Shown here: in pieces, positions 1-64,000 of the stretch
Layout of the letters: every line of letters starts with the position of its first letter
How positions within the stretch are numbered: the stretch's first letter is position 1
NCBI GenBank assembly: GCA_035352635.1
Contig: DAOPYA010000004.1
Span: 3,733 to 67,732 of the forward strand
Reading direction: 5' to 3'
Length of the DNA: 64,000 bases
Source of the DNA: Candidatus Rifleibacterium sp.
Lineage (GTDB): Bacteria > Muiribacteriota > Ozemobacteria > Ozemobacterales > Ozemobacteraceae
Position numbers and translations under genes: made by a program
The notes under the pieces: model-generated
Told to the model about the DNA's origin: nothing
The model's input: the letters and a program-made list of their open reading frames with translations, nothing else
Database searches by the model: none

Positions 1-230
1 ACGACCATGCTGCGTCTGGAATCAAGCTTCGGCCTTGCCTGGTTGCGTGTCAATGGCTCGGTATTGGGCGGAATGCGCAATGACAGAGTCACCTGTTTAT
101 CCTGGATTTCCTGAGGCACCGGTATGGTAATCGTCGAATCGGCTTTAACCGAAAAGGTGAAAACTCCGGCAAGCGCTACCATCATTCCAAACGGAACAAG
201 GGTTCGCAGGCCTGGCAGTAATTTAGTCAT
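1..230 (-). CDS. Partial CDS, N-terminal part of a secreted protein that continues beyond the window start
   Basis: Reverse-strand ATG near 230 preceded by a GGAGG-like Shine-Dalgarno (ccggaggtactacATG). The translation MTKLLPGLRTLVPFGMMVALAGVF... looks like a signal peptide. The reading frame stays open to position 1. Confidence 0.45.
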   Translation of the reverse strand, partial: MTKLLPGLRTLVPFGMMVALAGVFTFSVKADSTITIPVPQEIQDKQVTLSLRIPPNTEPLTRNQARPKLDSRRSMV

Positions 231-623
231 GTAGTACCTCCGGAATAAATTCATTTCAACGCCGCCTATCGGCAGACTTCACATAATTTTTAACCGCCCG
301 CAGCAGGCAGGTTGCAAAATTTATTATCGCCCAGTTTCAACTGCCTCGACTAAGGGCGCTACCACCGCCAAAACCGTGAATCTGAGAAACCTCGTATTGG
401 CATTTGCAAAAAAACTATTTACCCTGTATTTTTCGACGATCAATTGTTATTATGCCAGACAGGAGCATCGAGCATTTCTCACCGATTCGACGGCATCGAC
501 TGTCAGCGGGGTTGTTTTGAAATATTCAATTAGCTTTTATAAAGCAGCCAATAGCCCTGAAGATGCCATCGACAGCATCCGGCTGCAGACTTTACCGGTA
601 GCATTCCAACGCTCGCCCCTGAA

Positions 624-2246
624 ATGCATACAAGAACAGAAAGAAAAGTCATGAAAAATCCGCTTCAGGCTCTGGTTATAATCGCGGCAACCATGATCAG
701 CAGCTGGGCGTCATGGCAATACTGGTCTGGCGATGCCATCATTCATCTGGTGTATGCCGAAACCGGTGCTGCCGGCCGCTGGTTCGAATATAACCCTTGT
801 GAGATTTCCGTAGGCACCTCGAGTATTGGCTGGACCTATCTGATGAGCTGGCTGGTGCGTCTGCTTGGCCTGAAAATAGCTCTTTTGTCCCAGAAATTCA
901 TTCTGGTCGTCGCAGTTTTTTCACTGCCCCTGGTCATCTGGCAATTTTTCAGGCGGCATTGGCCAGATAAACCCGGCATTGCCATGCTCAGCGCCTTGAC
1001 AGCAGCGGCGAATCCGGGCACATCTTTCAACGCCCCCCTGGGCATGGAAAACGCCGTATTTGCCTGCCTGACCCTGTCTGCATTTTTCCATGTTTCGCCG
1101 GCAATTGCCACACGGAAAAGTCTGGCAAGCTCGATTGCCGGCGGCCTGCTTGTGGGTTGCGCTGTATTGTTGCGCCCCGAAGGCGTAATGGTTCTGGGCA
1201 TTGTCTCGCTCTCCCTGCTGATTTCGCTGTTTCATTTTGGGTGCGCACGGCAGGGAGTCATTCGTATTGCTGCTTATTATCTCATCGCACTGCTTATCAT
1301 CTTTTGCGGGTTCGGTTTTTTGTATCAGCAGACCGGGGTGTTCTTTGGCGGGGCTTCTGCCAACGCAAGAGTCATGCAGGCCCGCACCCATTCATGGCAG
1401 TTAATTCCGGGCCTGTTGTTTTTCGAGCCAAAGGTCTTTTTCAGAGCCATGGGCTATCTGCCCCTGAGTTTGTCGATAATAGCCCTGATTTTCTTTTCAT
1501 TGAGGCGAATTTTCAGGCCATCCTTCTCTTTCAGCGGCGCCTGCGAGTTTTTTGCAAAACGCATCGAAATATTTCAGGCAGCGTTGATGGTGGTGGCGGC
1601 ATTCGGTCTCTATGGCTTTGTAACCGGGGCAGCACACCTTGGCAGGTATCTCATTCCGATCATACCTTGTGCCGCGGCAACTTTTGGTTACTGCCTGTTG
1701 AAAATGAGCGAGATCAGTTCACCAGAACTCAACCGCCGGGTGATAAGTCTGGCATTATTGTGGATGATTTCGGTCTATTCTCTTGAGTTATACCTGCGTG
1801 CCCGAGACCCCGGGCAAAAACTTTCAATCAATCTCGACTGGATAACCGGTGCTGCCCAGCCAGAAAAACGCCAGAAGCGCACCGACGATTTGCTTTCCAG
1901 ATGCGGCATAAAAAATGCGTCACGTGCAAACCCGGCGCGAATCGCCTGTGTTGAAGTACAAAGCCGCTTCGAATTTGACGACCGGGTCAAGATTATCAGC
2001 ATGGATGGCCGGGTCTGGCCAATCAAGACCCCGATGCTGTTTGATGAACAGGGTTCAGTGCGCTGGCTTGATTTTATGGCGTTTTTCAAACCCGACCTGA
2101 TCATCGAACAACCTCAATATGTGCGAATTGACGTGCCTGACCTCATAACCGATCTCTTTGCCAAACCGAACGGCAGCGCAACATTGCTCACACCAGGGCT
2201 TTCAATCAGGCGGGTTCAGGAAGGCCTGAAAATCACTTACGAATAA
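624..2246 (+). CDS. Polytopic integral membrane protein, possibly a GT-C-type glycosyltransferase
   Basis: 540-aa ORF with about 12-14 predicted hydrophobic helices and a C-terminal soluble domain of about 150 aa. The more likely start is the ATG at about 651 (MKNPLQALVIIAATMISS). No diagnostic catalytic motif recognised. The function call is weak. Confidence 0.5.
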   Translation: MHTRTERKVMKNPLQALVIIAATMISSWASWQYWSGDAIIHLVYAETGAAGRWFEYNPCEISVGTSSIGWTYLMSWLVRLLGLKIALLSQKFILVVAVFSLPLVIWQFFRRHWPDKPGIAMLSALTAAANPGTSFNAPLGMENAVFACLTLSAFFHVSPAIATRKSLASSIAGGLLVGCAVLLRPEGVMVLGIVSLSLLISLFHFGCARQGVIRIAAYYLIALLIIFCGFGFLYQQTGVFFGGASANARVMQARTHSWQLIPGLLFFEPKVFFRAMGYLPLSLSIIALIFFSLRRIFRPSFSFSGACEFFAKRIEIFQAALMVVAAFGLYGFVTGAAHLGRYLIPIIPCAAATFGYCLLKMSEISSPELNRRVISLALLWMISVYSLELYLRARDPGQKLSINLDWITGAAQPEKRQKRTDDLLSRCGIKNASRANPARIACVEVQSRFEFDDRVKIISMDGRVWPIKTPMLFDEQGSVRWLDFMAFFKPDLIIEQPQYVRIDVPDLITDLFAKPNGSATLLTPGLSIRRVQEGLKITYE

Positions 2247-2280
2247 CCATGGAACTCTCACCAGACCTCCCCGGGCAATA

Positions 2281-2322
2281 AAAAAGCTCCGAACCGGCGC
2301 TCGATGAGCAGTTCGGAGCTTA
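2281..2322 (-). terminator. Rho-independent terminator for the minus-strand operon ending with the M24 peptidase gene
   Basis: 10-bp inverted repeat AGCTCCGAAC / GTTCGGAGCT with a 16-nt loop. On the minus strand it is followed by a run of six T (AAAAAA on the plus strand at 2281..2286). Confidence 0.5.
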
Positions 2323-2344
2323 TAAGCAACAGTTCAGTATTGCA

Positions 2345-3418
2345 TCAAACCTTAACTTCGAAAAGAGCGTTCGGGGTGCTGGTCAACTGCAGCAGACCCT
2401 TTTCTTTGACCAGAAAAACGTCTTCGATTCTGACGCCGCCCCATCCTGGCAGGTAAATGCCTGGCTCAACAGTAAAGGCAACGCCAGCCATGATTTTATC
2501 AGTGCATTTCTTCGACAGTGAAGGCGTTTCGTGAACTTCGAGACCAAGCGAATGGCCAAGACCGTGGCCGAAATTTTCGCCATAACCCGCATCGGTAATC
2601 ACCTTGCGGGCTACCGCATCGACACTTTTGCAGACCGCGCCGACCTTGATGGCCTTAATGGCCTTCTGCTGTGCTTCCAGGACAATTCCGTAGATTTTTT
2701 TGAATTTTTCAGTGGCTTTGCCAAGAAAAACCGTTCTGGTCATATCAGAGTGGTAACCCTCATAAACCGCGCCAAAATCTATCTTCAGCATGTCACCCTG
2801 CTTAAGTTTGCGTGAACCAGGCTGAGCGTGAGGGCACGACGAGTTCGGGCCAGAAGCAATGATTGTATCAAAGCTTGGCGCATGCGAACCGGCCATCTTC
2901 ATAAAAAATTCAAGGTGCGCCGCAACCTCGATTTCGGTCATGCCAGGCTTAACGATCTTCATCAACTTGGCAAATGCGTGGTCGGCAATCTCAAAAGCCT
3001 TTTTCAGTGATTTTATTTCTTCGGGTTCCTTGGTCTGTCTGAGTCTTTCAACAAGGCTTTCAGTGGGAAAAAGATCGAGTTTAAATTCTTCAGAAAACAG
3101 CAGGAACTGCCTGATATTAAGGCTTTTTTCGACGCCCAGAGCTGAGATGCGGGCTTTTTTGATATGTGCCTTCAGCGATTTAACGAGGTTGTTCTTGAAA
3201 ACGACAATCTCGGCAGTATCGCCAATTTCGGCTGCGCTCTGTTCCTGGTAACGAAAATCCGTAAAAAAGACTGCATCTTTTTTGGTTACCAGCAGGGTGC
3301 CACTTGAGCCTGAATAGCCGCAAAGATAACGGATATTGTGGAGATTGGTAATCAACAGCCCATTGTAATTTTCGGTAAAAAGTTCGCGCAGGGCGGCAAG
3401 GCGTTTTGAATAGTTCAT
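2345..3418 (-). CDS. M24 family Xaa-Pro aminopeptidase / dipeptidase
   Basis: 357 aa with a creatinase-like N-terminal domain. The C-terminal pita-bread metal-binding region carries HGLGHSLGLEVHE and EPGIY motifs typical of PepP/PepQ. Confidence 0.8.
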   Translation of the reverse strand: MNYSKRLAALRELFTENYNGLLITNLHNIRYLCGYSGSSGTLLVTKKDAVFFTDFRYQEQSAAEIGDTAEIVVFKNNLVKSLKAHIKKARISALGVEKSLNIRQFLLFSEEFKLDLFPTESLVERLRQTKEPEEIKSLKKAFEIADHAFAKLMKIVKPGMTEIEVAAHLEFFMKMAGSHAPSFDTIIASGPNSSCPHAQPGSRKLKQGDMLKIDFGAVYEGYHSDMTRTVFLGKATEKFKKIYGIVLEAQQKAIKAIKVGAVCKSVDAVARKVITDAGYGENFGHGLGHSLGLEVHETPSLSKKCTDKIMAGVAFTVEPGIYLPGWGGVRIEDVFLVKEKGLLQLTSTPNALFEVKV

Positions 3419-3430
3419 GCAGGTCTCCTT

Positions 3431-4753
3431 TTATGACGCTGAGGGAAAGGCGCGGCCAAGACTGCCAACTTTGACAGTGCGGCCCGAAAAGCGACTGTCA
3501 GCCAGAATGCCTGCGGCATCGGCATTTGGGGCAATCATGGTGATCGCCATTTTTCTTTCGTCGAGAATTTCACGGGCAACGAGTTTTATGTCTTCATCGT
3601 TAACTTTGAGGTACGGGGCCAGGGTATTCTCTGGCAACTGTGGCTCAACATTATACAAAAAGCCCGTAGAAAGACGATTCATGCGGTTCGTAGTACTTTC
3701 GAGAGCGATCAGCATGTTGCCTTTCAGCTGTTCACGGGTGTCTTCGAGTTCACGTGCCGTCAAGCCACGATTAGCCAGCTTTTCGAGTTCAGAATAAAAT
3801 AGTTCGAGCACATCTTTCAGGTTTTCCATTGATGTGCCGGCATAAACTCCGAACAGGCCGGTCTTTTTATAAGAAGTATGATATGAATAAACTGTATAAG
3901 CCAGGCCCCGTTTTTCGCGGATTTCCTGAAACAACCGACTGCTCATGCCGCCGCCAAAAGCGGCATTAAGAATAGTCAGAGCAAAACGGCGCCGGTCAGA
4001 AAACGAAACGCCTTCGGTGCCAAGAGTCAGATGCACCTGCTCGATATCTTTTTGAAAGACAGTTGCCGTGGTAGAAGCTTTAACGAGAGCTTCGCGGGGC
4101 TTGAATGTACCCCGGCGCAACGGTTTAAGTTTTTTTTCGACGAGCTTCTTCAGCTCGTCCCAGTCGAAATTACCGGCGACACAGATCAGCAGGTTCCCGG
4201 TCACATACTGGCGTTCAAAAACTTCGTGAATCTGATCACGCTTCATACCCGCAACCGATGCGGCTGTGCCGAGTATCGGGTTGCCGAGTCGGGAATGTTG
4301 CCAGATGTTCTGGCCAAGCAGCTCGTGAATGATTTCATCTGGGGAATCTTCGTACATCTTGATTTCTTCAAGAATGACACGACGTTCGCGCTCGAGTTCT
4401 TCGGCATCGAATTGTGAATTGATAACCATGTCAGAGAGCACGTCGACAGCGGTATCAATACGGTCTTTGACGACCCGGGCGTAGTAACAGCAGTAGTCTT
4501 TGGCGGTAAAAGCGTTCAAATAGCCGCCAATGCGGTCAAACTCGCTGGCTATCATGCGCGGCGACCGCTTTTTTGTGCCTTTGAACATCATGTGTTCAAT
4601 AAAATGAGAAACCCCCATGAGTTCGGGCTTCTCATGAAGCACACCGCTTTTAAGAAACATGCCAATTGAAACGCTTTGCACGGTATCAAAGCGTTCGGCA
4701 ATGATTTCGACACCGTTATCGAGAGTCAGCTTTAAATAGGGCGAAGCTTGCAA
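3431..4753 (-). CDS. M16 family zinc peptidase (insulinase/pitrilysin-like), predicted active
   Basis: 440 aa with the inverted zinc motif HFIEHMMFKGT (HxxEH) near the N-terminus. Confidence 0.8.
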   Translation of the reverse strand: MQASPYLKLTLDNGVEIIAERFDTVQSVSIGMFLKSGVLHEKPELMGVSHFIEHMMFKGTKKRSPRMIASEFDRIGGYLNAFTAKDYCCYYARVVKDRIDTAVDVLSDMVINSQFDAEELERERRVILEEIKMYEDSPDEIIHELLGQNIWQHSRLGNPILGTAASVAGMKRDQIHEVFERQYVTGNLLICVAGNFDWDELKKLVEKKLKPLRRGTFKPREALVKASTTATVFQKDIEQVHLTLGTEGVSFSDRRRFALTILNAAFGGGMSSRLFQEIREKRGLAYTVYSYHTSYKKTGLFGVYAGTSMENLKDVLELFYSELEKLANRGLTARELEDTREQLKGNMLIALESTTNRMNRLSTGFLYNVEPQLPENTLAPYLKVNDEDIKLVAREILDERKMAITMIAPNADAAGILADSRFSGRTVKVGSLGRAFPSAS

Positions 4754-4754
4754 A

Positions 4755-5564
4755 CTAGTTCTCCGGGGTCTGAGTTGGAACAGAATCAGCGCTGTTATCT
4801 TCTATCGGCACAAGTCCCTGACTGTCGTTGAATTCTTTTTCGCTGGCCTTCTGATCGCGCACCGCATCAGGGCGCTGGCCTTCAGGAGTCAGCTGATCCG
4901 GAATATCAACCGATGGAACCGGCAGTTCCTTTAGGTTTTTCATGCCGAAGTAGTAAAGAAAATCTTGAGTGGTGGAATAGAGACGCGGGCGGCCGAGTAC
5001 CGGCTTTTCACCTGAGACATAAATAAGTTTCTTCTCGAGAAGATTGCCAATAACCCCATCGCAGCTTACGCCACGAATGGCATCGACCTCGGCTCTGGTG
5101 ATCGGCTGTTTAAAAGCAATTACCGCGAGAGTTTCGAGGGCCGGCAGCGAGAGCGAGACCAGCTTTTGCCCATCAAGACGCTGAATAAAAGCCGAAATAC
5201 GAGCCTTGGTTGCCAGCTGAACGCCAGTTTCGAGCACGGCGATCTGCAAGCCACTCGTTTCATCAGCTTCATAAGCTTTCCGGCGTGCCTGCACTACCTC
5301 GGTAACACGCTCCGGGCTTATGGAAAGCACCGTCGCCAGTTTGTCGATACTGATCGGCTTGTTCTGCACGAGCAACAGGCCGTCAAGAGCCGCACAAAGA
5401 AGGTCAAAGTCTGGTTCTGGCAAAGACGGGGTCGTTTCCCCGTTATGTTCGCCATGGTCAGGGTCGCCACTGGCGAGTGTTTCGCCCGCATCGTTATCGT
5501 TGCTTTCGATGTTTTCGATGTTTTCAATATTTTCTGTGTTTTCTGTGTTTTCTGTGTTTTCCAT
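4755..5564 (-). CDS. scpB: Segregation and condensation protein B (ScpB) with low-complexity extensions
   Basis: The core resembles ScpB winged-helix repeats (LLLVQNKPISIDKLATVL ... VSGEKPVLGRPRLYSTTQDFLYYFG). The N-terminus is an (ENT)3(ENI)3 repeat tail. The stop lies adjacent to the M16 gene start. Confidence 0.8.
   Translation of the reverse strand: MENTENTENTENIENIENIESNDNDAGETLASGDPDHGEHNGETTPSLPEPDFDLLCAALDGLLLVQNKPISIDKLATVLSISPERVTEVVQARRKAYEADETSGLQIAVLETGVQLATKARISAFIQRLDGQKLVSLSLPALETLAVIAFKQPITRAEVDAIRGVSCDGVIGNLLEKKLIYVSGEKPVLGRPRLYSTTQDFLYYFGMKNLKELPVPSVDIPDQLTPEGQRPDAVRDQKASEKEFNDSQGLVPIEDNSADSVPTQTPEN
5502..5564 (-). repeat. Seven tandem 9-nt units (GTTTTCNNT on the plus strand) at the 5' end of scpB
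   Basis: gctttcgat gttttcgat gttttcaat attttctgt gttttctgt gttttctgt gttttccat encode MENTENTENTENIENIENIES on the minus strand. Confidence 0.8.
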
Positions 5565-5566
5565 GA

Positions 5567-6436
5567 TTACTCCTGGGTTTCTTCGGCCTGCTGCCCGGCA
5601 TCTTCTTCGAGAATCTCGCCAGCGTTGCTGAACTCCTGGGGTTTATCGGCTTCGGATTCGGATTCGGCCGGGGCAATCTCAGGAGCAGGTTTACCATTGC
5701 TGCCATGTCGCAGCAGGATCGGAGCAAAATTTTCTTTCTGTGAAAATGCCAGTTCGCCGGTACGGGCCATTTCGAGAACCGCCATGAACGACAGTACAGT
5801 TTCGTAGCGGCTGTTGATGTCTTTAAGGAGTTTGATGAAAGTAATCGAGCCTTTGAATTTCTTCAAGATGGCCCGGATTTCACTGATACGCTCAAGAATG
5901 CTGATTTTTTCGAGCACCACCCGATGAATGGGCGGGCTGATACGGCGTCGCACCAGAGCGTGATAAATATTCAACAGTTCGACAGGGCCAATATTAATTT
6001 CGAGTATCTCTTCAGGTTGCCGCTCAAGATCGGCAGAACGGGTATAAATGCGCGACGCGTGGCGTTCCATTTCGCGAAGTTCAAGGGCAACCAGCTTGAA
6101 ACGCCTGTATTCGAGCAGTTGTTCGACAAGGCCGGCGCGAGCGTCTTCTTCATACATGCTTTCGTCGATGTCTTCATCGCCGCTCAGCATTTCTTCGGGT
6201 TTTTCTTTCGGCAGCAGCATCCTCGACTTGATTTCAAGAAGGGTGGCAGCCATGATGAGGAACCCTGAGGCCACTTCCATGTCGAGAATTTCCATCATCT
6301 GCAGGTATTCAAGATATTGGCTGGCAATATGGGCAATCGGAATATCGTAAATATTGACCTTCTGCTCTTCAATAAGATGATAGAGCAGGTCGAATGGGCC
6401 TTCAAAAACCGGCAGTTTAACCTGATAGACGCTCAT
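5567..6436 (-). CDS. scpA: Segregation and condensation protein A (ScpA) with an acidic C-terminal tail
   Basis: N-terminus MSVYQVKLPVFEGPFDLLYHLIEEQKVNIYDIPIAHIASQYLEYL is the classic ScpA kleisin N-terminus. The stop lies 3 nt upstream of scpB. The start overlaps the trpS stop. Confidence 0.85.
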   Translation of the reverse strand: MSVYQVKLPVFEGPFDLLYHLIEEQKVNIYDIPIAHIASQYLEYLQMMEILDMEVASGFLIMAATLLEIKSRMLLPKEKPEEMLSGDEDIDESMYEEDARAGLVEQLLEYRRFKLVALELREMERHASRIYTRSADLERQPEEILEINIGPVELLNIYHALVRRRISPPIHRVVLEKISILERISEIRAILKKFKGSITFIKLLKDINSRYETVLSFMAVLEMARTGELAFSQKENFAPILLRHGSNGKPAPEIAPAESESEADKPQEFSNAGEILEEDAGQQAEETQE

Positions 6437-7419
6437 TAATAGATGAATCCCATGGCCTTTCTGACTTTTTGCATTGTCTCATGGGCGACGGCATGGGCAC
6501 GTTTTTCGCCGGCGGCCAGCACCTCGGCGACATAGCCCGGCCGGGCTTCGAATTCAGCGCGTCGGCAGCGAATCGGCTCAAGCATATTGTTAAGGCGTTC
6601 GAAAAGGATATTTTTGCAGTCACGACAGCCAATACCGGCACTACGACAGCCGGCGGCGATTTCTTCGAGGCGGTCGGCAGTGTAAATCTTGTGATAAGCG
6701 TAGACCGCGCAGACCTCGGGGTCGCCGGGGTCATTACGTCGCACCCGCTGTGGGTCGGTAATCATCTGCTGAATTTTATCTTTGAGGCTGGCAGGGGTCT
6801 CGCGCAGTTCAATGCTGTTGTTGTAAGACTTGCTCATCTTGCGCTTGTCAATGCCAAGCAGCAACGGCACATCTGAGAGTACGGCTTCGGGTTCAACAAG
6901 GATATCACCAACGTTGCCGTTGAAGCGTCTGACAATCTCGCGACTCAATTCGAGATGCGGCAACTGGTCGCGGCCTACCGGAACGGCTTCTGCACCGTAA
7001 ACAACAATATCAGAAGTCATCAGAACCGGGTACATCAGCTTGCCAAGCGAAACCTTTGATCTGGCTTCTTCATCACGGACATCATCTTTGAAAGTTGGAC
7101 AGCGTTCAAGCCAGCCAAGAGGGGTAAAATTGGCGAGAATAGCATTAAGTTCAGCATGCTCATACATCGACGACTGCCGCATGATGACTGATTTTTCAGG
7201 GTCTATGCCGACACTGAGCCAGTCGATAACCATATCATCAATAACCTTCGGCAGGTCATCAATCTTGAGACGGTCGGTGAACGCGTGCCAGACCGCGGCA
7301 AAATAAAAGCATTCATAGCGGTCCTGAAGAGAGACCCAGTTTTTGAGAGTACCCTCAAGGTGCCCAAGATGCAGCGAACCAGTTGTTCTCATGCCGCTGA
7401 CCAGTCTTTTTTTTGCCAT
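6436..7419 (-). CDS. trpS: Tryptophan--tRNA ligase
   Basis: Class I aaRS motifs: the HIGH-like GSLHLGH and KMSKS are both present. The size (327 aa) fits TrpS. Confidence 0.9.
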   Translation of the reverse strand: MAKKRLVSGMRTTGSLHLGHLEGTLKNWVSLQDRYECFYFAAVWHAFTDRLKIDDLPKVIDDMVIDWLSVGIDPEKSVIMRQSSMYEHAELNAILANFTPLGWLERCPTFKDDVRDEEARSKVSLGKLMYPVLMTSDIVVYGAEAVPVGRDQLPHLELSREIVRRFNGNVGDILVEPEAVLSDVPLLLGIDKRKMSKSYNNSIELRETPASLKDKIQQMITDPQRVRRNDPGDPEVCAVYAYHKIYTADRLEEIAAGCRSAGIGCRDCKNILFERLNNMLEPIRCRRAEFEARPGYVAEVLAAGEKRAHAVAHETMQKVRKAMGFIY

Positions 7420-7449
7420 TTTCTTCTCCTGTTGTGTAACTGCCTGCTG

Positions 7450-8610
7450 TTAGTATTCAGTGGCCTTCAGTGCTTCTTCGGCGGCCTGAAGCGTATCTGA
7501 AGCGGGTTTCAGCAATCTGACTCTTTCCCAGCATTCACGGGCCTTGTCGAGCTTCTTCAGCTTGAAATACCCGACGCCGAGGTTGAATTGCGCTTCGGCG
7601 TAGTCAGGATCAATCGTTACTGCTTTTTCCCAGTGTTCGACGGCTTTTTCAAGCTCGTTTTTCTTGTCATAGAGGTTGCCCATGGTAAACCAGGCATTCT
7701 GATCGTCAATACCGGCACTCAAAAGTGGAGCCAGCAGTTGTTCGCTTTCGGTCAGACGGTTCTCGTAATAATAGGCGCGGGCCAGCAACAGCTTTTGCGA
7801 GTTTTCAAGGCGGTTTGTGCTCATAAAAGGCTCGAGAACAGCAATCGCCAGCGGGTAGAACCCTTGGCTGACCGCCATTTTTGCCACAGCAAAGGCTTCA
7901 TTGTGAGTGGTGATGTTAGCAGGGTTGATACGCTGAAGATAAGCTGCGGCGCTTTCGCGGTTGTAGTTCGCATCTTCAATGCTTGCCATCTGCATCAGCA
8001 GACGGGTATTTTCGGGGTCACGGTCGCAGGCGGGGCGCACAATCTTTTCGGCACTTGAAAACCTGCCGGCATCAATAAGCGCCTGGCCGGCTACGATTGC
8101 CTCATCGGTGTTCAGCTGACTTTCCTGGGCTTTTTGAAAGAGTTTTTCGAGTTCAGGGTCACAGATGATGCCGACTGATGAATCTTCAAGTTTAAAAATC
8201 AGAACCGGGGTCACCTTCTGCTCGCTGTCGATCTTAAAATAGAGGTCGATTCTAGACTGGGTCGAAGGAAAAACATTAAAAGGAACTTTAGCGGCTCTGC
8301 CTTCCTGGTCGAGGGTGGCGGGGAAACTGTTAAGCAGTTCAAGTTCAAAATCTTTTAAAGGATCAATATTGAAGGTTTTAACCCCGGTGTTCACCATGGT
8401 CAGATTGATAAAAACTTCGTCCTGACGCGACTGGCCGCCAAGCCCGGATTGAAAGGGCTGGCGCTTGCATTCATTGACTGTCAGCACAAACCCCGAAGGG
8501 TGCAAAACATCCTCGCCCATGAAAAAATTACTGACCGGCACGCCGGCATGGGCGCCCACACAAAGAACAAGCAAAGTAGTGAGCAAAAACAGGAGTTTGA
8601 GGCAACGCAT
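7450..8610 (-). CDS. Secreted TPR-repeat protein
   Basis: Signal peptide MRCLKLLFLLTTLLVLCVGAHA. The C-terminal half contains several TPR-like repeats (AWFTMGNLYDKKNELEKAVEHWEKAVTIDPDYAEAQFNLGVGYF). Confidence 0.7.
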   Translation of the reverse strand: MRCLKLLFLLTTLLVLCVGAHAGVPVSNFFMGEDVLHPSGFVLTVNECKRQPFQSGLGGQSRQDEVFINLTMVNTGVKTFNIDPLKDFELELLNSFPATLDQEGRAAKVPFNVFPSTQSRIDLYFKIDSEQKVTPVLIFKLEDSSVGIICDPELEKLFQKAQESQLNTDEAIVAGQALIDAGRFSSAEKIVRPACDRDPENTRLLMQMASIEDANYNRESAAAYLQRINPANITTHNEAFAVAKMAVSQGFYPLAIAVLEPFMSTNRLENSQKLLLARAYYYENRLTESEQLLAPLLSAGIDDQNAWFTMGNLYDKKNELEKAVEHWEKAVTIDPDYAEAQFNLGVGYFKLKKLDKARECWERVRLLKPASDTLQAAEEALKATEY

Positions 8611-8674
8611 AATTTGACTATTTTATCACAACGCCAGGCGCATTTAAAACAGCAGTTTTGAAAATTTAAAGCTT

Positions 8675-9613
8675 TCAGTTGTGAAACATCAGCAGATAGT
8701 CATAAGCGTCACAGGTGCGATCAACGGCCTTGTATGTCAGGCGCGAACTTTTGTAGGCCGCTGAAAAAGCCTGACGCATCGGCCCGATCAGTTCCTGCTC
8801 GTAAATCTTCGGGGGCAGATCACGGCCTGACCATGTTAAGGCGGCACTGTCAGCCCCCGCAGCCAGTCTGACAAACAGCGACCAGTCTGAAGATTTTTCA
8901 AAGCTGATCAGGTAGTGGCGCAAAATATTGCGAAGGTCGCGTCGGCTTTGTTCAAGATCGGCGTAACCATGAAACCATGCGTGATAAATGATTTGCAGTT
9001 CGGTTTCGCTGTTTTCTTCGTCTTCAAAAAGCAACGGGAAAACAATCAGCGGGTTCTTGCCGGCGGCCAGTTCTTCAAGCGGGATGCAGGAAATCTCGAC
9101 CCGCCCCGAGCGACCACGCACAAAACGCTGGTGCTGATTCAGGTAATAAGCCATTATCTGGTCAGGCTCGTAGATGATTCTGGTACCAGCCTTCTGATTT
9201 GCAACCCAATAGGAAATTATCTGATACACCACCGACCAGAAAATTTCGCGCTGCTTCTCATCTTCGATTTCATAGGCTGCTTCGCGCCAGTAAAAGAGAT
9301 AATCAAGCTGCTGGCTGCCAAAAAATCTGTCTTTCCAGGTGCGGAAAGGGTTTAGGTCGAGCTCAAGGGGCTTTTTGATCACCTGATTGAATTTCTGCAA
9401 GTTTCGTTCACCGAAACCGCCGTCACGGCAGTTAATCCAGGCTCTGGCCAGCATCGCCTGACTGTCCACCGGCGAATTCAGATAAAGGGTGATTTCTTTG
9501 CGACTCAGCCAGTTTAATGCCGAAAATCGGTGAAAATATGGGAAAAAGAGGGAATCGACACCGGCGTGTTCGGCGGCGGCTTCGAGCAGCCATGACGATT
9601 GCAGTCGCAGCAT
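8675..9613 (-). CDS. Hypothetical protein (312 aa, no recognised domain)
   Basis: A complete ORF tightly packed between the HD-GYP gene and the TPR gene (2-nt and 64-nt gaps), consistent with co-transcription. No motif recognised. Confidence 0.55.
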   Translation of the reverse strand: MLRLQSSWLLEAAAEHAGVDSLFFPYFHRFSALNWLSRKEITLYLNSPVDSQAMLARAWINCRDGGFGERNLQKFNQVIKKPLELDLNPFRTWKDRFFGSQQLDYLFYWREAAYEIEDEKQREIFWSVVYQIISYWVANQKAGTRIIYEPDQIMAYYLNQHQRFVRGRSGRVEISCIPLEELAAGKNPLIVFPLLFEDEENSETELQIIYHAWFHGYADLEQSRRDLRNILRHYLISFEKSSDWSLFVRLAAGADSAALTWSGRDLPPKIYEQELIGPMRQAFSAAYKSSRLTYKAVDRTCDAYDYLLMFHN

Positions 9614-9614
9614 T

Positions 9615-10292
9615 TCAGATTTTCCTGATCTGGTAGTCCTGGGAAATATTCAGCCATAAAGCAATCAGGTCTGGGTCAAACTGCAGCCCTGACTGCCTCT
9701 CAACTTCGGCGTCAATTTCCTTCATATCGGTATAGTTTCTGTGGCGATAGGGCCTGGTGTGACGCATGGCTGAAACCGCATCGGCCAGAGCCAGTATTCT
9801 GGCCGCCTTAGGGATTTCTTCGCCCTTGAGATTGTCAGGGTAGCCAAGACCATCCCATCTTTCATGGTGCCATCTTATAATTGCCGGCACTTCGTCAGGC
9901 GTTTCAATACGGGTTTTCAGATGCAATTCGCCTAAGATAGGGTGGGTGCGCATGAGATCGACACGCTCATCATCGAGCCTTTCTGAGGTTCTGAGAATGT
10001 CTCGCGGCAAAAGCATCTCGCCGATGTCGTGCAACATGGCCGCTGCGCGAAGACTTTGCAATTGCTCTGCGTCAAAACCGGCTGCCGCGCCTATTTTTTC
10101 GGCAGTATCAGCCACTTCAGCCGAATGAGCAGCGTCATAGCCCTCAATGCGATCAACAATTGAGGCAACTCCGGCCAAAAACTGTGCGTAACGCCCCTCA
10201 ACCGGCCCGGTACGTTCGCGCAGCTCGAAATAGCGATAAGCCAGCCAGGTAATGAGAACGATCAGAGCTGCATTAAAAAGGGTTATAAGCAT
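9615..10292 (-). CDS. HD-GYP domain phosphodiesterase (putative c-di-GMP hydrolase) with a single N-terminal TM helix
   Basis: HD motif (MLHDIGEMLLP) and RWHHERWDGLGYPDNLKGEEIP (HHExxDGxGYP) are present. The N-terminus LITLFNAALIVLITWLAY is hydrophobic. No receiver domain. Confidence 0.8.
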   Translation of the reverse strand: MLITLFNAALIVLITWLAYRYFELRERTGPVEGRYAQFLAGVASIVDRIEGYDAAHSAEVADTAEKIGAAAGFDAEQLQSLRAAAMLHDIGEMLLPRDILRTSERLDDERVDLMRTHPILGELHLKTRIETPDEVPAIIRWHHERWDGLGYPDNLKGEEIPKAARILALADAVSAMRHTRPYRHRNYTDMKEIDAEVERQSGLQFDPDLIALWLNISQDYQIRKI

Positions 10293-10294
10293 GC

Positions 10295-10948
10295 TCAGAA
10301 ACCGAAGTTCGCGCCAACAATATAGCGGTGCCGATCATAAACCCGGCTTGGGGTGTACAAACCGAAATCGAGACTGAGAGCTTCATCGAATGCATGCCGC
10401 AAGCCAATGACAAAATCATTGCCGGCATAATCAATAGTAAGTTTTGTATCAACATCAATATTGAGATTGGCACCCATGATGAAAAACACCGGATCGACAT
10501 CGGCGCCCTTCTGGCTGTAACGGCCAAAAGCTGCTTTCTTTTCATCAGGATTCATGGCGATATTGGTGCCAACTCCAAGCACTACCCGATTACCGGGCAT
10601 GCCAGAAAGCAGCATAACTGAGTCCTGGTAGCCTTCGTTCGGGTCAAGAACTGCAGCCACCGCCATATTCTCACGCACTTTGTATTTGCCGGCAAACAGA
10701 GGTTCAGTCTGCTCAGAGCGACCACGAATTGCAAATCTTTTGACAATCGCAACTTCAGAATCGTCTGAGAAAGCGAAAACCCCTTTAAAAGTGGCTTCAT
10801 TGAATTCGGTCTCACCGATCATGTGCACCGCAGCCCGTGCTGCACCGGGGGGCAGAACCTCAAGACCCGGAACAATCATCGTGCCGCTCAGACCATGTAC
10901 AGTCGCATTGGCAAACACCGGGGTCGCTGATGCAAGGAGCATCAGCAA
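10295..10948 (-). CDS. Small outer-membrane beta-barrel protein (OmpW/OmpA-like size)
   Basis: The ORF track extends it to 11086, overlapping the upstream TPR gene. The more likely start is an internal ATG/TTG giving a signal peptide ...LLMLLASATPVFA. Alternating amphipathic strands and a C-terminal ...GANFGF ending in Phe are typical of OMPs. The exact start is uncertain. Confidence 0.45.
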   Translation of the reverse strand: MLMLLASATPVFANATVHGLSGTMIVPGLEVLPPGAARAAVHMIGETEFNEATFKGVFAFSDDSEVAIVKRFAIRGRSEQTEPLFAGKYKVRENMAVAAVLDPNEGYQDSVMLLSGMPGNRVVLGVGTNIAMNPDEKKAAFGRYSQKGADVDPVFFIMGANLNIDVDTKLTIDYAGNDFVIGLRHAFDEALSLDFGLYTPSRVYDRHRYIVGANFGF

Positions 10949-10982
10949 ACAGCATGCAACAAAAAAGCCCGAAACCGACCCG

Positions 10983-12185
10983 TCAGTAACCCTCGATTTC
11001 CTGGAGTTTCTGCCGGATATTGTCGGCTTCACTATGATTGGGAAATTTTCGGAGAAATTCCTCATAGGAGGCTCGGGCCTTGTCATATTCTTTCAGTTCC
11101 TTTTCATAGAGTTCGCCTTTGCGCAGGAAGGCATCTGCTGATACATCGGCATCGGGGAACTTTTCGGTTACCGAATTATAATAATCAATGGCTTTTTCAA
11201 CATTCTCGGTACTCTTACGATAGCGAATCTTACCATCGATAACCTGAGTCTTCATTGAGTCCATGTCTTCTTCGTAGATGCGACCCAGGCGATAAACCAG
11301 ATCTTCGTTACCCTGCGCGTCAGGGTAACGCTGCATCATTTCTTCGAGGGCCTTGGCAGCGCCTTCATAATCTTTTTCTTTTTCTTCGAGCATGCCGATG
11401 AGCTTCCGGTAACCAGAGATCGCATCATCTGAATCGGTGCTTCCCTGAATCGCTTTTCGGTAGGCGGCAGCCGCATCCTTGAAGTTGCCGGCCTCAGCCT
11501 GCATATCGCCAAGATCCATGTTGGCTTTAACTTCCTGAGTGTTATCAGCATCGGCGGCAATGTTGGCCTGGGCTGCGATTGCGCCTTCCTGGGCAGAGGT
11601 GCCAATAGAGAGTTTTTTCATTTTTTCCTGGGCCGCCGGTACGAATGTGCTGTAACCGTAATCGGTAACAATCTTTTTGTAATTGGTAGCGGCCTGGTCG
11701 TACATTCCCATGGCTTCCTGGCAGGTGGCCAGGTTGTAATAAACCTTGTCTATGGCCAGAAAAGCCGGGTGCTCTTCAATAATTTTGTTATAGATATCAA
11801 CGGCCATAACATAATTTTTGATTCTTTCTTCGTAAATTCTTCCAAGGTCATACAGCGTTTTAGGCAATTCGGGGCCGCTCACCCCACCTGCATTGATGCC
11901 GTTATTGAGCATATCAGCGGCTTCGCTGAAATGAGCCAGAGAATTACTGAGTTCTGCCTCTGCCTGTTTAATGCGGATTTTACCGATTTCTACCATGGCC
12001 GGCGAATGAAACTTGCCGTTGCCAAGCAAAGTTTTAAGCTCTTCAATTGCCTGTTCATAGGCGCCCTGCGCCAGTGATTGCATGGCCTTTTGATATTCTG
12101 GAGTTGATTGTATTGGTTGAGCACCAGCTACATTCAACATCAGGGAAAACATAACCAGAACCATGGGAATAATAATACGTTTCAT
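10983..12185 (-). CDS. Periplasmic/lipoprotein-like TPR-repeat protein
   Basis: Signal peptide MKRIIIPMVLVMFSLMLNVAGA. Multiple TPR-like repeats run throughout the 400 aa. Confidence 0.7.
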   Translation of the reverse strand: MKRIIIPMVLVMFSLMLNVAGAQPIQSTPEYQKAMQSLAQGAYEQAIEELKTLLGNGKFHSPAMVEIGKIRIKQAEAELSNSLAHFSEAADMLNNGINAGGVSGPELPKTLYDLGRIYEERIKNYVMAVDIYNKIIEEHPAFLAIDKVYYNLATCQEAMGMYDQAATNYKKIVTDYGYSTFVPAAQEKMKKLSIGTSAQEGAIAAQANIAADADNTQEVKANMDLGDMQAEAGNFKDAAAAYRKAIQGSTDSDDAISGYRKLIGMLEEKEKDYEGAAKALEEMMQRYPDAQGNEDLVYRLGRIYEEDMDSMKTQVIDGKIRYRKSTENVEKAIDYYNSVTEKFPDADVSADAFLRKGELYEKELKEYDKARASYEEFLRKFPNHSEADNIRQKLQEIEGY

Positions 12186-12281
12186 TTTTTCACCTGAATT
12201 TTTTCAAGATTTATTGTATGACTATACGATGGCATGATAACATATCTGCAAATTCATGTTGAGTGAGATGGCAAATTTGTA

Positions 12282-13163
12282 ATGATTAAAAACCTGTTAA
12301 ATCTGCAAAAAGATTCTGCCGATAGTAATATCACGGACTGTAGCGGATCGTGTAACTACCCGGAGATGGAATTCAAACTTCTGCCGCTTGAAAAAGTCTA
12401 CCCGAACCCGAATCAGCCCCGCAAGATCTTTGAAAAACAGGCATTGGAAGACCTGGCCCAGTCAATACGCGAAAACGGCGTTCTGCAACCAGTTCTGGTC
12501 AGGCAGATCGGCGAGCGCTATCAGATCGTTTCAGGTGAAAGACGCTTTCGGGCAAGCAAAATTGCCGGCATGAACAGCATTCCCGCGGTCATTCGCAAAC
12601 TCGACGAAGAAAAAACGATGCTGGCAGGGCTGATCGAGAATATTCAGCGCCAGGATCTCAACCCGATCGAGGAAGCCCGAACCCTCAGAGACATTCTTCT
12701 GAACTTCGGGCTGACACATGACCAGCTCTCAGAAAAGGTTGGCAGAAGCAGATCAGCGCTCACCAACAGGCTCAGGCTGCTGCAACTTCCCCCTGAAGTT
12801 CAGCTGATGGTAGCCGATGGGCAAATATCGGCCGGGCACGCCAAAATGCTGGCTGGGCTTAAAGAACCCCATGAAGCGCGGCAATGGGCCAAAAAAATCA
12901 TCACCGATCAGCTATCGGTATACGAAACCGAAAAACAGATCGCCCGTGAGAAAACCGAAAATTCCAGTGTCTGTCCGAAGAAAGGCAGATTGTTGATGAA
13001 TTCAGATATGCATGTCAGAGCGGTTGAAGAAAACCTTCAAGAGCTGCTTGGCGCGAAGGTTCGCATTCGTCAGGGCAAAAACAAGGGCCGCATCGAAATT
13101 GAATTTTACGACAGAGACGATCTCGAGAGAGTTGTAGAGTCAATGGTTTCGGTGTGCCTGTAA
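12282..13163 (+). CDS. parB: Chromosome-partitioning protein ParB/Spo0J (orphan, no adjacent parA)
   Basis: ParB box GERRFRASKIAGMNSIPAVIR, an HTH region and a C-terminal dimerisation region. The more likely start is the internal ATG at about 12366 (MEFKLLPLEKVYPNPNQPR). The gene upstream is on the opposite strand, so there is no soj/parA partner in this window. Confidence 0.85.
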   Translation: MIKNLLNLQKDSADSNITDCSGSCNYPEMEFKLLPLEKVYPNPNQPRKIFEKQALEDLAQSIRENGVLQPVLVRQIGERYQIVSGERRFRASKIAGMNSIPAVIRKLDEEKTMLAGLIENIQRQDLNPIEEARTLRDILLNFGLTHDQLSEKVGRSRSALTNRLRLLQLPPEVQLMVADGQISAGHAKMLAGLKEPHEARQWAKKIITDQLSVYETEKQIAREKTENSSVCPKKGRLLMNSDMHVRAVEENLQELLGAKVRIRQGKNKGRIEIEFYDRDDLERVVESMVSVCL

Positions 13164-13185
13164 CCACAGTCGAAAGGTAACTGGT

Positions 13186-14073
13186 GTGATCATTAATTTC
13201 TGGGGGGTCAGAGGCTCGATTCCTGTCCCTGGCAAAGATACCGTCGAGTTCGGCGGCAACACCACCTGTATCGAAATTCTCACCTCATGCGGGGAGAGAC
13301 TGATCTTTGACGCCGGCACCGGCATCAGAGTCTTAGGCAACTCCCTGATGAAACAAGAATTCGGCGAAGGAAAAGGCATGGCGCATGTTTTCTTCACCCA
13401 CTCCCACTGGGATCACATACAGGGCTTCCCCTTTTTCGCACCCGCCTATGTCGGCAAAAAAGACACCAGGGGCACCCGGGTAGAAGATGCCTGCAATGTT
13501 TTCAACCTCTACGGGGCGACCGACGTTGGCAACCGCATCGAAACTACATTGCGCGGCCAGATGGATAACGTTTATTTTCCTGTCGATCTGAACTACCTGT
13601 CTTCGGTCATTAATTTTAAAACTCTTATCGATAATAAAACCAGAATCGGCAATGCCACGATAACAGCTTTCATGCTGGTGCATCCAAACGGCGTTCTGGG
13701 TTACCGCATCGAAGAAGATGGCAAATCAATAGCAATTGCCACTGACTGCGAGCATCCAACCGACGGTTCGATCGATCAGAATCTCTTGAAACTGGCCAGC
13801 AATGTCGACATTCTCGTCTATGACGGCCAATACACAAGCGAAGAATATACCCCGCATAAATTCAACCTCCCAGGCCCTGGTCGCCAGGGGTTCGGCCATT
13901 CAACCCCCGATGAAGGGATAAGAGCAGCCAAAGCCGCCGGGGCTCGCCGTCTGCTCATCACCCACCACGACCCGCTGCACAATGATGTAAGACTTCGTGA
14001 AATGGAAGCCCGGGCAAAGAATCTTTTTTCAGCCACAGATTTTGCCCGCGAAGGCATGTCGATCGAAATTTAA
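13186..14073 (+). CDS. MBL-fold metallo-hydrolase
   Basis: HxHxDH motif (FFTHSHWDHIQG) and downstream His/Asp ligands. 295 aa. Confidence 0.75.
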   Translation: MIINFWGVRGSIPVPGKDTVEFGGNTTCIEILTSCGERLIFDAGTGIRVLGNSLMKQEFGEGKGMAHVFFTHSHWDHIQGFPFFAPAYVGKKDTRGTRVEDACNVFNLYGATDVGNRIETTLRGQMDNVYFPVDLNYLSSVINFKTLIDNKTRIGNATITAFMLVHPNGVLGYRIEEDGKSIAIATDCEHPTDGSIDQNLLKLASNVDILVYDGQYTSEEYTPHKFNLPGPGRQGFGHSTPDEGIRAAKAAGARRLLITHHDPLHNDVRLREMEARAKNLFSATDFAREGMSIEI

Positions 14074-14112
14074 ACCTTTTTGTAGTTACGGCCCTGCCGT
14101 GTATGCTATGAT

Positions 14113-17100
14113 GTGCACAACATGGCACGGGCTTCCTTCACAACTCCAGTCTATTTCTTTACCTCTATTAGAGCAGGTTCCGGCAAGGCTTCGATTGTTG
14201 CGAACCTGTCGATTTTCCTTAACAGCCTATCACAAAAGGTTGCCCTGATTGATCTTGACGGCGAAACACCACTAAAACTCAAGAATACTTTTCCGCAATC
14301 AATCAATCTCCAGGCTTACGCAGACCTTGGTCAACTGGCTCGCTCTGACGAGAACCGCTTTCAGAAAAACTTCTATTTTACCGAAACCAGCCAGATTTCT
14401 TACTTCCCCGCCCAGAAACTTGCTGACCCTGCTTCCCTGTTCACCGACACCTCGCTGCGCGATTTTTTCATTCAGCTTAAAGCAAGCTTTGACCTGGTTA
14501 TCATCAATTTTCCTGCGGGCATCCAGCACTGCCAGAAAACTTCCGAACTCCTTTCCAGAAGCCACTTATGGCGTGGCAGTCGCCCGATTTCCCTTATCGT
14601 TTCGCAATCTGACGAGAAAAGCCTGGTCACCCTTGATAAAATGCTGCAACAGAACCCGGCATTCTCTTATCAACTCCAGGAAAACACCTGCCTGATTTTT
14701 AACAGGGTTCCATCAGCACCTGATGAACAACACCTCGCCGGCACAACCCTCAGCGGGCACGAACTTCGCCAGATTTTTGATCAGCCCAACAGCTATCTGA
14801 TTCCGGTCTGCGAAGAATTCGTGCTGCAAAGGCATCAAAGCGGAGCAACCGTTTTAAAATCGGATTCTCTGATGCACCAGACCATTTCCGGCCTGAACCG
14901 TCTGCTGGTTCACAGTGGCGATAATCCGCTCAAGCAGCTCAGCGCCCGGCCAAACGATTATCAGGCCTGCCTTGACGGCGAACTGCTCGAAAAACTGACG
15001 CCATATCTTGAAAGAATACAACTGGCGGCCGCAGCCCGGCTTTATGTTCACCCGTCTGAGCTTCAGGTCTTTCTCGAAGAAGGGCCAGAGAACTTCCGTA
15101 TCCGACTGAGAATCTCAGGAGTTAACCAACCACTGCTTGGTATCAACACAAGAATCCGCCAGGAACCCCTCTGTCAGCTAGTGCAGCGCAGCTCTCCAGA
15201 TGCTTTTGCTCAGACGGGTCTGACCGACGAGAATTCACCGGTAATACCTGCCGGACGCGTGACAATCTCAGCTATCAGCATGCGACCGGTTTACAAGTTT
15301 CCAGACAATTTCAGCTGCCAGGCAGACCCCAGACTGCACCCACAGCTTGATCTGCTACCCGACAAAGCGCCGAGACCATCGCCAATCCTCTTCAAACAGC
15401 AACTTGATCTGCCCGAGGTACCATCGCTTTCGCACATACTCGGTTTTACCCGCCGACAATATCGACAGTTTCAGTTCACCTCGCTTGAAAAGCATCTCAC
15501 CACCGGCAGTGTTACTCATTTTTTTCTGCCGCCCGAATTCGACCTCAGCTGGTCAGCCACCCCGTTTTTTGACGAAATCTTTGCCTGCAATCTGGCAGCG
15601 TGCCAACGCACAACCCTCAATCACCCGATTGTTTTCGCTCTGGCCGATCAATGGCCCGACCTGCGAAACGCTGCGGCACCACTGCTCTTCGATATCTTCG
15701 CCCGCCACCAGTCGCTATACGCAGTATCAGCTCACCAGATCAGGGAAACCATACCACCGCCGGCCGACTTCGCCAGCGCCAGTCGTCGCTACACCGGAAG
15801 CCTGCTGGAAAGCTCTATTTGGCCAGTGCCATGCCGGTTTCTGGCGCCACAACCTTCGGCATTGCTTCTTAAGAGCGCAGAACTGATAGCCATCATGCCC
15901 TTGTGGGTCGCTGAATCAACAAATGAGCCAGAACCGCAAGAAAGCCTGCGGAATCATTTCAGAATGCATGTTTTGCAGGAATACGAACGTTTCAGCCTTG
16001 ACGTTCCGTTGCCGCGACCTTTTTTTGCCGAACCGAGCGGCAAAGTGCCTTCAATGAGCATGGAATCCTGCGTTTTTTTCTCGCTCCATGCCTGCGAACA
16101 AACAGGTGCGCCAGTTGCTCCGACCCTCTGCGAAAATTTCCGCAGAGCCTTGCGCGAATCGCCTTCACAACTAAGCTTTATGCAGCAATGCTTAAACAAA
16201 AAAGAAGCATGTATTGCCCCACCTGATGTCAGATTCCCTGAAGCCTTTAAATGGGAAGACCTGCTCATGGAGCACGTTTATCAAGACGTCAAACAAATTG
16301 TTACCGGGCGCAGTTTTTTGATCAACCCTGTAAAAGCCCTTTTTTCATTCAAACCCACCCACCCACTCTTCTTCAGGCTCTCATTTAAAGGGTTTCGCCA
16401 GGATGTCATCAACAGTGAACTCCCGGTTCCAAAGGCCGAAGTCAAATTGTCTTTCCGCTCCCCCGCCGCCGCGCTAAAAGTTGTGGCCTTTAAATTTTCA
16501 GCAGGCCCGGCCAGATTGATTGACGATCTTTTGCCCGTTAAATACCGACACCAGAAAGACCTCGGGCACCGCGATGCCTTAGATCAGTCAGTCTACAAGA
16601 GCGACCGGGTAATCGACAGCGCAATAAAAAACCGCAGACTTGCTGCCAGCAAAGGTCGCATGCTGCAGATAAATATTCAGAGCGGTAATCAGCCGGCTTT
16701 TTCAGCCAAAACATCGGCACAGAAACTAAAAACAACGACCACGACAATGAAGTTTGCCCCGATGGTTCTATTAAACAAGGCGATAAACGTTGCGAACATC
16801 GCCAGAGAATGCCAGCTTGACCACCTGCCATCTGATCTATTCGCCAACTACAAGCCATTGCCGACCATTCAGAACGGCAAAGAATTTTCGGCCGCCCATA
16901 ACCGGAAAGTCCAGACAAAATCTCTATTCGCTATTGAACCGGTCGAGTTAACCACAATTTCGACAAGAAGAGATACCCAGAGGTTTTTTGCTTTTCCTGG
17001 AAAAGGGGTCTCGCTGCTGATCACCTATCTGCCAACCATAGCCAGGAGGACATTCAGATTGCCTTCTATCAACGGAAACCACCCCGAATTTGCTATCAAC

Positions 17101-17703
17101 CACGATCAGATTCAGCTGCCCGCTGCCCTTCCCCTGCGCAATCGCCGGGTCGAGTTTCCTGATCTGAACCGGGCGAACGACAAACAATTTTCCCTCAAAA
17201 TCCAGTGTGATATGCATGCCATTATTCACAAGACTGGAGCAATGAATGAAAACATCCTGGAACGAGCCAATCGAAGCCAACGCCCGGCCGAACGGATGGC
17301 CAAAATGCCAATGCGCTACCCGTTAGCGATATCTGCCCAGCGCTCCCTGCGCAGCCTCCCCCTTAAAAAGTCGACTTTTTTTATCAGGTTTCCTGACATT
17401 ATCGAGGTATTTTATGAGCATCTGCGCTGGTCTCTACGTGATGAACGAGTCAGCGGGCTTGCTTTTATTGACCATTTCAAGAATCAGAAAGCTGAAGGGA
17501 AATTGCCGGCCTTTTTAATCAGACAAACCCTGCGCCTGGCCTGCCATGTTGATTTCCGAGAAAGATTAGCCCTTTTCAACCGTTTCGACAAAACCGCCCG
17601 CGAAATTTACCCGATCAGCAATCTCAGATTGCGCGACCTAATGAACCTGGCCAGGCAGACAAACCAGAAATTCAATGAAGTAAACCAGAAGATACGGGCA
17701 TGA
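14113..17703 (+). CDS. Giant protein (1196 aa) with a degenerate N-terminal MinD/ParA-like domain and about 1000 aa of unknown function
   Basis: N-terminal 200 aa align by eye to MinD: VYFFTSIRAGSGKASIVANLSIFL...KVALIDLDGE against IIVVTSGKGGVGKTT...VIDFD; SYFPAQK against LYILPASQ; FDLVIINFPAGIQ against FEFIVCDSPAGIE; LIFNRVP against LLTRYNP. The Walker A is degenerate (IRAGSGKAS). Codon preference matches neighbouring genes. No other frame in the span has a long ORF. Confidence 0.6.
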   Translation: MHNMARASFTTPVYFFTSIRAGSGKASIVANLSIFLNSLSQKVALIDLDGETPLKLKNTFPQSINLQAYADLGQLARSDENRFQKNFYFTETSQISYFPAQKLADPASLFTDTSLRDFFIQLKASFDLVIINFPAGIQHCQKTSELLSRSHLWRGSRPISLIVSQSDEKSLVTLDKMLQQNPAFSYQLQENTCLIFNRVPSAPDEQHLAGTTLSGHELRQIFDQPNSYLIPVCEEFVLQRHQSGATVLKSDSLMHQTISGLNRLLVHSGDNPLKQLSARPNDYQACLDGELLEKLTPYLERIQLAAAARLYVHPSELQVFLEEGPENFRIRLRISGVNQPLLGINTRIRQEPLCQLVQRSSPDAFAQTGLTDENSPVIPAGRVTISAISMRPVYKFPDNFSCQADPRLHPQLDLLPDKAPRPSPILFKQQLDLPEVPSLSHILGFTRRQYRQFQFTSLEKHLTTGSVTHFFLPPEFDLSWSATPFFDEIFACNLAACQRTTLNHPIVFALADQWPDLRNAAAPLLFDIFARHQSLYAVSAHQIRETIPPPADFASASRRYTGSLLESSIWPVPCRFLAPQPSALLLKSAELIAIMPLWVAESTNEPEPQESLRNHFRMHVLQEYERFSLDVPLPRPFFAEPSGKVPSMSMESCVFFSLHACEQTGAPVAPTLCENFRRALRESPSQLSFMQQCLNKKEACIAPPDVRFPEAFKWEDLLMEHVYQDVKQIVTGRSFLINPVKALFSFKPTHPLFFRLSFKGFRQDVINSELPVPKAEVKLSFRSPAAALKVVAFKFSAGPARLIDDLLPVKYRHQKDLGHRDALDQSVYKSDRVIDSAIKNRRLAASKGRMLQINIQSGNQPAFSAKTSAQKLKTTTTTMKFAPMVLLNKAINVANIARECQLDHLPSDLFANYKPLPTIQNGKEFSAAHNRKVQTKSLFAIEPVELTTISTRRDTQRFFAFPGKGVSLLITYLPTIARRTFRLPSINGNHPEFAINHDQIQLPAALPLRNRRVEFPDLNRANDKQFSLKIQCDMHAIIHKTGAMNENILERANRSQRPAERMAKMPMRYPLAISAQRSLRSLPLKKSTFFIRFPDIIEVFYEHLRWSLRDERVSGLAFIDHFKNQKAEGKLPAFLIRQTLRLACHVDFRERLALFNRFDKTAREIYPISNLRLRDLMNLARQTNQKFNEVNQKIRA

Positions 17704-20700
17704 CCCTGAAGATTCCTTTCAGATACTTTCTTCCCGTCCTCGATGCTCCGGCAAAAAGACCGGGAAAAAAGGTTTTTGTAACCAGAAGGCCGATAAGCCT
17801 TGCCGGCAAGCCTTTGCTGGCCGAGAAACACCTGCCGGTGCAACCATCTTTTTCTCTTGCAGCGCGCAAATGCTACGCCACCACTGTTGCAGCCCTTTTT
17901 AAGCAGGCAAAAAGCATTGCGCGAAAAACCAGATTTAAACCAGATTTCAGCTTTATAAAATACGAACCGCTGGTTTTTGAAAATGCCAGGTCAGGTTTTT
18001 TTTCTACCCCAGGGTTGCCTGACCCTGAGCGATGGGCCGGGCATATTATCGAACCAGCGACCGGCCTCAAACATTCCGGCCAGTCAGAAAGATTGGCCAT
18101 CAGCGTTGATACTAATCCGCACCTGGCATTTACCATTGCAGATCATCCTGACCCCGAAAACATCCTGTCTGGCTTTCTTCAACGCTTTTCAGAGCCGGTC
18201 ATGTTGCCTTCGCCCAACGAAAAAATTGGTCTTTCCGGTCAGGAAACCTTTATTGAACCGGTTACTGCCACGCCTTGCCCGGCCCGGCTCATAAATCTGG
18301 CCATTTTTGAATCACGCAAAAAATTTATCTGCCGGCGCCCCAGCCTTAATCAGACTTTTTCGTTTGCCGGGGCTGAGCACAACTTTACTCTTTTCTGGCC
18401 AGAAGTCTCTTTCGCACTCGCACCGGCCAATCAAAAGCCGCTCAAAGACCTTACAGAACCGGATTACAGCCTTTTTCGTTCGCAAAAATTCATTGGTTTT
18501 GGCTTTTTTCTGAAGCTTGATCGGGCAAAGAATGGCCCTGAACGCGAAATTCTTGCCAATTTTCTTCTCGAAAGCAAGATTGTCTTTTCGCCGGTCTGCG
18601 ACAACCTCATTCATTCAAGCATTGGAACCCCCCACCAGAGCAGTTGTCTGCAAGATTCACGTGGTAACCTTACCCCGAAATTTAAATCAGAGGCATCCAG
18701 CATTCCTTTAAGGGGCCTTCCCAGCTATCTCCCGGCTGACATCAAGATATCTGGAGCCAGAAAGGCCACCATGAGCCTTTGCCTGCCACCGGCACGACCC
18801 GCCAATCTTTGCCGAACCCATGCCCGCCACGGAAACTTTCAGATTGCCGACCATGCGTGCCGTCTAAAACTCAGGCTTAAACTGCGGCGCATGAACCCGT
18901 CAGCCCCCGATACCCGCCTGAAAGTGATGGTTCCTGCCGTATCGCTAAGGCCAGCCACCCGGCCCACAGGCTTTTTACAGGCCAGTTACAAAGAAATCCG
19001 CTCAAAAAACCCGATCTGCAAAAGTTTTGAGCACTCTGATGCAAGCATTGGCCGACCGCCGGCCAATGATTTTCACCAGAAGCGCAGTCAGTTTTATATT
19101 CGCGCCGCAAGGCACGCGCAATATACTCTGCGGCTTCTGAAAAACATATTTACCGCTAATCAGCACCGGGCAAGCAATCAGGTCATGCTGAACCACATGT
19201 TAACAGCAATGCCCGAGCTAACATCAACCGCAAAGAAACTTCGCCAGCCCGCTGCTTTCAACCCATTTTCCACAAAGCTTTCTTTGACTGCCAGCCCCGC
19301 CAGCAAAATTGTCAGCTCAACCGTTGCCCTTGCAGAAAGAAAACTGCCACTGAGTCTGCTCGCAGGCCGAGCTTGTTTTAATGATATCTGCACTCCTGAA
19401 CAACCCAAAAAAATTGCCACCGTAACCACTCAAAGCGCCAACCTTCATCATGAAACCCATGCAAAGCGCACCCGAACCCTGCGAATGCTGCGCTTCAAAC
19501 TGCATCCAGTCAGCACCGCCAACCTCTCATACCGGAATAGCCCGGCACGGTCGATAGGCTGTGCGCGAATTTCGGCAGCGATTATTTCGCGGCGTGCCCA
19601 GAAGGTCAATCTGCCGGCCGGCGAAACCATGGCCATTAAATTGCGCGACCGACAACTCCAGGCCAGGCACCGCCTCCGTTTACGCAAGGTCGCCCTAAAA
19701 ATTGATCTTCCAGGGCAGATTAAACCGAACATGACCCTGCTTCTCGGCATCGAAGGCACAGATGCCCCGACGACCCTCTGCCAGAAACATTTTGTTTACC
19801 CCAGCATCTGGAAACGAAAACAGCGATCGTTCAACTGCCGACTTTCTCTGCTTCCCCATCCGTTCGGCTTCCCTGACTTTTGTTTTTCAGAAAATGTATT
19901 TTCATGCCTGGTAAAGCCAGTGGCTTTAACTATTCCGCTACCGGCCAGGCAAAAAGCAATGCTGACCGGTAGTTTTGTCATAAAACGCGAAAAGATTTTT
20001 TTGCCGCCGCTAAGCATGAAAGCGCCACGCCGCCTGCTCTACAGCCTCAGCATGCCGCATGAGCTTAAAGAGATTTTCCGCGCCCCTCGGCTTATTACAA
20101 CTACACAGCTGCAGCCCGCACCTGTTATTGGCTCTTTCACACACACCTGGCTGTGCAACCCTAATCCCCGAAAGATTTCTGCAGATACCGGCATGCGTAT
20201 GACCAGAACCCGGCGGCATAAAAGCAGCAGTTTCGTAATGCCTGATCGAGTAATTAAGAGCCATACCTTTCTGGAAACAGCCGAAGCGCCTTCCTGGCTC
20301 GAATTACCTCTGATAAAACGAATGTTGCTACGGGCCAGACGCTTTGCCACAACCCGACAATCAGCAAATTTTTGCCCTGTCAACGGGCCAACCAGTCAGC
20401 GGTTTTTGCCAGCCATTGCATTGCCTGCCATTGCCAAACCATTGCAAAGACTCAATCTCGCAGGGTTCAGTCTTTTCACACCGGTGGCCCGACATTTTCT
20501 GCATTGCTGGCCGCTTGTTGACCGGCTTCGTTGCCCGGTCGATGACGGTAACCGCATGCGTTTGCGTTCCTATCGATTCCCATGGCATCCCGAAATGCCA
20601 CCGACAGGGCAACACAGCCTCAGCTTCAGCGACCGGCCGAGCTCCAACCAGACCCACAGCCTTGATTTTGCTGATGAAGTCAGAGCTGCATCATTTTTCT

Positions 20701-21632
20701 TCCCATGGATTGACCAGATAAGCATAGCAAGTGCCTACCGGAACACTGACTCTGCAAAGGGTTCAAAACCGGTTACCACCGTCTTAAAAGAAGTTAATTC
20801 TGCCCAAGCAACGTTTCTTGGCCGCCCGATCGGCATATTTGCCGGCATGCAACTCAATATTCCAAGCTTCAATCAATTCATTGACCCAGCAAATTTCTTC
20901 TGCTGCAACGAAAAACCACCGGCACCAATGCAAAAAACACGACGGCACTACAGTTTAAAGCATGCAACCCGGCGAATTCAGCCCGAAAACGTGATACTCA
21001 ATTACTCAGAATACAGCCTGCAAAGTGCACCCGGTGCAACCTTACCAATGGATCCCCTGCATTGGATAATTCTGATGCGCAGTTTTATCAGTGCCAGGCC
21101 ACCGGCCCTCGATTACCAGTTTGCGGCCACCTGCGCAACAAAAACTTCTTCGCCAACCCATGGCAAACCCTTTAATACCAGTTTCCCGGCATCTTTTAAC
21201 CATGTCGGGGATGCCCCCCTTACAGGTCATCTCAATCAGGATGCGCAGCAGACCATGCCTTTGTGCCTTGCCAGCCTGACCGCGAATTTTTATGCCCTGC
21301 CGCTAAGATTAACCAGGTCTGAGATTGCAGCACCTGAAATACTTGACGAAAAATTTGCCCAACTGGTTCACAAAGCGGTTTTTTCGGCACACCATGAAAC
21401 GGGAACTCTTTTTGAATTGCATCGGAAAAGCATGTTGCTGCCGGCAGCCACAGATCATTATACGTTGGCAACGCTCGCATGCGCCACGCACATCCCCGCC
21501 TTTAAAATTTCTGCCCGGCGTGCCCCGTTTATTCCAGATGCGCGTCTCAATCTAGCGCCCGCTGGCTACAAACATGCCAGTCTGCCCGACTGGATTGACA
21601 GCCACCACGAAAGACCTGGCCTCAATCAATGA
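17700..21632 (+). CDS. Giant protein (1310 aa), extremely basic Arg/Pro/Ser/Thr/Ala-rich, unknown function
   Basis: The ATG overlaps the upstream TGA (ATGA), suggesting translational coupling with the 1196-aa ORF. A 3.9-kb frame with no stop cannot plausibly arise by chance at this GC. Codon preference (ccg, gcc, acc, ctg) matches the genome. No recognisable domain. Very few acidic residues. No long repeats. Confidence 0.55.
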   Translation: MTLKIPFRYFLPVLDAPAKRPGKKVFVTRRPISLAGKPLLAEKHLPVQPSFSLAARKCYATTVAALFKQAKSIARKTRFKPDFSFIKYEPLVFENARSGFFSTPGLPDPERWAGHIIEPATGLKHSGQSERLAISVDTNPHLAFTIADHPDPENILSGFLQRFSEPVMLPSPNEKIGLSGQETFIEPVTATPCPARLINLAIFESRKKFICRRPSLNQTFSFAGAEHNFTLFWPEVSFALAPANQKPLKDLTEPDYSLFRSQKFIGFGFFLKLDRAKNGPEREILANFLLESKIVFSPVCDNLIHSSIGTPHQSSCLQDSRGNLTPKFKSEASSIPLRGLPSYLPADIKISGARKATMSLCLPPARPANLCRTHARHGNFQIADHACRLKLRLKLRRMNPSAPDTRLKVMVPAVSLRPATRPTGFLQASYKEIRSKNPICKSFEHSDASIGRPPANDFHQKRSQFYIRAARHAQYTLRLLKNIFTANQHRASNQVMLNHMLTAMPELTSTAKKLRQPAAFNPFSTKLSLTASPASKIVSSTVALAERKLPLSLLAGRACFNDICTPEQPKKIATVTTQSANLHHETHAKRTRTLRMLRFKLHPVSTANLSYRNSPARSIGCARISAAIISRRAQKVNLPAGETMAIKLRDRQLQARHRLRLRKVALKIDLPGQIKPNMTLLLGIEGTDAPTTLCQKHFVYPSIWKRKQRSFNCRLSLLPHPFGFPDFCFSENVFSCLVKPVALTIPLPARQKAMLTGSFVIKREKIFLPPLSMKAPRRLLYSLSMPHELKEIFRAPRLITTTQLQPAPVIGSFTHTWLCNPNPRKISADTGMRMTRTRRHKSSSFVMPDRVIKSHTFLETAEAPSWLELPLIKRMLLRARRFATTRQSANFCPVNGPTSQRFLPAIALPAIAKPLQRLNLAGFSLFTPVARHFLHCWPLVDRLRCPVDDGNRMRLRSYRFPWHPEMPPTGQHSLSFSDRPSSNQTHSLDFADEVRAASFFFPWIDQISIASAYRNTDSAKGSKPVTTVLKEVNSAQATFLGRPIGIFAGMQLNIPSFNQFIDPANFFCCNEKPPAPMQKTRRHYSLKHATRRIQPENVILNYSEYSLQSAPGATLPMDPLHWIILMRSFISARPPALDYQFAATCATKTSSPTHGKPFNTSFPASFNHVGDAPLTGHLNQDAQQTMPLCLASLTANFYALPLRLTRSEIAAPEILDEKFAQLVHKAVFSAHHETGTLFELHRKSMLLPAATDHYTLATLACATHIPAFKISARRAPFIPDARLNLAPAGYKHASLPDWIDSHHERPGLNQ

Positions 21633-21882
21633 TGATTTTTCCAAAGGCTCATTGAATATTTTAAAGCAATGCGGCTGACAGGCCGCGCCATCGACAGCAA
21701 TTCTCGGTGAGTTTTGTAACTCGCATCAAATGCCACTTGTGCTTTACAAGTTGTCTTTTAAAATGGGCAACTTCGGCCTATCAGCCGGGCTGCTTTTGAC
21801 CGAGAATGACTACGCCTCAAATCGGTGCGAGACACTTGATGCGTTCTTATATAAAATACTTGTTGATTCATCGCCTCATGCG

Positions 21883-21911
21883 TTGACTTGCATGGTTAAA
21901 GGCATTAGAAT
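21883..21911 (+). promoter_or_regulatory. Sigma70-like promoter for the PP2C/coiled-coil/TPR operon
   Basis: TTGACT, a 17-nt spacer, then TAGAAT. A GGGAGA Shine-Dalgarno follows 7 nt before the ATG at 21940. It lies in a 300-nt intergenic region after the giant ORFs. Confidence 0.4.
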
Positions 21912-21939
21912 GCCGTGAGTTGCAAGTGGGAGAAAAGAA

Positions 21940-22734
21940 ATGAGTTTTTATACCCTTAGTGATAAAGGCAAAGTTCGCCCGAACAATGAAGACTATGCCG
22001 AGAGTATGTCTTTGATCTTGTGCGGGCCAGCAGGTAACCAGATTGAACTGACGGCCCTGATCCTGGCCGATGGAATGGGTGGCGCAGCGGCCGGTGAATT
22101 TGCTTCGATGCTGGCCGTGCAGACAGTCAAAGAGAATCTGGTTCGCAACCTCTTTGAAAAACAGCCCGAAGATCTTTTGAATACAGACAAAACGCTGCTT
22201 CTTGAAGAATGGTTTCAGGGCGCCAACCTGGCAATCTTTAAAGAAGCCAGTCGGAATGCCGAAAAAGAAGGCATGGGCACCACAATTGTCGGGGGGATCA
22301 TCTACCGCAATGGCATGGCCCTCGCTCATGTCGGCGACAGTCGGGGTTACCGGTTTCGCGAAGCGGCCCTGACGCCGATCACCAAAGACCACTCACTGGT
22401 CCAGGAATTTATCGACATGGGTCGGATAACCCCCGATGAAGCCTTTGTGCACCCTCAACGCAACGTTATAACCCGCGCCCTCGGGATTGGCGACTCGGTC
22501 AAGGTTGACCGCAAGAACCTGCCCCTGGAATACGGCGATCTGATTCTCTTCTGCACTGATGGCCTGTGCGGCTACGTCGAGCATAAAGACCTTGAAGAGA
22601 TTGTTAACAGCGAGTACAAACCTGATGGCACCGACCTGAAAAAGCTTGCTGAACTCCTGGTTAAAGGGGCCTGTTTGAACGGCGGCGGTGATAACATAAG
22701 CGTCTGCCTGTATCAGCACCTTCAGAAGTTTTGA
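21940..22734 (+). CDS. PP2C-family Ser/Thr protein phosphatase
   Basis: The metal-binding motifs ADGMGGAAAGEFAS and DGLCGYV are present. The size (264 aa) is typical of Stp1/PrpC-type phosphatases. Confidence 0.75.
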   Translation: MSFYTLSDKGKVRPNNEDYAESMSLILCGPAGNQIELTALILADGMGGAAAGEFASMLAVQTVKENLVRNLFEKQPEDLLNTDKTLLLEEWFQGANLAIFKEASRNAEKEGMGTTIVGGIIYRNGMALAHVGDSRGYRFREAALTPITKDHSLVQEFIDMGRITPDEAFVHPQRNVITRALGIGDSVKVDRKNLPLEYGDLILFCTDGLCGYVEHKDLEEIVNSEYKPDGTDLKKLAELLVKGACLNGGGDNISVCLYQHLQKF

Positions 22735-22738
22735 ATAA

Positions 22739-24355
22739 ATGAAGCAACAGCTCGACAATTCCGAACCAGGCAGCCTGCCACAAAAACTTGAGGCTGTCAG
22801 GGATTACTTGCGTCACCTGCTGAAACTGGCAAGGGTTCTGCCAGAAACAGAAGAAAACAGTCAGTTGCTGAATAGCCTTGCCAGGCTTGGCGAGATTGAC
22901 TTTGCCACCCTGATCGACGAATCCGAAACTCTGATGCGGGTGGCTTCAAGCCCCTCTGACCTCGAAAAATTCCGCCAGGAAATCGATGTCAGGGAACAAA
23001 AAATATATGAATTCAAAATGAGTCTTGCCGACTCAGTTATCGATTTAAAAAATGCCCAGAAGGCTTCAATTACTGCGGGCGAACAAAGTGCTGCCCTGAA
23101 CGCCCAGGTCACGCAGATGCAGTTGCATACTAAAGAACTTGCCCTGCGCCTGGCCTCAGCCACTTCAAGCCTCGAAAAACGCGAGAGTGAACTCGAAGTC
23201 GCCCACCGCGAACTCGATGAACTGCGCAGCCGTTCATACCAGTTAAAAAGTCAGAATGTTGAATACGAGCGCCATCTGAAGTTCTCGGCCGAACAGGTCG
23301 AACAGGCTGAAAAAGAGCAGAAATCGGCATTTGCGATGCGCGAAAAGGCCGAAAAAGATCTCGAACATGTAATGACCAGCAACCGCGAAATGAAAAACTC
23401 GCTCGAAAACCTCGAAATGCGCGAACGCGAACTGGTAGAAACTATCGATGTTCTGCAAAAAGAGCGCAACCATTTGCAGAACCGCCTGAGCAGCCTTTTA
23501 ACTGGCTTCAACCGCACGGTTTCGCACAGTCAGTCCACTGGTTATGCCACACAAAACGCTGTGCTCGAACCGGCAATCCTCAACCCTTACCTGCCGTTCT
23601 GCTTTCCAGAGCGCTTACCCGCCGCAATTAAATTTCGCCGCGAAATAGATACAAGTTTTCCGGCTTCTTATTCGCGCAGGGTGCCCAAAGCCCCGCCGGT
23701 ATTTATAAGCCTTGCCAAACCTGCTTACCCTGGCAACGAGGCAATCAGATCGCAAAACCGTCCGCCACGCATCAAGCCGACACCCAAAAAAGAACTTGCC
23801 CTGGCGATGTTGCCATCAAGGCCAAGAAGGGTATTGATGCCCTACCAGGCCGCTTACAGCATCGATCAACTTGCCAGAGTTTCTGTTGAGTTTAAACAGG
23901 GTCAGCCGGCCAGGGTTGTCGCACTTAAGCAGATCTGGTGGCAGAAGACTGCGAAGCTTTATGGCATGAATATGAAAGCCGCGCATAATCATGCCTTTGC
24001 CATCATCAGTAACTCTTTCGATCTCTATTTACAGTTTTTGATTTCTACAATTGTCAGACAGAACGATATCCCCTCTGAATCAAGACTGGAACACATCTTG
24101 AACGGGAACAAAAAGAATCGTTCTGTCGAAAAGCTTGATCTGGCAATTAATTTTCAGGAAACACTTGCGTTCAGACACCGGTTGCAACTAAAATCCACTA
24201 AGCTTGAAGCACCCGGGGCAACTCTGCAGCAAAGCTTTAAACGCGGCAACAAGCTGAAATCAGTTCTTGAGACGTTCGGCAACAAGATCAGTTCAATAGT
24301 GAACCAATTAGAAAGTATCCCGAATTCGCGATCAGACAATGGCGAAAAACAATAA
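22739..24355 (+). CDS. Coiled-coil protein (N-terminal 250 aa heptad-rich, C-terminal Pro-rich region)
   Basis: Long Glu/Leu/Lys/Arg/Gln-rich segments (ELEVAHRELDELRSRSYQLKSQNVEYERHLKFSAEQVEQAEKEQK). It starts 5 nt after the PP2C stop. Confidence 0.55.
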   Translation: MKQQLDNSEPGSLPQKLEAVRDYLRHLLKLARVLPETEENSQLLNSLARLGEIDFATLIDESETLMRVASSPSDLEKFRQEIDVREQKIYEFKMSLADSVIDLKNAQKASITAGEQSAALNAQVTQMQLHTKELALRLASATSSLEKRESELEVAHRELDELRSRSYQLKSQNVEYERHLKFSAEQVEQAEKEQKSAFAMREKAEKDLEHVMTSNREMKNSLENLEMRERELVETIDVLQKERNHLQNRLSSLLTGFNRTVSHSQSTGYATQNAVLEPAILNPYLPFCFPERLPAAIKFRREIDTSFPASYSRRVPKAPPVFISLAKPAYPGNEAIRSQNRPPRIKPTPKKELALAMLPSRPRRVLMPYQAAYSIDQLARVSVEFKQGQPARVVALKQIWWQKTAKLYGMNMKAAHNHAFAIISNSFDLYLQFLISTIVRQNDIPSESRLEHILNGNKKNRSVEKLDLAINFQETLAFRHRLQLKSTKLEAPGATLQQSFKRGNKLKSVLETFGNKISSIVNQLESIPNSRSDNGEKQ

Positions 24356-24375
24356 ATGAAGACTCTGGAGGCCTT

Positions 24376-26514
24376 ATGAAACGCACTTATCTGCAGGATG
24401 AAGCCAATACCCACTATAATCTGGGTATAGCCTATTACACCAAAGGGCAATATGAACAGGCGATCAACGAGTGGGTTCAGTCACTGATCAAAAACCCCCA
24501 GAACAGCGAGGCGAGGTTCAAACTCGGCGTCGCCTACTATCAGCTGAATCGCATCGATGAGGCCCTCAAGGAATGGGAAATCGCGGTTTCACTTGATCCG
24601 CAGAACTACGAAGTGCTGCATAACCTTGGTATCGCCTATTACAACAAGGGCGAAGACATGCGGGCCATCGACTACTGGGAAAAATGCCTCGAAGTTCGCG
24701 GCCACGACCCCGAAATTCATTTCAAGCTCGGCATTGCCTACTATAACCTCGGCAAAGAAGACCAGGCCATCTCACTCTGGGAAAAAGCCGCCAACCTCAA
24801 CCCCGAAGACTCAGATATATTCTTCAGACTGGGGGTTGCCTATTACAACAAGGGCCTCGACGACAAGTCGGTTATTGCCTTCTCAAAAGCCATTGAACTG
24901 AACCCGAAGAATTCAGAATCACATAATAATCTGGCAATCGTTTTTTACCGCCTCGAAATGTATCAGCAGGCCATCGAAGAATGGAAAAAGGCGCTGTCGC
25001 TCAACCCCCGCCAGCCCGAAATCTTTAACAACCTTGGAAACGCCTACAGCAAGCTGAACCAGCACCGCGAAGCCATCGAGACCTGGCAAAAAATCCTCGA
25101 TATCACTCCCGACAGTTCAGAAGTGTATTTCAAGCTCGGATCCGCCTATGGCAAACTCGACGACCTGACCCGGGCCATCAGCAGCTGGGAAAAATGCATT
25201 TCTTTGAACCCGAACGATGTTGAAGCACACTTTAACCTCGGTGTGGCTCAGTATAACTCGGGCAATTTTCAGAAGGCGATCACCTACTGGAACACCGTCA
25301 GAGAAAAGCGCAGCGAAGACGCTGATATCTGCGAAAAAATCGGTAACGCCTACTGCGGTCTCGAAGACTTTGCCGAAGCCGCCAAGTTCTGGAACCGCGC
25401 CATTTCTTACGTCAGCGATGACCCGCAGCTGCACCACAAGCTTGGCATCGCTTATTCGAAGCTCAACAAAACCCAGGAAGCTATTTTCCAGTGGCAGAAA
25501 GCCATCGAACTCGACACCGACCATTTCGAAGCCCACCACAACCTGGGTATCGCCTTCTACAATCTGCAGCGCTTCGACGAAGCACTCACCGAGTGGGAAA
25601 AATCGAAAAACCTGAACCCGACCGACCCCGATCTGTTTTTTAAGCTCGGCCACGCCTACCGCCAGAAACGCCGCCTCGACAACGCGATCTTCAACTGGAA
25701 AAAGGCAATTGAACTTGACCCCAACAACCCAAATACCTATTTCGTGCTTGGCAACGCTTTTGACGAAAAAGGCCTGCTCGATGATGCGATTCTTTCGTGG
25801 CGTAAGGTTATCGAACTGGCTCCCAACGATGTTGATGCGCACAACAACCTTGGCATCGCATATTTCCAGAAGAATATGTTCGATCAGGCCATCTCAGAAT
25901 GGGAAGACGCCATCAGAATCACCCCCGAAAACGGTGAACTCTACAACAAGCTTGGCATCGCATACATCAAGATGGAACTGTTCGACAAGGCTGTAGAATG
26001 CTGGGAAAAGGCCCTCAAATACAAACCTGAAGATTCAGATATCCTCTCTAACCTTGCGACTGCCTACCACAACCGCGAAATGTATGACAAGGCCATCGAA
26101 ATCTGGAAACGCGTCATCAAATACAACCCCCAGGATTCAGAAGCACGCAACAAGCTTGGTATCGCCTATTACAACAAGGGTATGTATGATCAGGCCATTG
26201 AACTCTGGAAAAAAGCCATCGAACTCAACCCCAAAGACGCTGCCGCTTATTACAATATCGGCACCGAAGAGTTCGAAAAAGGCCGTATCAACGAAGCAAT
26301 CACCGCTTACATGAAAGTGCTCGAGATTGACCCGAAGTTCGTGCAGGTCTATTACAATCTGGCGATCATCTATGCTCGCAAACGCCAGTTCAGAGACGCT
26401 ATCGACACCGCCAGAAGATTTCTGCACACCAACCCGACCGGCGTCGAAGCCGACAACCTCAAAACCCTCATCGAACAGTGCGAAAAAGAAATGGAACAGG
26501 AAGCCGAAGTCTGA
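24376..26514 (+). CDS. TPR-repeat protein with about 21 highly regular tandem TPR units
   Basis: The 712-aa ORF is made of near-consensus 34-aa units (AIxxWxKAIELNPxxxEAxxNLGIAYYNxGxYDx) repeated head to tail across the whole protein. Confidence 0.85.
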   Translation: MKRTYLQDEANTHYNLGIAYYTKGQYEQAINEWVQSLIKNPQNSEARFKLGVAYYQLNRIDEALKEWEIAVSLDPQNYEVLHNLGIAYYNKGEDMRAIDYWEKCLEVRGHDPEIHFKLGIAYYNLGKEDQAISLWEKAANLNPEDSDIFFRLGVAYYNKGLDDKSVIAFSKAIELNPKNSESHNNLAIVFYRLEMYQQAIEEWKKALSLNPRQPEIFNNLGNAYSKLNQHREAIETWQKILDITPDSSEVYFKLGSAYGKLDDLTRAISSWEKCISLNPNDVEAHFNLGVAQYNSGNFQKAITYWNTVREKRSEDADICEKIGNAYCGLEDFAEAAKFWNRAISYVSDDPQLHHKLGIAYSKLNKTQEAIFQWQKAIELDTDHFEAHHNLGIAFYNLQRFDEALTEWEKSKNLNPTDPDLFFKLGHAYRQKRRLDNAIFNWKKAIELDPNNPNTYFVLGNAFDEKGLLDDAILSWRKVIELAPNDVDAHNNLGIAYFQKNMFDQAISEWEDAIRITPENGELYNKLGIAYIKMELFDKAVECWEKALKYKPEDSDILSNLATAYHNREMYDKAIEIWKRVIKYNPQDSEARNKLGIAYYNKGMYDQAIELWKKAIELNPKDAAAYYNIGTEEFEKGRINEAITAYMKVLEIDPKFVQVYYNLAIIYARKRQFRDAIDTARRFLHTNPTGVEADNLKTLIEQCEKEMEQEAEV

Positions 26515-26560
26515 TTCAGAACCATGCCAGAATCGGCATGTTGCCCGTTGTTTAAATAAA

Positions 26561-26607
26561 AAGCAGGTCTTACCCCCAAACATCTGGGCAAGACCTGCTT
26601 TTTTTAT
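26561..26607 (+). terminator. Rho-independent terminator after the TPR gene
   Basis: 15-bp stem AAGCAGGTCTTACCC / GGGCAAGACCTGCTT with one mismatch, followed by TTTTTTT. Confidence 0.6.
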
Positions 26608-26732
26608 GCACCAATGCGAGCGGGCGGCCGATCACAGGCCAACGACCTGCCCGCAAGATTTTTGCAAAATTGACGGAAATTCAACAAATACAGTAGAATA
26701 ACGATTCAATCCGGGTTTGAAATCAGAGGATT

Positions 26733-28808
26733 ATGATTACCAGCCGATTCGCCAGCAAGCTTTTAAACGACACCAGACGGGGTATTGCCCTGTTTCTGGT
26801 GGTCGGAATGGTTTTTATTACCTTTCTGCTCTTCTTTTTCATGTCGCTGTCAACCAGCCAGTTAAACTTCACGGCGCATCAGCACCTTGAAACAGAGCTT
26901 GCCACCCAGGCCGGCCGTGCCTTTGCCGATGCCTTCTGGGTTTTTGCCAAAGATGTTTTTCAGAACCGCAAAGGCTGCGAGCGAATCTACCCGCCAACAG
27001 GCACTCCCAGCCCGCTTTACCCATTCCGAAAAAATGAACTCGAAAAGATTGAGATCCGCATCACTGATTTTGAAAAGTCGGCAGAGATTCTTAAAGCTTT
27101 TAAAGAAATAGAAGAACAGCTGCCCGAGCTTGCCAGAACCACCGCCACCATGCATTTTAAAGTGCGCAGATTCTCTGATAGCTTCGCACACGGCGACCTG
27201 TGCCTCAATATCGCTTTCACTCTCAAAAAAATCGATTATTCTTTTGACTATTTTCGTGAGTTCAAGCTGATTCGCTGCCTGGCGCCAGTCGTGTCGAAGT
27301 TCAGCCTTTTTCTCAGCAACACCAGCGGCGGCAGTTCATATAACCGCATCTTAAAAAGCTTTCAGGATGAGCAGGGCCAGGAAAAGCCCTTCGTGGTTTT
27401 TAACAGTGAGAATTCTTTTGTGGCCGGCAGCACCGATACCTGGAAAAAATCCGGCTGGATATACCTCGGCGGCGCACCGGTCACCCTCAACCTCGACGGC
27501 ACCCACCCCTGCCGCAAAGAATCAGATTCATTCATATTCTGGCCGGGCCTTTATTCAGACAGTCTCAGCCAGGCGCTTCCCTACGCCTGTTCAAGTTACC
27601 TCAGCAATTCAAAGCTTCGGGTGCGATTCACACCCACCGGGGCGATGTCAGACTGGCAGAGCAGTGCCTTGATGAAAGATGTGCTCGGCGGGGTCAGCCT
27701 GCCATTTGTCGTTAAATCCAGTGTCATCAGGCTTTTTGGCAATCGCGACAAAATGACTCCCACAAAGGTTTTCGGCAAAGTGCTCACCAGCTATGTAATC
27801 TACTCAACCATGATCCTTGACCAGAACAATGATTCGGTTGCCGATTCCATTACCTCAACCCAGGGAATCGAGCAACGTGCCATTTTTCCGCTGCCCCGAC
27901 TTGGCAGCCCCGACCTTTTTAAACCGCCATGGTTTCCAAGGTTCGTAACCAGCAAGGGCTACGATCTGTTTCTTGATTCGGCCGGCGTCGGCGGCGTCCC
28001 TGAAAAAATGTCCGAGCTTTTTGCATCTTACAATGGCGGCAATCCCGACTACGTAGCCTACATGAGCAAACTGCTGCGTGATTTCACGCCCTCCAGCGGC
28101 ATCGAATCATACAACGCTCTTTACGACCAGATTTTCGAAGGGTCGTCTGAAACCACCGGCAAGAGCTTCCCCGCCCCACATGTGTTCCCCCAGGATGAAT
28201 ACCCCCATGATGGCAGAGACTTTGAAATGCCCCTCGATTATGCACGCCCCGAAAGCCAGTTCAAGGGCGACCTGCAAAAATTTGATCCCGGCAGCTTCTT
28301 TGCCGATCTTAATATTTATGGAAGAACTTACGCCGATGCCGATGACTTCTTCGCTAACAGCGATATAAAAGTTGAAACCGACCATTTCATAGTCAATGAC
28401 CCGATGGTTACAAAAGTTTCGGGGGCGCTTACCTTTGCAAAGCCTTTTATGGCCAATGCCCCAACCATAATCGTCTGCGACAACGACCTGACGGTTGCCG
28501 AGGTCAGCAAATCGACAAATGATTCAAAACTGACGCTTGTTTCGCTCAGTGGCAACATCAAAATCACAGGCAAACGACTCGATGGCGTCTGCCTCATCGC
28601 TCCCAAAGGCGAAATAATCTGGCAAGCCCCGGTGGAAATTTCCGGCAGTCTCTGCGCGGGCAACATTGCCCCGGCGACCTTTGGGGTTGGCGGCACCCTG
28701 ACCTGGGACAAAGGCCTTGATATCTCCAGCATTGAAACCGCCGCCAGGTCAGTTGCCATTCTTATCGGGCCTAACATTACTCTGGTCAGAAAAGCGGTTC
28801 AGCCATGA
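26733..28808 (+). CDS. Large GspK-like minor pseudopilin / pilus-associated membrane-anchored protein (691 aa)
   Basis: The N-terminus ...RRGIALFLVVGMVFITFLLFFF resembles GspK-type prepilin leaders (cleavage after Gly, no Glu5). The rest is predicted extracytoplasmic. The stop overlaps the start of the next pseudopilin gene (ATGA). Confidence 0.4.
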   Translation: MITSRFASKLLNDTRRGIALFLVVGMVFITFLLFFFMSLSTSQLNFTAHQHLETELATQAGRAFADAFWVFAKDVFQNRKGCERIYPPTGTPSPLYPFRKNELEKIEIRITDFEKSAEILKAFKEIEEQLPELARTTATMHFKVRRFSDSFAHGDLCLNIAFTLKKIDYSFDYFREFKLIRCLAPVVSKFSLFLSNTSGGSSYNRILKSFQDEQGQEKPFVVFNSENSFVAGSTDTWKKSGWIYLGGAPVTLNLDGTHPCRKESDSFIFWPGLYSDSLSQALPYACSSYLSNSKLRVRFTPTGAMSDWQSSALMKDVLGGVSLPFVVKSSVIRLFGNRDKMTPTKVFGKVLTSYVIYSTMILDQNNDSVADSITSTQGIEQRAIFPLPRLGSPDLFKPPWFPRFVTSKGYDLFLDSAGVGGVPEKMSELFASYNGGNPDYVAYMSKLLRDFTPSSGIESYNALYDQIFEGSSETTGKSFPAPHVFPQDEYPHDGRDFEMPLDYARPESQFKGDLQKFDPGSFFADLNIYGRTYADADDFFANSDIKVETDHFIVNDPMVTKVSGALTFAKPFMANAPTIIVCDNDLTVAEVSKSTNDSKLTLVSLSGNIKITGKRLDGVCLIAPKGEIIWQAPVEISGSLCAGNIAPATFGVGGTLTWDKGLDISSIETAARSVAILIGPNITLVRKAVQP

Positions 28809-29248
28809 CCAGGCAAAAAGCGGCACTGTCGATGGTTGAACTGCTGGTGGCAATCGCTGTGCTCGGCGGAGCTCTTTTGCCGATCTGGCACCTGCATTAT
28901 CAATCATCGAGACGCGTCGTCATTGGCGAAAACCAGACTCTGCTGAAAAACCTTTCGTTTGCTTTTTCAACACAGGTGAGAAGGCTAGACCCCAACCTGT
29001 TGCCTATAAACAGAGACTTTCAGCCGATCACACTGAACGAAACCGGTCTTTATCATCTCGGGGCTTCAGTGCTCAATACCGTCACCCTCCCTGACTGGAA
29101 CCCAGCAACCCTTTCGCTGAAATTTCAAATCAGAAAACTTAAAGCCCTGCCCCGCGAAAATCGCCTGGTGATACTAAAAATAACCTGGACCAGAAAAGAT
29201 GTCGGCCCGACAGATTTCCTCATTCCAACGCTGGTGTCACATGATTAA
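28805..29248 (+). CDS. Pseudopilin-like protein with a non-canonical prepilin leader
   Basis: N-terminus MTRQKAA|LSMVELLVAIAVLGG: Glu at +5 and a hydrophobic helix, but Ala instead of Gly at the -1 position. 147 aa. Confidence 0.5.
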   Translation: MTRQKAALSMVELLVAIAVLGGALLPIWHLHYQSSRRVVIGENQTLLKNLSFAFSTQVRRLDPNLLPINRDFQPITLNETGLYHLGASVLNTVTLPDWNPATLSLKFQIRKLKALPRENRLVILKITWTRKDVGPTDFLIPTLVSHD

Positions 29249-29816
29249 ACAAAAAAAAGCCGCATTTTCACTGCTTGAAACGATGATTGTCATAACCATC
29301 CTCGCATTGCTGCTTTCGGTTACCTATCGACTGCTCGTTTCAAGCCAGAAGGGCGCTCTGCATGGGCAGGAAGCTTCGATGCACCTTCTGGCAGGCGACA
29401 TTCTCGCACTGGCACTCGAAAGAGACTTTTGCAATGTGCTTCCTTTTCAGATCAATTCAGACAAAGGGAAAGTGGCCGGCCCGATTTCATTTTCGCCCGA
29501 CAACCTCGCTGCTGATTCGGTGCTTTTCTGGACTCTTGGCGAATCTGGCGTCAAACAGATACGCTACTCATTCGACCAGAAAAAAAAGGTTGTCATACGC
29601 GAAGAGGTCGATTCTACAGGCCAGGCAATCCGCAGCGAAAGGTTCGCCGAAGGCCTGGTGACCAATTTTGTCATCAATGATGAATCTAAAATTGCCGAAA
29701 CCATCAGGGTTAAGGTCGAAATGGAAGGGAAATCAAAGAAAACCATTGTCAACAGAGTGTTCTGCCACGGTCTAATCAACGAACAAGACTGCAAACACTG
29801 GATTTTTCATTTTTAA
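29241..29816 (+). CDS. Pseudopilin-like protein with a non-canonical prepilin leader
   Basis: The more likely start is the ATG at about 29241, overlapping the upstream stop (catgattaa). N-terminus MIKQKKAA|FSLLETMIVITILALLLSV: Phe+1, Glu+5, Ala at -1. The track ORF starts at 29199. Confidence 0.5.
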   Translation: MIKQKKAAFSLLETMIVITILALLLSVTYRLLVSSQKGALHGQEASMHLLAGDILALALERDFCNVLPFQINSDKGKVAGPISFSPDNLAADSVLFWTLGESGVKQIRYSFDQKKKVVIREEVDSTGQAIRSERFAEGLVTNFVINDESKIAETIRVKVEMEGKSKKTIVNRVFCHGLINEQDCKHWIFHF

Positions 29817-29920
29817 GCCTTATGCAAACACCGCTCCACTTTCGTTACTGCGCTGTCTGATAATGGCATTGTAAGAGAATGTGCAGAAAATACGCCGTAG
29901 AAATTCCTATTTAAAAAGAG

Positions 29921-29929
29921 TGGTATAAT
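29921..29929 (+). promoter_or_regulatory. Possible extended -10 promoter element (TGgTATAAT) upstream of the 30020 gene
   Basis: TGGTATAAT sits about 90 nt upstream of the ATG at 30020. No convincing -35. Confidence 0.25.
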
Positions 29930-30019
29930 TTAGCGAAGATCAGCAAGTATGATTTTTTTCAAGGCAAAGTATCTCAGGTCGAAAGGAGCAGCATCAGCAC
30001 TGTCGATGCTTCATAAATC

Positions 30020-30772
30020 ATGATACAAGACCCCTGCGCCCGCATCAGATTTTCCAGTGCAGCATTGATCACCTTTGTTCTGCTGCTGACGTGTTCATCT
30101 GCGTTGTTGGCGCAACTGCCGCTCCCGCCTTTGCCATTTCCCGATCCTTTTGGCATTTTTGGCAACACCAACGAAGAACAGGATAAAGCAATCGACGGGA
30201 TCGTCGGCGTTGGCATGACCAGAAACCCCACCGGAACCGCCCCATACGGCACAACTTCTTCTGGTGAACCCTTCTGGCCCGTTCCCGAGCCTGAACCAGC
30301 CAAAACCGTGATAGGCGTCGTCGAAACCGGCAAAGCCACCCCGGCTGCGCTCACCAGCCCTGCCACTGCTGGTCAGGTCAGCAACGAAAAGCATAATGCC
30401 ACCATCAATTGCCTGATCGCCCGAAACAGCTTTGAGGGGGGCAACATCAGCCCATTAGTCAACAAAACCCTGATCGTCGGCGAAAAATCAAATCTGCCGG
30501 GCAGGCCGGCCGAAGAGTTCTCAGAAAAAGAGCTCGCCGCCATGCAGTATTCATTTATCTACGACCTGCAGCGCCATGCCAGATTTATCTACGAAGGCAA
30601 AAATGCCATGGCCGCTGCCATTACCTGCAAGTGGAAACTGATTGGCAGTCAGCACGCCAATCAGATCGATGAGATCACCTTCAATATCGCGAACAAAAAT
30701 GGTTTTCCGAAATTCTCTTTGTGGATTGAATCGGTACTTGAACAAGACAGAAAATTCGTAGAGAATCCATAA
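30020..30772 (+). CDS. Secreted hypothetical protein (250 aa)
   Basis: Signal peptide MIQDPCARIRFSSAALITFVLLLTCSSALLA, then a Pro-rich stretch QLPLPPLPFPDPFG. No known motif. Confidence 0.5.
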   Translation: MIQDPCARIRFSSAALITFVLLLTCSSALLAQLPLPPLPFPDPFGIFGNTNEEQDKAIDGIVGVGMTRNPTGTAPYGTTSSGEPFWPVPEPEPAKTVIGVVETGKATPAALTSPATAGQVSNEKHNATINCLIARNSFEGGNISPLVNKTLIVGEKSNLPGRPAEEFSEKELAAMQYSFIYDLQRHARFIYEGKNAMAAAITCKWKLIGSQHANQIDEITFNIANKNGFPKFSLWIESVLEQDRKFVENP

Positions 30773-30799
30773 AGAAATCAAATAATCTGGAGGCAATTT

Positions 30800-31261
30800 A
30801 TGAAAAGACCTTTGGCGAACTTGTCTGTGTTTGTGGTTCTTGCCCTTTTGTGCTGCAATGGGGCTTTTTCGCAGACCATTAACAACAATAATACCAACGC
30901 CCAGCCGCAACAGCAGCAGGGTTTTGGCGGCTGGGGCGGTTGGATGGCATTTCTACCCTTCCCATTGCCACCGATTCCACTGCCGTTCTTCGGCGGTTTC
31001 GGAATGGGTGCAGGGGCCGGCGGCCAACAGGGAGCCAACAATAACCAGAATGTGGTGGTGAACGGCGGCGGCAATCAAGATAACACCCAGATGATGGAAA
31101 TGATGAAGCAGATTCTGGAACTTCTGCAGAAACGGCAGAACGAAGACAACGCCTCAAACAGCTACCCGGTTGAAAATACCGAAGAAACTGCTTCTGGCAC
31201 AGCCGTTCAAGATACTACCGAGAACGAATCTCAGACTGGCGAAGGCGCTCTTAACGAGTAA
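30800..31261 (+). CDS. Small secreted low-complexity Asn/Gln/Gly-rich protein
   Basis: Signal peptide MKRPLANLSVFVVLALLCCNGAFS. The mature part is TINNNNTNAQPQQQQGFGGWGGW...GGQQGANNNQNVVVNGGGNQDN followed by an acidic tail. A perfect terminator hairpin follows immediately. Confidence 0.5.
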   Translation: MKRPLANLSVFVVLALLCCNGAFSQTINNNNTNAQPQQQQGFGGWGGWMAFLPFPLPPIPLPFFGGFGMGAGAGGQQGANNNQNVVVNGGGNQDNTQMMEMMKQILELLQKRQNEDNASNSYPVENTEETASGTAVQDTTENESQTGEGALNE

Positions 31262-31265
31262 TATC

Positions 31266-31307
31266 AGAGAAAGAGCCATCTCATATTGAGATGGCTCTTT
31301 CTTTTTT
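31266..31307 (+). terminator. Strong rho-independent terminator
   Basis: Perfect inverted repeat AGAGAAAGAGCCATCTC / GAGATGGCTCTTTCT with a 5-nt loop, followed by TTTTTT. Confidence 0.7.
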
Positions 31308-31330
31308 CAGGCTTTTAAAAATAGCTGCAT

Positions 31331-33259
31331 TTATTTCATGGTTTTCCAGCTCAGGTGCAGGTATTCGCTGCCGGCTTCTTTAACTTCGCCGATCGTGTTG
31401 TCGCCTTCCATCCAGACGGTCGAAGTTTTGCCGGCTTCATCAGTGACTGTGTAGAAGCATTTGCACTCAAAAATTTTGCCAAGCGGCATGCTGACACATA
31501 CTTCGTATTCATCATCGGCAACCGGCAGCATCGGCAGGCTCTTCGCCTGGTTCCAGGCGCCCAGCTCATCAGCGTTACCGGTAACAAATACTTTAGCTTT
31601 TTCAGGCAGATAATCGACCTTCAGTTTGAGAACGATATTTTTGCTGCCCCAGCTCTTCTCATGATGAAAACGCTTCTGCCAGTGTCTGAAAGTTTTTTCG
31701 TAAAAGCCCGGTTCTGATTGTGGCAGATAAACTGCAAAACTTCTGGCCGGCAGATAGGTTTCAAACCTGCCATCGCGCAGAATAGCCCGGTTAGAGCCAA
31801 GCGATGCGTCGAGAATTTTACGATTTCCAAAAATGTTGAACGGCAAGGCACATTCGATCTGCCTTGGCTGCGCATCGTTATTTATGGCAACCAGAGCCAG
31901 GGAATCAGGGGTAAGACGCCCATAAACGCAGGCTGTGCTATCAGCGAAGACGTGACACTGCAACCCACGCCTGAGTGCTTCACTGCTGCGCCGCAAAGCG
32001 ATCAACTGCCTGGTCAGGTCAAACAGGTCACTGCCTGTGTCGAACTGCATCGAACGGCGGTTTTCGGGCAATTTGCCGTGAGCGCCCTCGAGACCGTTCT
32101 CGTCACCATAACAGAGCACCGGAATGCCCCTTGAGGTCAGCAGAAACGCCAGGGCCAGCGCATATTTTTGCCGGTCGCCGCCGCACGAGGTGATAAAACG
32201 GTCAAGATCATGGTTGTCGAGAAAGGTTGCCAGCAGCCCGGCGTCAGGGTAGTTTCGATCAAAATAGAGTCGTGAAGCCAGTTGGCGACAATCGCCGCCT
32301 TCGGCGAACACTGATTTCATAGTGTAATAGAGAGGAAAATCGAAAAGGCTGTTAAATCCACCGTCGTTCCATATCTGGTTAACTTCGGCCGGGTCACCGT
32401 TCAGATACTCACCAAGCAGCAAAAAGTCTTTGCCCCCCAGGCGGGTCGCATTGGCATTAAAATCACGCCAGAAATCGGCCGGCACATGCTTTACGGCGTC
32501 GAGCCTGAAGCCATCGGGGCGTAGACGGTCGATCCAGTGGCGGGCCACGAGTCTAAAAAAGGTTTTTACAACTGATTTCTGTGAGGCAAAATCGGGCAGA
32601 CCAAAGATACATCTGTTCAACAATTCATTTTTATCGTTCCAGTTTTTTATCTCTTCAGAAGGGTTAAACCAGTCAGGGTTTGCCTTGATAAATGGCGCAT
32701 CGTAACCCATGTGGTTCACCACCATGTCGAGCAGCAGTTTTTTATGACGGCGAGTCAGTTCACCCCGCAGTGCCACCAGTTCTGCTTCGCTGCCGAACCG
32801 TTGATCTACTGACCAGAAATCATGCGGCCAGTAGCCATGATAAGCACCCTGTTTAAAAAATCTGTCAGGGCGGTTACTGAAAAAAGGGCTTAACCAGACG
32901 CCGGTCACGCCAAGCTTATCAAGGTAATCGAGCTTCGTAATCAACCCGGCAATATCACCACCGTGAAAACTCTCAAGATCGTTTTGGTCAGTATCGCGAT
33001 CATTGCTCTGGTCGCCATTGGCAAAGCGGTCGAGCAGCACGAAATAAAGTATCTGATCTTTCCAGCTGTCAAGATCGGCTGAATTATCAGCCCCAGATGC
33101 TGCCAAGAAGGGCAAAAGATTGAAAATCAACAATAAGGCGCAAAGTTTTTTCATAAAAAGCTCAACCTTCCGTATTTCGGTCGCCAGCAGGCTTTTTGCC
33201 GCGATCACTGACTGCATAAATATGGCAACCCGGCTGATAGCCCGGGGGCCATTGATCAA
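31331..33259 (-). CDS. Secreted GH13 alpha-amylase family glycosidase with a C-terminal beta-domain
   Basis: GH13 conserved regions DMVVNHMG, GFRLDAVKHV, LLGEYL, FLDNHD. Signal peptide MKKLCALLLIFNLLPFLAASGA. The more likely start is the ATG near 33153. The track ORF starts at an upstream TTG (33259). Confidence 0.8.
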   Translation of the reverse strand: MINGPRAISRVAIFMQSVIAAKSLLATEIRKVELFMKKLCALLLIFNLLPFLAASGADNSADLDSWKDQILYFVLLDRFANGDQSNDRDTDQNDLESFHGGDIAGLITKLDYLDKLGVTGVWLSPFFSNRPDRFFKQGAYHGYWPHDFWSVDQRFGSEAELVALRGELTRRHKKLLLDMVVNHMGYDAPFIKANPDWFNPSEEIKNWNDKNELLNRCIFGLPDFASQKSVVKTFFRLVARHWIDRLRPDGFRLDAVKHVPADFWRDFNANATRLGGKDFLLLGEYLNGDPAEVNQIWNDGGFNSLFDFPLYYTMKSVFAEGGDCRQLASRLYFDRNYPDAGLLATFLDNHDLDRFITSCGGDRQKYALALAFLLTSRGIPVLCYGDENGLEGAHGKLPENRRSMQFDTGSDLFDLTRQLIALRRSSEALRRGLQCHVFADSTACVYGRLTPDSLALVAINNDAQPRQIECALPFNIFGNRKILDASLGSNRAILRDGRFETYLPARSFAVYLPQSEPGFYEKTFRHWQKRFHHEKSWGSKNIVLKLKVDYLPEKAKVFVTGNADELGAWNQAKSLPMLPVADDEYEVCVSMPLGKIFECKCFYTVTDEAGKTSTVWMEGDNTIGEVKEAGSEYLHLSWKTMK

Positions 33260-33322
33260 TTCAACTTTGTTTTCAGAACTTCATGTATTGCCAGCATTAT
33301 ACCAATTACAAATTCAGAAAAA

Positions 33323-33351
33323 TTGATAAATTTGCTGATTTTGCATAGAAT
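33323..33351 (+). promoter_or_regulatory. Sigma70-like promoter for the methyltransferase/NUDIX/buk/ptb block
   Basis: TTGATA, a 17-nt spacer, then TAGAAT, about 30 nt upstream of the ATG at 33382. Confidence 0.4.
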
Positions 33352-33381
33352 AACGCAAATTAATGCCTCAGAAAGAATCAA

Positions 33382-34557
33382 ATGCAAACAGTTCAGCTGA
33401 CTCTGAAAAAAAATAAAGAATTCTCTTTGATCAAAGGTCATCCATGGGCCTACGCCGAAGCTTTTCGCGAAATCCCGCCCGGCATTAAAACCGGCGATTG
33501 TATCGAAGTTTTTTCGCATCGCCAGCAGTATCTCGGTCTCGGCTACGCCGATATTGACTCAAAAATTCTGGTGAGAATGCTGCCCATCAGCCGCGATGAA
33601 AAGCTTGAAGCCGGGGTTATCAGGCTGGTCAAACAGGCCGTCGCCCACCGTCTTGAGTTTTTCAACAATTCAGACACTAACGCTTTCAGGCTGATTAACG
33701 GCGAAGGTGATGGCCTGCCCGGTCTGATCGCTGATCGCTATGCCGGAGCAATTTCTTTGCAGATTTATTCGCTTGGTCTTGAACAATTTGTTGGCCCTGT
33801 TTTAAAAGCCATGTGCTCTTCGATTGACGGCATCAAATGGGTCTGGCGGCGCAACCAGATCAGGCTGGCAAAAACAGCCGCTGCCGAATTAATCTTTGGT
33901 AGCAAAATGCCAGAAAAGATCGAGTTCAGAGAGAATGGCCTCAAATTCACTACCGATCTGGTCAACGGCCAGAAGACCGGTTTTTTTCTTGACCAGCGTG
34001 ATAATCGCCAGTTGATCAGAACCGTGGCCCGAAATCGCTCTTTTCTTAACCTCTGCGGCTACACCGGCGCCTTCACCGTTGCAGCGATTGCGGGCGGCGC
34101 CCGCGAAACCGTTACGGTTGATCTGGCAAAACCGGCGCTGCTTGAGGCTGAACAGATTCTTAAATTGAACGGCTATCTCAACAACAACCACAAAATGGTG
34201 GCCGCCGACATGTATGATTATCTTAAATCCTGCCGGCCAGGCAGTTTCGATCTGGTAGTTATCGACCCGCCATCAATGGCCAAGAGCCGCAAAGACTCCG
34301 AAAAGGCCATTCGTGCCTACCGGCGTTTGAATCTTGATGGCGTAAAGGTTGTCAAGCCAGGTGGCATGCTCTTTACCGCTTCATGCACCAGTCAGGTGTC
34401 ACGCAGCGAGTTTCTCGAAGCAGTGCGTGATGCCGTCGCCTCAGCCGGGCGGCGTGCCCAGATCATTCACGAATCTTTCCATGCCCCCGACCATCCGATC
34501 GCCTTGGCACACCCTGAAGGCCAGTATCTTAAAGGCCTGCTGCTAAAGATTTATTAA
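33382..34557 (+). CDS. Class I SAM-dependent rRNA methyltransferase (RlmI/RlmK-like, PUA plus MTase)
   Basis: N-terminal PUA-like region, the SAM-binding motif FLNLCGYTGAFTVAAIAGGA, and an acidic DPPS motif (LVVIDPPSMAKS). 391 aa, matching RlmI size. Confidence 0.6.
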   Translation: MQTVQLTLKKNKEFSLIKGHPWAYAEAFREIPPGIKTGDCIEVFSHRQQYLGLGYADIDSKILVRMLPISRDEKLEAGVIRLVKQAVAHRLEFFNNSDTNAFRLINGEGDGLPGLIADRYAGAISLQIYSLGLEQFVGPVLKAMCSSIDGIKWVWRRNQIRLAKTAAAELIFGSKMPEKIEFRENGLKFTTDLVNGQKTGFFLDQRDNRQLIRTVARNRSFLNLCGYTGAFTVAAIAGGARETVTVDLAKPALLEAEQILKLNGYLNNNHKMVAADMYDYLKSCRPGSFDLVVIDPPSMAKSRKDSEKAIRAYRRLNLDGVKVVKPGGMLFTASCTSQVSRSEFLEAVRDAVASAGRRAQIIHESFHAPDHPIALAHPEGQYLKGLLLKIY

Positions 34558-34558
34558 T

Positions 34559-34993
34559 ATGCAATCCCCAAAAACCATAGATGTGGCAGCGGCTGTTCTG
34601 ATTCATAACCACAAAGTTCTGCTCGCGAAGCGCCGGGGCGGCTACCTCGACAACCTGTGGGAATTTCCGGGCGGCAAGCTCGAAAAAAATGAATCAGCCG
34701 AACATGCCGCCCGCCGCGAACTGCACGAAGAACTCGACATAAGCATTGTCCCCGAAAACACTCTACTGGTGCTTGAGCATGCCTACCCTGATATTACGGT
34801 GCGCCTGCATTTTGTCAAATGCCGACTGACTGAAAAGCCAGAAGCCTGCATTCATAAAACAGCCTCTAACCCAGAAGTTGGCTGGTTCACCCCTGAACAA
34901 TTCCCGCTCGAACAGTTCTGCCCGGCCGACCGTATAGCCGCGCAGCAACTTCAATGGCCACAAATAGTAATTCGCGAGGAAAGAAATGACTGA
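34559..34993 (+). CDS. NUDIX hydrolase (MutT-like)
   Basis: NUDIX box GGKLEKNESAEHAARRELHEELDI. 144 aa. Confidence 0.75.
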   Translation: MQSPKTIDVAAAVLIHNHKVLLAKRRGGYLDNLWEFPGGKLEKNESAEHAARRELHEELDISIVPENTLLVLEHAYPDITVRLHFVKCRLTEKPEACIHKTASNPEVGWFTPEQFPLEQFCPADRIAAQQLQWPQIVIREERND

Positions 34994-36056
34994 AAAACCC
35001 CTTATTCTGGTTATTAACCCCGGCTCAACTTCAACCAAGGTCGCACTATTTAAAGGCGAAGAAGAGCTGAAAGAGCTGGACATATCACATTCTACGGCTG
35101 ATCTGGCCGGTTTCCACAGTAGTCTTGAGCAGCTCGACTTTCGCTTTCGCGCCGTTGAAGAAGCTCTCAAAAACTGGGGATGCCAGCCGGCAGACCTAAA
35201 AGCGGTCATCGGGCGCGGCGGCCCGCTTAAACCGCTGGCCGGCGGCGTCTATCACGTTGGTGAATCGCTGAATGCCGACCTGCGGTCGGGCAAGCTTGTC
35301 GATCACGTTTCAGTGCTCGGCGGCCTGATCGCCTGCAAAATAGCCGATGAAGCAAAAATTCCCGCATATATAGCCGATCCAATTTCTACCGATGAATTCA
35401 CAGAAGTCGCCAGAATCAGCGGTTCGCCAGAACTGCCACGCATCTCACTGGTGCATGCCCTCAATATCAAAGCCGTAGCCGCAGAAGTCGCCAGCGAAGA
35501 AGGGCACAAAATCGAAGATGTGAATTATATCATCGCTCATCTTGGCGGCGGGTTCTCTATTTCGCCATATCAAAAAGGCAAACTGATTGATGCCAACAAC
35601 GCCAACGATGCCGGCCCGATGTCGCCAGAACGCTGCGGAACCGTGCCGTTGCAGGGTTTATTGAAACTCTGCTTCAGTGGTAAATATCAATACGCCGAAC
35701 TGAGAAAAAAGCTGCTCGGTCGGGGCGGTTTGTTCGCACACCTGGGCACATCTGACTGCCGCGATATCTCGAAAATGATTGAAGCAGGAGACGAAAAAGC
35801 CAAACTGGTGCTTGAAGCTATGGCTTATCAGATCGCCAAAGAAATTGGCGCCATGGCCACCGTTCTCAAGGGCAAGGTCGATGCCATAGTTCTGACCGGT
35901 GGGGTGGCTAATAACCCTTACGTGGTAAAATGGGTCACCGAAAGAGTTTCGTTCATTGCTCCGGTCAAGGTTAAACCTGGCCAGAAAGAACTCAAGGCGC
36001 TGGCGATCCACGCCACCCGCGCCCTCGCTGAGCCTTCAATTGTCAAAGAATATTAA
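34986..36056 (+). CDS. buk: Butyrate kinase
   Basis: N-terminus LILVINPGSTSTKVALF and ASKHA-superfamily acetate/butyrate kinase motifs. 356 aa. It overlaps the NUDIX gene by 8 nt. Confidence 0.85.
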   Translation: MTEKPLILVINPGSTSTKVALFKGEEELKELDISHSTADLAGFHSSLEQLDFRFRAVEEALKNWGCQPADLKAVIGRGGPLKPLAGGVYHVGESLNADLRSGKLVDHVSVLGGLIACKIADEAKIPAYIADPISTDEFTEVARISGSPELPRISLVHALNIKAVAAEVASEEGHKIEDVNYIIAHLGGGFSISPYQKGKLIDANNANDAGPMSPERCGTVPLQGLLKLCFSGKYQYAELRKKLLGRGGLFAHLGTSDCRDISKMIEAGDEKAKLVLEAMAYQIAKEIGAMATVLKGKVDAIVLTGGVANNPYVVKWVTERVSFIAPVKVKPGQKELKALAIHATRALAEPSIVKEY

Positions 36057-36089
36057 TCCTTATCAGAAAAGCACAAGCAAGGAGAGAAT

Positions 36090-36977
36090 ATGAATTTTGC
36101 TGATGTCGATAAAATTTTAGGCGCACGCCGTGTGCCACTCGCCGTATGCATGCCCGAAGAAGTCGATACGGTTGCCGCCGCCTATGAAGCCAGCAATATG
36201 GGCTTTGTCGATTGTCTTTTCGTCGGCAACCCTGAAGTCATCAAGGCTATCATCGATAAGGTGGCGCCAGGCTTCAAACCCGAAATAATACCGGCCACCA
36301 CCCCTGAAGAAGCGGCTTTCAAATCGGTTGAACTGGTTCGCAACAACAAGGCCAGTGCGCTGATGAAGGGTAATATCTCAACGCCAACCCTTCTCAAGGC
36401 GATATTGAATTCAGAGACCGGCATAAAAAAGTCTGATGTTCTCTCGCACGTTCTGGTGTTCGAATGGGAAAACAGTCTGCGCTTTCTCACCGATGGCGGG
36501 ATGATCCCCCACCCGACTCTCGAAGAAAAAATCGAACTGATCAACAATGCCAAAGCTCTGGCAAAAAAGCTTGGCTGCGAAATCCCGAGAGTCGCAGTTC
36601 TTTCATCAGTTGAGAAAGTGAACCCCAAGATTCAGTCTACTCTTGACGCCGCTATACTCGCCAAAATGGGCGAACGCGGCCAGTTTGGCAAAGACTGCAT
36701 CGTCGATGGCCCGCTCGCTCTTGATAACGCCATTTCCCTTGAATCGGCCCACCACAAAGGTCTGTTCAATGAAGTTGTAGGAAAGGCTGATATTTTAATA
36801 GCTCCCGACATCGATACCGGCAATATCCTCGGAAAAACCCTGCTCTATTTTGGCAATGTTCAGGCCGGCGGCATGATCATCGGGGCGAGGTGCCCGGTAG
36901 TGCTGCTTTCAAGATCTGATGACCGGCAGACTCGCATAAACTCTATCAAACTTGCCCTGGCAGCCGGAAAAATGTAA
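36090..36977 (+). CDS. ptb: Phosphate butyryltransferase / phosphate acyltransferase
   Basis: 295-aa phosphotransacylase (Pta/Ptb) fold directly downstream of buk. Confidence 0.75.
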   Translation: MNFADVDKILGARRVPLAVCMPEEVDTVAAAYEASNMGFVDCLFVGNPEVIKAIIDKVAPGFKPEIIPATTPEEAAFKSVELVRNNKASALMKGNISTPTLLKAILNSETGIKKSDVLSHVLVFEWENSLRFLTDGGMIPHPTLEEKIELINNAKALAKKLGCEIPRVAVLSSVEKVNPKIQSTLDAAILAKMGERGQFGKDCIVDGPLALDNAISLESAHHKGLFNEVVGKADILIAPDIDTGNILGKTLLYFGNVQAGGMIIGARCPVVLLSRSDDRQTRINSIKLALAAGKM

Positions 36978-38358
36978 GCAATCTGGTAATACAGATAATT
37001 GCCGCCCGGCTCAGCTTCAAAACCAGGCTGCCGGGTGGCAATTCAGCAAGCACCGGCCCGATGCGCCTATATAATCTGATAAAAACCCGCCCTGGCAGAT
37101 AGTTGCGCAGACGCTCATCACGCCAGTTTCGCAGCAAAACAGTATTTGGGTGCAATTCCCCGAAGACCCTGGTGGCCACGAAACATAGTTCACTCTTGCC
37201 GTCGTTTTCGTTCTTGTCTTTGAATATTGAATAAATATCAAAACTTGAGTCGATCTCGCGGATACGTGCCATTGTCTTTTGGGCTTTAAGCGGTTCGCAG
37301 GCGCGGATATGGCAACGGTACACCCCTGCCAGAGCCGTCAGGTTATTACCGTCAAAACTTAAAGCATCGAGAAACCTTCCAAGGGCCTGTTCGACTCTTG
37401 CCAGCTGAGTGGGGCTGCCCGGCTTTTCCATTTCGGCGCGGTTCAACTGGTCTAAGCCTTCGCGCAGATTCAGGTCAAAAATCTGCCCTTCAAGAGATTT
37501 TTTAAGGCGGTGCGCCCGAGAATTGGCCGGGTGATTTTTGATAACTGCCACGACACAGGCCTGCGATTCTTTGAGATGTTTCAGTTTTTGCAAGGCTTCA
37601 GCTTTTGACATCAGCAGGTCAGGGTTCAGCGGGTCGGTTTCGAGGCCGAGGTTAACGACCTCGATTACGGAATCATAATGGGCGCTCTCCTCATGTTTTT
37701 TGGCGGCGGCTATAATCGCATCAGATCTTTTGGCGACCTCAGATGACCAGTGTTTTTTGGCTTCTTTGGCACGGTCTTGAAAAAAGCTCTGATGCTCAGC
37801 GTTTTTTAGCTCGGTATAACACTGTATCAGCGCAGTAATCGATGACAGGTCATTGGGTTCAACCTCAAGAATACTCATAAACGCAGCGGCCAGATTGCCA
37901 AGCTCTTCATTGTGGCTCTGCCAGAAAGATTTGGCGTATGGGGTCGCACTCTCGCGGTCGTGAGCATCAGGATTCTCTTCTATGAACCGAGAAGTTTTGG
38001 CGATCAGCTGGTTCCAGAGGGCGCGGCATTTATTCAGAGCCGCTTCAACGCATTCCTGGCGTAGTCTCTCAAAATCATATTTATCATGCATGAAAACCGG
38101 CCATTCAAAATACAGTTTCTTGAAAATGGCGTAGGCTTCCTTTTTTTTGCCCTGCTTTTCATTGAGTCTCGCGAGACGGTAAAAATATGTTGCGGTTTCG
38201 CCGAGTTGCTTTTTAAGGTCTTCAAGCTGAGCATTTGCAGCATCAAACCTTTCAAGCAGAAGCGCATCCTCGAATGCCGAATTGAAATCTTTTTGCGCAT
38301 CAGTAAAGAACGCTCCGTCATCACCTTGTCCAACCGTAACTTTTGATTTTCCAGACAT
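36946..38358 (-). CDS. Helical-repeat (TPR-like) protein with a conserved Cys-containing C-terminal domain
   Basis: 470 aa, mostly alpha-helical repeat-like. The C-terminal 70 aa (CFVATRVFGELHPNTVLLRNWRDERL...GRVFIRLYRRIGPVLA) matches a C-terminal CF(I/V)AT...LRxFRD...GRxF(V/I)xxYY..SP module recalled from secreted/surface proteins. The 3' end overlaps ptb by 32 nt (convergent). Confidence 0.5.
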   Translation of the reverse strand: MSGKSKVTVGQGDDGAFFTDAQKDFNSAFEDALLLERFDAANAQLEDLKKQLGETATYFYRLARLNEKQGKKKEAYAIFKKLYFEWPVFMHDKYDFERLRQECVEAALNKCRALWNQLIAKTSRFIEENPDAHDRESATPYAKSFWQSHNEELGNLAAAFMSILEVEPNDLSSITALIQCYTELKNAEHQSFFQDRAKEAKKHWSSEVAKRSDAIIAAAKKHEESAHYDSVIEVVNLGLETDPLNPDLLMSKAEALQKLKHLKESQACVVAVIKNHPANSRAHRLKKSLEGQIFDLNLREGLDQLNRAEMEKPGSPTQLARVEQALGRFLDALSFDGNNLTALAGVYRCHIRACEPLKAQKTMARIREIDSSFDIYSIFKDKNENDGKSELCFVATRVFGELHPNTVLLRNWRDERLRNYLPGRVFIRLYRRIGPVLAELPPGSLVLKLSRAAIICITRLLTFFRLPGQV

Positions 38359-38404
38359 TTGTATCCTCAGCTTTTACTACTTTAATTTATTGCTCTCATG
38401 ATAC

Positions 38405-38410
38405 TATAAT
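38405..38410 (+). promoter_or_regulatory. Perfect TATAAT -10 element upstream of the yifB-like gene
   Basis: TATAAT sits about 20 nt upstream of the ATG at 38431 in a 72-nt divergent intergenic region. The -35 is weak. Confidence 0.25.
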
Positions 38411-38430
38411 TAATCGACATAAACAATTAA

Positions 38431-39978
38431 GTGACTGAGTATCAATCAATGTTTTCTAAAATTTCTGCCGCGACAATTAACGGGTTCGAGGCTTTGCCTG
38501 TTGCTGTAGAAGCCGACATTACCGGTGGGTTGCCCGGCTTCGATCTCGTCGGTCTGCCAGATACTTCAGTCTCTGAATCAAGGCAACGCATACGCACTGC
38601 CATGAAGAATTCAGGTTGCCCGTTGCCACCCGCCAGAATTGTCGTAAACCTTGCCCCCGCCGACCAACGCAAAGAAGGGTCAGGCCTTGACCTGCCAATC
38701 GCTGTTTCGATGTTGGTGGCATTGAACCGCATCCCAGGTGAAGCAGTACAGAACTACCTGTTTGTGGGTGAGCTGAGCCTTAATGGCGACATCAGACACA
38801 CCCGGGCTGTTCTACCAGTGGCATTGCTGGCATTGCAATATGGCTGTCGAGGCATTGTCATTCCGCGCGAAAACATCAAAGAAGCGCTGGTGGTGCCAGA
38901 GCTTGAAGTGCTGGCCTATTCGACTCTGGCTGAACTTCTCGAAGCCTTTAACGGAACCCTGAAGCCCGAGCAGCGCCCCCCGGACATTGCAGATCAACAT
39001 GTAGAACATAACAATTTGATCGATATGTCGTCAATTAAAGGGCAGGCAATGGCACGCCGGGCGCTTGAAATCGCAGCCGCCGGGGGCCACAATATTATTT
39101 TTTCTGGGCCGCCAGGCTCGGGCAAGACTTTGCTGGCCCGGGCGCTGCCCTCGATCATGCCGCCACTTGAATTTGTCGAAGCCCTTGATGTGACACGCAT
39201 TTACAGCATCAAGGGCCTGCTGCAGGCCGGGGCAGGTCTGATCAGACAACGCCCCTTTCGCGACCCGCACCATACGATTTCAGATGTTGCTCTGGTAGGT
39301 GGCGGGCGGGTGCCTTCACCAGGCGAGGTTTCTCTGGCGCATCACGGGGTTCTTTTTCTCGATGAGTTGCCCGAATTTCGCAAGACGGTTCTCGAAGTCT
39401 TACGCGAACCACTAACCTCAGGCACAGTTTCTATTTCAAGAGCCGCGCAGACCTGCCAGTTCCCAGCGATGTTCTTGTTTGCCGCCGCTATGAACCCATG
39501 CCCGTGCGGGTTTTCAACCGACCCTGACCGCGAATGTATCTGCAGCAGCGGGCAATTGGCCAAATACCGTCAAAAACTTTCGGGGCCCCTGCTTGACCGA
39601 ATAGACCTGCAGATACAGGTTCCACGACTCAAACCTGAAGAACTGGTGACTAAATCTGCCGGCGAAAGCTCAGCCTGCATTAGAGAGCGGGTAGTTGCAG
39701 CTCGTCAACTTCAGAAACAACGCAACACCTATGGCGGCAGTTACCTGAATGCTCAAATTCCCGGGAAAATGCTGCATGAAGTCTGCAATCTGGCAAGTGA
39801 ATCGCAGACCCTGCTGGTCAATGCTGCGAGAAAATTTGCCATGTCAGCCCGTGGTTATGATAAAGTGATTCGTATCGCCCGTACAATTGCCGACCTTGAA
39901 CGCGCAGCGGATATTCGAACACCTCATATAGCCGAAGCGCTGCAATACCGGACACAAGACCCGTTTCAGACTGGCTGA
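38431..39978 (+). CDS. YifB/ComM-family Mg-chelatase-like AAA+ ATPase
   Basis: Lon-like N-terminal domain, Walker A GPPGSGKT, Walker B LFLDELPEF and the C-terminal ChlI domain. 515 aa. Confidence 0.85.
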   Translation: MTEYQSMFSKISAATINGFEALPVAVEADITGGLPGFDLVGLPDTSVSESRQRIRTAMKNSGCPLPPARIVVNLAPADQRKEGSGLDLPIAVSMLVALNRIPGEAVQNYLFVGELSLNGDIRHTRAVLPVALLALQYGCRGIVIPRENIKEALVVPELEVLAYSTLAELLEAFNGTLKPEQRPPDIADQHVEHNNLIDMSSIKGQAMARRALEIAAAGGHNIIFSGPPGSGKTLLARALPSIMPPLEFVEALDVTRIYSIKGLLQAGAGLIRQRPFRDPHHTISDVALVGGGRVPSPGEVSLAHHGVLFLDELPEFRKTVLEVLREPLTSGTVSISRAAQTCQFPAMFLFAAAMNPCPCGFSTDPDRECICSSGQLAKYRQKLSGPLLDRIDLQIQVPRLKPEELVTKSAGESSACIRERVVAARQLQKQRNTYGGSYLNAQIPGKMLHEVCNLASESQTLLVNAARKFAMSARGYDKVIRIARTIADLERAADIRTPHIAEALQYRTQDPFQTG

Positions 39979-40027
39979 CCTCAGCCAGACACCGTTTAAA
40001 CTCTGGTTCGTAGATATAAATAGAGGA

Positions 40028-41479
40028 GTGACCATGGTTCAGACCGATTTTCTCAAGGCAGTTTCTCTTTTTTCAGAGCTTTCAGATGATGAACTTCGCA
40101 ATGTCAGCCAGCAGGCTGAAGTCGTTAACTTTGTTCGCGATGCCTTTATCTGCAAAGAAGGGCAGCAGGCTGATTCTATGTTTATCATCAAATCCGGCAT
40201 CGTTCAGATTTTCTGTGACGATGGCAAAAGTGGCCGCAAAATTCTGACCCATCTTAAGCTGGGCGAATATTTTGGAGAAATGGCTCTGCTCACCGAAGAA
40301 CCGCGAACTGCCTCGGCGGTAGCGCTTGCTGAAACTGAAGTAATCAGACTGAAAAAAGACAGTTTTCACAATCTGCTCAAAACAACTCCCGGTGTCTCTT
40401 TGAGCATCATCAGAACCCTCTGCAATCGCCTGTCAAAAACCAACATTGGCTCGGCGCAAACGAAGATGCACAATGTCTATGCGGTTCTTGGCCCCGACAC
40501 TGCCTCAGGCAAAAGCCTTTTTGCCCGCAACCTGGCAATGGCGATGCAGAAGGAACTTGGCTGCGACGTTTTTCTTTATGACCCGAACCTGCGCGACGAC
40601 CGGGTCGCCAGAAGCCTTGGCGTTGAACAGCATTCGCGAATAATTGACGAACTTCTCGACCGCGAAAAGATTACCGACCTGAAAAAATATGTAGTTAAAA
40701 CCGCTTGCGGTCTGCTGACCTTATTGCCACAAGAAAACGGTCTAACCGATGTGCGCCTGAAGGAATTTCATACCTTTTCACTGATGCAATCAGTAATGGA
40801 ACATTACGAATATGTAGTAGTCGATTCAAGCTCGATGTTCACCAAGGTTACCAAAGAAATTGTGCAGAATTGTGACAAAATTGTCTATCTCATTTCGAGC
40901 AAAAACGTTTCAATTGCCGGTCTTATGGATCATTTCGACGAAACGCGACGCGGCTGGAAAGTGGCGCCTGAAAAAATAGTTTTCGGGGTAAACCACATGA
41001 CCGATGATCGCACCCAGGAAAGCCTGATCACCGAGAAAGACCATGAGCGCATCAGCTTCGAAATCCCATTCAGCAAAGAACTAAAAGGCAAAAGAGATCC
41101 CGAGCACGAGTTGCTGATTCAAAAAGATCCCGGTCACCCGATGAGCAAGATCTGCAGCCAGCAATCTCTGAAGATTCTCTTCGATCAGACCATAGGGCTG
41201 TTTCTGCCAACTTTTGATGATGAACCGGCCAGGGCTGGTCTGGCAAAACGCTGGCTCGAAAGCGGCGTTGCCGAGTTTTCCCAGACCCTCAAAAAAGTTG
41301 AAGTTCTTGGCCCGGTTACCCGCCAGGGCAGACTTTATCATATTCTCACCGGTCATACCTCAAAGTGGAGCCTGAACGAGCAGGTCGTAAAAATTGTTGA
41401 TTTTTCGAACCGCTTTAAAAAGGAATTCGATGTCAGCAGCCTGATTCTCTCGCTGAACACCCAGGAAAGCATCATCTGA
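40028..41479 (+). CDS. Cyclic-nucleotide-binding domain fused to a degenerate MinD/ParA-like domain
   Basis: N-terminal 130 aa is a Crp-type cNMP-binding fold (GEYFGEMALLTEEPRTASAVA). Residues from about 150 align to MinD: YAVLGPDTASGKSLFARNLAMAM; LLTLLPQENG; YEYVVVDSSS; CDKIVYLISSKNVSI. The P-loop is non-canonical (GPDTASGKS). Confidence 0.6.
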   Translation: MTMVQTDFLKAVSLFSELSDDELRNVSQQAEVVNFVRDAFICKEGQQADSMFIIKSGIVQIFCDDGKSGRKILTHLKLGEYFGEMALLTEEPRTASAVALAETEVIRLKKDSFHNLLKTTPGVSLSIIRTLCNRLSKTNIGSAQTKMHNVYAVLGPDTASGKSLFARNLAMAMQKELGCDVFLYDPNLRDDRVARSLGVEQHSRIIDELLDREKITDLKKYVVKTACGLLTLLPQENGLTDVRLKEFHTFSLMQSVMEHYEYVVVDSSSMFTKVTKEIVQNCDKIVYLISSKNVSIAGLMDHFDETRRGWKVAPEKIVFGVNHMTDDRTQESLITEKDHERISFEIPFSKELKGKRDPEHELLIQKDPGHPMSKICSQQSLKILFDQTIGLFLPTFDDEPARAGLAKRWLESGVAEFSQTLKKVEVLGPVTRQGRLYHILTGHTSKWSLNEQVVKIVDFSNRFKKEFDVSSLILSLNTQESII

Positions 41480-41488
41480 GGCTATTAC

Positions 41489-41529
41489 AAAAACCCGCAG
41501 CCTTGGTCAAACCGGGTTGCGGGTTTTTT
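41489..41529. terminator. Bidirectional rho-independent terminator between convergent genes
   Basis: AAAAACCCGCA ... TGCGGGTTTTTT: an 8-bp GC-rich stem flanked by an A-run and a T-run. Confidence 0.5.
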
Positions 41530-41530
41530 C

Positions 41531-42799
41531 TTACCTGCTTTTGTTTTCAATTGGTTCATACTGTTCGGCTGCCTTGATTCTCTCAATGGCCGGCGGGTGT
41601 GAATAAAGCCAGAAAACCCGGAGCGGGTGCGGAAGCAGGTCAGAACGATTATCACGGGCCAACCTGACCTGGGCATCCTGATAGACGCTGCGTAATCCGG
41701 TCAGTTCAAGGGAAACGCGGTCGGCTTGCCGTTCCATTATCTGACTGATCTGGCTTTCAAATGGAACCGTAAAAAGTTGCAATATGGTTGCCATGAGCAG
41801 CAGAAACGGCAGGTTTTGCGCGGCGCTGACATCACCAAGACCAAACCAGCTCACAGCGGCAAACCCAGGAAACAGGCGTTGATAAAGCAACCCGGCCAGC
41901 AGCATGCCTGATACTCCCAGAGCCAAGCCCCAGGCAACATGATTGTATTGCCAGTGACCGGCCTCATGAGCGAAGATCAGGGCCGCCTCGTCAGGCGTAT
42001 GACTCTTAATGAGATTATCATAAAGAACAATTCTTCTGAAGCGGCCAACCCCGGTAAAATAGGCATTTGTATGCTTTGAATACCGGCTCTCATCAATAAC
42101 ATATATTTCATTAACCGCCATTCCGGCTCGGGCAGCCATTTCGAGCAGACGCTCGCGAAAAGGCCCGGCTTCAAGCGGTTTTTGCTCATAAAAAAGCGGT
42201 GTGATAATCATTGGCGCCAAAAGTGTGATCGCCAGGGCAAACCCGCCCATCGCCAGAGGCAACAGCAGTGGCCAACGCTCCGGCAGCCAGCGCATAACCG
42301 TAAGCAGCAGCAGAAACCCCGCTGTTTCAAAACCAACGCCAATCACCAGGCTTTTAAGATATTTCAAAAACCAGCCGCCGAACCCTACGGTTGAAAACCC
42401 GGATTCAGTTTCGCGCCAATGACCAAAATACAGGTCAGACGGAAAAGACAACAGTTGCACGATCAGCAGAAAAACGATGATAAAAGCAAGATCAGCACGC
42501 AGAATTCCGGGGCCGCAAATAAGACTGACTCTCTGCCATAAGGTATTTGCCAGGCCTGATTTAACCAGAACAACCAGAATGGCGACAAAAACAACTCCAT
42601 AAATAGCCCTGAACCAGAAACCTTTGAGGGCATACGCACGGCCCGCGTCAATATCAGTCTGAGTAAAAAATTTTAATAATTCCCCGGTGGCCGCCGGGTC
42701 AGCATTGCCGATATATTGACAACCAAGCAGCAGACTGCGCAATAAAAACCATGAGAACAAAGCAAGCCAGAACAATTTTTCAATTTTTTCAGGTGTCAT
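41531..42799 (-). CDS. M48-family membrane zinc metalloprotease (Ste24/HtpX-like)
   Basis: HExxH within FAHEAGHWQYNHV. About 7 N-terminal TM helices, then a catalytic domain. 422 aa. Confidence 0.7.
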   Translation of the reverse strand: MTPEKIEKLFWLALFSWFLLRSLLLGCQYIGNADPAATGELLKFFTQTDIDAGRAYALKGFWFRAIYGVVFVAILVVLVKSGLANTLWQRVSLICGPGILRADLAFIIVFLLIVQLLSFPSDLYFGHWRETESGFSTVGFGGWFLKYLKSLVIGVGFETAGFLLLLTVMRWLPERWPLLLPLAMGGFALAITLLAPMIITPLFYEQKPLEAGPFRERLLEMAARAGMAVNEIYVIDESRYSKHTNAYFTGVGRFRRIVLYDNLIKSHTPDEAALIFAHEAGHWQYNHVAWGLALGVSGMLLAGLLYQRLFPGFAAVSWFGLGDVSAAQNLPFLLLMATILQLFTVPFESQISQIMERQADRVSLELTGLRSVYQDAQVRLARDNRSDLLPHPLRVFWLYSHPPAIERIKAAEQYEPIENKSR

Positions 42800-42854
42800 A
42801 TTTTCAATCTATTTTCTGTTTAACTGTTAGTCAAGAAATGTTAAATTCATCATT

Positions 42855-43136
42855 ATGAAAAAACTGGACTCCATGACCAAAAAACTGGTAACCAGAACTC
42901 TGAACGCTCAGGGGGCGAACCTTCAGAACCGCCTGCCACCTTTGCAGCGCCCTGGTGCCAAGCCCGGTGAACCGGCACGCATTAACTGCCATGAGTGCCA
43001 GTTCTTTTATATCACCTGGCAACCCTCGACACCCTATGGCTGCAAGGGGCACGGTTTCAAGTCGGCCCAAATCCCCTCTATGGTGGTCTTTTCAACCTCC
43101 GGAGAGCATTGCCTGCTGTTTCGCCACAAAGCCTGA
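42855..43136 (+). CDS. Possible small zinc-ribbon protein (93 aa)
   Basis: CHECQFFY...C.GH Cys/His cluster. It lies in a 470-nt divergent intergenic region. No clear Shine-Dalgarno. Confidence 0.25.
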   Translation: MKKLDSMTKKLVTRTLNAQGANLQNRLPPLQRPGAKPGEPARINCHECQFFYITWQPSTPYGCKGHGFKSAQIPSMVVFSTSGEHCLLFRHKA

Positions 43137-43271
43137 ACCCATTATTTAATTGCATCGCAGCCGAGAATATGTTATTCTTACGGCCGGTTTTTGCAAACAA
43201 CCTTCATTCCAGAAGCATTGCAACTGTCTGATTTTTTCTCTAAACCATCGGGGGCACACAGCCGATAGCTA

Positions 43272-44744
43272 ATGAGAAAAGTTCCTGCAATAGTCAGGCA
43301 ATTTGCAAGGAGGCGCAGAATAAAGCAGATGACACGTCGTAACAGGATTCACTTCATTGGCATCGGCGGCGTTGGAATGAGCGGTCTTGCCAGCATCTAC
43401 CTCAACAAGGGCTACAAGATTTCAGGTTCCGACCTCAACGGCAACGACCGTACAGAAGAACTCAAAAGCAAAGGGGCACGTATTTTTACTGGCCACAATG
43501 CACGAAACATACCATCAGATGTCGGCAGAGTAGTTGTCTCAACAGCTATCTCCAGCGACAACCCTGAATTAATGGCAGCTCACAAACGTGGCTTGCCGAC
43601 CATTCATCGTTCTGACCTGCTGGCAGAGCTTTTCCTTGACTCAACTTGCGGCATAGCCGTTGCCGGCTGCCACGGCAAGACTACAGTCAGTTCGATGATC
43701 GCAACCATTTTAAAAACCGCCGGAAAAGATCCGACCTGCGTTGTCGGCGGTCATGTTGCTGCCCTCGGCGGCAACGCCTGCGCCGGCGCTTCGAATCTCT
43801 TTGTTGCCGAAGCCGACGAAAGCGACGCAACTTTCCTGAAATATTTCCCGCAGTTTGGCGTCATTACCAACATTGATAATGACCACATGGATCACTATTC
43901 AAGCATCGAGGCCATAATCAAAGCATTCGAACTTTTCGCCAGCCACATCTCACCCGAAGGGGCGCTGTTCATTTGCGCTGACGACCCGATCGCCCGCAAC
44001 CTGAATATTCCAGAAAAGCTGCGCACCATCACCTATGGCATCACTACTGCTGCCGACCTGATGGCCGACAATATCGACCTGCACCCGTATGGCTCGTGTT
44101 TCGATCTTATGATTGGCGGCCAGAATTATGGCCGGTTCAATCTTGAAGTGCCCGGTCGACACAATATTCTGAACGCCCTGCCGGTTATTGGTTTCTGCCT
44201 TGAAGTCGGCATGGCGCTTGAGGCTATTCAAAAAGGGTTCGACATATTTCACGGTGCCGGCCGCCGCTTCGAAATCAAGGGGCAGTTTGAAGGCATCACT
44301 GTCATTGATGACTACGGCCATCATCCGAATGAAATCAAAGCAACCCTTGAAGCCGCAACCTCTCTTGGCGCACGCCGGGTCGTGGTGGTTTTCCAGCCGC
44401 ACCGTTATTCAAGAACCCTGTTTCTCTCGCAAGAATTCGGCCGCTGTTTCGACAACTGCGACAAACTGTTTATCACTGATATTTATGCCGCCTCAGAAAA
44501 GCCGATTCCCGGCGTTACCAGCAAAGTTATTCTCGATCACATGCCGGTAGCTAACCGCCGCAAAGTCAAAATGGTTAAGAACGTCGAAGACGTTAAATAT
44601 CATCTGTTGAACTTTGTCGAACCCGGCGATGTCGTCTTTACCATTGGCGCCGGCAGCATTACCCAGGTCGGCCCCGAAATACTTGAGTCGATGAGAGTCC
44701 GCAGTCTCAGTTATCACGCTCTGCCCGTCAGTGCAGTTGTTTAA
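43272..44744 (+). CDS. murC: UDP-N-acetylmuramate--L-alanine ligase
   Basis: IHFIGIGGVGMSGLA N-terminal motif and Mur ligase central and C-terminal domains (GCHGKTTVSSMIA). The more likely start is near 43332 (MTRRNRIHF). Confidence 0.85.
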   Translation: MRKVPAIVRQFARRRRIKQMTRRNRIHFIGIGGVGMSGLASIYLNKGYKISGSDLNGNDRTEELKSKGARIFTGHNARNIPSDVGRVVVSTAISSDNPELMAAHKRGLPTIHRSDLLAELFLDSTCGIAVAGCHGKTTVSSMIATILKTAGKDPTCVVGGHVAALGGNACAGASNLFVAEADESDATFLKYFPQFGVITNIDNDHMDHYSSIEAIIKAFELFASHISPEGALFICADDPIARNLNIPEKLRTITYGITTAADLMADNIDLHPYGSCFDLMIGGQNYGRFNLEVPGRHNILNALPVIGFCLEVGMALEAIQKGFDIFHGAGRRFEIKGQFEGITVIDDYGHHPNEIKATLEAATSLGARRVVVVFQPHRYSRTLFLSQEFGRCFDNCDKLFITDIYAASEKPIPGVTSKVILDHMPVANRRKVKMVKNVEDVKYHLLNFVEPGDVVFTIGAGSITQVGPEILESMRVRSLSYHALPVSAVV

Positions 44745-44876
44745 GCACTATGACCATAATTACCACCCTGTTTCTCTTCAGCGTCGCTGTTGTTTTAACC
44801 CGCGCCACCGTCGCACTGGGCTTTAAAATTCTCGATGTAATAAAAGCCAGATACGGTTCCTGAAAACCCGAGCCAT

Positions 44877-44927
44877 TAAAAAGCCCGGCGACCGACTCTC
44901 TCGTGAGTCAATCGCCGGGCTTTTTTT
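44877..44927. terminator. Bidirectional rho-independent terminator (murC side and M16 side)
   Basis: 10-bp stem AGCCCGGCGA / TCGCCGGGCT with a 20-nt loop. AAAA precedes it and TTTTTTT follows it. Confidence 0.55.
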
Positions 44928-44936
44928 CAGTTTGCA

Positions 44937-47474
44937 TCAGGGGGCTGTTATAGCCACTGCATAAGAACCACTGGCCAGCATATACTGTCTGGCCGCCTGC
45001 GTTACCAGTTCTGGGGTAGCTGAAGCCAGTATCTGCGGGTAGCGCCGATAAAAATCAAAACCCCTGCCCAGCAGCTCATCTGAAGCGAAGTTTTCAGCCA
45101 AAGACTGATTGTCAGCAAGCGAAAGCGCATATTGCCCAACCAGAAATTTCCTCGCCAGCTCAAATTCTTCGGCGCTGAAACCGTTTTTGAAAGCTTCAAC
45201 CTCAGCAAGCAATTTGGCAGATGCCTCAGACGCCCTGGCAGGTGAAGTTACCGCCGTTGCAAGAAAATAGCCGGTATTGGCCATGCCGGTATTGAAGGCC
45301 CAGCTTGAAAAAGCCACCGCATCGCGGTCGCGCAGATTTCTGATTAACCTTGAATTGCTGCCGCCCGAAAGAATGGTCTGGGCAATTTCGAGAGCGGCGC
45401 AGCGTTCATCCGAAATCGGCAGGGTGCGGCTCACATAAACAATCTGAGCCTGCTCAATGTTCTTCTTCACGGCAACCTCAATGGGGCCCTTGACCTCTTT
45501 CAGTTCAAAATTTCCGGTTTCACGGGGCTGTTTCGATGAAAACCTGGCAAAATTGCGCAGCAGCCATTCCCGGGTTTCTTTGGAATAAAAATCACCTACA
45601 ATGGCCACCACAATGTTACCACCAACATAATTCTCTGAATGAAAATCAACGAGATCCTGACGCTTGATGCGCCGCACATCATCAAGGCGGCCATAATTTG
45701 AGTAACTGATCGGCGTTTCAGGAAAAATAGCCATCAAAGCCTGCTGGGTGGTATGCTTATAGACATCTTCTTCTTCAAGGCGTATCTGCTCTTCGATCTG
45801 GGTTTTCATGTTATCGAGCCCGGACGACGGAAAATCTGGATTTTCGAGAATGTCGAGAAACAGTTCGAGGGAGCTGTTAAAATTTTCAGAAAGCGTCTGA
45901 AGACTGAAAGTGACAAAGCTCTTGCTGGTCTGCGATGAATACTTTGAGCCCATGGAAGCAAGTGCTGATGCCAGTTCGCTGCCACTCATTTTTTTGGTGC
46001 CCCTGATCAGCATCTCGGCCGTCAGATTAGCCAAACCGCCTTCGCGTTTATCTTCAAGCATTCCACCAGCGGCAACCTTGGCGACGACTGCCACCACCGG
46101 CGAACTATGGTTTTCTTTTAAAATGATCTTGACGCCGTTATCGAGAGTCAACATTTCGGGCAAAGCGTCGTCAGCAGCAGCCTTTGGTTCGAGCCGGGCA
46201 ATCGTCAGATTGTTGTCGTTAAGGTATTCTGAAGCAACCCGCCTGATGTCTTCAAGGTTTACGGCGCGAATATTGTCGGCAAATGATTCAGAATCACGGA
46301 TATCAGAGAGCATGGCAAAGTGCCCGAAATTGGCAGCCTGGTTTTCTGCGGTTTCACGGCCAAAATAGTCGTCGGCAATGATCTGCTGGCGGGCTTTTTC
46401 AATCTCTTCGTTACTTATTTCTCCATCAAGCAGGCGATAAACAATGCTGCGGGCCGCATCAACAAACTGTTTGGCTTTCCCTGGCGTTGTGACGCCACCA
46501 ACCTGAAAGAGCATCGGATACTGACTTGAATAATACCCAGCACCTGCCGACAGGGCAATCTGGCGATCATCAACAAGTTCCTTCCAGAGCCAGCTCGAAG
46601 TGCCCCCGCCAATCATTCTGGCAATCAGGTAGAGCGGAAACCGGTCAACACTCTCAACCCCCGGGACCCGCCAGCCAATTCTGATGTAAGTATTGGTGAT
46701 ATCAGCAGTCTCGACCTTGACGCGCATACCCTTCTGCGGGGGTTCCTGAAGAGGTTTCTGCAAAGGGGCCTCAGCTCTTGGAACCTGGCCGGCGAACTTC
46801 TTAACCAGTTCGATGGTCAATGCCGAATCAACATCGCCGGTGACAATTAACCACATATTTGCAGGAACATAGAATTTTTTATAGAAGTTAACCAGCTTCT
46901 CGCGGGTCACCTGTTCGATTATCTGACGGTAGCCAATGATCGGGTGACGATAAGGATGAACTTTAAAGGCTTCTTCCATCAGAAGTTGCACAACCCGATT
47001 GTTGGGATTACCTGATGAAACAATTGTTTCTTCAAGAATGGCCCTGGTTTCGGCAACCAGATCGCCGGCTTCAAGGGCGCTGTTAAAAACGGCATCCACA
47101 AGAATCTCAAGCATCTTTTCCTGATAAACCGAAGCACCGGTCAGCGAAAAACTGGTGTAATCATTGGCTGTGAATGAAGAATGACGCGACCCGGTCATTC
47201 TGATCTCATTCTCGAGGGCAGCGGCCGGAAAACGCCCTGAACCCTTGAAAATCAGCCTTTCAAGCAGATGCGCGTAGCCTTCTTCACCGGGTTGTTCGTT
47301 CACTGAACCGGCCTTAACCCACAAATTAACCGCTACGACAGGCGAAGCCCGCATTGGCCTGATAAAAACATTCAGGCCATTTTCAAGAGTGAAAACCTGC
47401 CCGGCATCAATCTGAGCAAAACTGCACTGTGCCAGAAGCACAAAAGCAAGCATTAATCTGATAATAAGTTTCAT
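44937..47474 (-). CDS. Secreted tandem M16-family (insulinase-like) protein, zinc motif altered (HxxER)
   Basis: 845 aa, signal peptide MKLIIRLMLAFVLLAQCSFA. Two M16 halves. The first-half motif is YAHLLERLIFKGSG, i.e. HxxEH with the second His replaced by Arg. The second half has no HxxEH. Confidence 0.75.
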   Translation of the reverse strand: MKLIIRLMLAFVLLAQCSFAQIDAGQVFTLENGLNVFIRPMRASPVVAVNLWVKAGSVNEQPGEEGYAHLLERLIFKGSGRFPAAALENEIRMTGSRHSSFTANDYTSFSLTGASVYQEKMLEILVDAVFNSALEAGDLVAETRAILEETIVSSGNPNNRVVQLLMEEAFKVHPYRHPIIGYRQIIEQVTREKLVNFYKKFYVPANMWLIVTGDVDSALTIELVKKFAGQVPRAEAPLQKPLQEPPQKGMRVKVETADITNTYIRIGWRVPGVESVDRFPLYLIARMIGGGTSSWLWKELVDDRQIALSAGAGYYSSQYPMLFQVGGVTTPGKAKQFVDAARSIVYRLLDGEISNEEIEKARQQIIADDYFGRETAENQAANFGHFAMLSDIRDSESFADNIRAVNLEDIRRVASEYLNDNNLTIARLEPKAAADDALPEMLTLDNGVKIILKENHSSPVVAVVAKVAAGGMLEDKREGGLANLTAEMLIRGTKKMSGSELASALASMGSKYSSQTSKSFVTFSLQTLSENFNSSLELFLDILENPDFPSSGLDNMKTQIEEQIRLEEEDVYKHTTQQALMAIFPETPISYSNYGRLDDVRRIKRQDLVDFHSENYVGGNIVVAIVGDFYSKETREWLLRNFARFSSKQPRETGNFELKEVKGPIEVAVKKNIEQAQIVYVSRTLPISDERCAALEIAQTILSGGSNSRLIRNLRDRDAVAFSSWAFNTGMANTGYFLATAVTSPARASEASAKLLAEVEAFKNGFSAEEFELARKFLVGQYALSLADNQSLAENFASDELLGRGFDFYRRYPQILASATPELVTQAARQYMLASGSYAVAITAP

Positions 47475-47728
47475 TCATGCACTCTCCTCGGTAATCTGGG
47501 CAACATTCTACCACCAGCATCGCCGATAGCCAACTTATTGATAACCGTGCAAATGAAAACTCCTGCGGCTGACATGCCGGGCCGTTGAACAGACTCAACT
47601 TTGTTTTTGCACAACTCACTAATTCAAGTGCGTGGCAGCAAAATGCAATAAAAACAAGGCACACCTCAATGAAACGAACATTGATGCCGATGAGTTCACT
47701 AAAGATATAAATTCTGGAGCGCAAACTG

Positions 47729-48973
47729 ATGTTAAAAAGTAACCGCTGTTTTCTTCTAGGTGTAATAACCGCATCTTTTCTGCTGACCATATTTGCCGGC
47801 AACCACCTCTTTCAGATGGTAATTGCCGGTGATAACGGCAGTCTTCCAAGAGAATTGCGCCTGGGCGCTGAACTTGGGTTGATCGGCCAGACCCAGTTAA
47901 CCAGAGCGCGACTCAACCGTTCTGTCAGCCAGCTGGACTTTGGCGAAAAACTGTCAATGTCATTAGAACTGCTTGGTTTCGAGCACACCGGCATTAAAAA
48001 TCTTATCAGCCATGGTTTGCTGCCGGCCAGAGGCCTGCAAAATCAGATGACTCGCAAAGATGCGCTTGAAACCCTGGCAAGAACCTGCGCCGCGCTCAAA
48101 GACGCTGGCCTGATAAATCTGGCAGACAACGATGCCCGCAATTACAGCGATTACCGCATTCCCGAAAAATATCGCCACGCCGTGACTTATCTGCAGAAAA
48201 AATACGTGGTTCGAGGTTTTCCAGATGGCTCAATGGGCAGCAGTCGAAAGCTTTCGCTGCGCGAAGCAGTATTCTTCGTCTACAGGTTTTATGAAGCAGT
48301 GGCCGCCGATCTTATGGGCAGCCGTGAGAATCAGGGAATCAGCTTCGTCGATATGCCGCTGAGCCACCCGGTAATGGGCGCTGTAAAGAATCTCACCGCC
48401 GCCGGCGCCTTCGATAAAATCATTCTTCGACCAAGCTTTGATGGTGAATCGTTCATAACCGTCACCGATTTGACCGAAATTCTCAACGGAATTTTCGCCA
48501 AAGCCGGCAAAGAAAGCGACCAGATCCGACTGAAAACAATCTTTGCAGATACTAATGCTTCATCCTTTGGCCAGCGCCGCCAACTCGCACTGGTTCTTGA
48601 ATACCTTCTCGATACCTTTGCCAAAGACCGTTTGAATGCCAGCAAGATCAATTATAAGGATGTCAGCATTGAACAGCCCGAATTCGAATCTCTGGTAAAA
48701 CTCGCTGGCTGCGGTCTTACCATGGGTTACGGTGACGGCAGATTTGCCGGAACTGAAAGCCTGACATGGTTTGAGACCGTCAACCTTCTTGATGCAGTAA
48801 TCAAATATTCAGCCATCGTCGCCGAACCCCCAACCAGAAAAAATCGCCTCGCGGTTAAGTCTGACATTGAAAACCTCAAAACCCTCTTGCGTGCCAAACG
48901 CGAAAAAATAAGACAGATTCTTCGGGTCGAAAAGTCTGCCGCAAGCACTGAAGAAAAAACTGCCGGGCAGTAG
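47729..48973 (+). CDS. Secreted protein with S-layer-homology (SLH)-like repeats
   Basis: Signal/TM N-terminus. Segments VVRGFPDGSMGSSRKLSLREAVFFVYRFY and TMGYGDGRFAGTESLTWFETVNLLDAV resemble the SLH consensus (G.PDG.F.P...iTRaE.a). Confidence 0.4.
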   Translation: MLKSNRCFLLGVITASFLLTIFAGNHLFQMVIAGDNGSLPRELRLGAELGLIGQTQLTRARLNRSVSQLDFGEKLSMSLELLGFEHTGIKNLISHGLLPARGLQNQMTRKDALETLARTCAALKDAGLINLADNDARNYSDYRIPEKYRHAVTYLQKKYVVRGFPDGSMGSSRKLSLREAVFFVYRFYEAVAADLMGSRENQGISFVDMPLSHPVMGAVKNLTAAGAFDKIILRPSFDGESFITVTDLTEILNGIFAKAGKESDQIRLKTIFADTNASSFGQRRQLALVLEYLLDTFAKDRLNASKINYKDVSIEQPEFESLVKLAGCGLTMGYGDGRFAGTESLTWFETVNLLDAVIKYSAIVAEPPTRKNRLAVKSDIENLKTLLRAKREKIRQILRVEKSAASTEEKTAGQ

Positions 48974-48990
48974 GTATTGCACGGCAACTC

Positions 48991-49638
48991 TCAAATCTGG
49001 CTGAAAATGAGCCTTTCATTGGTCATGCAACTAATGACCAGCTCTCGGCGGCAGGCCAGCGAAATTGATTCAGCAACATACTTAGCCTCTGAAGGGTTTA
49101 TTGAGGCAAATAATTTCTCAACCACGAATCCGTGGCTTTGCCTGACATAAACCTTAACCACCCAGAGACTGGTGCTCTTGGCAAACAAGCACTCTGAATC
49201 ACGTGTCAGTTCAACGTTAGTTATGTCATCAAAATGGTAAACGGTGATTCTGGCCCCAAGAAAACTGGTTTCATCAAGTCGAATCACCTTTTGCATGCGA
49301 TCAAGCGATACCGATTTGCCATAAGTCACCAGAATCAACCCGGCCAGCAAAAACCCGCCGGCGACCATCAGGCAGAACAGGCAAAAGGCAAAAAGGGTAA
49401 AAAACAGTTTGCCCGCCAGGAGTTTATAGAGAATACTGCTGCCAGCAATGATGAACCCAATGCCCAGCACCGAACAGGCGCGGGTGGTTCTGAAGGTAAC
49501 TATGTCCTGATCAAGGTCGCGAACATTCATCACCTTAAAACTGCTCAATAATCCCATCTCTTGAATTCCCTGAACGACATAATTGGTAGTTTTTTTTAGG
49601 ATGTTGCCGATAATAGCAAATGTAGCGGGCATGGTCAA
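48991..49638 (-). CDS. Hypothetical membrane protein (215 aa)
   Basis: Two central TM helices (ILYKLLAGKLFFTLFAFCLFCLMVAGGFLLAGLILV) with soluble flanks. No motif recognised. Confidence 0.45.
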   Translation of the reverse strand: MTMPATFAIIGNILKKTTNYVVQGIQEMGLLSSFKVMNVRDLDQDIVTFRTTRACSVLGIGFIIAGSSILYKLLAGKLFFTLFAFCLFCLMVAGGFLLAGLILVTYGKSVSLDRMQKVIRLDETSFLGARITVYHFDDITNVELTRDSECLFAKSTSLWVVKVYVRQSHGFVVEKLFASINPSEAKYVAESISLACRRELVISCMTNERLIFSQI

Positions 49639-49861
49639 CGAATATTAACGCGCAAATTGGCGTACACCGCGGATTTAAGAGCCATGCCCCGTTGGCGGCG
49701 AAAAATTTTCCGACTGTACATCAAGATCGGGCCGCGTCGCATGTTAAGAAACGAAAATTTTCGTAAATTTTTGTAAAAATCAATGGCAGGCGAGAACCGG
49801 GCGCCCGGGGTACAGGCCTAAAACAAGCGCTCGACGCTCATCGCGCACTAACAAGTCGCCA

Positions 49862-50356
49862 TCAGACTGTACCTCGCAAAAACTCAATCAGATCCTGCTC
49901 GTCAAGCACCTTAAAACCATTGTCAAGCAGCAGACGGGCCGTAACCCCGGAGCCAACAATAAGTTTGCCCGAAAAAGTGCCGTCATAAACCGATTTTAGG
50001 CCACACGAAGGGCTGCGAGTTTTCAGAACCACCAGCTCAACGGCAAAAAGTCTGGCCAGACGCAAGACTTCGCCTGCGCCCCTGATAAAACAATCAGTCA
50101 CATCGCGGCCGTCTTTGGCCAGCACCCGCCCCCGGCCGGCCAGAACTTCTTTGGCCGACGACACAAGCTCTGATGGAATGCGCGGTGTCGGCATGCCGCC
50201 GAGTTGTTCTGGGCACACTGGCACCAGTTCAAAATCTTGCTGTAATAACAACGGCCCCTGCAGAAAATCTGCTGAGGCCGTTGCTTTATAACTACACTGT
50301 ATACCTAGAAGACAGGCGCTGATCATCAGGCGCCGTGGTTTCTCGGAACGGTTCAC
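49862..50356 (-). CDS. DUF523-family protein (TudS-like Cys-rich small protein)
   Basis: CLLGIQCSYKA and VCPEQLGGMPTPR motifs are characteristic of DUF523. 164 aa. It overlaps the platform gene by 4 nt. Confidence 0.5.
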   Translation of the reverse strand: MNRSEKPRRLMISACLLGIQCSYKATASADFLQGPLLLQQDFELVPVCPEQLGGMPTPRIPSELVSSAKEVLAGRGRVLAKDGRDVTDCFIRGAGEVLRLARLFAVELVVLKTRSPSCGLKSVYDGTFSGKLIVGSGVTARLLLDNGFKVLDEQDLIEFLRGTV

Positions 50357-52086
50357 TGGTTGTCGAGAGGAACAACCGGCAAAGGCGCCGAAGTCGAAGC
50401 AATAGTCTGAACCGGAGACTCACCAGTCTTTATAATCTGCAGAGGCTGCTGGCCGGTTGTCTTGCCGGCAGGAGCAACCAGCAGCGATGCGCCGGCTGGT
50501 TTGCCCGCTGGCTTTTTACCAAGCATACCTTCCTGGAGGTTCGCGTTGCCCGGCCGAACTTCTTTCGAAGCCGAAATTTTGGGCATATTTTCGCTGACCT
50601 GCAGAATCGCCGGCCCAATAAGAATGACTGAAATACTTGGGAAAATAAAGAAAACCAACGGAATCAGAAGCTTAACCGGAAGCTTGTTAACCCGTTCTTC
50701 GGCTAGAATCATTCGCTGATAACGCATCTGCTCAGCCTGGGCACGCAAAGTCGGCCCAATTTCGGCGCCAAGGCGCTGTGCCTGAATCAACGAACTTACA
50801 AACGAGAAAAAAGACAGCACCCTGACCCGTTCAGCCATATCGGCAAGCGCCTCTTCAAGGCTTTTGCCAACCTTGGTGTCAGCGATGAACATCTTGAATT
50901 CAACCACGATATCAGTATTTCTTGACTTCTCAACAACCTTGGCGATGCCACCGGTGAGATCAAGGCCTGATTCGATGGCAAGAGAAAGCAGATCGATAAC
51001 ATAGGGCAGTTCAAACTCAATGTTTTTCTGGCGCTTTTTGATCAGGTGAGCCAGATAGATTCTCGGCAGACGATAGCCGATCGGAATCATCATTATCAGT
51101 GCAATCCAGCCAACAATTCCGATAAAAATCGGGTTGACAAACAGGGCAACCAGCACTGCAAAAAACAAAGCTGACAGCTGCATAATCGCCATATATTCTT
51201 CGGGCGTGAACTCAATCGCCTTGTTAGAAGCTTCAAGCAGGAATTTAACCTCGCTTTTCTGCTTCGCCAGCCAACCGGAGGGCAGAATCTGGTCAAAGGC
51301 CACTACCGGTTTAAGCAGAACGCGCAGCAACTGCCAGCGCTCGCGAGCCTTGGCCCGGGCTTCATTCTTCATGATTACGGCTTCTTCTGCATCTGGAAGA
51401 ATAGAAGTGGTCATACGGTTGATAATCATCATCCCGATAAGGGACATCGAAATCGTTGCAATCAGAACGATCTGACCATAAGGATTTTCGAGCATCGGCA
51501 ACAGGTATTTCGGATCAAAGATGATTACAACTGCTGAAAGAAAAATTGGAATAGAGCCAACAAGATTGCCCGACAACCTTGCATGAGCGGTTCCGGCAAC
51601 TACCTTGCCCATGATCTTCTTGCGTTCGGCAACCGTCAGAACGATCTGGCGATAAAGATCTTCGAGGTTACCACCGGTTTCCTGCTGAAAAATAGTAGCA
51701 TTGACAGCAAGGCGGAGATCCTGGCTCGGCACCCGGCTGACCAGGTTGCTGAGCGCTTCAACCATCGGAACACCAAGTCTGCGTTCTTGAACCAGGGTTC
51801 TAAATTCGTTACAGATCGGCGGCGGTGTCGAAACAGCGACCAGTTCAAATGCCTGGTCAAGGTTTCGACCGGCTTTCAAGCTTGAACTGATCATCAACAA
51901 TACTTCGATGAGCTGATCTTCAAGGCTGGCGCCGGTTATGCTTTGCAGATACTTTGAACGCCCACCGGGGGTGTCTTTGCCCTTGTTTGGATCAATACTT
52001 AGATCCATTTGTTCTTCGAGGAAAAAGTAAACCCCGATTATTACCCCCAGAACTGCCAATATCTTGATTGCGGGAATTATCATCAT
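50353..52086 (-). CDS. Fused TadB-TadC-like (double GspF-domain) pilus/secretion platform protein
   Basis: 577 aa with two T2SS-F-type domains, each with about 3 TM helices and the cytoplasmic helical repeat. It lies immediately downstream of the CpaF-like ATPase gene. Confidence 0.7.
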   Translation of the reverse strand: MMIIPAIKILAVLGVIIGVYFFLEEQMDLSIDPNKGKDTPGGRSKYLQSITGASLEDQLIEVLLMISSSLKAGRNLDQAFELVAVSTPPPICNEFRTLVQERRLGVPMVEALSNLVSRVPSQDLRLAVNATIFQQETGGNLEDLYRQIVLTVAERKKIMGKVVAGTAHARLSGNLVGSIPIFLSAVVIIFDPKYLLPMLENPYGQIVLIATISMSLIGMMIINRMTTSILPDAEEAVIMKNEARAKARERWQLLRVLLKPVVAFDQILPSGWLAKQKSEVKFLLEASNKAIEFTPEEYMAIMQLSALFFAVLVALFVNPIFIGIVGWIALIMMIPIGYRLPRIYLAHLIKKRQKNIEFELPYVIDLLSLAIESGLDLTGGIAKVVEKSRNTDIVVEFKMFIADTKVGKSLEEALADMAERVRVLSFFSFVSSLIQAQRLGAEIGPTLRAQAEQMRYQRMILAEERVNKLPVKLLIPLVFFIFPSISVILIGPAILQVSENMPKISASKEVRPGNANLQEGMLGKKPAGKPAGASLLVAPAGKTTGQQPLQIIKTGESPVQTIASTSAPLPVVPLDNQ

Positions 52087-52089
52087 GAC

Positions 52090-54213
52090 TTATCTTTCCT
52101 CCTCAGCTTTTGAGACCGCCAGTGTTTCCTTGAACAGGTGGGCGTTCTCTTCGAGAAAAGCCCCGGGTACTGCCTTCATAAAGTTTGGTAATACACCTGT
52201 GGGTACAATTTCTCCCACAACTTTACCCGCAGCGTCAATCCATTTTTTTTCAAACTTGAAAATTGTCTGCGTCTGAATGATATTTTCTTCCAGACCGCAA
52301 ATCTCAACTACTTCGAGCAAGCGACGACGACCATCGGCCAGACGACCGTTCTGCACCACGATATTAACCGAACTGGCGATCTGTTCGCGAATTGCCCGCA
52401 ACGGCAGATCTACACCCGCCATCAGCACCATGGTTTCGAGCCTGGCCAGAGCATCTCTTGGCGAATTGGCATGCAACGTGGTGAGAGAACCGTCATGACC
52501 GGTATTCATTGCCTGAAGCATATCTACAGCCTCTGCACCACGGCACTCACCGACAATAATACGATCTGGTCGCATTCTCAAAGCATTTCTCACCAGATCT
52601 CTTATGGTTATCTGGGTTTTCGCTTCGGTGCCCTGCTGGCGGGCCTCAAGACGCCCAAGGTTAAGCTGGGTAAGGCGCAATTCTGCTGAATCTTCGATAC
52701 AGATAACCCGTTCAGTAGGCAGAATATAGTTTGAAAGAACATTAAGCAAGGTGGTTTTTCCGGAACTGGCACCGCCGGAAACGACAATATTCTTTTTGAA
52801 ATGCACGCAAAGCCTGAGAAATTCTGCCACCGACGGCGTGATGCTTTTAAAGCGGTAAACCAGGTCTTCCATGGTTAACGGGATTTTAGAAAATTTGCGA
52901 ATAGTGATCATCGGCCCGGTCAAAGAAAGAGGCGGAATAATGGCATGCACGCGTGAACCATCAAGCAAACGGGCATCGACATAGGGGGTACGCTCGTTAA
53001 CCGTTCGCCCGGCCGGCATGAGAATCCTCTCGATAACGGTTTTAACGTGGTCAGCATTATTGAAACGTCTGTCGGTCAAAATCAGCCGGCCACCCTTTTC
53101 AACGAATATTCGGTCTGGGCCGTTAACCATAATCTCATCGATTTCGGCGTCGCGCATAAAGTCTTCAAGAGGACCAAGCCCGAGAATTTCATCGACAAGG
53201 TATTTTCTGATTTCAGAAACGGCGTTGTGCCCGGGTATGGCTGGCGGAGAACTGCGCCGCATTGCCTCGTCAATCTTGACTTCAACAACTTCACGCAACT
53301 CATGGTCCGAGATCCCAAAGCGTTTTTCAAGGTCGCCAACGATTTCCTGGCGTACCTTGCGCGAGTATTCGACAATATCTTCGGAAATGGTTTCGATTCT
53401 TTCTTCTTCGCTGCCCGGGTTGAAGCCAAGGGCCGGCCTGGCCATCAGCTTTTCGATCAGCTCAGTCAGACTGCTTTGCACTGGCTGGCTCAACCCTGAA
53501 TCAGAAACATCTTCGCTGAGCGGAAACGTCTGTTCAGGATCATAGAGAACACTCTCGACCGCCCCTTCTTCAACATGGTTTCTCACCCAGAGAAGTTTTT
53601 GCCGAAGGCCGTCATGGGCACAGACCTCGTCAAAGAACTTCTGGGCAAAAGACGGTGATGGCGGCTGCGACGAATAGACATACATAAGAACATCGGCACG
53701 AAAAAGCAGATGAAACGGCAGGGGCGACAGCTGAAACATTCCGTCAATGACAACGTAGCCTTGTAATTCTTCAAAAATCTTCAGCAGATGATTCAAAGAA
53801 TCGACCATATCATCTTCGCTTAGATGAAATCGAGGTTTAAGGGTTTCTTTTGGTCTGATGCCACAGAAAGGAATGTAATAAACACCATTGTGGCATGAAA
53901 AATATTTATTGAGCGTCTGGGCATTCAGTGCCGCCCAGTTGCCCATGTAGTATTCGAGGAGACTATTTTTGATGACAAACCCGTCAGAGAAGCTTTCAAC
54001 AATGCTTGAAGGCTTGAGAAAATTCAACTCAAGGTAGGCAACCGGCCGGCCGGTTTTTTTTTGCAGCTCACTGGCAAGGCCTGCAGCCACGAATGATTTT
54101 CCTATACCACCTTGAAAACTTGTAACCAAAAAAACGCGTGCTGTTTTTTGTTCTGTTTTCATTGCCCCTCTTTTCTTTGCCCAATTCAACCACAAATGCA
54201 TTTGAACTGTCAA
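52090..54213 (-). CDS. Tad/type II secretion family ATPase (CpaF/TadA-like) fused to an N-terminal MinD/CpaE-like domain
   Basis: C-terminal part: Walker A GGASSGKTTLLNVL, Asp box ICIEDSAEL, Walker B RPDRIIVGECRG, His box TTLHANS. N-terminal 230 aa align to MinD: ARVFLVTSFQGGIGKSFVAAGLA; YYIPFCGIRPKE; YVVIDGMF...ADVLMYVYS. The P-loop is deviant (Lys to Gln). Confidence 0.8.
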   Translation of the reverse strand: MTVQMHLWLNWAKKRGAMKTEQKTARVFLVTSFQGGIGKSFVAAGLASELQKKTGRPVAYLELNFLKPSSIVESFSDGFVIKNSLLEYYMGNWAALNAQTLNKYFSCHNGVYYIPFCGIRPKETLKPRFHLSEDDMVDSLNHLLKIFEELQGYVVIDGMFQLSPLPFHLLFRADVLMYVYSSQPPSPSFAQKFFDEVCAHDGLRQKLLWVRNHVEEGAVESVLYDPEQTFPLSEDVSDSGLSQPVQSSLTELIEKLMARPALGFNPGSEEERIETISEDIVEYSRKVRQEIVGDLEKRFGISDHELREVVEVKIDEAMRRSSPPAIPGHNAVSEIRKYLVDEILGLGPLEDFMRDAEIDEIMVNGPDRIFVEKGGRLILTDRRFNNADHVKTVIERILMPAGRTVNERTPYVDARLLDGSRVHAIIPPLSLTGPMITIRKFSKIPLTMEDLVYRFKSITPSVAEFLRLCVHFKKNIVVSGGASSGKTTLLNVLSNYILPTERVICIEDSAELRLTQLNLGRLEARQQGTEAKTQITIRDLVRNALRMRPDRIIVGECRGAEAVDMLQAMNTGHDGSLTTLHANSPRDALARLETMVLMAGVDLPLRAIREQIASSVNIVVQNGRLADGRRRLLEVVEICGLEENIIQTQTIFKFEKKWIDAAGKVVGEIVPTGVLPNFMKAVPGAFLEENAHLFKETLAVSKAEEER

Positions 54214-55136
54214 TCTGTTACAATTATGGCGAATTTATGTTATCAAGGAAAATCATGGAACCTTTTGCAATAAATGTCTGTGAATTAAAAAAACTCTATG
54301 GCACCCAGGAAGTAGTTAAATCAATCTCCTTCGCAGTCAACAAGGGTGAAGTTTTTGGTTTTCTCGGCCCGAACGGCGCCGGCAAAACCACCAGCATCCG
54401 TATGATCATCGGCGAAATACCAGCCTCAGCTGGAAAAATCGAAGTGCTCGGCAGAGCTGTACCAGCAGAACTGCCCGAAATCAAAAAACTCACAGGTATA
54501 GTACCAGACTACCAGAATCTTTACGACCGTTTGACGGTCAGACAAAACCTTGAATTCTTTGCAGCGCTTAACAATGTAACCCCTGACCAGATAGATATTG
54601 TTCTTGAAGAAGTTTTTCTTGCAGAACACCAGGGCAAAGCCTGCAAAGATCTGAGCCGGGGCCTGCGACAAAGGGCTCTCATTGCCCGCGGCCTGCTGCA
54701 CCGGCCCGAAGTTTTTTTTCTCGACGAACCCACCTCAGCCCTGGACCCTCACTCGGCCAAACTGATCAGAGAACTGGTTCTCAAGCTCAAATGCGCTGGC
54801 ACCACAGTATTTCTGACAACCCACTACATGGAAGAAGCCGATATGCTTTGTGACCGAATCGCAATCATGAACCGCGGCACCATTGTTGCCTGCGGCAGCC
54901 CCGAAAACCTGAAGAAGCAGTTCGGCCGCCGCTCAGCCCGGGTCGAAATACTGCGTGACAACAAACCCGAAACCCATGAATTTTCAATAGATGACCCCAG
55001 CCAAAAGGCCGAAATGGCATCTATGCTGAATTCTTCAACCATCCTGAGAATCCACACCCAGGAAGCCAAGCTCGAAGAAGTATTCATGCACGTGACTGGT
55101 GACGAATGGAAACCTGAAAGCGAGGATGCCAGATGA
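54138..55136 (+). CDS. ABC transporter ATP-binding protein
   Basis: Walker A GPNGAGKTT, signature LSRGLRQR, Walker B FFLDEPTSALD. The more likely start is the ATG at about 54255 (MEPFAINV). The track start is an upstream GTG that overlaps the divergent gene. Confidence 0.85.
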   Translation: MLFFVLFSLPLFSLPNSTTNAFELSICYNYGEFMLSRKIMEPFAINVCELKKLYGTQEVVKSISFAVNKGEVFGFLGPNGAGKTTSIRMIIGEIPASAGKIEVLGRAVPAELPEIKKLTGIVPDYQNLYDRLTVRQNLEFFAALNNVTPDQIDIVLEEVFLAEHQGKACKDLSRGLRQRALIARGLLHRPEVFFLDEPTSALDPHSAKLIRELVLKLKCAGTTVFLTTHYMEEADMLCDRIAIMNRGTIVACGSPENLKKQFGRRSARVEILRDNKPETHEFSIDDPSQKAEMASMLNSSTILRIHTQEAKLEEVFMHVTGDEWKPESEDAR

Positions 55137-56215
55137 ATATCCCCGCGATTCGCGCCATTTTTCGCAAAGACCTGCTCGACGGCGTAAGAAATTATCACGT
55201 CATCCTCATGGTGCTCACACCGATCATCCTGTCCCTGCTCTTCAGCAACATGGTTTCAGACAGCAAATCCGCAGCGGCTATGCCCGAGATCGGCATGATT
55301 ACCAGCCCACAACAGCCGATGATTGAAAGACTTACCAGTAAAGGCCTTGGCAAAAAAATCACCTTTTTCCAGAATCGCGACCAGCTCGAAACGGCAATCC
55401 TGCAAGGTGACGTGCGCTTCGGCATCATTCTGCCAGAATTAATTACTACCAAAACTACTTTTAAGAAATCCCAGTCAGTCGTCATTCTCTACCCGCCGCA
55501 CATGCCAGAATTCGGCATCGATACCCTAAAAAGCGTATTCGAAGCAGAGATAAGACACCAGCTGAATCTTGAACCCCCTGCCCTGCCCTTCGAACTCAAA
55601 GCCGAAGCAGTAGCCGGCGCGACCGGAAACGCCACCAATGTCTCTGACAGCATGTTTCCAATGCTGATTGTTATGGCCCTGGGCATGGTAGGATTTCTGG
55701 CACTGCCGATGGCAATCGTTGAAGAGCGCGAAAAAGGCACTCTGAACGCGATTTTTCTCACATCAATAACTCCGGGCGAGTTCATTCTCGGCAAATCCCT
55801 GTTCAGTTTTTTTCTGGCGATGCTGACTATAATTGTAATGCTGACCATCAATGGCAAATGGGGAAACAACTACCATTACCTGCTGCTGATTTCGGTGCTT
55901 GGCGCCATGATGACAATCTTCACCGGCCTGATCATCGCCAATTTTGCCCAGACTCAGGGTTCAGTCAACGCCATCGGCACAACCCTGTTTCTTTTCTTTC
56001 AGATGATCCCGAGCCTTGAACATACCAGCGAAATGGCAAGAAGGGTCGCGCCATTTTTCCCTTCAACCTATATTTTTGCAGGTCTGCGTAAAGCCATGTT
56101 TCTTGACCTAACGAGAGTCAGTATTCGTGACGATATAAACATAGTATTGGCAATTACCATGACCGTTTATCTGGCTGCCTGGATGGTTTACAAGCTCAAA
56201 AAAGCTGATAAATAA
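55133..56215 (+). CDS. ABC-2 type transporter permease
   Basis: 360 aa with one N-terminal TM, a large extracytoplasmic loop and 5 C-terminal TM helices. Its start overlaps the ATPase stop (ATGA). Confidence 0.6.
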   Translation: MNIPAIRAIFRKDLLDGVRNYHVILMVLTPIILSLLFSNMVSDSKSAAAMPEIGMITSPQQPMIERLTSKGLGKKITFFQNRDQLETAILQGDVRFGIILPELITTKTTFKKSQSVVILYPPHMPEFGIDTLKSVFEAEIRHQLNLEPPALPFELKAEAVAGATGNATNVSDSMFPMLIVMALGMVGFLALPMAIVEEREKGTLNAIFLTSITPGEFILGKSLFSFFLAMLTIIVMLTINGKWGNNYHYLLLISVLGAMMTIFTGLIIANFAQTQGSVNAIGTTLFLFFQMIPSLEHTSEMARRVAPFFPSTYIFAGLRKAMFLDLTRVSIRDDINIVLAITMTVYLAAWMVYKLKKADK

Positions 56216-56281
56216 TACTTGCCTGAACAGGGCGGTTAAAGTAATCTCAAAAATAACCTTCAAAAAAAGCGGTAAGATCAA

Positions 56282-57847
56282 TTGAAATACCTGGCATTCG
56301 ATGACATAGTAAGAAATCTGCTTGTCTTTTTAAAAGGGCAGGTGCCGGCACTCAGCGCCAAAGAGAGCCGCGAAGAAGTTCTTAAACAGATTCAGAGTAT
56401 GACCTTCACTCTGCGATCAACGATTGTTCAGCTTGAAGGCGCGGCATTTCACGACCCGCGCAACACAGAAGATTACCAGAACCTCGACAAAGAACTTCAG
56501 GCAATCAAACAGACCAACGCCAAACTTGAAGAGTCTCTGTTCCTTGAAATGAATAAGACCGCTGAACTCCGCGAAAAAGAAAGCGAGTTCAACCGACTTT
56601 TTGAATCAGAAAAACTCAGGTCGCTGAGCCATGAAAAAACCATCGCCGCGCTCCGCGAAGAACTTGAAAAGATTAAAAACCTGCCCCCAAGTGCAACGCC
56701 CGCTGAAAAATTCATCGACAACGAAGCCATAGATGAATTCAAGGCTGAGATTTCCCGCCTCGAAATCGCCCTCGCCAGGGCCAACGAAACCAGCCAACAC
56801 CTGAAACAAGTGCTCCAGAACAAAGACATCGAGCTGACGCGCAGCAAAGAAGCCCTGATGGAAGCGATGAATCTCGACAAATCCGAGATTTCCACTCTCA
56901 AAGGCCAGCTTAATAACGTTGAGCTGATGAAAAACGAAAATTCCGGCCTGAAAAAGAAAATAGCCGAACTTGAAAAAGAACTCTCTGTGCTTCCTTCCAG
57001 CGAAGTTTTTCGCAACAACATCGCCGCCGCCGATGCCAAAATTAAATTTCTCGAAGCCGCGTTGCAAAACTCCCAGACCGAACTGAAAACCCTGCGCGAG
57101 AACCAGCTGGCAACAGCTCCAGACGCCATAATTCGCGACAAAGAACAGCTCGAACAACGCGTTATCGATCTTGAAGCTACCCTGAAAAGCGTCATCAAAT
57201 CAAGAGACACCCACTCCGGCAAAGTGAACGACAAGTTTGCTTTCTCCCCCGAAGAATGTGTTTTTCTTTTTGAAACCCTTTCAACCACGGCAAACCGACT
57301 GGCCAGCAGTCTTGAAAATCGTGACGTGTTTATGCGCTCCAAAGAGTCGATCAGCATACTCGAAAAATCCAACGCCATTCAGAAGGTCTTCACCGTCGGG
57401 CAACTTTTCGACGGCAAAATTCACAAGGCCGCCCGATCATTCAAGAGTGATTTTCTGCCTGACGGCATAATCATTCACGAAGAATCGCCAGGGTTCGTAT
57501 CGGCAAACCGTCTGGTTCAAAAGGCCATGGTCTGGGTAGCAAAATCACTCTTTACCTGCGGCGAATGCAACAGTACCTGCCGGCCCCACGAGTATTTCTG
57601 CCCCAAATGCGGCCTTGAATTGACCGCCCCCGACGGCACCAGCAAACGCGAACTCCCTCCATACCCTGCAAAAATAGACATTAATATTCCGCTGCTCGAT
57701 GAATTAATAAAACAGGGTAATCTAAAAGCTGCTAACGCCTTATCAATGCTTATTTCCCGCGAAAACCCCGGGCACCAGGAATTACAAAAGCGACAAAACC
57801 TTCTGCAACGTGCCGAGAATCCGCTTGGGCCGGCAGGTGAATCATGA
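56282..57847 (+). CDS. Coiled-coil protein with a C-terminal Cys4 zinc ribbon
   Basis: About 300 aa of heptad-rich sequence (LKKKIAELEKELSVL...). C-terminus: CGECNSTCRPHEYFCPKCGLEL. Confidence 0.55.
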   Translation: MKYLAFDDIVRNLLVFLKGQVPALSAKESREEVLKQIQSMTFTLRSTIVQLEGAAFHDPRNTEDYQNLDKELQAIKQTNAKLEESLFLEMNKTAELREKESEFNRLFESEKLRSLSHEKTIAALREELEKIKNLPPSATPAEKFIDNEAIDEFKAEISRLEIALARANETSQHLKQVLQNKDIELTRSKEALMEAMNLDKSEISTLKGQLNNVELMKNENSGLKKKIAELEKELSVLPSSEVFRNNIAAADAKIKFLEAALQNSQTELKTLRENQLATAPDAIIRDKEQLEQRVIDLEATLKSVIKSRDTHSGKVNDKFAFSPEECVFLFETLSTTANRLASSLENRDVFMRSKESISILEKSNAIQKVFTVGQLFDGKIHKAARSFKSDFLPDGIIIHEESPGFVSANRLVQKAMVWVAKSLFTCGECNSTCRPHEYFCPKCGLELTAPDGTSKRELPPYPAKIDINIPLLDELIKQGNLKAANALSMLISRENPGHQELQKRQNLLQRAENPLGPAGES

Positions 57848-57984
57848 CCGACCAGCAGAACCAACCCCATAGCACCGAACCTGCCAATCTGGCCAGTTAT
57901 CTTGAGAACCTCTTCGACTGGAACCTTATCGCCATAGTATCAGTGTGGATTTTTCTGCTATCTACATTTTTTCTGATTCTGTGA
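57844..57984 (+). CDS. Possible 46-aa single-TM micro-protein translationally coupled to the upstream gene
   Basis: ATGA overlap with the stop at 57847. Translation MTDQQNQPHSTEPANLASYLENLFDWNLIAIVSVWIFLLSTFFLIL. Not in the ORF track (below the 60-aa cutoff). Confidence 0.3.
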   Translation: MTDQQNQPHSTEPANLASYLENLFDWNLIAIVSVWIFLLSTFFLIL

Positions 57985-58078
57985 CGGCCGCAGCCTGACA
58001 GGCAATAACTGCAAGCCTGTCAAATTATTATCACCACCAGATTAAATCCTGAGCCGTGATAGTTGGCGCTCTGCACGG

Positions 58079-61000
58079 TCAGGGTCTGTAATCGAAAAGC
58101 CACAAATCTAAGGCCTGCTGGCCATTCTGCAGATTGAAGACCGTCGTTGTTTCGCCGGTTGAAGTCTTCACAATACCGCGCACCCCATCGGCGGCCAGGC
58201 TGATAGTTTGCTCTGAGCGTGCCTCGACCGGAACAAAACCAGGCAATGTTATACTATTATGAGTTCCGGAAAGGTTCAGGCCCGAAAACCCGTAATCAGA
58301 AGCATTGTCTGAAGAATATCGATTCAGATAGAGGCTGAGTGCCCAACGAGCCAAGGTCAGTTCAAAAGCCTCACCGGTAACGGCTACCACGTTTGCCTTC
58401 CCCGTCAGGCTGCTGTCAACAAGTTTGCGGGTAACATCGCGGTAAGTTGTTCCGAATCTGTTTTCCTGGGCCAGAAAACGCACAAACAAATACGACAGAC
58501 CGTAACTGTTAATGCCTGAAAAATTGGTCAGCGACAGATTTTTAAAGTTTTCCTGGCTAAGCTTGATAAGCGAAGCAGTATTGGCGTCGCCATTGAGAAT
58601 GCCGTAGCCGCAAACGTCTTCTGCGTATTTCGACATTCCTTCATTGAGCCAGACAGACTCGAAGGTGCCCGTGCCGCCCAGACGCTGCTTCTGATAATAA
58701 TTTACCATGTGCTGAAATTCATGAGCAATAGTACCAAACCTTGTTATGGTGCTGGTTAGAGAGTATTTCACATAAATCATTTTGCGTTCATTGCTCTCTC
58801 GCAGCTGTACCCCAGATTCATCACGGTTGTATAAATCAATACCGTAGAAAATACCGGCAATACCCTGGCTCATCGAATCAGTCAGCAAAATTGTCAGCCG
58901 CCCCTCGCCATCTGGCCCCATATCAGGCTCTTGACCAAAAACGTCATTAATGCGCGGCTTGATCAGTTCTTCAAAACGCAGCCTGAGATCAGCAATCAGC
59001 GAACTGGAAGGCGTGATTATAGCGTTATCGGCATAAATAATCACTTCGGAGCCAATCGCAACACAGCGTGCCGCGATGCGGTTCTGAGGGTACGGCGTAC
59101 TGGTAGCGACCTGCCCATAAACCGGAATAAAAAATTCTTCACTCTCACCCAGAGCTGCAGCCGCAACATTCTGCCGACGGGCCCGCAAGCTGTTTTTGCC
59201 TGGCAAAACCATAGATGGCAGTCTGGCGCTAACTTCGCTTTCAAAAAATCTGAAGGCAGAACGCGGGTCAACAGTCGCAGGAATGGACTGCCTCACGCTA
59301 CTGCGCACCGTGAAGGTTGCCGGTTCGGGCGAAGCCACTGCCACGGCAAAAGATTTTGCCCCGGCAATCAAACCCGGAACCGACAAAGCCAGACTCTCTG
59401 CTGCTGCCAGTCGAACCGGGAACGCCAGAGACCGGCAACCTGACGGCACCGGAATTACCGAGTTAACCGTGAAAGAATAGGCCGCCCCACGGCTCATAAT
59501 ATTGTTATTCAGGTCTTTGACCTGGTTGTCAGCTATGGTCAGTCTGTTGAAACTGCCCGGCAACCACGAGTTTCTTGGCCAGAACCTCAGAGTCGCAGCG
59601 TTATCCCATGACCAGGCGCCATTGACCGCTGGCACAAAGCTTAAAGCGGCCAGAGCTGAAGTTTTATCGACCGGTTCGCTGAATGTAACTACCAGAGGGT
59701 CTTCCACCGCAACGTTGATCGTTCCATTCACTGGAATTACCGACAATATGGTTGGCGGAGCAGTATCGTTCTCGCTGTCGGCAAGAATCGTGCATGAAAA
59801 AACCGCTGAAGAAGTGGTGTTTCCAGATGGGTCGCGGGCTATTACCTGCCAGTAATATTTTCGGCCGGCGAGCAGGTCAAGCTGAGGATTCCAGGTAGTT
59901 TCGGTCAAGTTTTCAGCAATTTTCACGGCAGGCGGCGCCATCGTATCGAGCAACAGGTCATAAAAAACCTTGGTGTCATCAGGGTCGCCACCGGCCCATG
60001 CGAATACCGGCCGCACCGGAACCCGGATACTGCCACTGGCCGGCGAAATCGCCAACGGCTGGTTGGGAGCCTGACTGGCAAGGGCTGCGGTCGAAAATGA
60101 CCATACCGGCGAATTGGGGTTGCTCAGGCCTCGGGCATCTTTTACTACTACCTGCCAATAATACAGGGCGCCCGGTCGCAAGGTTTCAGAGGGCAGATAA
60201 ACCTGCGCGGCTGTGCTTTCGACCACTCGTGGCAACGGAAAGCTGTTACCAAGGAAAACGGTGCTGGTAATTGAGTCCCCGTCGGGGTCTTGAGAAGACC
60301 AGCGCAACTGAGCGTTAACAGCGATACCCTCTGAACCGCTCGCCGGGTAGACAGCCACCGGATCAGCCGGAGCCTGATTATTCGGCGCATGCACCGTAAA
60401 TCGCCACACCGGGCCGGCAGTTTCCTTGCCACGATTATCGGCCGCCAGAATTTGCCAGTAATAGGTTTTGCCAAGCACAAGAGAATTCAGCTGCATGCTG
60501 GTTTGTCGGGTTTTAGACTCGAGCAGCAGAGTCTTCTGATCGGTACCCAGAAGAAAAGAATAGGTGATAATGTCATCAGCATCGGGGTCTCCACCGCTCC
60601 AGGTGCAGAGTGTCGCTGGCAGTTGATTTACAGATAAATCTTCGGGTACCGGCAAGGCCGGCTGATAAGGCGCAAAATTGCTTAAATCACCGGTCTTGAA
60701 CTGCCAGATCGGTGAAACAGTCACGGCTTCATAAATATCACGGCTTATTATTTGCCAGAAATAGACCTTATATGGCAACAGACCACTCACCTTAAAACCG
60801 CTTGCAGTTTGCCGGGTTGCCACCACCTTCATCTCACTGCCCTGCGCCGCGAATAACACATCAAAATTGATTGCATCGTTATCAGGGTCGCTGCCAGCCC
60901 AGCGCAGCACGATGCCATCGCTCTGGTTTTCGCTCAAATTGCCGGGAACCGGGTCATAAGCTGCCAGGGGTGGCCGATTGTGCGGGTTCACCCCGATAGA

Positions 61001-61948
61001 ACTGCCCTGCTCAACCACCAGGCGCAATACCGCCCGCCCCTCAGCCTGGTCGGCATCTTTGCCGGTCAGGGTTATATCAACGACCCCCGAGGCCGCCGGA
61101 GCCGTAAAAACAGTAGAGGCACCAGTCAGATTGGAAAATTTACCCAAGTCAGCTGACCAAAGCCAGCTGATCGCATCACCGTCTGCATCGACCCCGGAAG
61201 CGCTCAGACTGATGGGTTCATTTGTTTTAACCGAGATAGCCTGATGTTCAATTTCGACGAAAGGCGCTCGATTGCCAGAAGTCGAGGTGGTTGGTGTCAG
61301 CCTGACATAGAGGTGCGCCTGCTTCTTGTCACTGAATCCAGCCAGAAATGTTGCGGGAATATAGCCGATCGCCTCAACCCGGACTTCTTTACTTTGCAGA
61401 CCTCCGGGAAAAGGGCCAATATCAGCATTGCCATTCAGAGCGGGGAACGCGAACCCCCAGACTCTCACTTCGGCGTTAAGCAAAGCACCCGTATTGACAT
61501 CACTGACTGTAATTTTCAGGTTGTAGGGCGCGTGTTCGAGCACAATAGGCGCTGCAACTACCTGAGTTTCATAAGCACCAGTGAGATTCACCACATCAGA
61601 TCGCTGCCGGTATGGGGTGGTGCCTGAAACCTTGTGAGCCACAAGCCTGATCGGGCCGGCCGGTACATTGCGAATAATAAAATCACCGTTGGCATCAGCG
61701 TTGGCAAACAACTCGGGGCGGTCTTCGACAAATACCAGTGCACCTTCGGTCGACAGCAAAGAAAACGCGCCGCGAATCGAGCCAGGCGATGAGGGTGGCA
61801 GAACCTTGCCTTTAACGTTGGCAAAGACTTTGATGGTCGCGGGCTTCTGCCAGTCGGCAATACCGCCGTCAGTGCTGCCGCAGCCAATTGCCAGAAGCAG
61901 TGTCAACCCAAATAAAAATACGGCAAACCGGCTGCTGACAGAACGCAT
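58079..61948 (-). CDS. Giant surface lipoprotein: FN3-like repeats, Ig-like domain, C-terminal HExxH gluzincin metalloprotease domain
   Basis: Lipobox LLAIGC in the signal peptide. Four to five repeats of about 95 aa carrying (W/R)W(S/A)GxDPDxD and YYWQ(V/I) motifs (FN3-like). A Big-like segment VIPVNGTINVAVEDPLVVTFSEPV. C-terminal HEFQHMVNYY with a downstream WLNEGMSKYAED (Glu as third zinc ligand, thermolysin-like). Confidence 0.7.
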   Translation of the reverse strand: MRSVSSRFAVFLFGLTLLLAIGCGSTDGGIADWQKPATIKVFANVKGKVLPPSSPGSIRGAFSLLSTEGALVFVEDRPELFANADANGDFIIRNVPAGPIRLVAHKVSGTTPYRQRSDVVNLTGAYETQVVAAPIVLEHAPYNLKITVSDVNTGALLNAEVRVWGFAFPALNGNADIGPFPGGLQSKEVRVEAIGYIPATFLAGFSDKKQAHLYVRLTPTTSTSGNRAPFVEIEHQAISVKTNEPISLSASGVDADGDAISWLWSADLGKFSNLTGASTVFTAPAASGVVDITLTGKDADQAEGRAVLRLVVEQGSSIGVNPHNRPPLAAYDPVPGNLSENQSDGIVLRWAGSDPDNDAINFDVLFAAQGSEMKVVATRQTASGFKVSGLLPYKVYFWQIISRDIYEAVTVSPIWQFKTGDLSNFAPYQPALPVPEDLSVNQLPATLCTWSGGDPDADDIITYSFLLGTDQKTLLLESKTRQTSMQLNSLVLGKTYYWQILAADNRGKETAGPVWRFTVHAPNNQAPADPVAVYPASGSEGIAVNAQLRWSSQDPDGDSITSTVFLGNSFPLPRVVESTAAQVYLPSETLRPGALYYWQVVVKDARGLSNPNSPVWSFSTAALASQAPNQPLAISPASGSIRVPVRPVFAWAGGDPDDTKVFYDLLLDTMAPPAVKIAENLTETTWNPQLDLLAGRKYYWQVIARDPSGNTTSSAVFSCTILADSENDTAPPTILSVIPVNGTINVAVEDPLVVTFSEPVDKTSALAALSFVPAVNGAWSWDNAATLRFWPRNSWLPGSFNRLTIADNQVKDLNNNIMSRGAAYSFTVNSVIPVPSGCRSLAFPVRLAAAESLALSVPGLIAGAKSFAVAVASPEPATFTVRSSVRQSIPATVDPRSAFRFFESEVSARLPSMVLPGKNSLRARRQNVAAAALGESEEFFIPVYGQVATSTPYPQNRIAARCVAIGSEVIIYADNAIITPSSSLIADLRLRFEELIKPRINDVFGQEPDMGPDGEGRLTILLTDSMSQGIAGIFYGIDLYNRDESGVQLRESNERKMIYVKYSLTSTITRFGTIAHEFQHMVNYYQKQRLGGTGTFESVWLNEGMSKYAEDVCGYGILNGDANTASLIKLSQENFKNLSLTNFSGINSYGLSYLFVRFLAQENRFGTTYRDVTRKLVDSSLTGKANVVAVTGEAFELTLARWALSLYLNRYSSDNASDYGFSGLNLSGTHNSITLPGFVPVEARSEQTISLAADGVRGIVKTSTGETTTVFNLQNGQQALDLWLFDYRP

Positions 61949-61971
61949 GGCACCCCTTCCGAATAGACAGG

Positions 61972-63453
61972 TTAATTGGTAGCTTTAACCTTTTGAATCA
62001 ATTCAACATTATCTTCGGAAGTATCACGCATTTCTATTACATTCAATTTTGCCTTACCCTGACTTATCAGTGATTTTGCCGCATTATAAATACCGACATC
62101 ATCGGGTTCCTTGTTAAATTCACCCATCCAGCTGAGGTCTATTGAATCATAAGCACTCTTCAGTTCTGCTGTGCTGCGCGAACTACCCGAAGTGCCTGAA
62201 ATTGTGACCTGTTTTCCATCTTCGTCTTCGTAGGTCTTCGAACCTTCACCTTCGGCGGCACCGGTAACAATATCGATAACTTTTACCGGCTTGTCAGGAG
62301 GGGTTTTGCCGTCTTTTTCGGCTTGTTCGACCTGTACATTGTGGCTGCCTTCGATAGCGCGATCCTGGAGTTTCATTTCGTAGGCTTCTTTATAAAGATC
62401 TTTTTGAGCAGCAGACATTGAAGAATAGCCGGGCACAGACTTGCCAAGAAAAGATTCTTCCTTGTCTTTGGTGTATTCGCCAAGATTATCGAGAACTTTC
62501 TTAACGTCTGCCTGTGAGTCAGCTTTTTCGAGGTCTGAGCGCATGCCGCGCACCTTTTCACCTTCGTTGGTATCCCAGAAGGCAACTCCGTTCCAGAATT
62601 TGCTCCAGCCGCTTTCGCCGGTATCAGTATCATCGATGCTCTCGTTCATATCATCTATTGAATCTTTTGCCTGCTGTATGAGACCTTTCTGGGTTGATTC
62701 AAGGCCATTCAACTGGTCATCATTCAGGCTGCGCAATTGTTCTTCATTCATGGCGCCGCCTGGCCCGAAACTGGCATCCTGCGTGGCGTCTTTTTCAACG
62801 ATCTCGTCTTTATTGAGCTTGGCAAGATCAAAATTCGACATGAAATTCTTGTTGGTTTTTTTGTAATATTCGTCACGCATGACCACTGAAGTGCGCTCTA
62901 CATGATACATTTCATCGCGGGTACCGGTGATGATCTTGCGGCCGACAATATTGATATCCAGTTTTGCCTCGCGACCGGCGCGGAAATCTTCATCGGTCGA
63001 TTCGAGGTCACCGGCGCCAATACCTGCGGCATCAACCGACTTGGCGATCTGCATGCTTTCGACATGAACAGAAAGAATTTTGACATCGCTGGGGCTGGTG
63101 CGGGTCAATAACCCGTCGCTGAGACGATATTCAACCTTTTCGGTGGTATCCTGGGCTATTTTTCCGTCTTCGGTTTCTTTAAAACGCTCGAACCTGACGT
63201 TCAGAGAGGTGCCGTCGGCAGCCTGGCCGCCGGGGGCCTCAAAGGAACCTTCCCTGATCGACTTGAGGTCTTTCTGCAAACTGTTTGCAGCAGCACGCAA
63301 CTCGCTCTGCAAGGTCTGGCGGGTATTCGATCTGGCGATTTCCCGTTGGACTCGTATCCAGACGCCGTAAATTGCGGTAAGCAAAATTGTCGAAAGAAAA
63401 ATAGCGACCATAACCTCAGCCAGCGTAAAGCCCCGGTTTCTGTGACTTTTCAT
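61972..63453 (-). CDS. Large (493 aa) type IV pilin-like protein with a canonical prepilin leader
   Basis: MKSHRNRG|FTLAEVMVAIFLSTILLTAIYGV: Gly at -1, Phe+1, Glu+5, hydrophobic helix. A 460-aa Asp/Glu/Lys/Ser-rich C-terminal region follows. Confidence 0.55.
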   Translation of the reverse strand: MKSHRNRGFTLAEVMVAIFLSTILLTAIYGVWIRVQREIARSNTRQTLQSELRAAANSLQKDLKSIREGSFEAPGGQAADGTSLNVRFERFKETEDGKIAQDTTEKVEYRLSDGLLTRTSPSDVKILSVHVESMQIAKSVDAAGIGAGDLESTDEDFRAGREAKLDINIVGRKIITGTRDEMYHVERTSVVMRDEYYKKTNKNFMSNFDLAKLNKDEIVEKDATQDASFGPGGAMNEEQLRSLNDDQLNGLESTQKGLIQQAKDSIDDMNESIDDTDTGESGWSKFWNGVAFWDTNEGEKVRGMRSDLEKADSQADVKKVLDNLGEYTKDKEESFLGKSVPGYSSMSAAQKDLYKEAYEMKLQDRAIEGSHNVQVEQAEKDGKTPPDKPVKVIDIVTGAAEGEGSKTYEDEDGKQVTISGTSGSSRSTAELKSAYDSIDLSWMGEFNKEPDDVGIYNAAKSLISQGKAKLNVIEMRDTSEDNVELIQKVKATN

Positions 63454-63465
63454 GGCTCCCCTCCC

Positions 63466-63984
63466 TTAAATCGCCTCAGAGTTGTAATAGGCATTTCCGG
63501 CCCGTACCACCCGGAGTCCAAAACGTTCGTCTTCCTTTTTGCCCTTATCACGCCAGAAAATCTCAACCTCAAACCAGACTTCGACAATCTGGTCGAGATC
63601 ATTCTTTTTAGCTTTGAGAGTTGCTTTGCAGCCATAATCTTTCAACGAGTCCTTGCTTTCTTCAAAAAAGCTTTCGATGCTTTTGGCAGTTTCTTTATAA
63701 AACTGCGGATGCACATCAAAAGAATTACCACTTGCCAGATCGCTGTAGTGCTTCTGATAGACCTTAAAAGGAACATGCTTGCATTCTTCGATCAGTTCCT
63801 GGGCCAGGCGGGTGGCCTTGCCGTAGTGGCCGATCTTGGCAGTAGAAACCGACCCGAAATCAACCAGACGCAGAATCGGAATAAACGCGATTGCCAGAAT
63901 CGATGCAGATATAACGATTTCAAGAAGGGTCAAACCTCGTTTAAGCTTGGTTACCACGGTTAATATGCCCTCCAGGAAGCCCAT
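63466..63984 (-). CDS. Type IV pilin / pseudopilin-like protein (about 160 aa)
   Basis: ...KLKRG|LTLLEIVISASILAIAFIPIL is a canonical prepilin leader and N-terminal helix. The true start is probably downstream of the track start. The gene runs towards the window end. Confidence 0.5.
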   Translation of the reverse strand: MGFLEGILTVVTKLKRGLTLLEIVISASILAIAFIPILRLVDFGSVSTAKIGHYGKATRLAQELIEECKHVPFKVYQKHYSDLASGNSFDVHPQFYKETAKSIESFFEESKDSLKDYGCKATLKAKKNDLDQIVEVWFEVEIFWRDKGKKEDERFGLRVVRAGNAYYNSEAI

Positions 63985-64000
63985 AACGGGCTGAAAGATA

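Follow-up and report, generated by a model that had tools for sequence, protein, structure and literature searches.

Two adjacent ORFs that fill positions 14113..21632 of the window, a stretch of 64,000 nucleotides from Candidatus Rifleibacterium sp., are genuine separate genes and not one frameshifted gene. Comparison of related genomes indicates that the pair, ORF1 and ORF2, is inherited vertically as a two-gene module and is confined to the uncultured phylum Riflebacteria. ORF1 begins with a MinD/BcsQ/ParA-type (SIMIBI) NTPase fold. The explanation that we tentatively prefer is a scaffold specific to this lineage, made of a ParA/MinD-type ATPase and its partner and linked to the organisation of the chromosome or the cell. 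All window features described below lie on the plus strand.

Two conserved overlapping genes

ORF1 (14113..17703) can be read as 1196 aa from the GTG at 14113. The ATG at 14122 is probably the true start, since orthologues begin with M-x-R-A-S-F and gene callers give a product of 1193 aa. ORF2 (17700..21632) starts with ATG and encodes 1310 aa with a pI of 10.3 and a net charge of +90, in agreement with its earlier description as polycationic. The ATGA stop/start overlap at 17700..17703 implies translational coupling of ORF2 to ORF1. The coordinates and lengths of two co-oriented giant ORFs given by a sequence-only reading of this DNA were thus verified. Its remark that no other ORF exceeds about 120 aa was slightly off, as a 179-aa ORF with a TTG start lies inside the span at 15347..15886. 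ORFs as long as the pair do not occur by chance ((61/64)^1300 ~ e^-62).

The two-ORF pair was present in 17/17 complete related loci from different Riflebacteria species, and it directly follows parB and a metallo-β-lactamase-fold (MBL) gene in every Riflebacteria locus retrieved. The ATGA junction is kept in 13 of the 17 complete loci, the other four have a spacer of 8-9 nt, and the frame relation of the two ORFs differs between clades. Most of the ORF1 homologues (n=39; 1083-1258 aa, two fragments excepted) measure 1156-1205 aa, and length is held to ~1% between orthologues despite 20-35% identity. Over the whole length dN/dS is 0.08-0.13 for ORF1 and 0.10-0.24 for ORF2, which shows purifying selection in the annotated frames. 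ORF2 evolves faster, with 21-35% identity between orthologues compared to 37-60% for ORF1.

The pair could also be seen as spurious or decaying ORFs, or as a horizontally acquired or defence island. In line with this are the absence of annotation and an atypical codon-position composition, with a strongly negative GC skew at codon position 1 (-0.10/-0.14 in the pair vs +0.2 to +0.37 in most neighbours). Codon bias is weak as well: the synonymous codon score is 0.06, against 0.12 +/- 0.033 in 39 other window genes, so the proposed match to the codon preference of housekeeping genes holds for the direction and the preferred codons but not for the strength of the bias. However, the negative skew is a family trait, found in genomes of 31-52% GC, that follows from amino-acid composition. 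The GC content of the pair equals that of the genome, synteny is conserved phylum-wide together with gene lengths, and PADLOC and PHROGs give no matches. In agreement with the earlier view there is no sign of horizontal transfer, and conservation and dN/dS refute this very improbable explanation. The pair might instead be one gene of ~2500 aa, either broken by a frameshift that arose in sequencing or assembly or read as one through programmed frameshifting. This would fit the 1-nt frame offset at the overlap and a database protein (P0085) in which the C-terminus of ORF1 continues into the N-terminus of ORF2, but the P0085 contig carries both genes in pieces of 318/748/811/260/57 aa, breakage typical of an indel-ridden long-read assembly, and the recurrence of two ORFs in all 17 independent assemblies, including four loci with a stop, a spacer and an ATG, two of which have the ORFs in the same frame so that no frameshift could fuse them, refutes this barely credible option for practical purposes.

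The NTPase-like domain of ORF1

Structure prediction with AlphaFold2 and comparison with Foldseek assign aa 10-335 of ORF1 (14140..15117) to the SIMIBI fold, with aa 10-270 forming the NTPase fold and aa 285-335 a helix/beta-hairpin add-on. Block-mean pLDDT is mostly 70-89, with dips around aa ~80, ~205 and ~275. The best Foldseek match in the PDB is BcsQ (6yay, E 1.4e-8), followed by MinD (4v03/3q9l), ParA (3ea0) and Soj (6iub), with TM values of 0.6-0.7 and E-values of 1e-8 to 1e-6. In phmmer the best PDB sequence match is archaeal MinD (1ion, E 2.7e-4). CbiA is matched in 35/38 members of the ORF1 family and the BcsQ Pfam family in 30/38. By both sequence and structure matches, the domain is closer to MinD/BcsQ than to Soj. 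Together with the family alignment, these data bear out the sequence-only suggestion of a MinD/ParA-like fold with a degenerate Walker A.

The non-canonical Walker A motif S-I-R-A-G-S-G-K-A-S (14164..14193) follows the family pattern S-[IVM]-[RK]-A-G-S-G-K-[AST]-[ST]; across the family R-A-G-S-G-K-[AST] stands in place of K-G-G-x-G-K-[ST]. The Walker B region D-L-V-I-I-N-F-P-A-G (14491..14520) aligns to 'IDCPAG' of MinD. ORF1 shares with the cell-division site ATPase MinD (1ion; 3q9l/4v03) the alpha/beta SIMIBI fold, the 'PAG' after Walker B and the switch I 'D-x-D', retained as D47 and D49. It differs in that Arg pairs with the signature Lys and Ala with the adjacent Gly, in A/S/T at the Mg-ligand position, and in Asn132, invariant in 38 sequences, which replaces the Walker B Asp. 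Other differences are the ~860-aa extension, the absence of MinC/MinE genes nearby, and a score far below the MinD family cut-off (25 bits vs 213 for TIGR01968). Because the P-loop and Walker B are altered alike family-wide, the domain probably binds nucleotide and dimerises, with slow or no hydrolysis, and it may no longer cycle. Loss of the signature lysine alone does not exclude an active ParA-type ATPase, since type 1 McdA also lacks it (PMC7182216).

Conserved regions without a described family

The remaining ~860 aa of ORF1 are conserved in length, have no recognisable fold and end in a conserved helix. Neither this part nor any of ORF2 matched Pfam, NCBIfam, PDB, PADLOC or PHROGs. The database and HMMER searches leave ~2200 of the 2500 residues without a described family, as had been stated for everything outside the MinD-like domain. 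When 1.84 billion representative proteins were searched exhaustively with HMMER profiles, this returned only 42 relatives of ORF2, all with the same architecture. AlphaFold2 gave no fold for ~2100 residues outside ORF1 aa 10-335. The pLDDT is 22-40 for nearly the whole of ORF1 aa 336-1172, apart from short islands that reach 50-60, and throughout the 1200 residues of ORF2 that were modelled. This failure is weak evidence, above all for ORF2, since the alignments were shallow (38 sequences for ORF1, 7 for ORF2). The statement that the pair has no repeats and no TM segments stood up. Tandem or internal repeats were not found in ORF1 or ORF2, nor were clearly amphipathic membrane segments or TM-like segments; the highest 19-aa Kyte-Doolittle mean is 1.57, in a window with charged residues.

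ORF1 aa 336-530 (15118..15702) have no predicted fold (pLDDT 27-39) and form a chain of conserved short motifs: KPVYxFDDxF, PSPILFK, LPEIPSLSHVLG, THFFLPPE and DxFAR. Invariant columns in this region are F396, D398, F400, S423, P424, P437, L439, L443, G444, V467, P473, F476 and D527, and a conservation island lies at aa 468-475. The following region, aa 531-1164 (15703..17604), is fast-evolving, with conserved length and no predicted fold. Windows of 200 codons there give dN/dS of 0.07-0.27. ORF1 becomes basic in the C-terminal direction (net +36 over aa 700-1196). It ends in the conserved segment (R/K)-DLMNLARQT-xx-KF-x-E (17605..17697), found by alignment and AlphaFold2, where a helix is predicted at aa 1173-1195 (block-mean pLDDT ~49-73) and R1163, D1175 and A1180 are near-invariant.

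ORF2 is rich in P/A/L/R/F and poor in G/D/E/V. Its net charge is positive in all orthologues (+26 to +118), moderate per residue (+0.07), and a DNA-binding domain is not detectable in the pair. The best-conserved part of ORF2 is its basic N-terminus, aa 1-60 (17700..17879), with the motif LPV(L/F)D-P ... (T)RR-x-S-x-x-G(K/R) ... AEK-x-x-P-x-x-P ... KCY and invariant D15, P17, R29, R30, P49, K57 and C58. The first 72 aa carry a net charge of +3 to +12 in 24 orthologues, and mean column conservation is 0.58 in the first 50 aa vs 0.22-0.53 in other 50-aa blocks. Further motifs are the invariant LLPHPFGFPxF at aa 715-728 (19842..19883), FLPPLSMK-x-PRRLL at aa 766-781 (19995..20042; S772, P776 and L780 invariant, K774 nearly so), and R-x-R-S-(F/Y)-RFPW-x-PE at aa 954-965 (20559..20594; R956, F960, P961 and P964 invariant).

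Genomic context

The conserved block opens with parB (12282..13163, 293 aa), identified by Pfam ParB_N, HTH_ParB and ParB_C (E 1e-34) and NCBIfam parB_part (188 bits). The protein carries a GERRFRA box. The usual basic peptide of LG(R/K)GL type is missing from its N-terminus, and the N-termini of orthologues have no conserved basic peptide. A parA or Soj-like gene was found neither in the window nor in the flanks (up to 10 kb) of 25 related loci, and within this range parB is indeed an orphan, as had been proposed. A parS-like site was absent from the window and from 26 loci. The MBL-fold hydrolase (13186..14073, 295 aa; Pfam Lactamase_B_2, E 3e-21), always encoded between parB and ORF1, is distantly RNase Z or cyclic-nucleotide phosphodiesterase-like, with a score for NCBIfam RNase_Z (69 bits) far under its cut-off. 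The segment 12211..12244 is a candidate promoter of the parB-MBL-ORF1-ORF2 unit, containing the extended -10 like element CATGATAACATA (12233..12244; TG-n-TAACAT) preceded by TTGTAT. This 12-mer occurs just once in the window, where shuffles give an expectation of 0. In most Riflebacteria loci of non-gut origin it is conserved, ~40-50 nt ahead of parB.

The arrangement TPR / parB-MBL-ORF1-ORF2 does not vary across loci, with ScpA/ScpB ~6-9 kb upstream and an Stp1-type PP2C and a TPR protein downstream. The PP2C gene (21940..22734, 264 aa), which follows ORF2 in nearly all loci, encodes a Ser/Thr phosphatase of the Stp1/IreP family (Pfam PP2C_2; NCBIfam NF033484, 230.5 bits vs a cut-off of 230). 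The promoter-like TTGACT-17-TAGAAT at 21883..21911 (10/12 matches), ahead of the PP2C operon that the sequence-only reading called promoter-led, is present, but regional counts of such sites are not above shuffle expectation. Next is a coiled-coil-rich protein of 538 aa (22739..24355; weak SMC/crescentin-like coiled-coil matches), present in most loci and absent in the rumen clade (L018, L020). The TPR protein (24376..26514; Pfam TPR families) has exactly 712 aa wherever the gene could be followed over its full length on the plus strand. It is 91-99% identical across the phylum with a dN/dS of 0.007. In one locus (L019) the PP2C-TPR712 block is inverted yet still adjoins ORF2. MinC/MinE, bcs and flagellar genes were not found in the window or flanks.

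Comparison with known systems

As in ParA/Soj-ParB-parS systems, the pair stands in one operon with the gene for a genuine ParB, near ScpAB, and its ParA-superfamily domain precedes a partner that is less conserved and has a basic N-terminus. However, the order is parB-MBL-A-B instead of parA-parB, the domain is MinD/BcsQ-like, this ParB lacks the usual basic peptide, there is no local parS, and ORF1 and ORF2 are 4-5 times the size of ParA and ParB. BcsQ, a SIMIBI ATPase of the BcsRQ complex in cellulose secretion, provides the top Foldseek matches (6yay, 6yb5); yet identity is ~20%, BcsQ has no such long C-terminal extension, and bcs genes occur in no locus. Polar or cell-organising hub proteins such as HubP and PopZ are very large scaffolds of low homology, each restricted to certain lineages, and they recruit ATPases of the ParA family as well as ParB/origin complexes. 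Such hubs are acidic and/or membrane-anchored and separate from the ATPase, whereas ORF1 and ORF2 are basic and without TM segment, with the ATPase-like domain inside ORF1. In PomXYZ and McdAB a ParA/MinD-type ATPase is encoded beside one or more poorly conserved scaffold or adaptor partners, which work via a basic N-terminal peptide and build large assemblies (PMC13170346, PMC10307791, PMC7182216). The pair resembles these in having an ATPase-type gene beside a fast-evolving partner, and in the lost signature lysine of type 1 McdA. It differs in the giant extension on the ATPase itself and in a 1310-aa partner without predicted coiled coils, and shows no sequence homology to PomX, PomY or McdB.

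Possible functions

Other roles for the pair can be considered. The same A/B architecture could serve non-chromosomal cargo, with a MinD/BcsQ-like switch fused to a giant scaffold that would organise a cell pole, a division site or a machine of the envelope, in a function like that of HubP, PopZ, PomXYZ or BcsQ. The pair would then work with the downstream Stp1 phosphatase, coiled-coil protein and TPR protein, and the only reason for parB to lie next to it would be that this is where origins are anchored or co-regulated. That the closest matches are MinD and BcsQ and not Soj is consistent with this, as are the attachment of the PP2C-TPR712 block to ORF2 even when inverted, the usual presence of the coiled-coil-rich protein, the conserved C-terminal helix of ORF1 and the lack of a nearby parS. 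We nevertheless regard this role as unlikely, though worth considering. Against it, no genes of the Min, cellulose or flagellar machineries were found in the window or flanks and no membrane segments in the pair, the sole invariant neighbours are parB and the MBL gene, and the rumen clade does without the coiled-coil gene.

Rather improbable is a condensate-like hub, in which the ~2100 unassigned residues are largely non-globular multivalent scaffolds whose short linear motifs (PHPFGFP, FLPPLSMK, RFPW, FFLPPE) are read by the 712-aa TPR protein, with regulation via Ser/Thr phosphorylation and a MinD-like domain that controls assembly only. Low pLDDT in these residues, beside a MinD-like domain that is confident in the same run at the same alignment depth, would agree with this, and so would the concentration of conservation in short P/F-rich islands, the strong constraint on TPR712 and the adjacent Stp1-type phosphatase. 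However, the composition is unlike that of classical disordered protein (F 6-9%, L ~11%, I 5%, entropy 4.1 bits), values for TOP-IDP and charge-hydropathy are within the range of other window proteins, the near-constant length at such low identity is unusual for disordered regions, and the shallow alignments reduce the weight of the AlphaFold2 result.

The preferred ATPase-plus-partner scaffold is favoured by the invariant parB block, the nearby ScpAB, the lack of a local Soj and a ParB without basic peptide. A link to the chromosome is disfavoured by the MinD/BcsQ-like domain, the gene order, the lack of a parS in the loci searched, the lack of a detectable DNA-binding domain and the moderate net charge per residue, and operon adjacency to parB may mean co-regulation rather than a common mechanism. 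The proteins that pair with ParA/MinD ATPases show little conservation, and they act via a short, basic peptide located at the N-terminus or close to it (PMC13170346). ORF2 is partner-like in that it is directly downstream and overlapping, evolves faster, and is most conserved in its first ~60 aa, which are basic. The Walker A and B changes may have ended cycling of the domain, and this would weaken the analogy with activating partners.

In such a scaffold, parB, the MBL hydrolase, ORF1 and ORF2 would be transcribed together, and the pair would work as an 'A/B' module like ParA-ParB, MinD-MinE, McdA-McdB or PomZ-PomX. The switch would be the NTPase domain of ORF1, on which the faster-evolving ORF2 could dock via its basic N-terminal peptide. 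With their long basic stretches, ORF1 (aa 700-1196) and ORF2 would keep the complex attached to a polyanionic surface, for which the nucleoid is the most plausible candidate. To judge from the parB operon, the nearby ScpAB and the positive charge, the pair may be a nucleoid- or envelope-associated structural system, as the sequence-only reading had proposed; contact between ORF1 and ORF2, DNA binding and a link to chromosome segregation are inferred as well. In Riflebacteria, the assembly would organise or position the ParB/origin complex, replacing the canonical Soj/ParA that is missing beside parB.

Gene structure and composition

The two genes are co-oriented on the plus strand and joined by an ATGA overlap, with ORF1 at 14113..17703 (GTG start, 1196 aa) and ORF2 at 17700..21632 (ATG start, 1310 aa). 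The pair and its coordinates stand as described in the sequence-only reading, but the GTG start of ORF1 is less likely. Orthologs begin with M-x-R-A-S-F and are called at 1193 aa, which makes the ATG at 14122 the likelier start. The span is also not free of other ORFs above about 120 aa, as had been claimed, since a 179-aa TTG ORF was found in another plus frame. Tandem or internal repeats and transmembrane-like segments were found in neither protein, in agreement with the same reading.

The codon preference had been likened to that of housekeeping genes. The same codons are favored, but the bias is weaker, with a synonymous codon score of 0.06 for ORF1 and ORF2 against 0.12 +/- 0.033 for the other 39 window genes, a few of which are similarly weak. 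The GC skew of the region is strongly negative (-0.15 to -0.20, compared to about -0.05 elsewhere) and the codon-position pattern is atypical, with a position-1 GC skew of -0.10/-0.14 where most neighboring genes have +0.2 to +0.37. Both features result from the amino acid composition of the two proteins, in which P, L, R, S, A and F are abundant and G, D, E and V scarce. A C-rich coding strand (GC skew -0.07 to -0.21) is a trait of the family and recurs in all 17 orthologous pairs, across genomes whose GC content ranges over 31-52%, and the skew of parB and of the MBL-fold hydrolase (MBL) gene beside the pair is near 0. The weakest codon bias in the window belongs to a 1289-aa Ig-like (Big_5/fn3/PKD) protein (58079..61948, minus strand). 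It adjoins a gene for a protein with a prepilin N-methylation motif (61972..63453, minus strand), and a second N_methyl protein is encoded at 29199..29816 (plus strand).

Homologs, junction and selection

A word-indexed search of 5.8 billion proteins yielded 39 relatives of ORF1, mostly with lengths of 1156-1205 aa, and 13 of ORF2 (1291-1318 aa); a second such search with the ORF2 alignment as profile returned the same 13 proteins. An exhaustive HMMER search of 1.84 billion representative proteins with a profile of ORF2 aa 1-1135 found 42 ORF2 relatives only, of a single architecture and 1283-1336 aa when full-length. All named matches of the word-indexed search are from Candidatus Riflebacteria, Rifleibacterium or Ozemobacteraceae, the sole exception being an Erysipelotrichia-labelled contig with the same synteny. 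ORF2 itself is listed at NCBI as a 'hypothetical protein' from a MAG assigned to Candidatus Rifleibacterium sp. Three of the loci fetched from other genomes (L013, L019 and L021) lie on contigs labelled Erysipelotrichia or Candidatus Avigastranaerophilus and carry Riflebacteria-specific synteny; of that synteny L021 has only the ORF1-ORF2 pair, and the downstream tetratricopeptide (TPR) protein of L019 is 92% identical to that of the window. Wrong binning or labelling of these contigs or MAGs is the probable reason.

Scanning a single genome from each GTDB species contributed 21 loci. Both genes are present in all 17 complete loci, with ORF1 spanning 1182-1208 aa (except for one locus, whose ORF as read has just 958 aa) and ORF2 1281-1333 aa. 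Lengths vary only about 1% despite 20-35% identity. The ATGA overlap is found in 13 of these loci. In the other four, which belong to the gut or rumen clade, the stop codon is followed by a spacer of 8-9 nt and an ATG, and in two of the four ORF1 and ORF2 share a frame. This cross-species pattern excludes the earlier alternative of a single protein of about 2500 aa split by a sequencing or assembly frameshift. Programmed frameshifting is rejected as well, since the frame relation differs between clades. A database protein spanning the junction (P0085) is not a genuine ORF1-ORF2 fusion but an assembly artifact, its source contig having both genes in five pieces. In this contig, locus L026 (ENA ERZ22147072 ctg12486l), the genes are broken into pieces of 318/748/811/260/57 aa, one of which joins the ORF1 C-terminus to the ORF2 N-terminus. 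This locus looks like an indel-ridden long-read assembly and warns that database 'fusion' proteins are not to be trusted. Paralogy between ORF1 and ORF2 was also rejected (hhalign probability 0.1%).

Nei-Gojobori estimates for five species pairs gave dN/dS values of 0.08-0.13 for ORF1 and 0.10-0.24 for ORF2, and all estimable 200-codon windows remained below 0.32. It follows that both genes are translated and that purifying selection acts on them from end to end, although it is more relaxed than on neighboring genes (dN/dS 0.01-0.05).

The MinD/ParA-like domain of ORF1

ORF1 aa 10-335 was confidently modelled by AlphaFold2 from a 38-sequence alignment (block-mean pLDDT mostly 70-89) and has the alpha/beta P-loop NTPase fold of the MinD/ParA type. 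Foldseek against the PDB retrieved BcsQ, MinD, ParA, Soj, FlhG and McdA at E-values of 1e-8 to 1e-5 with TM-scores (target) of 0.6-0.7, and the best PDB sequence match of the domain is archaeal MinD (1ion, E 2.7e-4). Sub-threshold CbiA, BcsQ and MinD matches occur in 35, 30 and 27 of the 38 members, respectively. Curated thresholds were not reached by ORF1 for CbiA (20.1 vs 25.4 bits), BcsQ (19.4 vs 21.3) or NCBIfam MinD (25.3 vs 212.9).

The Walker A motif of the family reads [IVM]-[RK]-A-G-S-G-K-[AST]-[ST] and departs from the canonical deviant form K-G-G-x-x-G-K-[ST]. The signature lysine is replaced by arginine in almost every member whose sequence includes the motif (two have Lys), a glycine is replaced by alanine, and the residue after the P-loop lysine is A, S or T. 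At the Walker B position an invariant Asn132 (38 sequences) is aligned to the Asp of MinD 'IDCPAG'. The switch I or Walker A' D-x-D element is retained, D47 and D49 being invariant ('IDLD') and aligned to MinD 'VDGD'. A MinD/ParA-like fold with a degenerate Walker A, as recognized before the structural work, is thus confirmed by AlphaFold2, Foldseek and the family alignment. ORF1 shares the fold and switch I with ParA/MinD ATPases but is without their signature lysine, Walker B Asp and threshold scores, and for these reasons we call it MinD/ParA-like rather than a family member. Because the Mg-ligand position and the Walker B acid are both lost, the alignment suggests that hydrolysis is slow or absent. 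A ParA-type ATPase without the signature lysine, type 1 McdA, is nevertheless active (PMC7182216). Another ParA-like fusion in the window is a 706-aa T2SSE-type secretion ATPase (52090..54213, minus strand; E 1.6e-55), whose N-terminal part weakly resembles CbiA/ParA at aa 28-60.

Regions outside known families

ORF1 aa 336-1172 and the whole of ORF2 had no match in Pfam, NCBIfam, PADLOC, PHROGs or the PDB, which upholds the initial impression that nothing beyond the MinD-like domain resembles a known family. The NCBIfam, PADLOC and PHROGs searches covered the window proteins, the Pfam search these plus all 24 ORF2 and 38 ORF1 family members, and PDB sequence profile searches with both families gave marginal P-loop matches only. 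AlphaFold2 block-mean pLDDT values are 22-40 over almost all of ORF1 aa 336-1172 and ORF2; for ORF2 aa 1-1200 the value was 28.8 throughout, with an alignment of only seven sequences. Hydrophobic-moment periodicity compared with block shuffles, a measure meant to tell alpha, beta and disordered structure apart, gave no signal in either protein and likewise none in known globular controls. The sequence entropy of ORF1 and ORF2 is high (4.1 bits), and their TOP-IDP and charge-hydropathy composition, which is within the range of other window proteins, speaks neither for nor against disorder. The regions may be novel folds or may be non-globular scaffolds. Conservation is concentrated in ORF1 aa 336-530 (THFFLPPE is one of the motifs there), in the C-terminal helix of ORF1 (aa 1173-1195, motif DLMNLARQT..KF) about 850 aa from the NTPase domain, and in ORF2, where the basic N-terminal part of about 60 aa is joined by a few P/F-rich segments (LLPHPFGFP, FLPPLSMK-PRRLL and RFPW-PE). 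By sequence comparison ORF2 is outside every known family.

No paper describing ORF1 or ORF2 was found in the literature on Riflebacteria and Ozemobacter. Riflebacteria have been singled out for their load of unknown, lineage-defining gene families, with the highest number of novel families per genome and 26 synapomorphic unknown families (PMC10849945), and ORF1 and ORF2 may well be among these 26. Three further genes of the window are syntenic and conserved and have no Pfam or NCBIfam match (8675..9613, minus strand, 312 aa; 10295..11086, minus strand, 263 aa; 26733..28808, plus strand, 691 aa), which fits this reported richness.

Gene neighborhood

Comparison of 16 window proteins with all loci by tblastn showed an invariant order, in which a minus-strand TPR gene is followed by parB-MBL-ORF1-ORF2. 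Further upstream, the minus strand carries ScpB-ScpA-TrpS. The downstream genes encode an Stp1/IreP-type PP2C, a 712-aa TPR protein and, in most loci, a coiled-coil protein of 538 aa between these two. The coiled-coil gene is missing in the rumen clade (L018, L020), and in the gut locus L019 the PP2C-TPR block is inverted, still adjoining ORF2. The genes of the parB-MBL-ORF1-ORF2 block are separated by gaps of 22 and 48 nt. A 12-mer, CATGATAACATA, at 12233..12244 (plus strand), about 40-50 nt upstream of parB, is conserved in most non-gut Riflebacteria loci and looks like a candidate extended -10 promoter element of this block. The short gaps and the conserved CATGATAACATA together suggest a single transcription unit. 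Rfam and tRNA scans of the window returned nothing.

As in ParABS systems, the operon of the pair encodes a ParB that has a CTP-binding GERRxRA box, but the block differs in having no adjacent canonical Soj/ParA gene in the window and fetched flanks and no credible parS site (TGTTNCACGTGAAACA) near parB. A tblastn search with a B. subtilis Soj sequence detected no Soj-like gene near parB at E <= 0.01 in the window and 25 loci, and the KGGxGK[ST] motif is absent from every long window ORF. The parS core GTTNCACGTGNAAC is absent from the window and 26 loci. The sole parS-like match, with three mismatches, is at 12527..12542 (plus strand) on the codons for the conserved V-S-G-E-R of the ParB GERR box. 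Since 24% of shuffles contain one or more matches of this kind, the site is not above chance and is probably coincidental. The ParB N-termini begin with M(L/I/F)KN(L/S)LN... and contain one lysine at most, or with MNN(I/L)N... and no lysine in the gut clade. Riflebacteria ParB appears to have no LG(R/K)GL-type basic peptide at its N-terminus and no conserved basic peptide there, which would fit the lack of an adjacent canonical ParA.

The downstream TPR protein (24376..26514, plus strand) is the same gene in L001-L025 and has exactly 712 aa in all loci in which the complete gene could be read on the plus strand. Identity across the phylum is 91-99%, and dN/dS is about 0.007 at dS 0.3-0.75. This constraint is far above that on ParB or PP2C and suggests that the protein is a hub with many simultaneous binding constraints.

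Discussion

The positioning of chromosomes, plasmids, division sites, carboxysomes and chemoreceptor arrays relies on ParA/MinD-type ATPases and small partners that evolve fast. Riflebacteria are uncultured. From its gene context, we read the phylum-defining ORF1-ORF2 pair as a putative ParA/MinD-type positioning module of which a substantial part matches nothing known. Partners of ParA/MinD ATPases are encoded beside the ATPase, are much less conserved, and act via a short basic N-terminal peptide (PMC13170346). ORF2 adjoins ORF1 and is the less conserved of the two (21-35% identity, compared to 37-60% for ORF1). Its aa 1-60 form the most conserved segment, and the first 72 aa have a net charge of +3 to +12 with R29, R30, K57 and C58 invariant, as expected of such a peptide. 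ORF2 fits all three descriptive traits, a resemblance rather than proof of activity, and an A/B module, that is an ATPase-type protein with a partner encoded beside it, is for this reason the most economical model. ORF1 would serve as switch plus scaffold and ORF2 as its partner, with the basic regions of both keeping them on the nucleoid, and the module would work with ParB, possibly also SMC-ScpAB, in chromosome organization. This assignment is tentative; from the analyses combined here we consider it quite possible and short of probable.

Instead, the cargo could be a pole, division or envelope structure. The MinD/BcsQ affinity of the ORF1 domain and the PP2C, coiled-coil and TPR neighbors point in this direction. 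In MinCDE, minC or minE is found beside minD, whereas here no Min families are among the Pfam matches of the flanking genes in any locus. MinCDE also has a C-terminal amphipathic helix that targets the membrane; the conserved C-terminal helix of ORF1 could be a counterpart, at a distance of about 850 aa from the domain. Cellulose secretion systems with BcsQ have bcsR, bcsA, bcsB and bcsE, whereas neither the window nor its flanks contain any bcs family. We regard such a cargo as rather unlikely. A condensate-like multivalent hub to which the TPR protein binds would be a third option, and we find it improbable. An origin as artifact, frameshift or mobile element is effectively excluded, and anti-phage defense was likewise rejected, as ORF1 and ORF2 have no PADLOC or PHROGs match and their context is fixed across the phylum rather than patchy, in keeping with the earlier remark that there is no sign of horizontal transfer.

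The A/B module could also be viewed at the level of the phylum. A giant pair of about 1200 + 1300 aa would then stand in place of canonical ParA, with a hydrolysis-impaired MinD-like switch fused to a scaffold of unassigned fold and a polycationic partner, forming a new nucleoid-bound or cytoskeleton-like structure for organizing the chromosome or the cell, in which about 2100 residues have no relative outside the family among 1.84 billion representative sequences. Taken as a whole, this is a doubtful proposition. What is distinctive is the combination of an ATPase-like domain with a giant extension, a family-wide change of the catalytic motifs, and a 1310-residue polycation as partner, which all related Riflebacteria loci fetched have within the parB operon.

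Being conserved, under selection and lineage-restricted, the pair is, even without a function, a well-delimited target for structure determination and heterologous localization. If it substitutes for ParA, the ParABS paradigm would prove compatible with a non-cycling switch and a giant scaffold at its core, and two of the largest phylum-specific 'dark' genes would have a function.

Follow-up and report, generated by a model that had tools for sequence, protein, structure and literature searches.

Bacteria position their chromosomes and large complexes with ParA/MinD-like proteins acting together with partner proteins. Several of these partners, namely ParB, MinE and PomX, address the ParA/MinD ATPases through basic N-terminal activating peptides (PMC13170346). 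The gene considered here, taken from the ORF list of a 64-kb stretch of DNA (the window), lies at 17700..21632 on the forward strand, starts with ATG and encodes a basic orphan protein of 1310 aa with a pI of 10.3 and a net charge of +90. It resembles the known ParA/MinD partners (ParB, MinE, PomX/PomY, McdB) in that it adjoins, and is coupled to, a gene with a degenerate, only weakly MinD/ParA-like P-loop domain and in that it carries a basic, short and highly conserved N-terminal segment, a match of properties and not proof of function. It also shares with PomX/PomY and McdB, as these are described, a large size, fast evolution, a basic character and little predicted structure, and a parB gene belongs to the same cluster. 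In contrast, it has no sequence similarity to any of these partners and at 1300 aa is several times larger; moreover, the neighboring P-loop domain has Lys to Arg and Asp to Asn substitutions and a fusion of ~950 aa, so that a gradient driven by ATP may not be how the system works here. Reading the mechanism from gene order and charge, we consider it about evenly balanced whether the protein acts in fixed stoichiometry with the MinD-like protein, as its partner in a polyanion-binding module of chromosome or cell organization specific to the phylum.

The region 17700-21632 is a genuine protein-coding gene under purifying selection. As the original prediction held, the frame is open for 3.9 kb: there is no stop in its 1310 codons, a run whose chance from base composition is P = 6e-24, against 46 and 57 in-frame stops in the other two forward frames and 37, 37 and 74 on the reverse strand, and no other frame across the gene holds an ORF longer than 125 aa. 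Codon usage is likewise gene-like (RSCU correlation of 0.78 with the other window genes, where long genes give 0.79-0.87; CAI-like index of 0.666 vs 0.71±0.03 for the window genes). The hexamer coding score of this frame is the best of the six, so that the other frames and the other strand, all stop-filled and lower in score, were rejected as the real gene. The alternative, that the ORF is spurious or in decay and that the true feature is non-coding or lies in a different frame or on the opposite strand, could point to that same hexamer score, which at 0.033 is the lowest among the window genes (others 0.14-0.62), to an unusually G-poor coding strand (GC skew about -0.15 to -0.20) and to one related contig, L021, on which the genes are in pieces. 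The low score, however, follows from the amino-acid composition of the protein, and L021 is long-read in style with the upstream gene fragmented too, which makes assembly indels the likely cause of the breaks. A non-coding RNA inside the gene or next to it was rejected as well, with no Rfam family matched across the whole 64-kb window, and full length is retained in about 36 lineages at a dN/dS (w) of 0.22-0.26. The original prediction had named two outcomes that would speak against coding, namely statistics favoring another frame and orthologues rich in indels or frameshifts; we looked for both and found neither, and with its codon usage normal the spurious-ORF reading, to which we leave scarcely any probability, is already effectively refuted. 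An in-frame fusion of the two giant genes (P0046) was discarded as Rosetta-stone evidence, since the L021 genes are chopped into several ORFs in the manner of long-read indels.

Homologues of the protein number about 36 at full length (1283-1336 aa, as are nearly all members of our sets of 13 close and 42 representative homologues), and every named source belongs to Candidatus Riflebacteria/Ozemobacteraceae, as a lineage-specific gene should; by this sampling of sequences, the family is restricted to the candidate phylum Riflebacteria. The further suggestion that the gene had evolved recently is not supported, because the family is phylum-wide and its divergence reaches about 15% identity with length and synteny kept throughout, all of which argues for an old family; the gene is thus lineage-specific but ancient. 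Overall dN/dS is 0.22-0.26 (0.05-0.32 by segment), with a w of 0.24 in a pair whose dS is unsaturated (0.27), and the alignments over 1300 aa contain no gap at 62% identity and one at 68% identity, in what is the fastest-evolving gene of its cluster. Riflebacteria have been reported to be among the lineages with the highest number of novel families per genome, with 26 synapomorphic families in the FESNov catalogue (PMC10849945), and our gene is like these by its hallmarks of phylum restriction, purifying selection and conserved genomic context. No family in Pfam, NCBIfam, PADLOC or PHROGs matched the protein, and a profile built from 13 sequences matched no PDB chain at E ≤ 1. An origin in anti-phage defense, phage or mobile elements was rejected on the absence of PADLOC and PHROGs matches and on a neighborhood that is invariant across the phylum and includes housekeeping genes.

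That neighborhood has a fixed order (ParB, metallo-beta-lactamase, MinD-like, our gene, PP2C, coiled-coil, TPR), identical in all eight loci examined, including that of Ca. Rifleibacterium amylolyticum with a protein only 23% identical. All members lie on the forward strand: first a ParB/Noc-like gene with N-terminal, HTH and dimerization domains (12282..13163), then a metallo-beta-lactamase-fold protein (13186..14073) and the MinD-like gene; directly 3' of our gene, always, comes a PP2C-type Ser/Thr phosphatase (21940..22734), separated from it by 110-300 nt across loci, followed by a helix-rich, coiled-coil-like protein of 538 aa with weak SMC/Rad50/CreS-type matches (22739..24355) and a protein of 712 aa that has about 18 TPR repeats and evolves extremely slowly (24376..26514). 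The genes for ScpA and ScpB (4755-6436) are a few kb away, and a search for a canonical ParA within the 64-kb window found none. The adjacency of ParB could, on the other hand, reflect conserved housekeeping synteny only. The stop of the upstream gene overlaps the start of ours in an ATGA (17700..17703, forward strand, no Shine-Dalgarno evident), which implies translational coupling of our gene to the MinD-like gene; all 16 loci compared, drawn from across the phylum, have this overlap.

The MinD-like gene is listed at 14113..17703 (forward strand, 1196 aa), but, with homologues beginning MARAS, it probably starts at the ATG at 14122. Its product, ~1190 aa long across loci, has a degenerate, weakly MinD/ParA/BcsQ-like N-terminal part of ~150 aa, followed by ~950 aa without a recognized family. 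The domain models matched are Pfam CbiA/BcsQ and TIGR MinD/BcsQ; the window copy matches CbiA, BcsQ and MinD over aa 15-150 with E of 1e-3 to 8e-6, below the cut-offs (25 bits for TIGR01968 against a cut-off of 213), while the L017 copy is above the Pfam threshold. A profile of the family had no PDB match at E ≤ 0.1. The protein aligns to MinD at the P-loop, at switch I (IDLD) and at Walker B (FDxVxI[DN]xPAG), but differs from MinD/BcsQ in catalytic substitutions, a long C-terminal extension and a score far below the cut-offs. Its own motifs read RAGSGK[AS][ST] for Walker A and FDxVxINxPxG for Walker B; among nine sequences assembled from related loci, the signature Lys is Arg and the Walker B Asp is Asn in all nine, and the P-loop Ser/Thr (T) is Ala in most. 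Given these substituted catalytic motifs, the classical partner-stimulated ATPase cycle may not exist. Paralogy of the two giant proteins was considered and rejected (hhalign probability 0.1%).

A conservation scan of the 36-sequence family alignment revealed about ten short invariant motifs, at near-fixed spacing, within sequence that is fast-evolving but under selection. The most conserved part is the N-terminal module (aa 1-60; 17700..17879, forward strand like all that follow; dN/dS 0.05, AF2 pLDDT 50-61), with the consensus LPV[LF]DxP..G..F.TRR..S.AGKP.LAEK[HN]LPVQPS..RKCY, in which D15, R30 and C58 are invariant and R29/R30 and K57 (nearly) so; residues 1-50 have a net charge of +8, and hydropathy in the module correlates at 0.56 between distant pairs. 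It is followed by LKLRLKLRR (aa 389-397; 18864..18890), in which basic and hydrophobic residues alternate, and by (R)HA[QR]YTLRxLK (aa 471-481; 19110..19142), which begins the sole helix (aa 470-491) to which AF2 gives some confidence. The core motif SFxCRLxLLPHPFGFPxF (aa 710-727; 19827..19880), with L717, P719, F722, G723, F724 and P725 invariant in 36 of 36 sequences, stands 51.0±0.2 residues (measured at PFGFP) from FLPPLSMKxPRRLL (aa 763-780; 19986..20039; K774 and P776 invariant). Further on are LIKRMLLRA(RRF) (aa 871-879; 20310..20336), RxRSxRFPW/YxPE (aa 953-964; 20556..20591; R956 and P964 invariant) and PLHWII(L/M)MRS (aa 1119-1128; 21054..21083), and then a C-terminal variable stretch (aa 1131-1290; 21090..21569) with ~13% identity between distant members and a dN/dS of 0.32, which nonetheless keeps an anchor-to-anchor length of 170.5±3.0 residues; after it comes the C-terminal motif P[DE]WID....RP (aa 1296-1306; 21585..21617). 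Most spacings between motifs in the family have an SD of 0.2-3 residues. A repeat architecture was rejected: when the family alignment was cut into 11 blocks and their profiles were compared with one another, the best probability was 6.5%.

This combination of islands and fast-changing sequence might be expected of an intrinsically disordered scaffold that binds a polyanion, for example a condensate of the McdB/PomY type, in which only the short linear motifs and the charge matter; the original prediction had also proposed a disordered scaffold. AF2 models of the protein are nearly all coil with one 22-residue helix, at a mean pLDDT of 34.1 from an 8-sequence alignment and 39.3 from 36 sequences (pTM 0.18 and 0.25), a weak result as regards confidence, since on 36 sequences the method cannot tell disorder from an unlearned fold. 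The alpha and beta amphipathic periodicity that control proteins show is absent (z 0.2 and 0.9), and the 9% Pro, the charge, the conserved islands amid poorly conserved sequence and a rate of evolution above that of every other cluster gene are consistent with disorder too. The disorder indices, however, fall on the ordered side: in the charge-hydropathy plot the protein (H = 0.471) is 0.033 above the boundary, and its TOP-IDP mean is 0.105, with none of its 21-aa windows above 0.542. The share of order-promoting residues is 29.7%, vs 32.9% in the other window proteins; there is plenty of Phe, Leu and Ile, and Phe at 6-9% with Gly at 1-4% is the reverse of typical disordered regions. Also against disorder, pairs that are 62-68% identical differ by no more than one indel in 1300 aa, motif spacing is that fixed even at ~13% identity, and the variable parts are not neutral (dN/dS 0.24-0.32). 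Low predicted structure and missing periodicity fit disorder, composition and spacing speak against it, and we regard a disordered scaffold as possible but rather doubtful.

The ordinary hydropathy, the fixed length and spacing, the rarity of indels and the purifying selection along the entire length could belong to a folded, multi-domain novel architecture, whether enzyme or structural subunit, that is unrelated to the MinD-like neighbor and that prediction misses because the family is small. Hydropathy patterns are in fact kept in pairs below 25% identity (r 0.18-0.56 vs about 0 for shifted controls), a correlation that is partly an alignment artefact. Such a fold would have to do without secondary-structure periodicity, with AF2 coil nearly throughout, and its invariant residues, mostly Pro, Phe, Gly, Arg, Leu and Lys, are not a typical catalytic set: just two Cys are conserved, and the alignment shows no cluster of acidic residues or His that is. 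The invariant ATGA coupling also favors a functional tie to the upstream gene, and we consider an unrelated novel fold unlikely.

Length itself offers another reading, a molecular ruler or extended spacer of constant length, in which total length is selected rather than sequence, as 1283-1336 aa are maintained down to about 15% identity and the unalignable stretch of 170 residues is constant to ±3. The variance of total length is about half the summed variances of the spacings (182 vs 353), a hint of compensation from a small test that is uncorrected for phylogeny, but the mean correlation between motif spacings is about 0 and the variable regions have a w of about 0.3. Tape-measure and ruler proteins share with ours a length conserved as sequence diverges; they differ in that ours has no long helix or coiled coil, and so none of the signal of the tape-measure type, and no length-controlled structure is encoded among the genes near it. 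No length-controlled structure is known from Riflebacteria, and we find a ruler very improbable.

Under the partnership that we favor, the protein and the MinD-like protein would be produced in a fixed ratio and would be physical partners in a phylum-specific module organizing the chromosome or cell interior; the chain of our protein may fold by itself, fold upon a partner or remain extended. A search of the protein for a signal peptide and a TM segment found neither, and it is thus cytoplasmic; with a charge of +90, the polyanion binding that had been suggested is a reasonable inference. The large positive charge may anchor the protein to a polyanion, with DNA the first candidate because of the nearby ParB and ScpAB, and RNA or an acidic membrane as alternatives. 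By analogy with the peptides of ParB, MinE and PomX, the conserved, basic N-terminal 60 residues would be the likeliest contact with the P-loop domain. More speculatively, other short motifs could dock the TPR proteins of the cluster, and the Ser/Thr-rich chain could serve as a PP2C substrate. A bolder form of the idea, to which we attach a low probability, is that the two overlapping genes encode a heteromeric assembly of a new type, specific to the phylum, in which a hydrolysis-dead MinD-like protein nucleates the cationic protein as a non-globular chain of fixed length, extended in register along DNA or a large RNA, as a ruler or scaffold for chromosome organization that possibly replaces a canonical ParA beside ParB and is regulated by PP2C and the TPR proteins.

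If the partnership is true, Riflebacteria carry a very divergent form of ParA/MinD-plus-partner logic, its parts being a P-loop protein with altered catalytic residues and a cationic protein of 1300 residues unlike the described partners. If the protein is merely another orphan structural protein, the value of these results is limited to its correct annotation as a real, ancient, phylum-specific gene. It is also a clean test case, being long, hydrophobic enough to fold, rigid in spacing and under selection, yet invisible to homology search and AlphaFold, and the conserved seven-gene cluster is a concrete entry point open to experiment. Riflebacteria have been flagged as being among the phyla richest in unknown gene families (PMC10849945).

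The composition of the protein is as extreme as first proposed, rich in Arg, Pro, Ser, Thr, Ala and Leu (L 10.8%, A 10.0%, P 9.1%, S 8.2%, R 7.8%, T 6.3%, with F 6.3% and K 5.7%) and poor in Asp, Glu, Trp and Tyr (D 3.1%, E 3.5%, Y 1.5%, W 0.8%, with G 3.5% and V 3.2%); its pI is the highest of the 42 window ORFs. The RR, RxR and HH pairs described as frequent do not exceed shuffles that preserve composition (10 vs 8.0±2.6, 10 vs 7.8±2.5 and 3 vs 1.7±1.3, respectively), and, of the three peptides quoted in evidence, two are exact (aa 658 and 959) and the third, one letter off, reads MRMTRTRRHKSSS at aa 832. Chlamydial Hc1/Hc2, protamine-like proteins and the tails of ribosomal proteins are also very basic, and are small and/or Lys/Arg/Ala low-complexity repeats. 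Our protein is like them in its very high pI, large positive net charge, low content of acidic residues and scant predicted secondary structure, but unlike them it is 1300 aa long, has much Phe, Leu and Pro, bears unique motifs at fixed spacing and is not of low complexity (mean of 3.37 bits per 20-aa window). Nearly all of the ~36 full-length members have a pI of 9.0-10.8, 1-4% Gly, 2-5% Val and 6-9% Phe. In AT-rich members Lys takes the place of Arg, with basicity and the depletion of Gly, Val and acidic residues retained, which rules out GC or mutational bias behind the composition and argues that it is selected. The original prediction had missed that Phe is in excess and that Gly and Val are scarce.

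The open reading frame at 17700-21632 (+ strand, ATG start, 1310 aa) is a real gene. It contains no in-frame stop, versus 46, 57, 37, 37 and 74 in the five alternative frames, and the probability of 1310 open codons, computed from the local base composition, is about 6e-24. When dicodon scoring is trained on the 40 remaining ORFs of the window, the annotated frame ranks first of the six. Its value, 0.033, is the lowest among the window genes (others 0.14-0.62); synonymous codons are used in the normal way (RSCU correlation 0.78; CAI-like index 0.666 vs 0.71±0.03), so that the low value reflects amino-acid content and not an absence of coding. The dN/dS is 0.22-0.26 (Nei-Gojobori, four pairs, one with unsaturated dS = 0.27), ranging from 0.05 in the N-terminal 60 residues through 0.08-0.16 in motif-rich parts to 0.24-0.32 in the most variable parts, and no segment approaches neutrality; over about 1300 residues, homologue pairs show no gap at 62% identity and one gap at 68%. 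Stop counts, codon usage, homologues and dN/dS thus favor neither a competing frame (or none) nor a region decaying through indels and frameshifts, and the frame is coding, as originally predicted; that it could be a spurious ORF, a reading that would draw on the low dicodon score, is scarcely conceivable. On a related ENA contig (L021, 3061-10593) this gene and its giant upstream neighbor are broken up into five ORFs, including one (P0046) that resembles an in-frame fusion of the two; since the neighbor is fragmented too, we rejected a biological explanation and attribute the pieces, most likely, to long-read assembly indel errors.

The protein is already public as a “hypothetical protein.” A search of 5.8 billion proteins recovered 13 relatives (1291-1318 aa, 27-36% identity over the full length), among them one with the identical sequence, from a “Candidatus Rifleibacterium sp.” MAG. 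A profile run exhaustively against 1.84 billion cluster representatives gave 42 matches, 29 with E < 1e-30, the full-length ones nearly all of 1283-1336 aa. The named sources are Candidatus Riflebacteria, Ozemobacteraceae or Ca. Rifleibacterium amylolyticum, with one exception: a 2-kb contig binned in an “Erysipelotrichia” MAG, which carries the N-terminal motif of the family at 992-1165 (52% identity) and is probably a mis-binned Riflebacteria fragment. The gene is therefore lineage-specific, as had been proposed, though hardly “recently evolved”: members diverge from the window protein down to about 15% identity, so the family is phylum-specific but old. We found no description of it and no match for the protein in Pfam, NCBIfam, PADLOC or PHROGs, nor for its profile in the PDB. 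Riflebacteria are reported to rank among the phyla with the most novel gene families per genome, 26 of their families being synapomorphic (PMC10849945), so an orphan family there is not surprising in itself.

The predicted product has the highest pI (10.3) among the 42 ORFs of the window and a net charge of +90. It is rich in L (10.8%), A (10.0%), P (9.1%), S (8.2%), R (7.8%), T and F (6.3% each) and poor in D (3.1%), E (3.5%), G (3.5%), V (3.2%), Y (1.5%) and W (0.8%). The “frequent” RR, RxR and HH pairs of the original prediction are not enriched beyond what this composition predicts, and of its three example peptides two are exact and the third is wrong by one letter; neither low complexity nor internal repeats were found in the protein. 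This unusual composition is shared by the family and is no by-product of mutation: nearly all of the approximately 36 full-length members have a pI of 9.0-10.8, 1-4% Gly, 2-5% Val and 6-9% Phe, and AT-rich members carry Lys in place of Arg, retaining basicity.

Alignments of 13 and 36 members reveal about ten short conserved islands. The first is a 60-residue N-terminal module (LPVLDxP...GKPxLAEKHLPVQPS...RKCY; net +8 in the first 50 aa), followed by LKLRLKLRR (about aa 390), HARYTL (about aa 472), LRxLRFKL (about aa 597), CRLxLLPHPFGFPxF (aa 713-727, six invariant residues), FLPPLSMKxPRRLL (aa 763-780), LLLRARRF (about aa 877), RxRSxRFPWxPE (aa 953-964), LHWIIxMRS (about aa 1120) and PDWID..RP at the C-terminus. 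Anchor-to-anchor distances are near-constant over 36 sequences (51.0±0.2, 42.8±0.6, 31.9±0.7, 44.3±1.0 and 81.1±1.7 residues), and one stretch of 170 residues keeps its length to ±3.0 although its identity is only about 13%. Spacing of this kind would suit a fixed-length ruler, a role we consider very improbable. The chain has no hydrophobic stretch of sufficient length to cross a membrane (maximum KD19 1.32) and lacks a signal peptide. The gene is ancient and phylum-restricted, and its product is a strongly cationic, cytoplasmic protein of fixed motif architecture.

Whether such a chain folds is a matter on which the evidence conflicts. AlphaFold2 gave a mean pLDDT of 34 for residues 560-1310 (8 sequences) and 39 for residues 1-1135 (36 sequences), with only a helix at 470-491 and the N-terminus reaching 50-60; hydrophobic-moment analysis found no alpha or beta periodicity beyond shuffles, although it did find such periodicity in control proteins of the window (TPR, coiled-coil and Ig-domain). 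These results agree with the proposed disordered scaffold; rare indels, rigid spacing, a charge-hydropathy index on the ordered side and an ordinary TOP-IDP (no scoring window above the disorder cut-off) do not. Residue content also speaks against disorder: order-promoting residues make up 29.7% of the protein vs 32.9% of other window proteins, with an excess of Phe and a shortage of Gly. With alignments this shallow AlphaFold cannot decide the matter, and we therefore do not accept the scaffold as demonstrated: a genuinely disordered, condensate-type scaffold seems unlikely, if worth keeping in mind, and an independently folded novel protein, which the order indices would suit and the missing periodicity would not, is rather more doubtful. 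The protein may instead be extended and templated by a partner, or have a fold not yet predictable.

The window shares an identical gene order with eight loci drawn from across the family: ParB (about 295 aa; 12282-13163, +), a metallo-beta-lactamase-fold (MBL) protein (295 aa), the giant upstream gene (1192-1203 aa across loci; 14113-17703, +), the present gene, a PP2C phosphatase (264 aa), a helix-rich, coiled-coil-like protein (about 535 aa) and a 712-aa TPR protein with about 18 repeats (24376-26514, +). Just upstream, the opposite strand encodes two TPR proteins and an HD-domain protein and carries trpS, scpA and scpB, the latter two (4755-6436, -) about 6 kb from parB. There is no canonical ParA beside ParB or anywhere in the 64-kb window; the degenerate upstream giant is the sole ParA/MinD-like gene in the neighborhood of parB. 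Its stop and the ATG of the present gene overlap as ATGA in each of the 16 loci compared, and no Shine-Dalgarno sequence is obvious at that start. ATGA overlaps are typical of termination-reinitiation coupling and of fixed-ratio subunits. Translation of the gene is thus coupled to that of a degenerate MinD/ParA-like protein, and the invariant cluster to which both belong includes ParB and lies close to scpAB. Within this cluster it evolves fastest: identity between the window and a related locus (L002) is 29%, versus 46% for the upstream protein, 48% for the coiled-coil protein, 82% for the MBL protein, 85% for PP2C and 97% for the TPR protein. The last of these has a dN/dS of 0.008-0.02, much slower than PP2C or the MBL protein. 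The gap before the PP2C gene (21633-21939) is 307 nt in the window vs about 85-195 nt in other loci; neither it nor the rest of the window has an Rfam match.

The first 150 or so residues of the upstream protein resemble MinD, ParA and BcsQ (TIGR01968, E = 8e-6), and the copy at locus L017 has a Pfam CbiA match above threshold. Its Walker A reads RAGSGK[AS][ST], with Arg for the signature Lys, and its Walker B FDxVxINxPxG, with Asn for Asp; judged against a MinD sequence, both changes are invariant in nine upstream sequences. The first 480 or so residues (of 1196 as listed) are highly conserved, as is a C-terminal segment (LRLRDLMNLARQTNQKFxEVNQKIRA); the family profile found no PDB chain. Since homologues begin at MARAS, translation probably starts from the ATG at 14122 and not from the GTG at 14113. 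The two giants were also compared as possible paralogues, which we rejected. Their mRNAs are both C-rich and G-poor; the coding strand has a GC skew of about -0.14 to -0.20 over 14000-22000, these two genes only, and of roughly -0.02 to -0.13 elsewhere in the window.

From the genomic context we infer that the two giant proteins would form a complex, in which the positive charge of the downstream protein would anchor it on a polyanion, with DNA the first candidate. ParB, MinE and PomX carry short positively charged N-terminal peptides (PMC13170346), and by analogy the basic, most conserved N-terminal segment could contact the P-loop domain; other motifs might dock the TPR proteins, and PP2C might regulate the chain. 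The catalytic substitutions speak against a standard ATP-driven ParA/MinD cycle; the pair would be at most a divergent variant of ParA/MinD logic, and we assign the protein to none of the known partner families. What sets it above the average orphan is an extreme but selected composition combined with rigid length and spacing and a failure of structure prediction, its invariant coupling to a catalytically altered MinD-like giant adjoining ParB, and its place in a seven-gene cluster conserved across the phylum.

Elsewhere in the window, the conserved ORFs at 624-2246 (+), 8675-9613 (-), 10295-11086 (-) and 26733-28808 (+) have no Pfam or NCBIfam match, in keeping with the reported richness of Riflebacteria in unknown families. 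Of these, the 312-aa and 263-aa ORFs flank the HD-domain gene and are syntenic across loci. Genes at 29199-29816 (+), 50353-54213 (-), 58079-61948 (-) and 61972-63453 (-) comprise those for the ATPase and platform of a type II/IV secretion system, for two proteins bearing pilin-type N-terminal methylation motifs and for an Ig-like/fn3-domain protein of 1289 aa.

Follow-up and report, generated by a model that had tools for sequence, protein, structure and literature searches.

On the minus strand of the 64-kb stretch of DNA analysed here (the window), two open reading frames lie one after the other. The upstream gene, tadZA (52090..54162), encodes a 690-aa protein in which a TadZ-like ParA/MinD domain is joined to a CpaF/TadA secretion ATPase, and the downstream gene, tadBC (50353..52086), encodes a 577-aa fused inner-membrane platform with two Pfam T2SSF stretches. 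The host phylum is Candidatus Riflebacteria (Rifleibacteriota). Taken mechanically, the tadZA ORF covers 52090..54213 from a TTG start (707 aa), but the likely start is an ATG at 54162, which a GAGGGG Shine-Dalgarno sequence precedes, and the resulting 690-aa product is 100% identical to database protein P0001. An earlier note on this DNA had given the module as 50353-54213; both ORFs do exist, on the minus strand, and the 54213 of the note corresponds to the upstream TTG. The start of tadBC lies 3 nt beyond the tadZA stop in the window, and at locus L001 the two genes overlap by 4 nt.

The N-terminal part of TadZA (53443..54162, minus strand; residues about 1-240) corresponds to an atypical ParA/MinD domain. 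In the Pfam scan proposed by the earlier note, T2SSE and T2SSF were clear, whereas CbiA and ParA reached 19-21 bits on this domain, under their gathering scores. A PDB profile search returned 3ea0 (E 3e-16) and 3fkq (E 8e-7), both spanning the whole domain; the latter structure is that of TadZ (PMC10499894). The AlphaFold (AF2) model of the domain has a pLDDT of 82, and Foldseek ranks 3ea0 and 3fkq on top, followed by FlhG, FleN, MinD and Soj. Because profile search, model and Foldseek agree, the ParA-like assignment is confirmed despite the weak Pfam scores, and the N-terminal 240 aa are a TadZ-type ParA/MinD domain. A P-loop (SFQGGIGKS, 54094-54120, minus strand) and a Walker-B-like YVVIDG (53740-53757, minus strand) are present, with the P-loop Lys/Ser and the Walker B Asp retained; a motif census shows Gln at the ParA signature-lysine position in Riflebacteria (FQGGxGK[ST]). 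The nearest standalone relatives are receiver+ParA proteins of the CpaE type, but no receiver (ARD) domain was found in the TadZA N-terminal region. The original label, CpaE/MinD-like, therefore holds for the ParA/MinD fold and not for a CpaE-type receiver domain.

A linker and helical region (53173..53442, minus strand; residues about 241-330) joins this domain to the ATPase. In the AF2 model it begins with a low-confidence segment (252-259) followed by a helix, and the TadZA alignment is gapped and variable across it. The ATPase core follows (52093..53172, minus strand; residues about 331-690), with a Pfam T2SSE match at E 1.6e-55 (residues 345-621 in the numbering of the 707-aa ORF). Its best PDB match is CpaF (8rjf/9e24; 351 bits, E 1e-103), with weaker matches to archaeal GspE (134 bits), FlaI (120 bits) and VirB11 (102 bits). 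The Walker A/B, Asp and His boxes reported earlier are all intact; on the minus strand and in 690-aa numbering, these are Walker A GGASSGKTT (52750-52776, residues 463-471), Asp box RVICIEDSAEL (52678-52710, residues 485-495), Walker B RPDRIIVGECRG (52537-52572, residues 531-542) and His box MNTGHDGSLTTLHAN (52465-52509, residues 552-566). Judged by its sequence, the C-terminal 360 aa is a CpaF/TadA ATPase with every catalytic box, and the proposed fusion of a CpaE/MinD-like protein to CpaF is borne out, with the ParA/MinD fold at the N-terminus and the ATPase at the C-terminus.

The platform protein consists of a TadB-like half (51406..52086, minus strand; residues 1-227, with TM1, a T2SSF bundle at 65-188 and two TM helices), a TadC-like half (50587..51405, minus strand; residues 228-500, with cytoplasmic helices, two TM helices, a T2SSF bundle at 364-490 and one TM helix) and a low-complexity C-terminal tail rich in Pro, Gly, Ala and Lys (50356..50586, minus strand; residues about 501-577). 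Each half alone exceeds the Pfam T2SSF cutoff of 25.2 bits (49.7 for the N-half, 48.8 for the C-half); the halves share only about 24% identity with each other. JGI-named tadB proteins align to TadBC 54-225 with 112 bits, versus 48 bits on the other half, and JGI-named tadC proteins align to 304-505. At L004 and L005, the nearest outgroup loci with TadZA, separate tadB and tadC genes are collinear with the two halves: the first gene downstream of TadZA aligns to TadBC 54-227, and residues 20-289 of the second L004 gene align to 228-500. The platform protein is a single chain of TadB and then TadC, as the earlier note had read it.

Hydropathy and the AF2 model, which is moderately confident (pLDDT 74, pTM 0.61), place TM helices at about 3-30, 171-190, 202-227, 295-316, 324-345 and 473-495, unequally arranged as 1+2 in the N-half versus 2+1 in the C-half. 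A 3-TM GspF topology had been ascribed to each half; about three helices each are indeed predicted, but the classical 3-TM reference is the whole GspF protein and not one half. Foldseek gave local matches to the cytoplasmic domains of EpsF, OutF, PilC and TcpE; sequence comparison with solved platform chains gave no detectable match. The tail has an AF2 pLDDT below 50 and is predicted to be disordered and extracytoplasmic, its side being deduced from the TM count and the positive-inside rule. Its length differs among species, and the whole platform protein ranges from 509 to 777 aa.

Related loci were found in 39 GTDB species, and all 33 with enough DNA encode a TadZ+TadA ORF followed by a TadB+TadC ORF. 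Relative to L011, dN/dS is 0.046 for tadZA and 0.045 for tadBC (0.09 for the TadZ domain alone; 0.03 for the linker). Strong purifying selection acts on both genes, which keep this fused form throughout the phylum. An assembly or frameshift error, or stop read-through, confined to one contig might be suspected, since NCBI gene calls of some relatives give seemingly unfused "CpaF" proteins of 407-442 aa (P0081, P0082 and P0084). However, the 407-aa call at L008 reflects a mis-set start within a continuous ORF that includes the TadZ-like domain, and the 33 independent assemblies, from different studies, carry both ORFs intact. On these grounds, and given the selection on both ORFs, an artefact was rejected as having practically no probability.

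A fused platform could also be a retained ancestral two-domain protein of the archaeal or PilC/GspF type, since the two-domain state is ancestral in the superfamily and TadB and TadC are thought to be fission products (PMC6668835). We consider this very improbable. The closest relatives of each half are single-domain TadB or TadC proteins (30-43% identity), the B-then-C order matches the adjoining genes of the outgroup loci with homologous TadZA, and the TadZA ATPase is a derived bacterial CpaF. In archaeal platforms the N domain resembles TadC and the C domain TadB (Denise et al., PMC6668835); by that account the TadB/TadC order is permuted relative to them. Other TadB-TadC fusions are sporadic and scattered among unfused relatives, and the same B-to-C order is seen in the fused clusters examined among the best 150 matches of a 1.84-billion-protein search. 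Most likely, the fused platform arose through loss of a stop codon between adjoining tadB and tadC genes.

Downstream of the module lie two further minus-strand genes. A DUF523/2-thiouracil desulfurase family gene (49862..50356; Pfam PF04463, E 1.7e-39) directly follows tadBC and probably shares an operon with the pair; it follows the platform gene in most Riflebacteria loci and was not detected in L014-L017. The other gene (48991..49557; alignment start at Met28) encodes a conserved protein of 188 aa with two TM helices, no Pfam match and no known domain, and is found in nearly all 33 Riflebacteria loci.

Other Tad parts were not found nearby. Pfam searches of all large ORFs, together with motif and small-ORF scans, detected no secretin, A24 peptidase or Flp in the window, in agreement with the earlier note, and no substrate pilin, RcpC or TadE/F/G was found there either. 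Likewise, a BLAST check with a handful of reference proteins, plus a crude motif for the peptidase, found none of these parts within 10 kb in the 39 related loci. The evidence therefore covers the motor genes and not a complete Tad system. Prepilin-type genes had been noticed both up- and downstream, and Pfam N_methyl ORFs do lie at these places (29199-29816, 61972-63453 and 63466-63984), with extra pilin-like N-termini at 26733 and 28805. It is conceivable, though unlikely, that the Tad-type motor assembles these classical type IV pilin-like proteins instead of Flp, as a secretin-less machine of mixed ancestry with a 1289-aa Ig-domain tip. Consistent with this are the pilin-like genes with G|F/LTLxE leaders at 61972-63984, a second set at 26733-29816, a 913-aa GspK/PilX-like gene just beyond the window end, the failure of the window scans to yield an Flp-like ORF, and the ability of PilD-type peptidases to serve Tad pilins. 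In addition, about 18 of the 22 species loci that extend far enough upstream have a trio of 172/493/1289 aa at 4-10 kb from tadZA. However, synteny covers the whole region, including an M16 peptidase, an SLH protein and an ABC transporter, so the trio's proximity to the motor is not specific evidence. Moreover, oppositely oriented genes stand between trio and motor, three loci (L039, L043 and L048), Ozemobacter sibiricus among them, have no such trio close to the module, and the conventional partner of such pilins would be a PilB/PilC or GspE/GspF set encoded at another place in the genome.

We therefore favour, with a probability of about 0.8, the reading that TadZA and TadBC make up the core of a Tad-class (type IVc) filament machine, in the cytoplasm and inner membrane, with partners encoded elsewhere. 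Four usual Tad proteins, namely the positioning protein, the ATPase and two platform proteins, are packed into two polypeptides. TadZA is predicted to form the usual hexameric motor. A ring of six domains has been proposed for PulF/PilC and for TadB/TadC, the latter modelled as a trimer of heterodimers (PMC10790770); TadBC would be a covalent TadB-TadC heterodimer, three copies of which would supply six cytoplasmic T2SSF domains. The hexamer would pass its ATP-driven movements on to the platform, so as to move pilin subunits from membrane to filament or to extract them. The TadZ-like domain probably binds nucleotide with little turnover and, by analogy with the TadZ part of Bdellovibrio TadZA and RomR, may serve as a tethered hub for positioning or assembly. 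Pilins, prepilin peptidase and any outer-membrane conduit would have to come from other loci; for the peptidase, sharing of a PilD-type enzyme as in Bdellovibrio is plausible.

Canonical Tad/Cpa systems (Aggregatibacter tadZABC; Caulobacter cpaE, cpaF, cpaG and cpaH) have the same four modules in the order Z, A, B, C, and Caulobacter CpaF aligns with the TadZA ATPase core over 342 residues (E 1e-103). They use four genes where Riflebacteria use two, and their TadZ/CpaE has the N-terminal receiver-like domain that the Riflebacteria fusion lacks. The canonical single locus also carries flp, tadV/cpaA, rcpA/cpaC, rcpC and tadDEFG (PMC6668835), none of which was found here. The nearest non-Riflebacteria relatives of whole TadZA, in Acidobacteriota L004 (P0110) and metagenome-lineage L005 (P0097), show 39% identity over 94-95% of the length. 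Their tadB and tadC are separate genes (284-301 aa), unlike the Riflebacteria fusion, in otherwise canonical Tad loci with RcpC and secretin (L005) or TadG-like (L004) genes and FHA or kinase regulators. PilC/GspF/PulF platforms resemble TadBC in having two cytoplasmic T2SSF bundles in one polypeptide and an expected trimer with six domains (PMC10790770), but the TadBC domains derive from TadB and TadC.

A TadZ-TadA fusion, named TadZA, has been described and studied in Bdellovibrio bacteriovorus, where it also lacks the receiver domain and interacts with the polar hub protein RomR, and where PilD processes Flp (bioRxiv 10.64898/2026.07.08.737194). As in Riflebacteria, a platform gene directly follows the fusion (tadZA-tadB operon), the tad loci lack TadV and tad genes are scattered over the genome. 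However, Flp, RcpA and further tad genes accompany Bdellovibrio TadZA in a main tad locus, TadB is not joined to TadC, which is encoded elsewhere, and the published TadZ Walker A consensus is K/RGGxGx[S/T] as against QGGxGK[S/T] in Riflebacteria; the resemblance described here is one of architecture. A fused TadB-TadC ORF is known from the tad-2 cluster of Micrococcus luteus (PMC4322843). Both there and in metagenomic L009, a single ORF directly downstream of tadA encodes a TadB-like T2SSF domain and, after it, a TadC-like one. These loci are canonical, of the monoderm type, and have a separate TadA (and, in L009, a separate TadZ), unlike the fused Riflebacteria ATPase, and pilin or TadE genes adjoin the fusion (Flp in tad-2, DUF4244 and TadE in L009), neither of which is near the Riflebacteria gene. 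Each fusion is thus already known elsewhere, and the fused architecture is universal in the lineage, so the novelty implied by the earlier note does not hold; novelty is limited, and this is not a new kind of machine. What is distinctive is the occurrence of both fusions together across a whole phylum, as a pair that stands apart from pilin, peptidase and secretin genes.

Two adjacent minus-strand genes make up the module, and the ORF listing found both where the earlier note had placed them, with one start moved. The mechanical ORF for the ATPase gene, tadZA, opens at a TTG at 54213; the start used here is an ATG at 54162, preceded by GAGGGG, so that tadZA spans 52090-54162 and encodes a 690-aa protein identical to a database entry (P0001). 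The platform gene tadBC (50353-52086, 577 aa) starts 3 nt past the ATPase stop. Relatives show a 4-nt overlap between the genes instead, which argues for translational coupling. A promoter and terminator scan returned no more sites than shuffled sequence did. Both proteins are strongly constrained: measured against the nearest species, dN/dS is 0.046 for TadZA and 0.045 for TadBC, and within TadZA the TadZ domain has 0.09 and the ATPase core 0.02. Nearly all homologues of the two proteins are from MAGs under the names Candidatus Riflebacteria, Rifleibacteriota or Ozemobacteraceae, and the window itself is matched by contig CAZOMG010000001.1 of GCA_964580875.1. Four loci (L024, L027, L036 and L037) lie on contigs titled Erysipelotrichia bacterium, Candidatus Methylomirabilis sp. 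or Candidatus Avigastranaerophilus sp. The last three loci carry a Riflebacteria-type tadZA locus, while L024 has only the flanking GrpE-like and ABC-transporter genes; all four are probably mislabelled or contaminated MAGs.

The domain composition had been read as TadZ/CpaE-like plus CpaF in the first protein and TadB plus TadC in the second, and Pfam, a PDB profile, AlphaFold2/Foldseek and collinear genes in other genomes agree with it. The C-terminal core of TadZA has all of the catalytic boxes: Walker A (residues 463-471), the Asp box (485-495), Walker B (531-542) and the His box (552-566). It matches Pfam T2SSE (PF00437) with E 1.6e-55. Its best phmmer match in the PDB is Caulobacter CpaF (8rjf/9e24; 351 bits, E 1e-103), compared with 134 bits for archaeal GspE (2oap), 120 for FlaI and 102 for VirB11. 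These scores place the core nearer to CpaF/TadA than to any of the PilB/GspE, FlaI and VirB11 clades. The top NCBIfam match, TadA-family model TIGR03819, stays below its cutoff (300 bits vs 373); this model describes a different, conjugal-transfer-associated subfamily.

The N-terminal 240 residues, taken as a single sequence, reach only P-loop matches to Pfam CbiA and ParA at 19-21 bits, under the gathering scores. A profile of 18 homologues, searched against the PDB, matched the ParA-family protein 3ea0 over the whole domain (E 3e-16) and TadZ (3fkq) over its ATPase domain (E 8e-7). 3ea0 may itself be a TadZ homologue, but the assignment does not rest on this. In the AlphaFold model of the domain (pLDDT 82) strands and helices alternate as they do in P-loop NTPases, and Foldseek ranked 3ea0 and 3fkq first, followed by FlhG, FleN, MinD and Soj; 3FKQ is a TadZ structure (PMC10499894). 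The closest standalone relatives, recovered by a word-indexed protein search with a broad TadZ-domain alignment (A1; nine matches, too few for counting fusions), are 380-400 aa long and combine a receiver (Response_reg) with ParA, one of them being named CpaE. Because the PDB profile, the modelled fold with its Foldseek ranking and these CpaE-type relatives agree, the N-terminal region is a TadZ/CpaE-like domain, of the atypical ATPase type with a ParA/MinD fold. It sits in frame on the N-terminus of TadA, the position of a tadZ gene directly upstream of tadA. TadZA has no receiver-like ARD: its P-loop already begins at residue 15, and no additional N-terminal domain is seen in the AlphaFold2 model.

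The P-loop of TadZA reads SFQGGIGKS, with Gln at the signature-lysine (first) position and with the P-loop Lys and Ser/Thr kept. The motif (Q-GG-x-G-K-[ST], or FQGGxGK[ST]) recurs in 65 of the 77 full-length-sized matches examined, that is, in almost all Riflebacteria homologues. It does not fit the TadZ-type Walker A consensus, K/RGGxGx[S/T] (10.64898/2026.07.08.737194), so that the TadZA P-loop is atypical, but in another way. From what is generally known of ParA/MinD proteins, replacement of the signature lysine by Gln suggests nucleotide binding with poor dimer-dependent hydrolysis.

Both halves of TadBC match T2SSF (PF00482), at residues 65-188 (49.7 bits) and 364-490 (48.8 bits), each alone above the 25.2 gathering cutoff; identity between them is only about 24%. 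Single-domain proteins named tadB by JGI align to residues 54-225 and those named tadC to 304-505. The two closest non-Riflebacteria loci with a homologous fused ATPase, L004 (Acidobacteriota) and L005 (an unassigned metagenome lineage), have separate genes at this place: their first downstream gene aligns to residues 54-227 of TadBC and their second to 228-500, abutting exactly at the junction. By both comparisons the N-terminal half appears to be orthologous to TadB and the C-terminal half to TadC, in the gene order B then C. TadB and TadC are thus not two separate polypeptides here but a single 577-aa ORF, as they likewise are in all 33 informative Riflebacteria loci.

For TadBC, two helical bundles and some six TM helices are predicted from hydropathy and from an AlphaFold model with pLDDT 74. 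Its C-terminus, residues 501-577, is a disordered tail rich in Pro, Gly, Ala and Lys (50356-50586), which should lie outside the cytoplasmic membrane and face outward. Tail length is highly variable among species (509-777 aa for the whole protein), and the longest tails occur in a clade that includes rumen-, goat- and reindeer-derived MAGs. Foldseek with the whole model returned local matches only, to the cytoplasmic T2SSF domains of EpsF, OutF, PilC and TcpE, and no full-length solved homologue. No NCBIfam family matched TadBC at E <= 0.1, and PDB sequence searches with each half separately gave no meaningful matches. Most simply, the fused gene would have arisen when a tadB and a tadC lying side by side lost the stop codon that parted them. 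TadB and TadC have been inferred to be fission products of a two-domain platform, with TadC corresponding to the N domain and TadB to the C domain (Denise et al., PMC6668835). If that scheme holds, the B-to-C order of TadBC argues for re-fusion over ancestral retention. The history of the platform, internal duplication followed by fission into TadB and TadC (PMC6668835), would here gain a case of re-fusion, B to C.

The two fusions occur together throughout the lineage. A scan of GTDB species genomes with a narrower alignment (A4), whose single pattern SFQGGIGK covers the Riflebacteria clade only and not TadZA fusions elsewhere, recovered 39 loci. Every one of the 33 with enough sequence has a TadZ+TadA ORF (690-770 aa) followed by a TadB+TadC ORF (509-777 aa). 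An apparent unfused CpaF in some Riflebacteria was rejected: in locus L008 (7029-9224) the 407-aa NCBI call has a mis-set start codon, and the ORF runs on unbroken upstream of it and takes in the TadZ-like domain. Three Riflebacteria entries named CpaF family protein (P0081, P0082 and P0084) may be similarly truncated; P0084, from L008, is the one checked. For annotation, the Riflebacteria genes called CpaF and T2SS F family are TadZA and TadBC, and the TadZ domain has been cut off in some public gene calls. Two polypeptides can carry four Tad core functions, in an arrangement stable through the whole candidate phylum. Such a natural minimal Tad motor, with fixed 1:1 TadZ:TadA and TadB:TadC stoichiometry, could ease reconstitution and structural work. 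A search for literature on Riflebacteria or Ozemobacter pili found nothing relevant.

The flanks of the module comprise an SLH protein, an M16 peptidase and a divergent ABC-2 transporter. Directly 3' of tadBC in most species is a gene of the DUF523/2-thiouracil desulfurase family (49862-50356, minus strand); it was not detected behind the platform in four closely related loci (L014-L017), and it has no obvious link to a pilus motor. A conserved 188-aa protein (48991-49557, minus strand; start at Met28 of the mechanical ORF) lies downstream of the module across the phylum; two TM helices occupy its center, and its C-terminal domain is conserved. We rejected it as a pilin or peptidase, given these central helices and the absence of both a class III leader and a Pfam match. 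On the other side, the ABC-2 type transporter (ATPase and permease; 54255-56215, plus strand) is the divergent neighbor of tadZA in most Riflebacteria. ABC-2 components also adjoin tadZA in the outgroups, as an ATPase and permease in L004 (9660-11863) and as a permease only in L005 (4134-5429); either chance or a functional connection may account for this. Next to the transporter in nearly all loci is a 521-aa protein (56282-57847, plus strand) with a long coiled coil, weak similarity to GrpE (E 2e-5) and a Cys-rich, zinc-ribbon-like C-terminal stretch. Farther off on the plus strand are two overlapping giant ORFs (14113-21632), of which the 1196-aa one has an N-terminal ParA/BcsQ-like P-loop at a sub-threshold score and the 1310-aa one has no Pfam match at all, and a 483-aa protein (40028-41479) with a cyclic-nucleotide-binding domain and a weak ParA-like AAA_31 match.

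The remaining Tad components were not found in the neighborhood. In the window, Pfam found no Flp, TadE/F/G, A24 prepilin peptidase, Secretin, RcpC or Tad domain, and no ORF carries the G/xxxxEY motif. The peptidase motif GxGD[..]K, a crude test, is absent from the window and from every locus fetched. These scans bear out the statement in the earlier note that Flp pilin, secretin and prepilin peptidase are lacking from the window. The wider check covered 10 kb around each of the 39 related loci, using BLAST with a few reference proteins and the same crude motif. It gave no match to TadE or DUF4244, nor, in the search for the RcpA secretin, RcpC, TadD and TadG, to the reference proteins of L004, L005 and the metagenomic monoderm-type locus L009.

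Pilin-like genes of another kind are present. A cluster not annotated as such in the sources runs on the minus strand from 58079 to 63984 and on past the window end (L006 5916-9494). Within the window it encodes a 172-aa protein with a KRG/LTLLE leader (cut after KRG), a 493-aa protein with an NRG/FTLAE leader (cut after NRG) and a Pfam N_methyl match, and a 1289-aa surface protein with Big_5/fn3 Ig domains; past the window end it continues with genes for a 273-aa TM protein and for a 913-aa protein whose N-terminus resembles GspK/PilX. The plus strand (26733-29816) has another set of pseudopilin-like genes, paralogous to the first, which encodes a 691-aa protein with the N-terminus TRRG/IALFLVVG (cut after TRRG), a 147-aa protein with KAA/LSMVELLVAI (cut after KAA) and a 205-aa protein with a Pfam N_methyl match. 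This second set is flanked 5' by genes for a PP2C phosphatase, a 538-aa protein and a 712-aa TPR protein, and 3' by two small secreted Gly/Asn/Gln-rich proteins (30020-31261).

These clusters raise the question of whether the Tad-type motor assembles the nearby classical N-methyl pilin-like proteins as its substrates. Among the Riflebacteria species, 22 loci have sufficient upstream DNA for this comparison, and in about 18 of them the 172-, 493- and 1289-aa proteins are encoded at a distance of 4-10 kb from tadZA; in most species pilin-like genes and the Ig-domain protein do accompany the motor. However, the whole region around the motor is syntenic, and we consider such a hybrid filament unlikely. 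Its fullest form, in which Riflebacteria lack Flp, TadV and RcpA altogether and the two-protein motor builds N-methyl pseudopilins capped by a giant Ig-domain adhesin, both of them products of this conserved region, is if anything slightly more doubtful. If true, it would add to the type IV filament superfamily a new hybrid subtype that has no secretin, with a re-fused, domain-permuted TadBC as platform and the positioning ATPase built into the motor.

We favor a standard Tad-class motor that has become detached from its other components. A TadZA hexamer would dock on a platform of three TadBC chains, an arrangement that would resemble the trimeric assembly of TadB-TadC heterodimers for which PulF served as the analogy (PMC10790770). 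The six tethered TadZ-like domains may serve in positioning or assembly, by analogy with TadZA of Bdellovibrio, whose TadZ-linker region acts in these processes with RomR (10.64898/2026.07.08.737194). Substrates and prepilin peptidase would have to work in trans; in Bdellovibrio a PilD-type peptidase is able to process Flp, and tad genes can be dispersed (10.64898/2026.07.08.737194).

Each fusion is rare but recurrent, and known already. TadZ-TadA fusions at 39% identity and full coverage also occur in Acidobacteriota and another lineage (L004 and L005), in canonical Tad loci that have RcpC together with either a secretin or a TadG-like gene and that keep tadB and tadC apart. When TadBC was scored against 1.84 billion representatives, 23,787 matches were obtained; beyond the Riflebacteria clusters, the best 150 of these are almost all single-domain proteins of about 300 aa. 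Among the same 150 are six longer clusters that contain both halves, ordered as in TadBC (P0264, P0306, P0318, P0335, P0253 and P0245, the last with 46 members); one of them is from the canonical monoderm-type locus L009, where TadZ and TadA are separate and a DUF4244 pilin and TadE are encoded as well. A TadBC fusion has been published for Micrococcus luteus tad-2 (PMC4322843), and a TadZA from Bdellovibrio bacteriovorus, likewise without an ARD, has been described and functionally studied (10.64898/2026.07.08.737194). With these precedents, and with the recurrence seen in the database survey, the novelty of the fused architecture raised in the earlier note is modest, and no new mechanism is opened, since both fusions have already been published. 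What the Riflebacteria have is a known machine in a variant that is double-fused and detached, and this variant is fixed throughout the candidate phylum.
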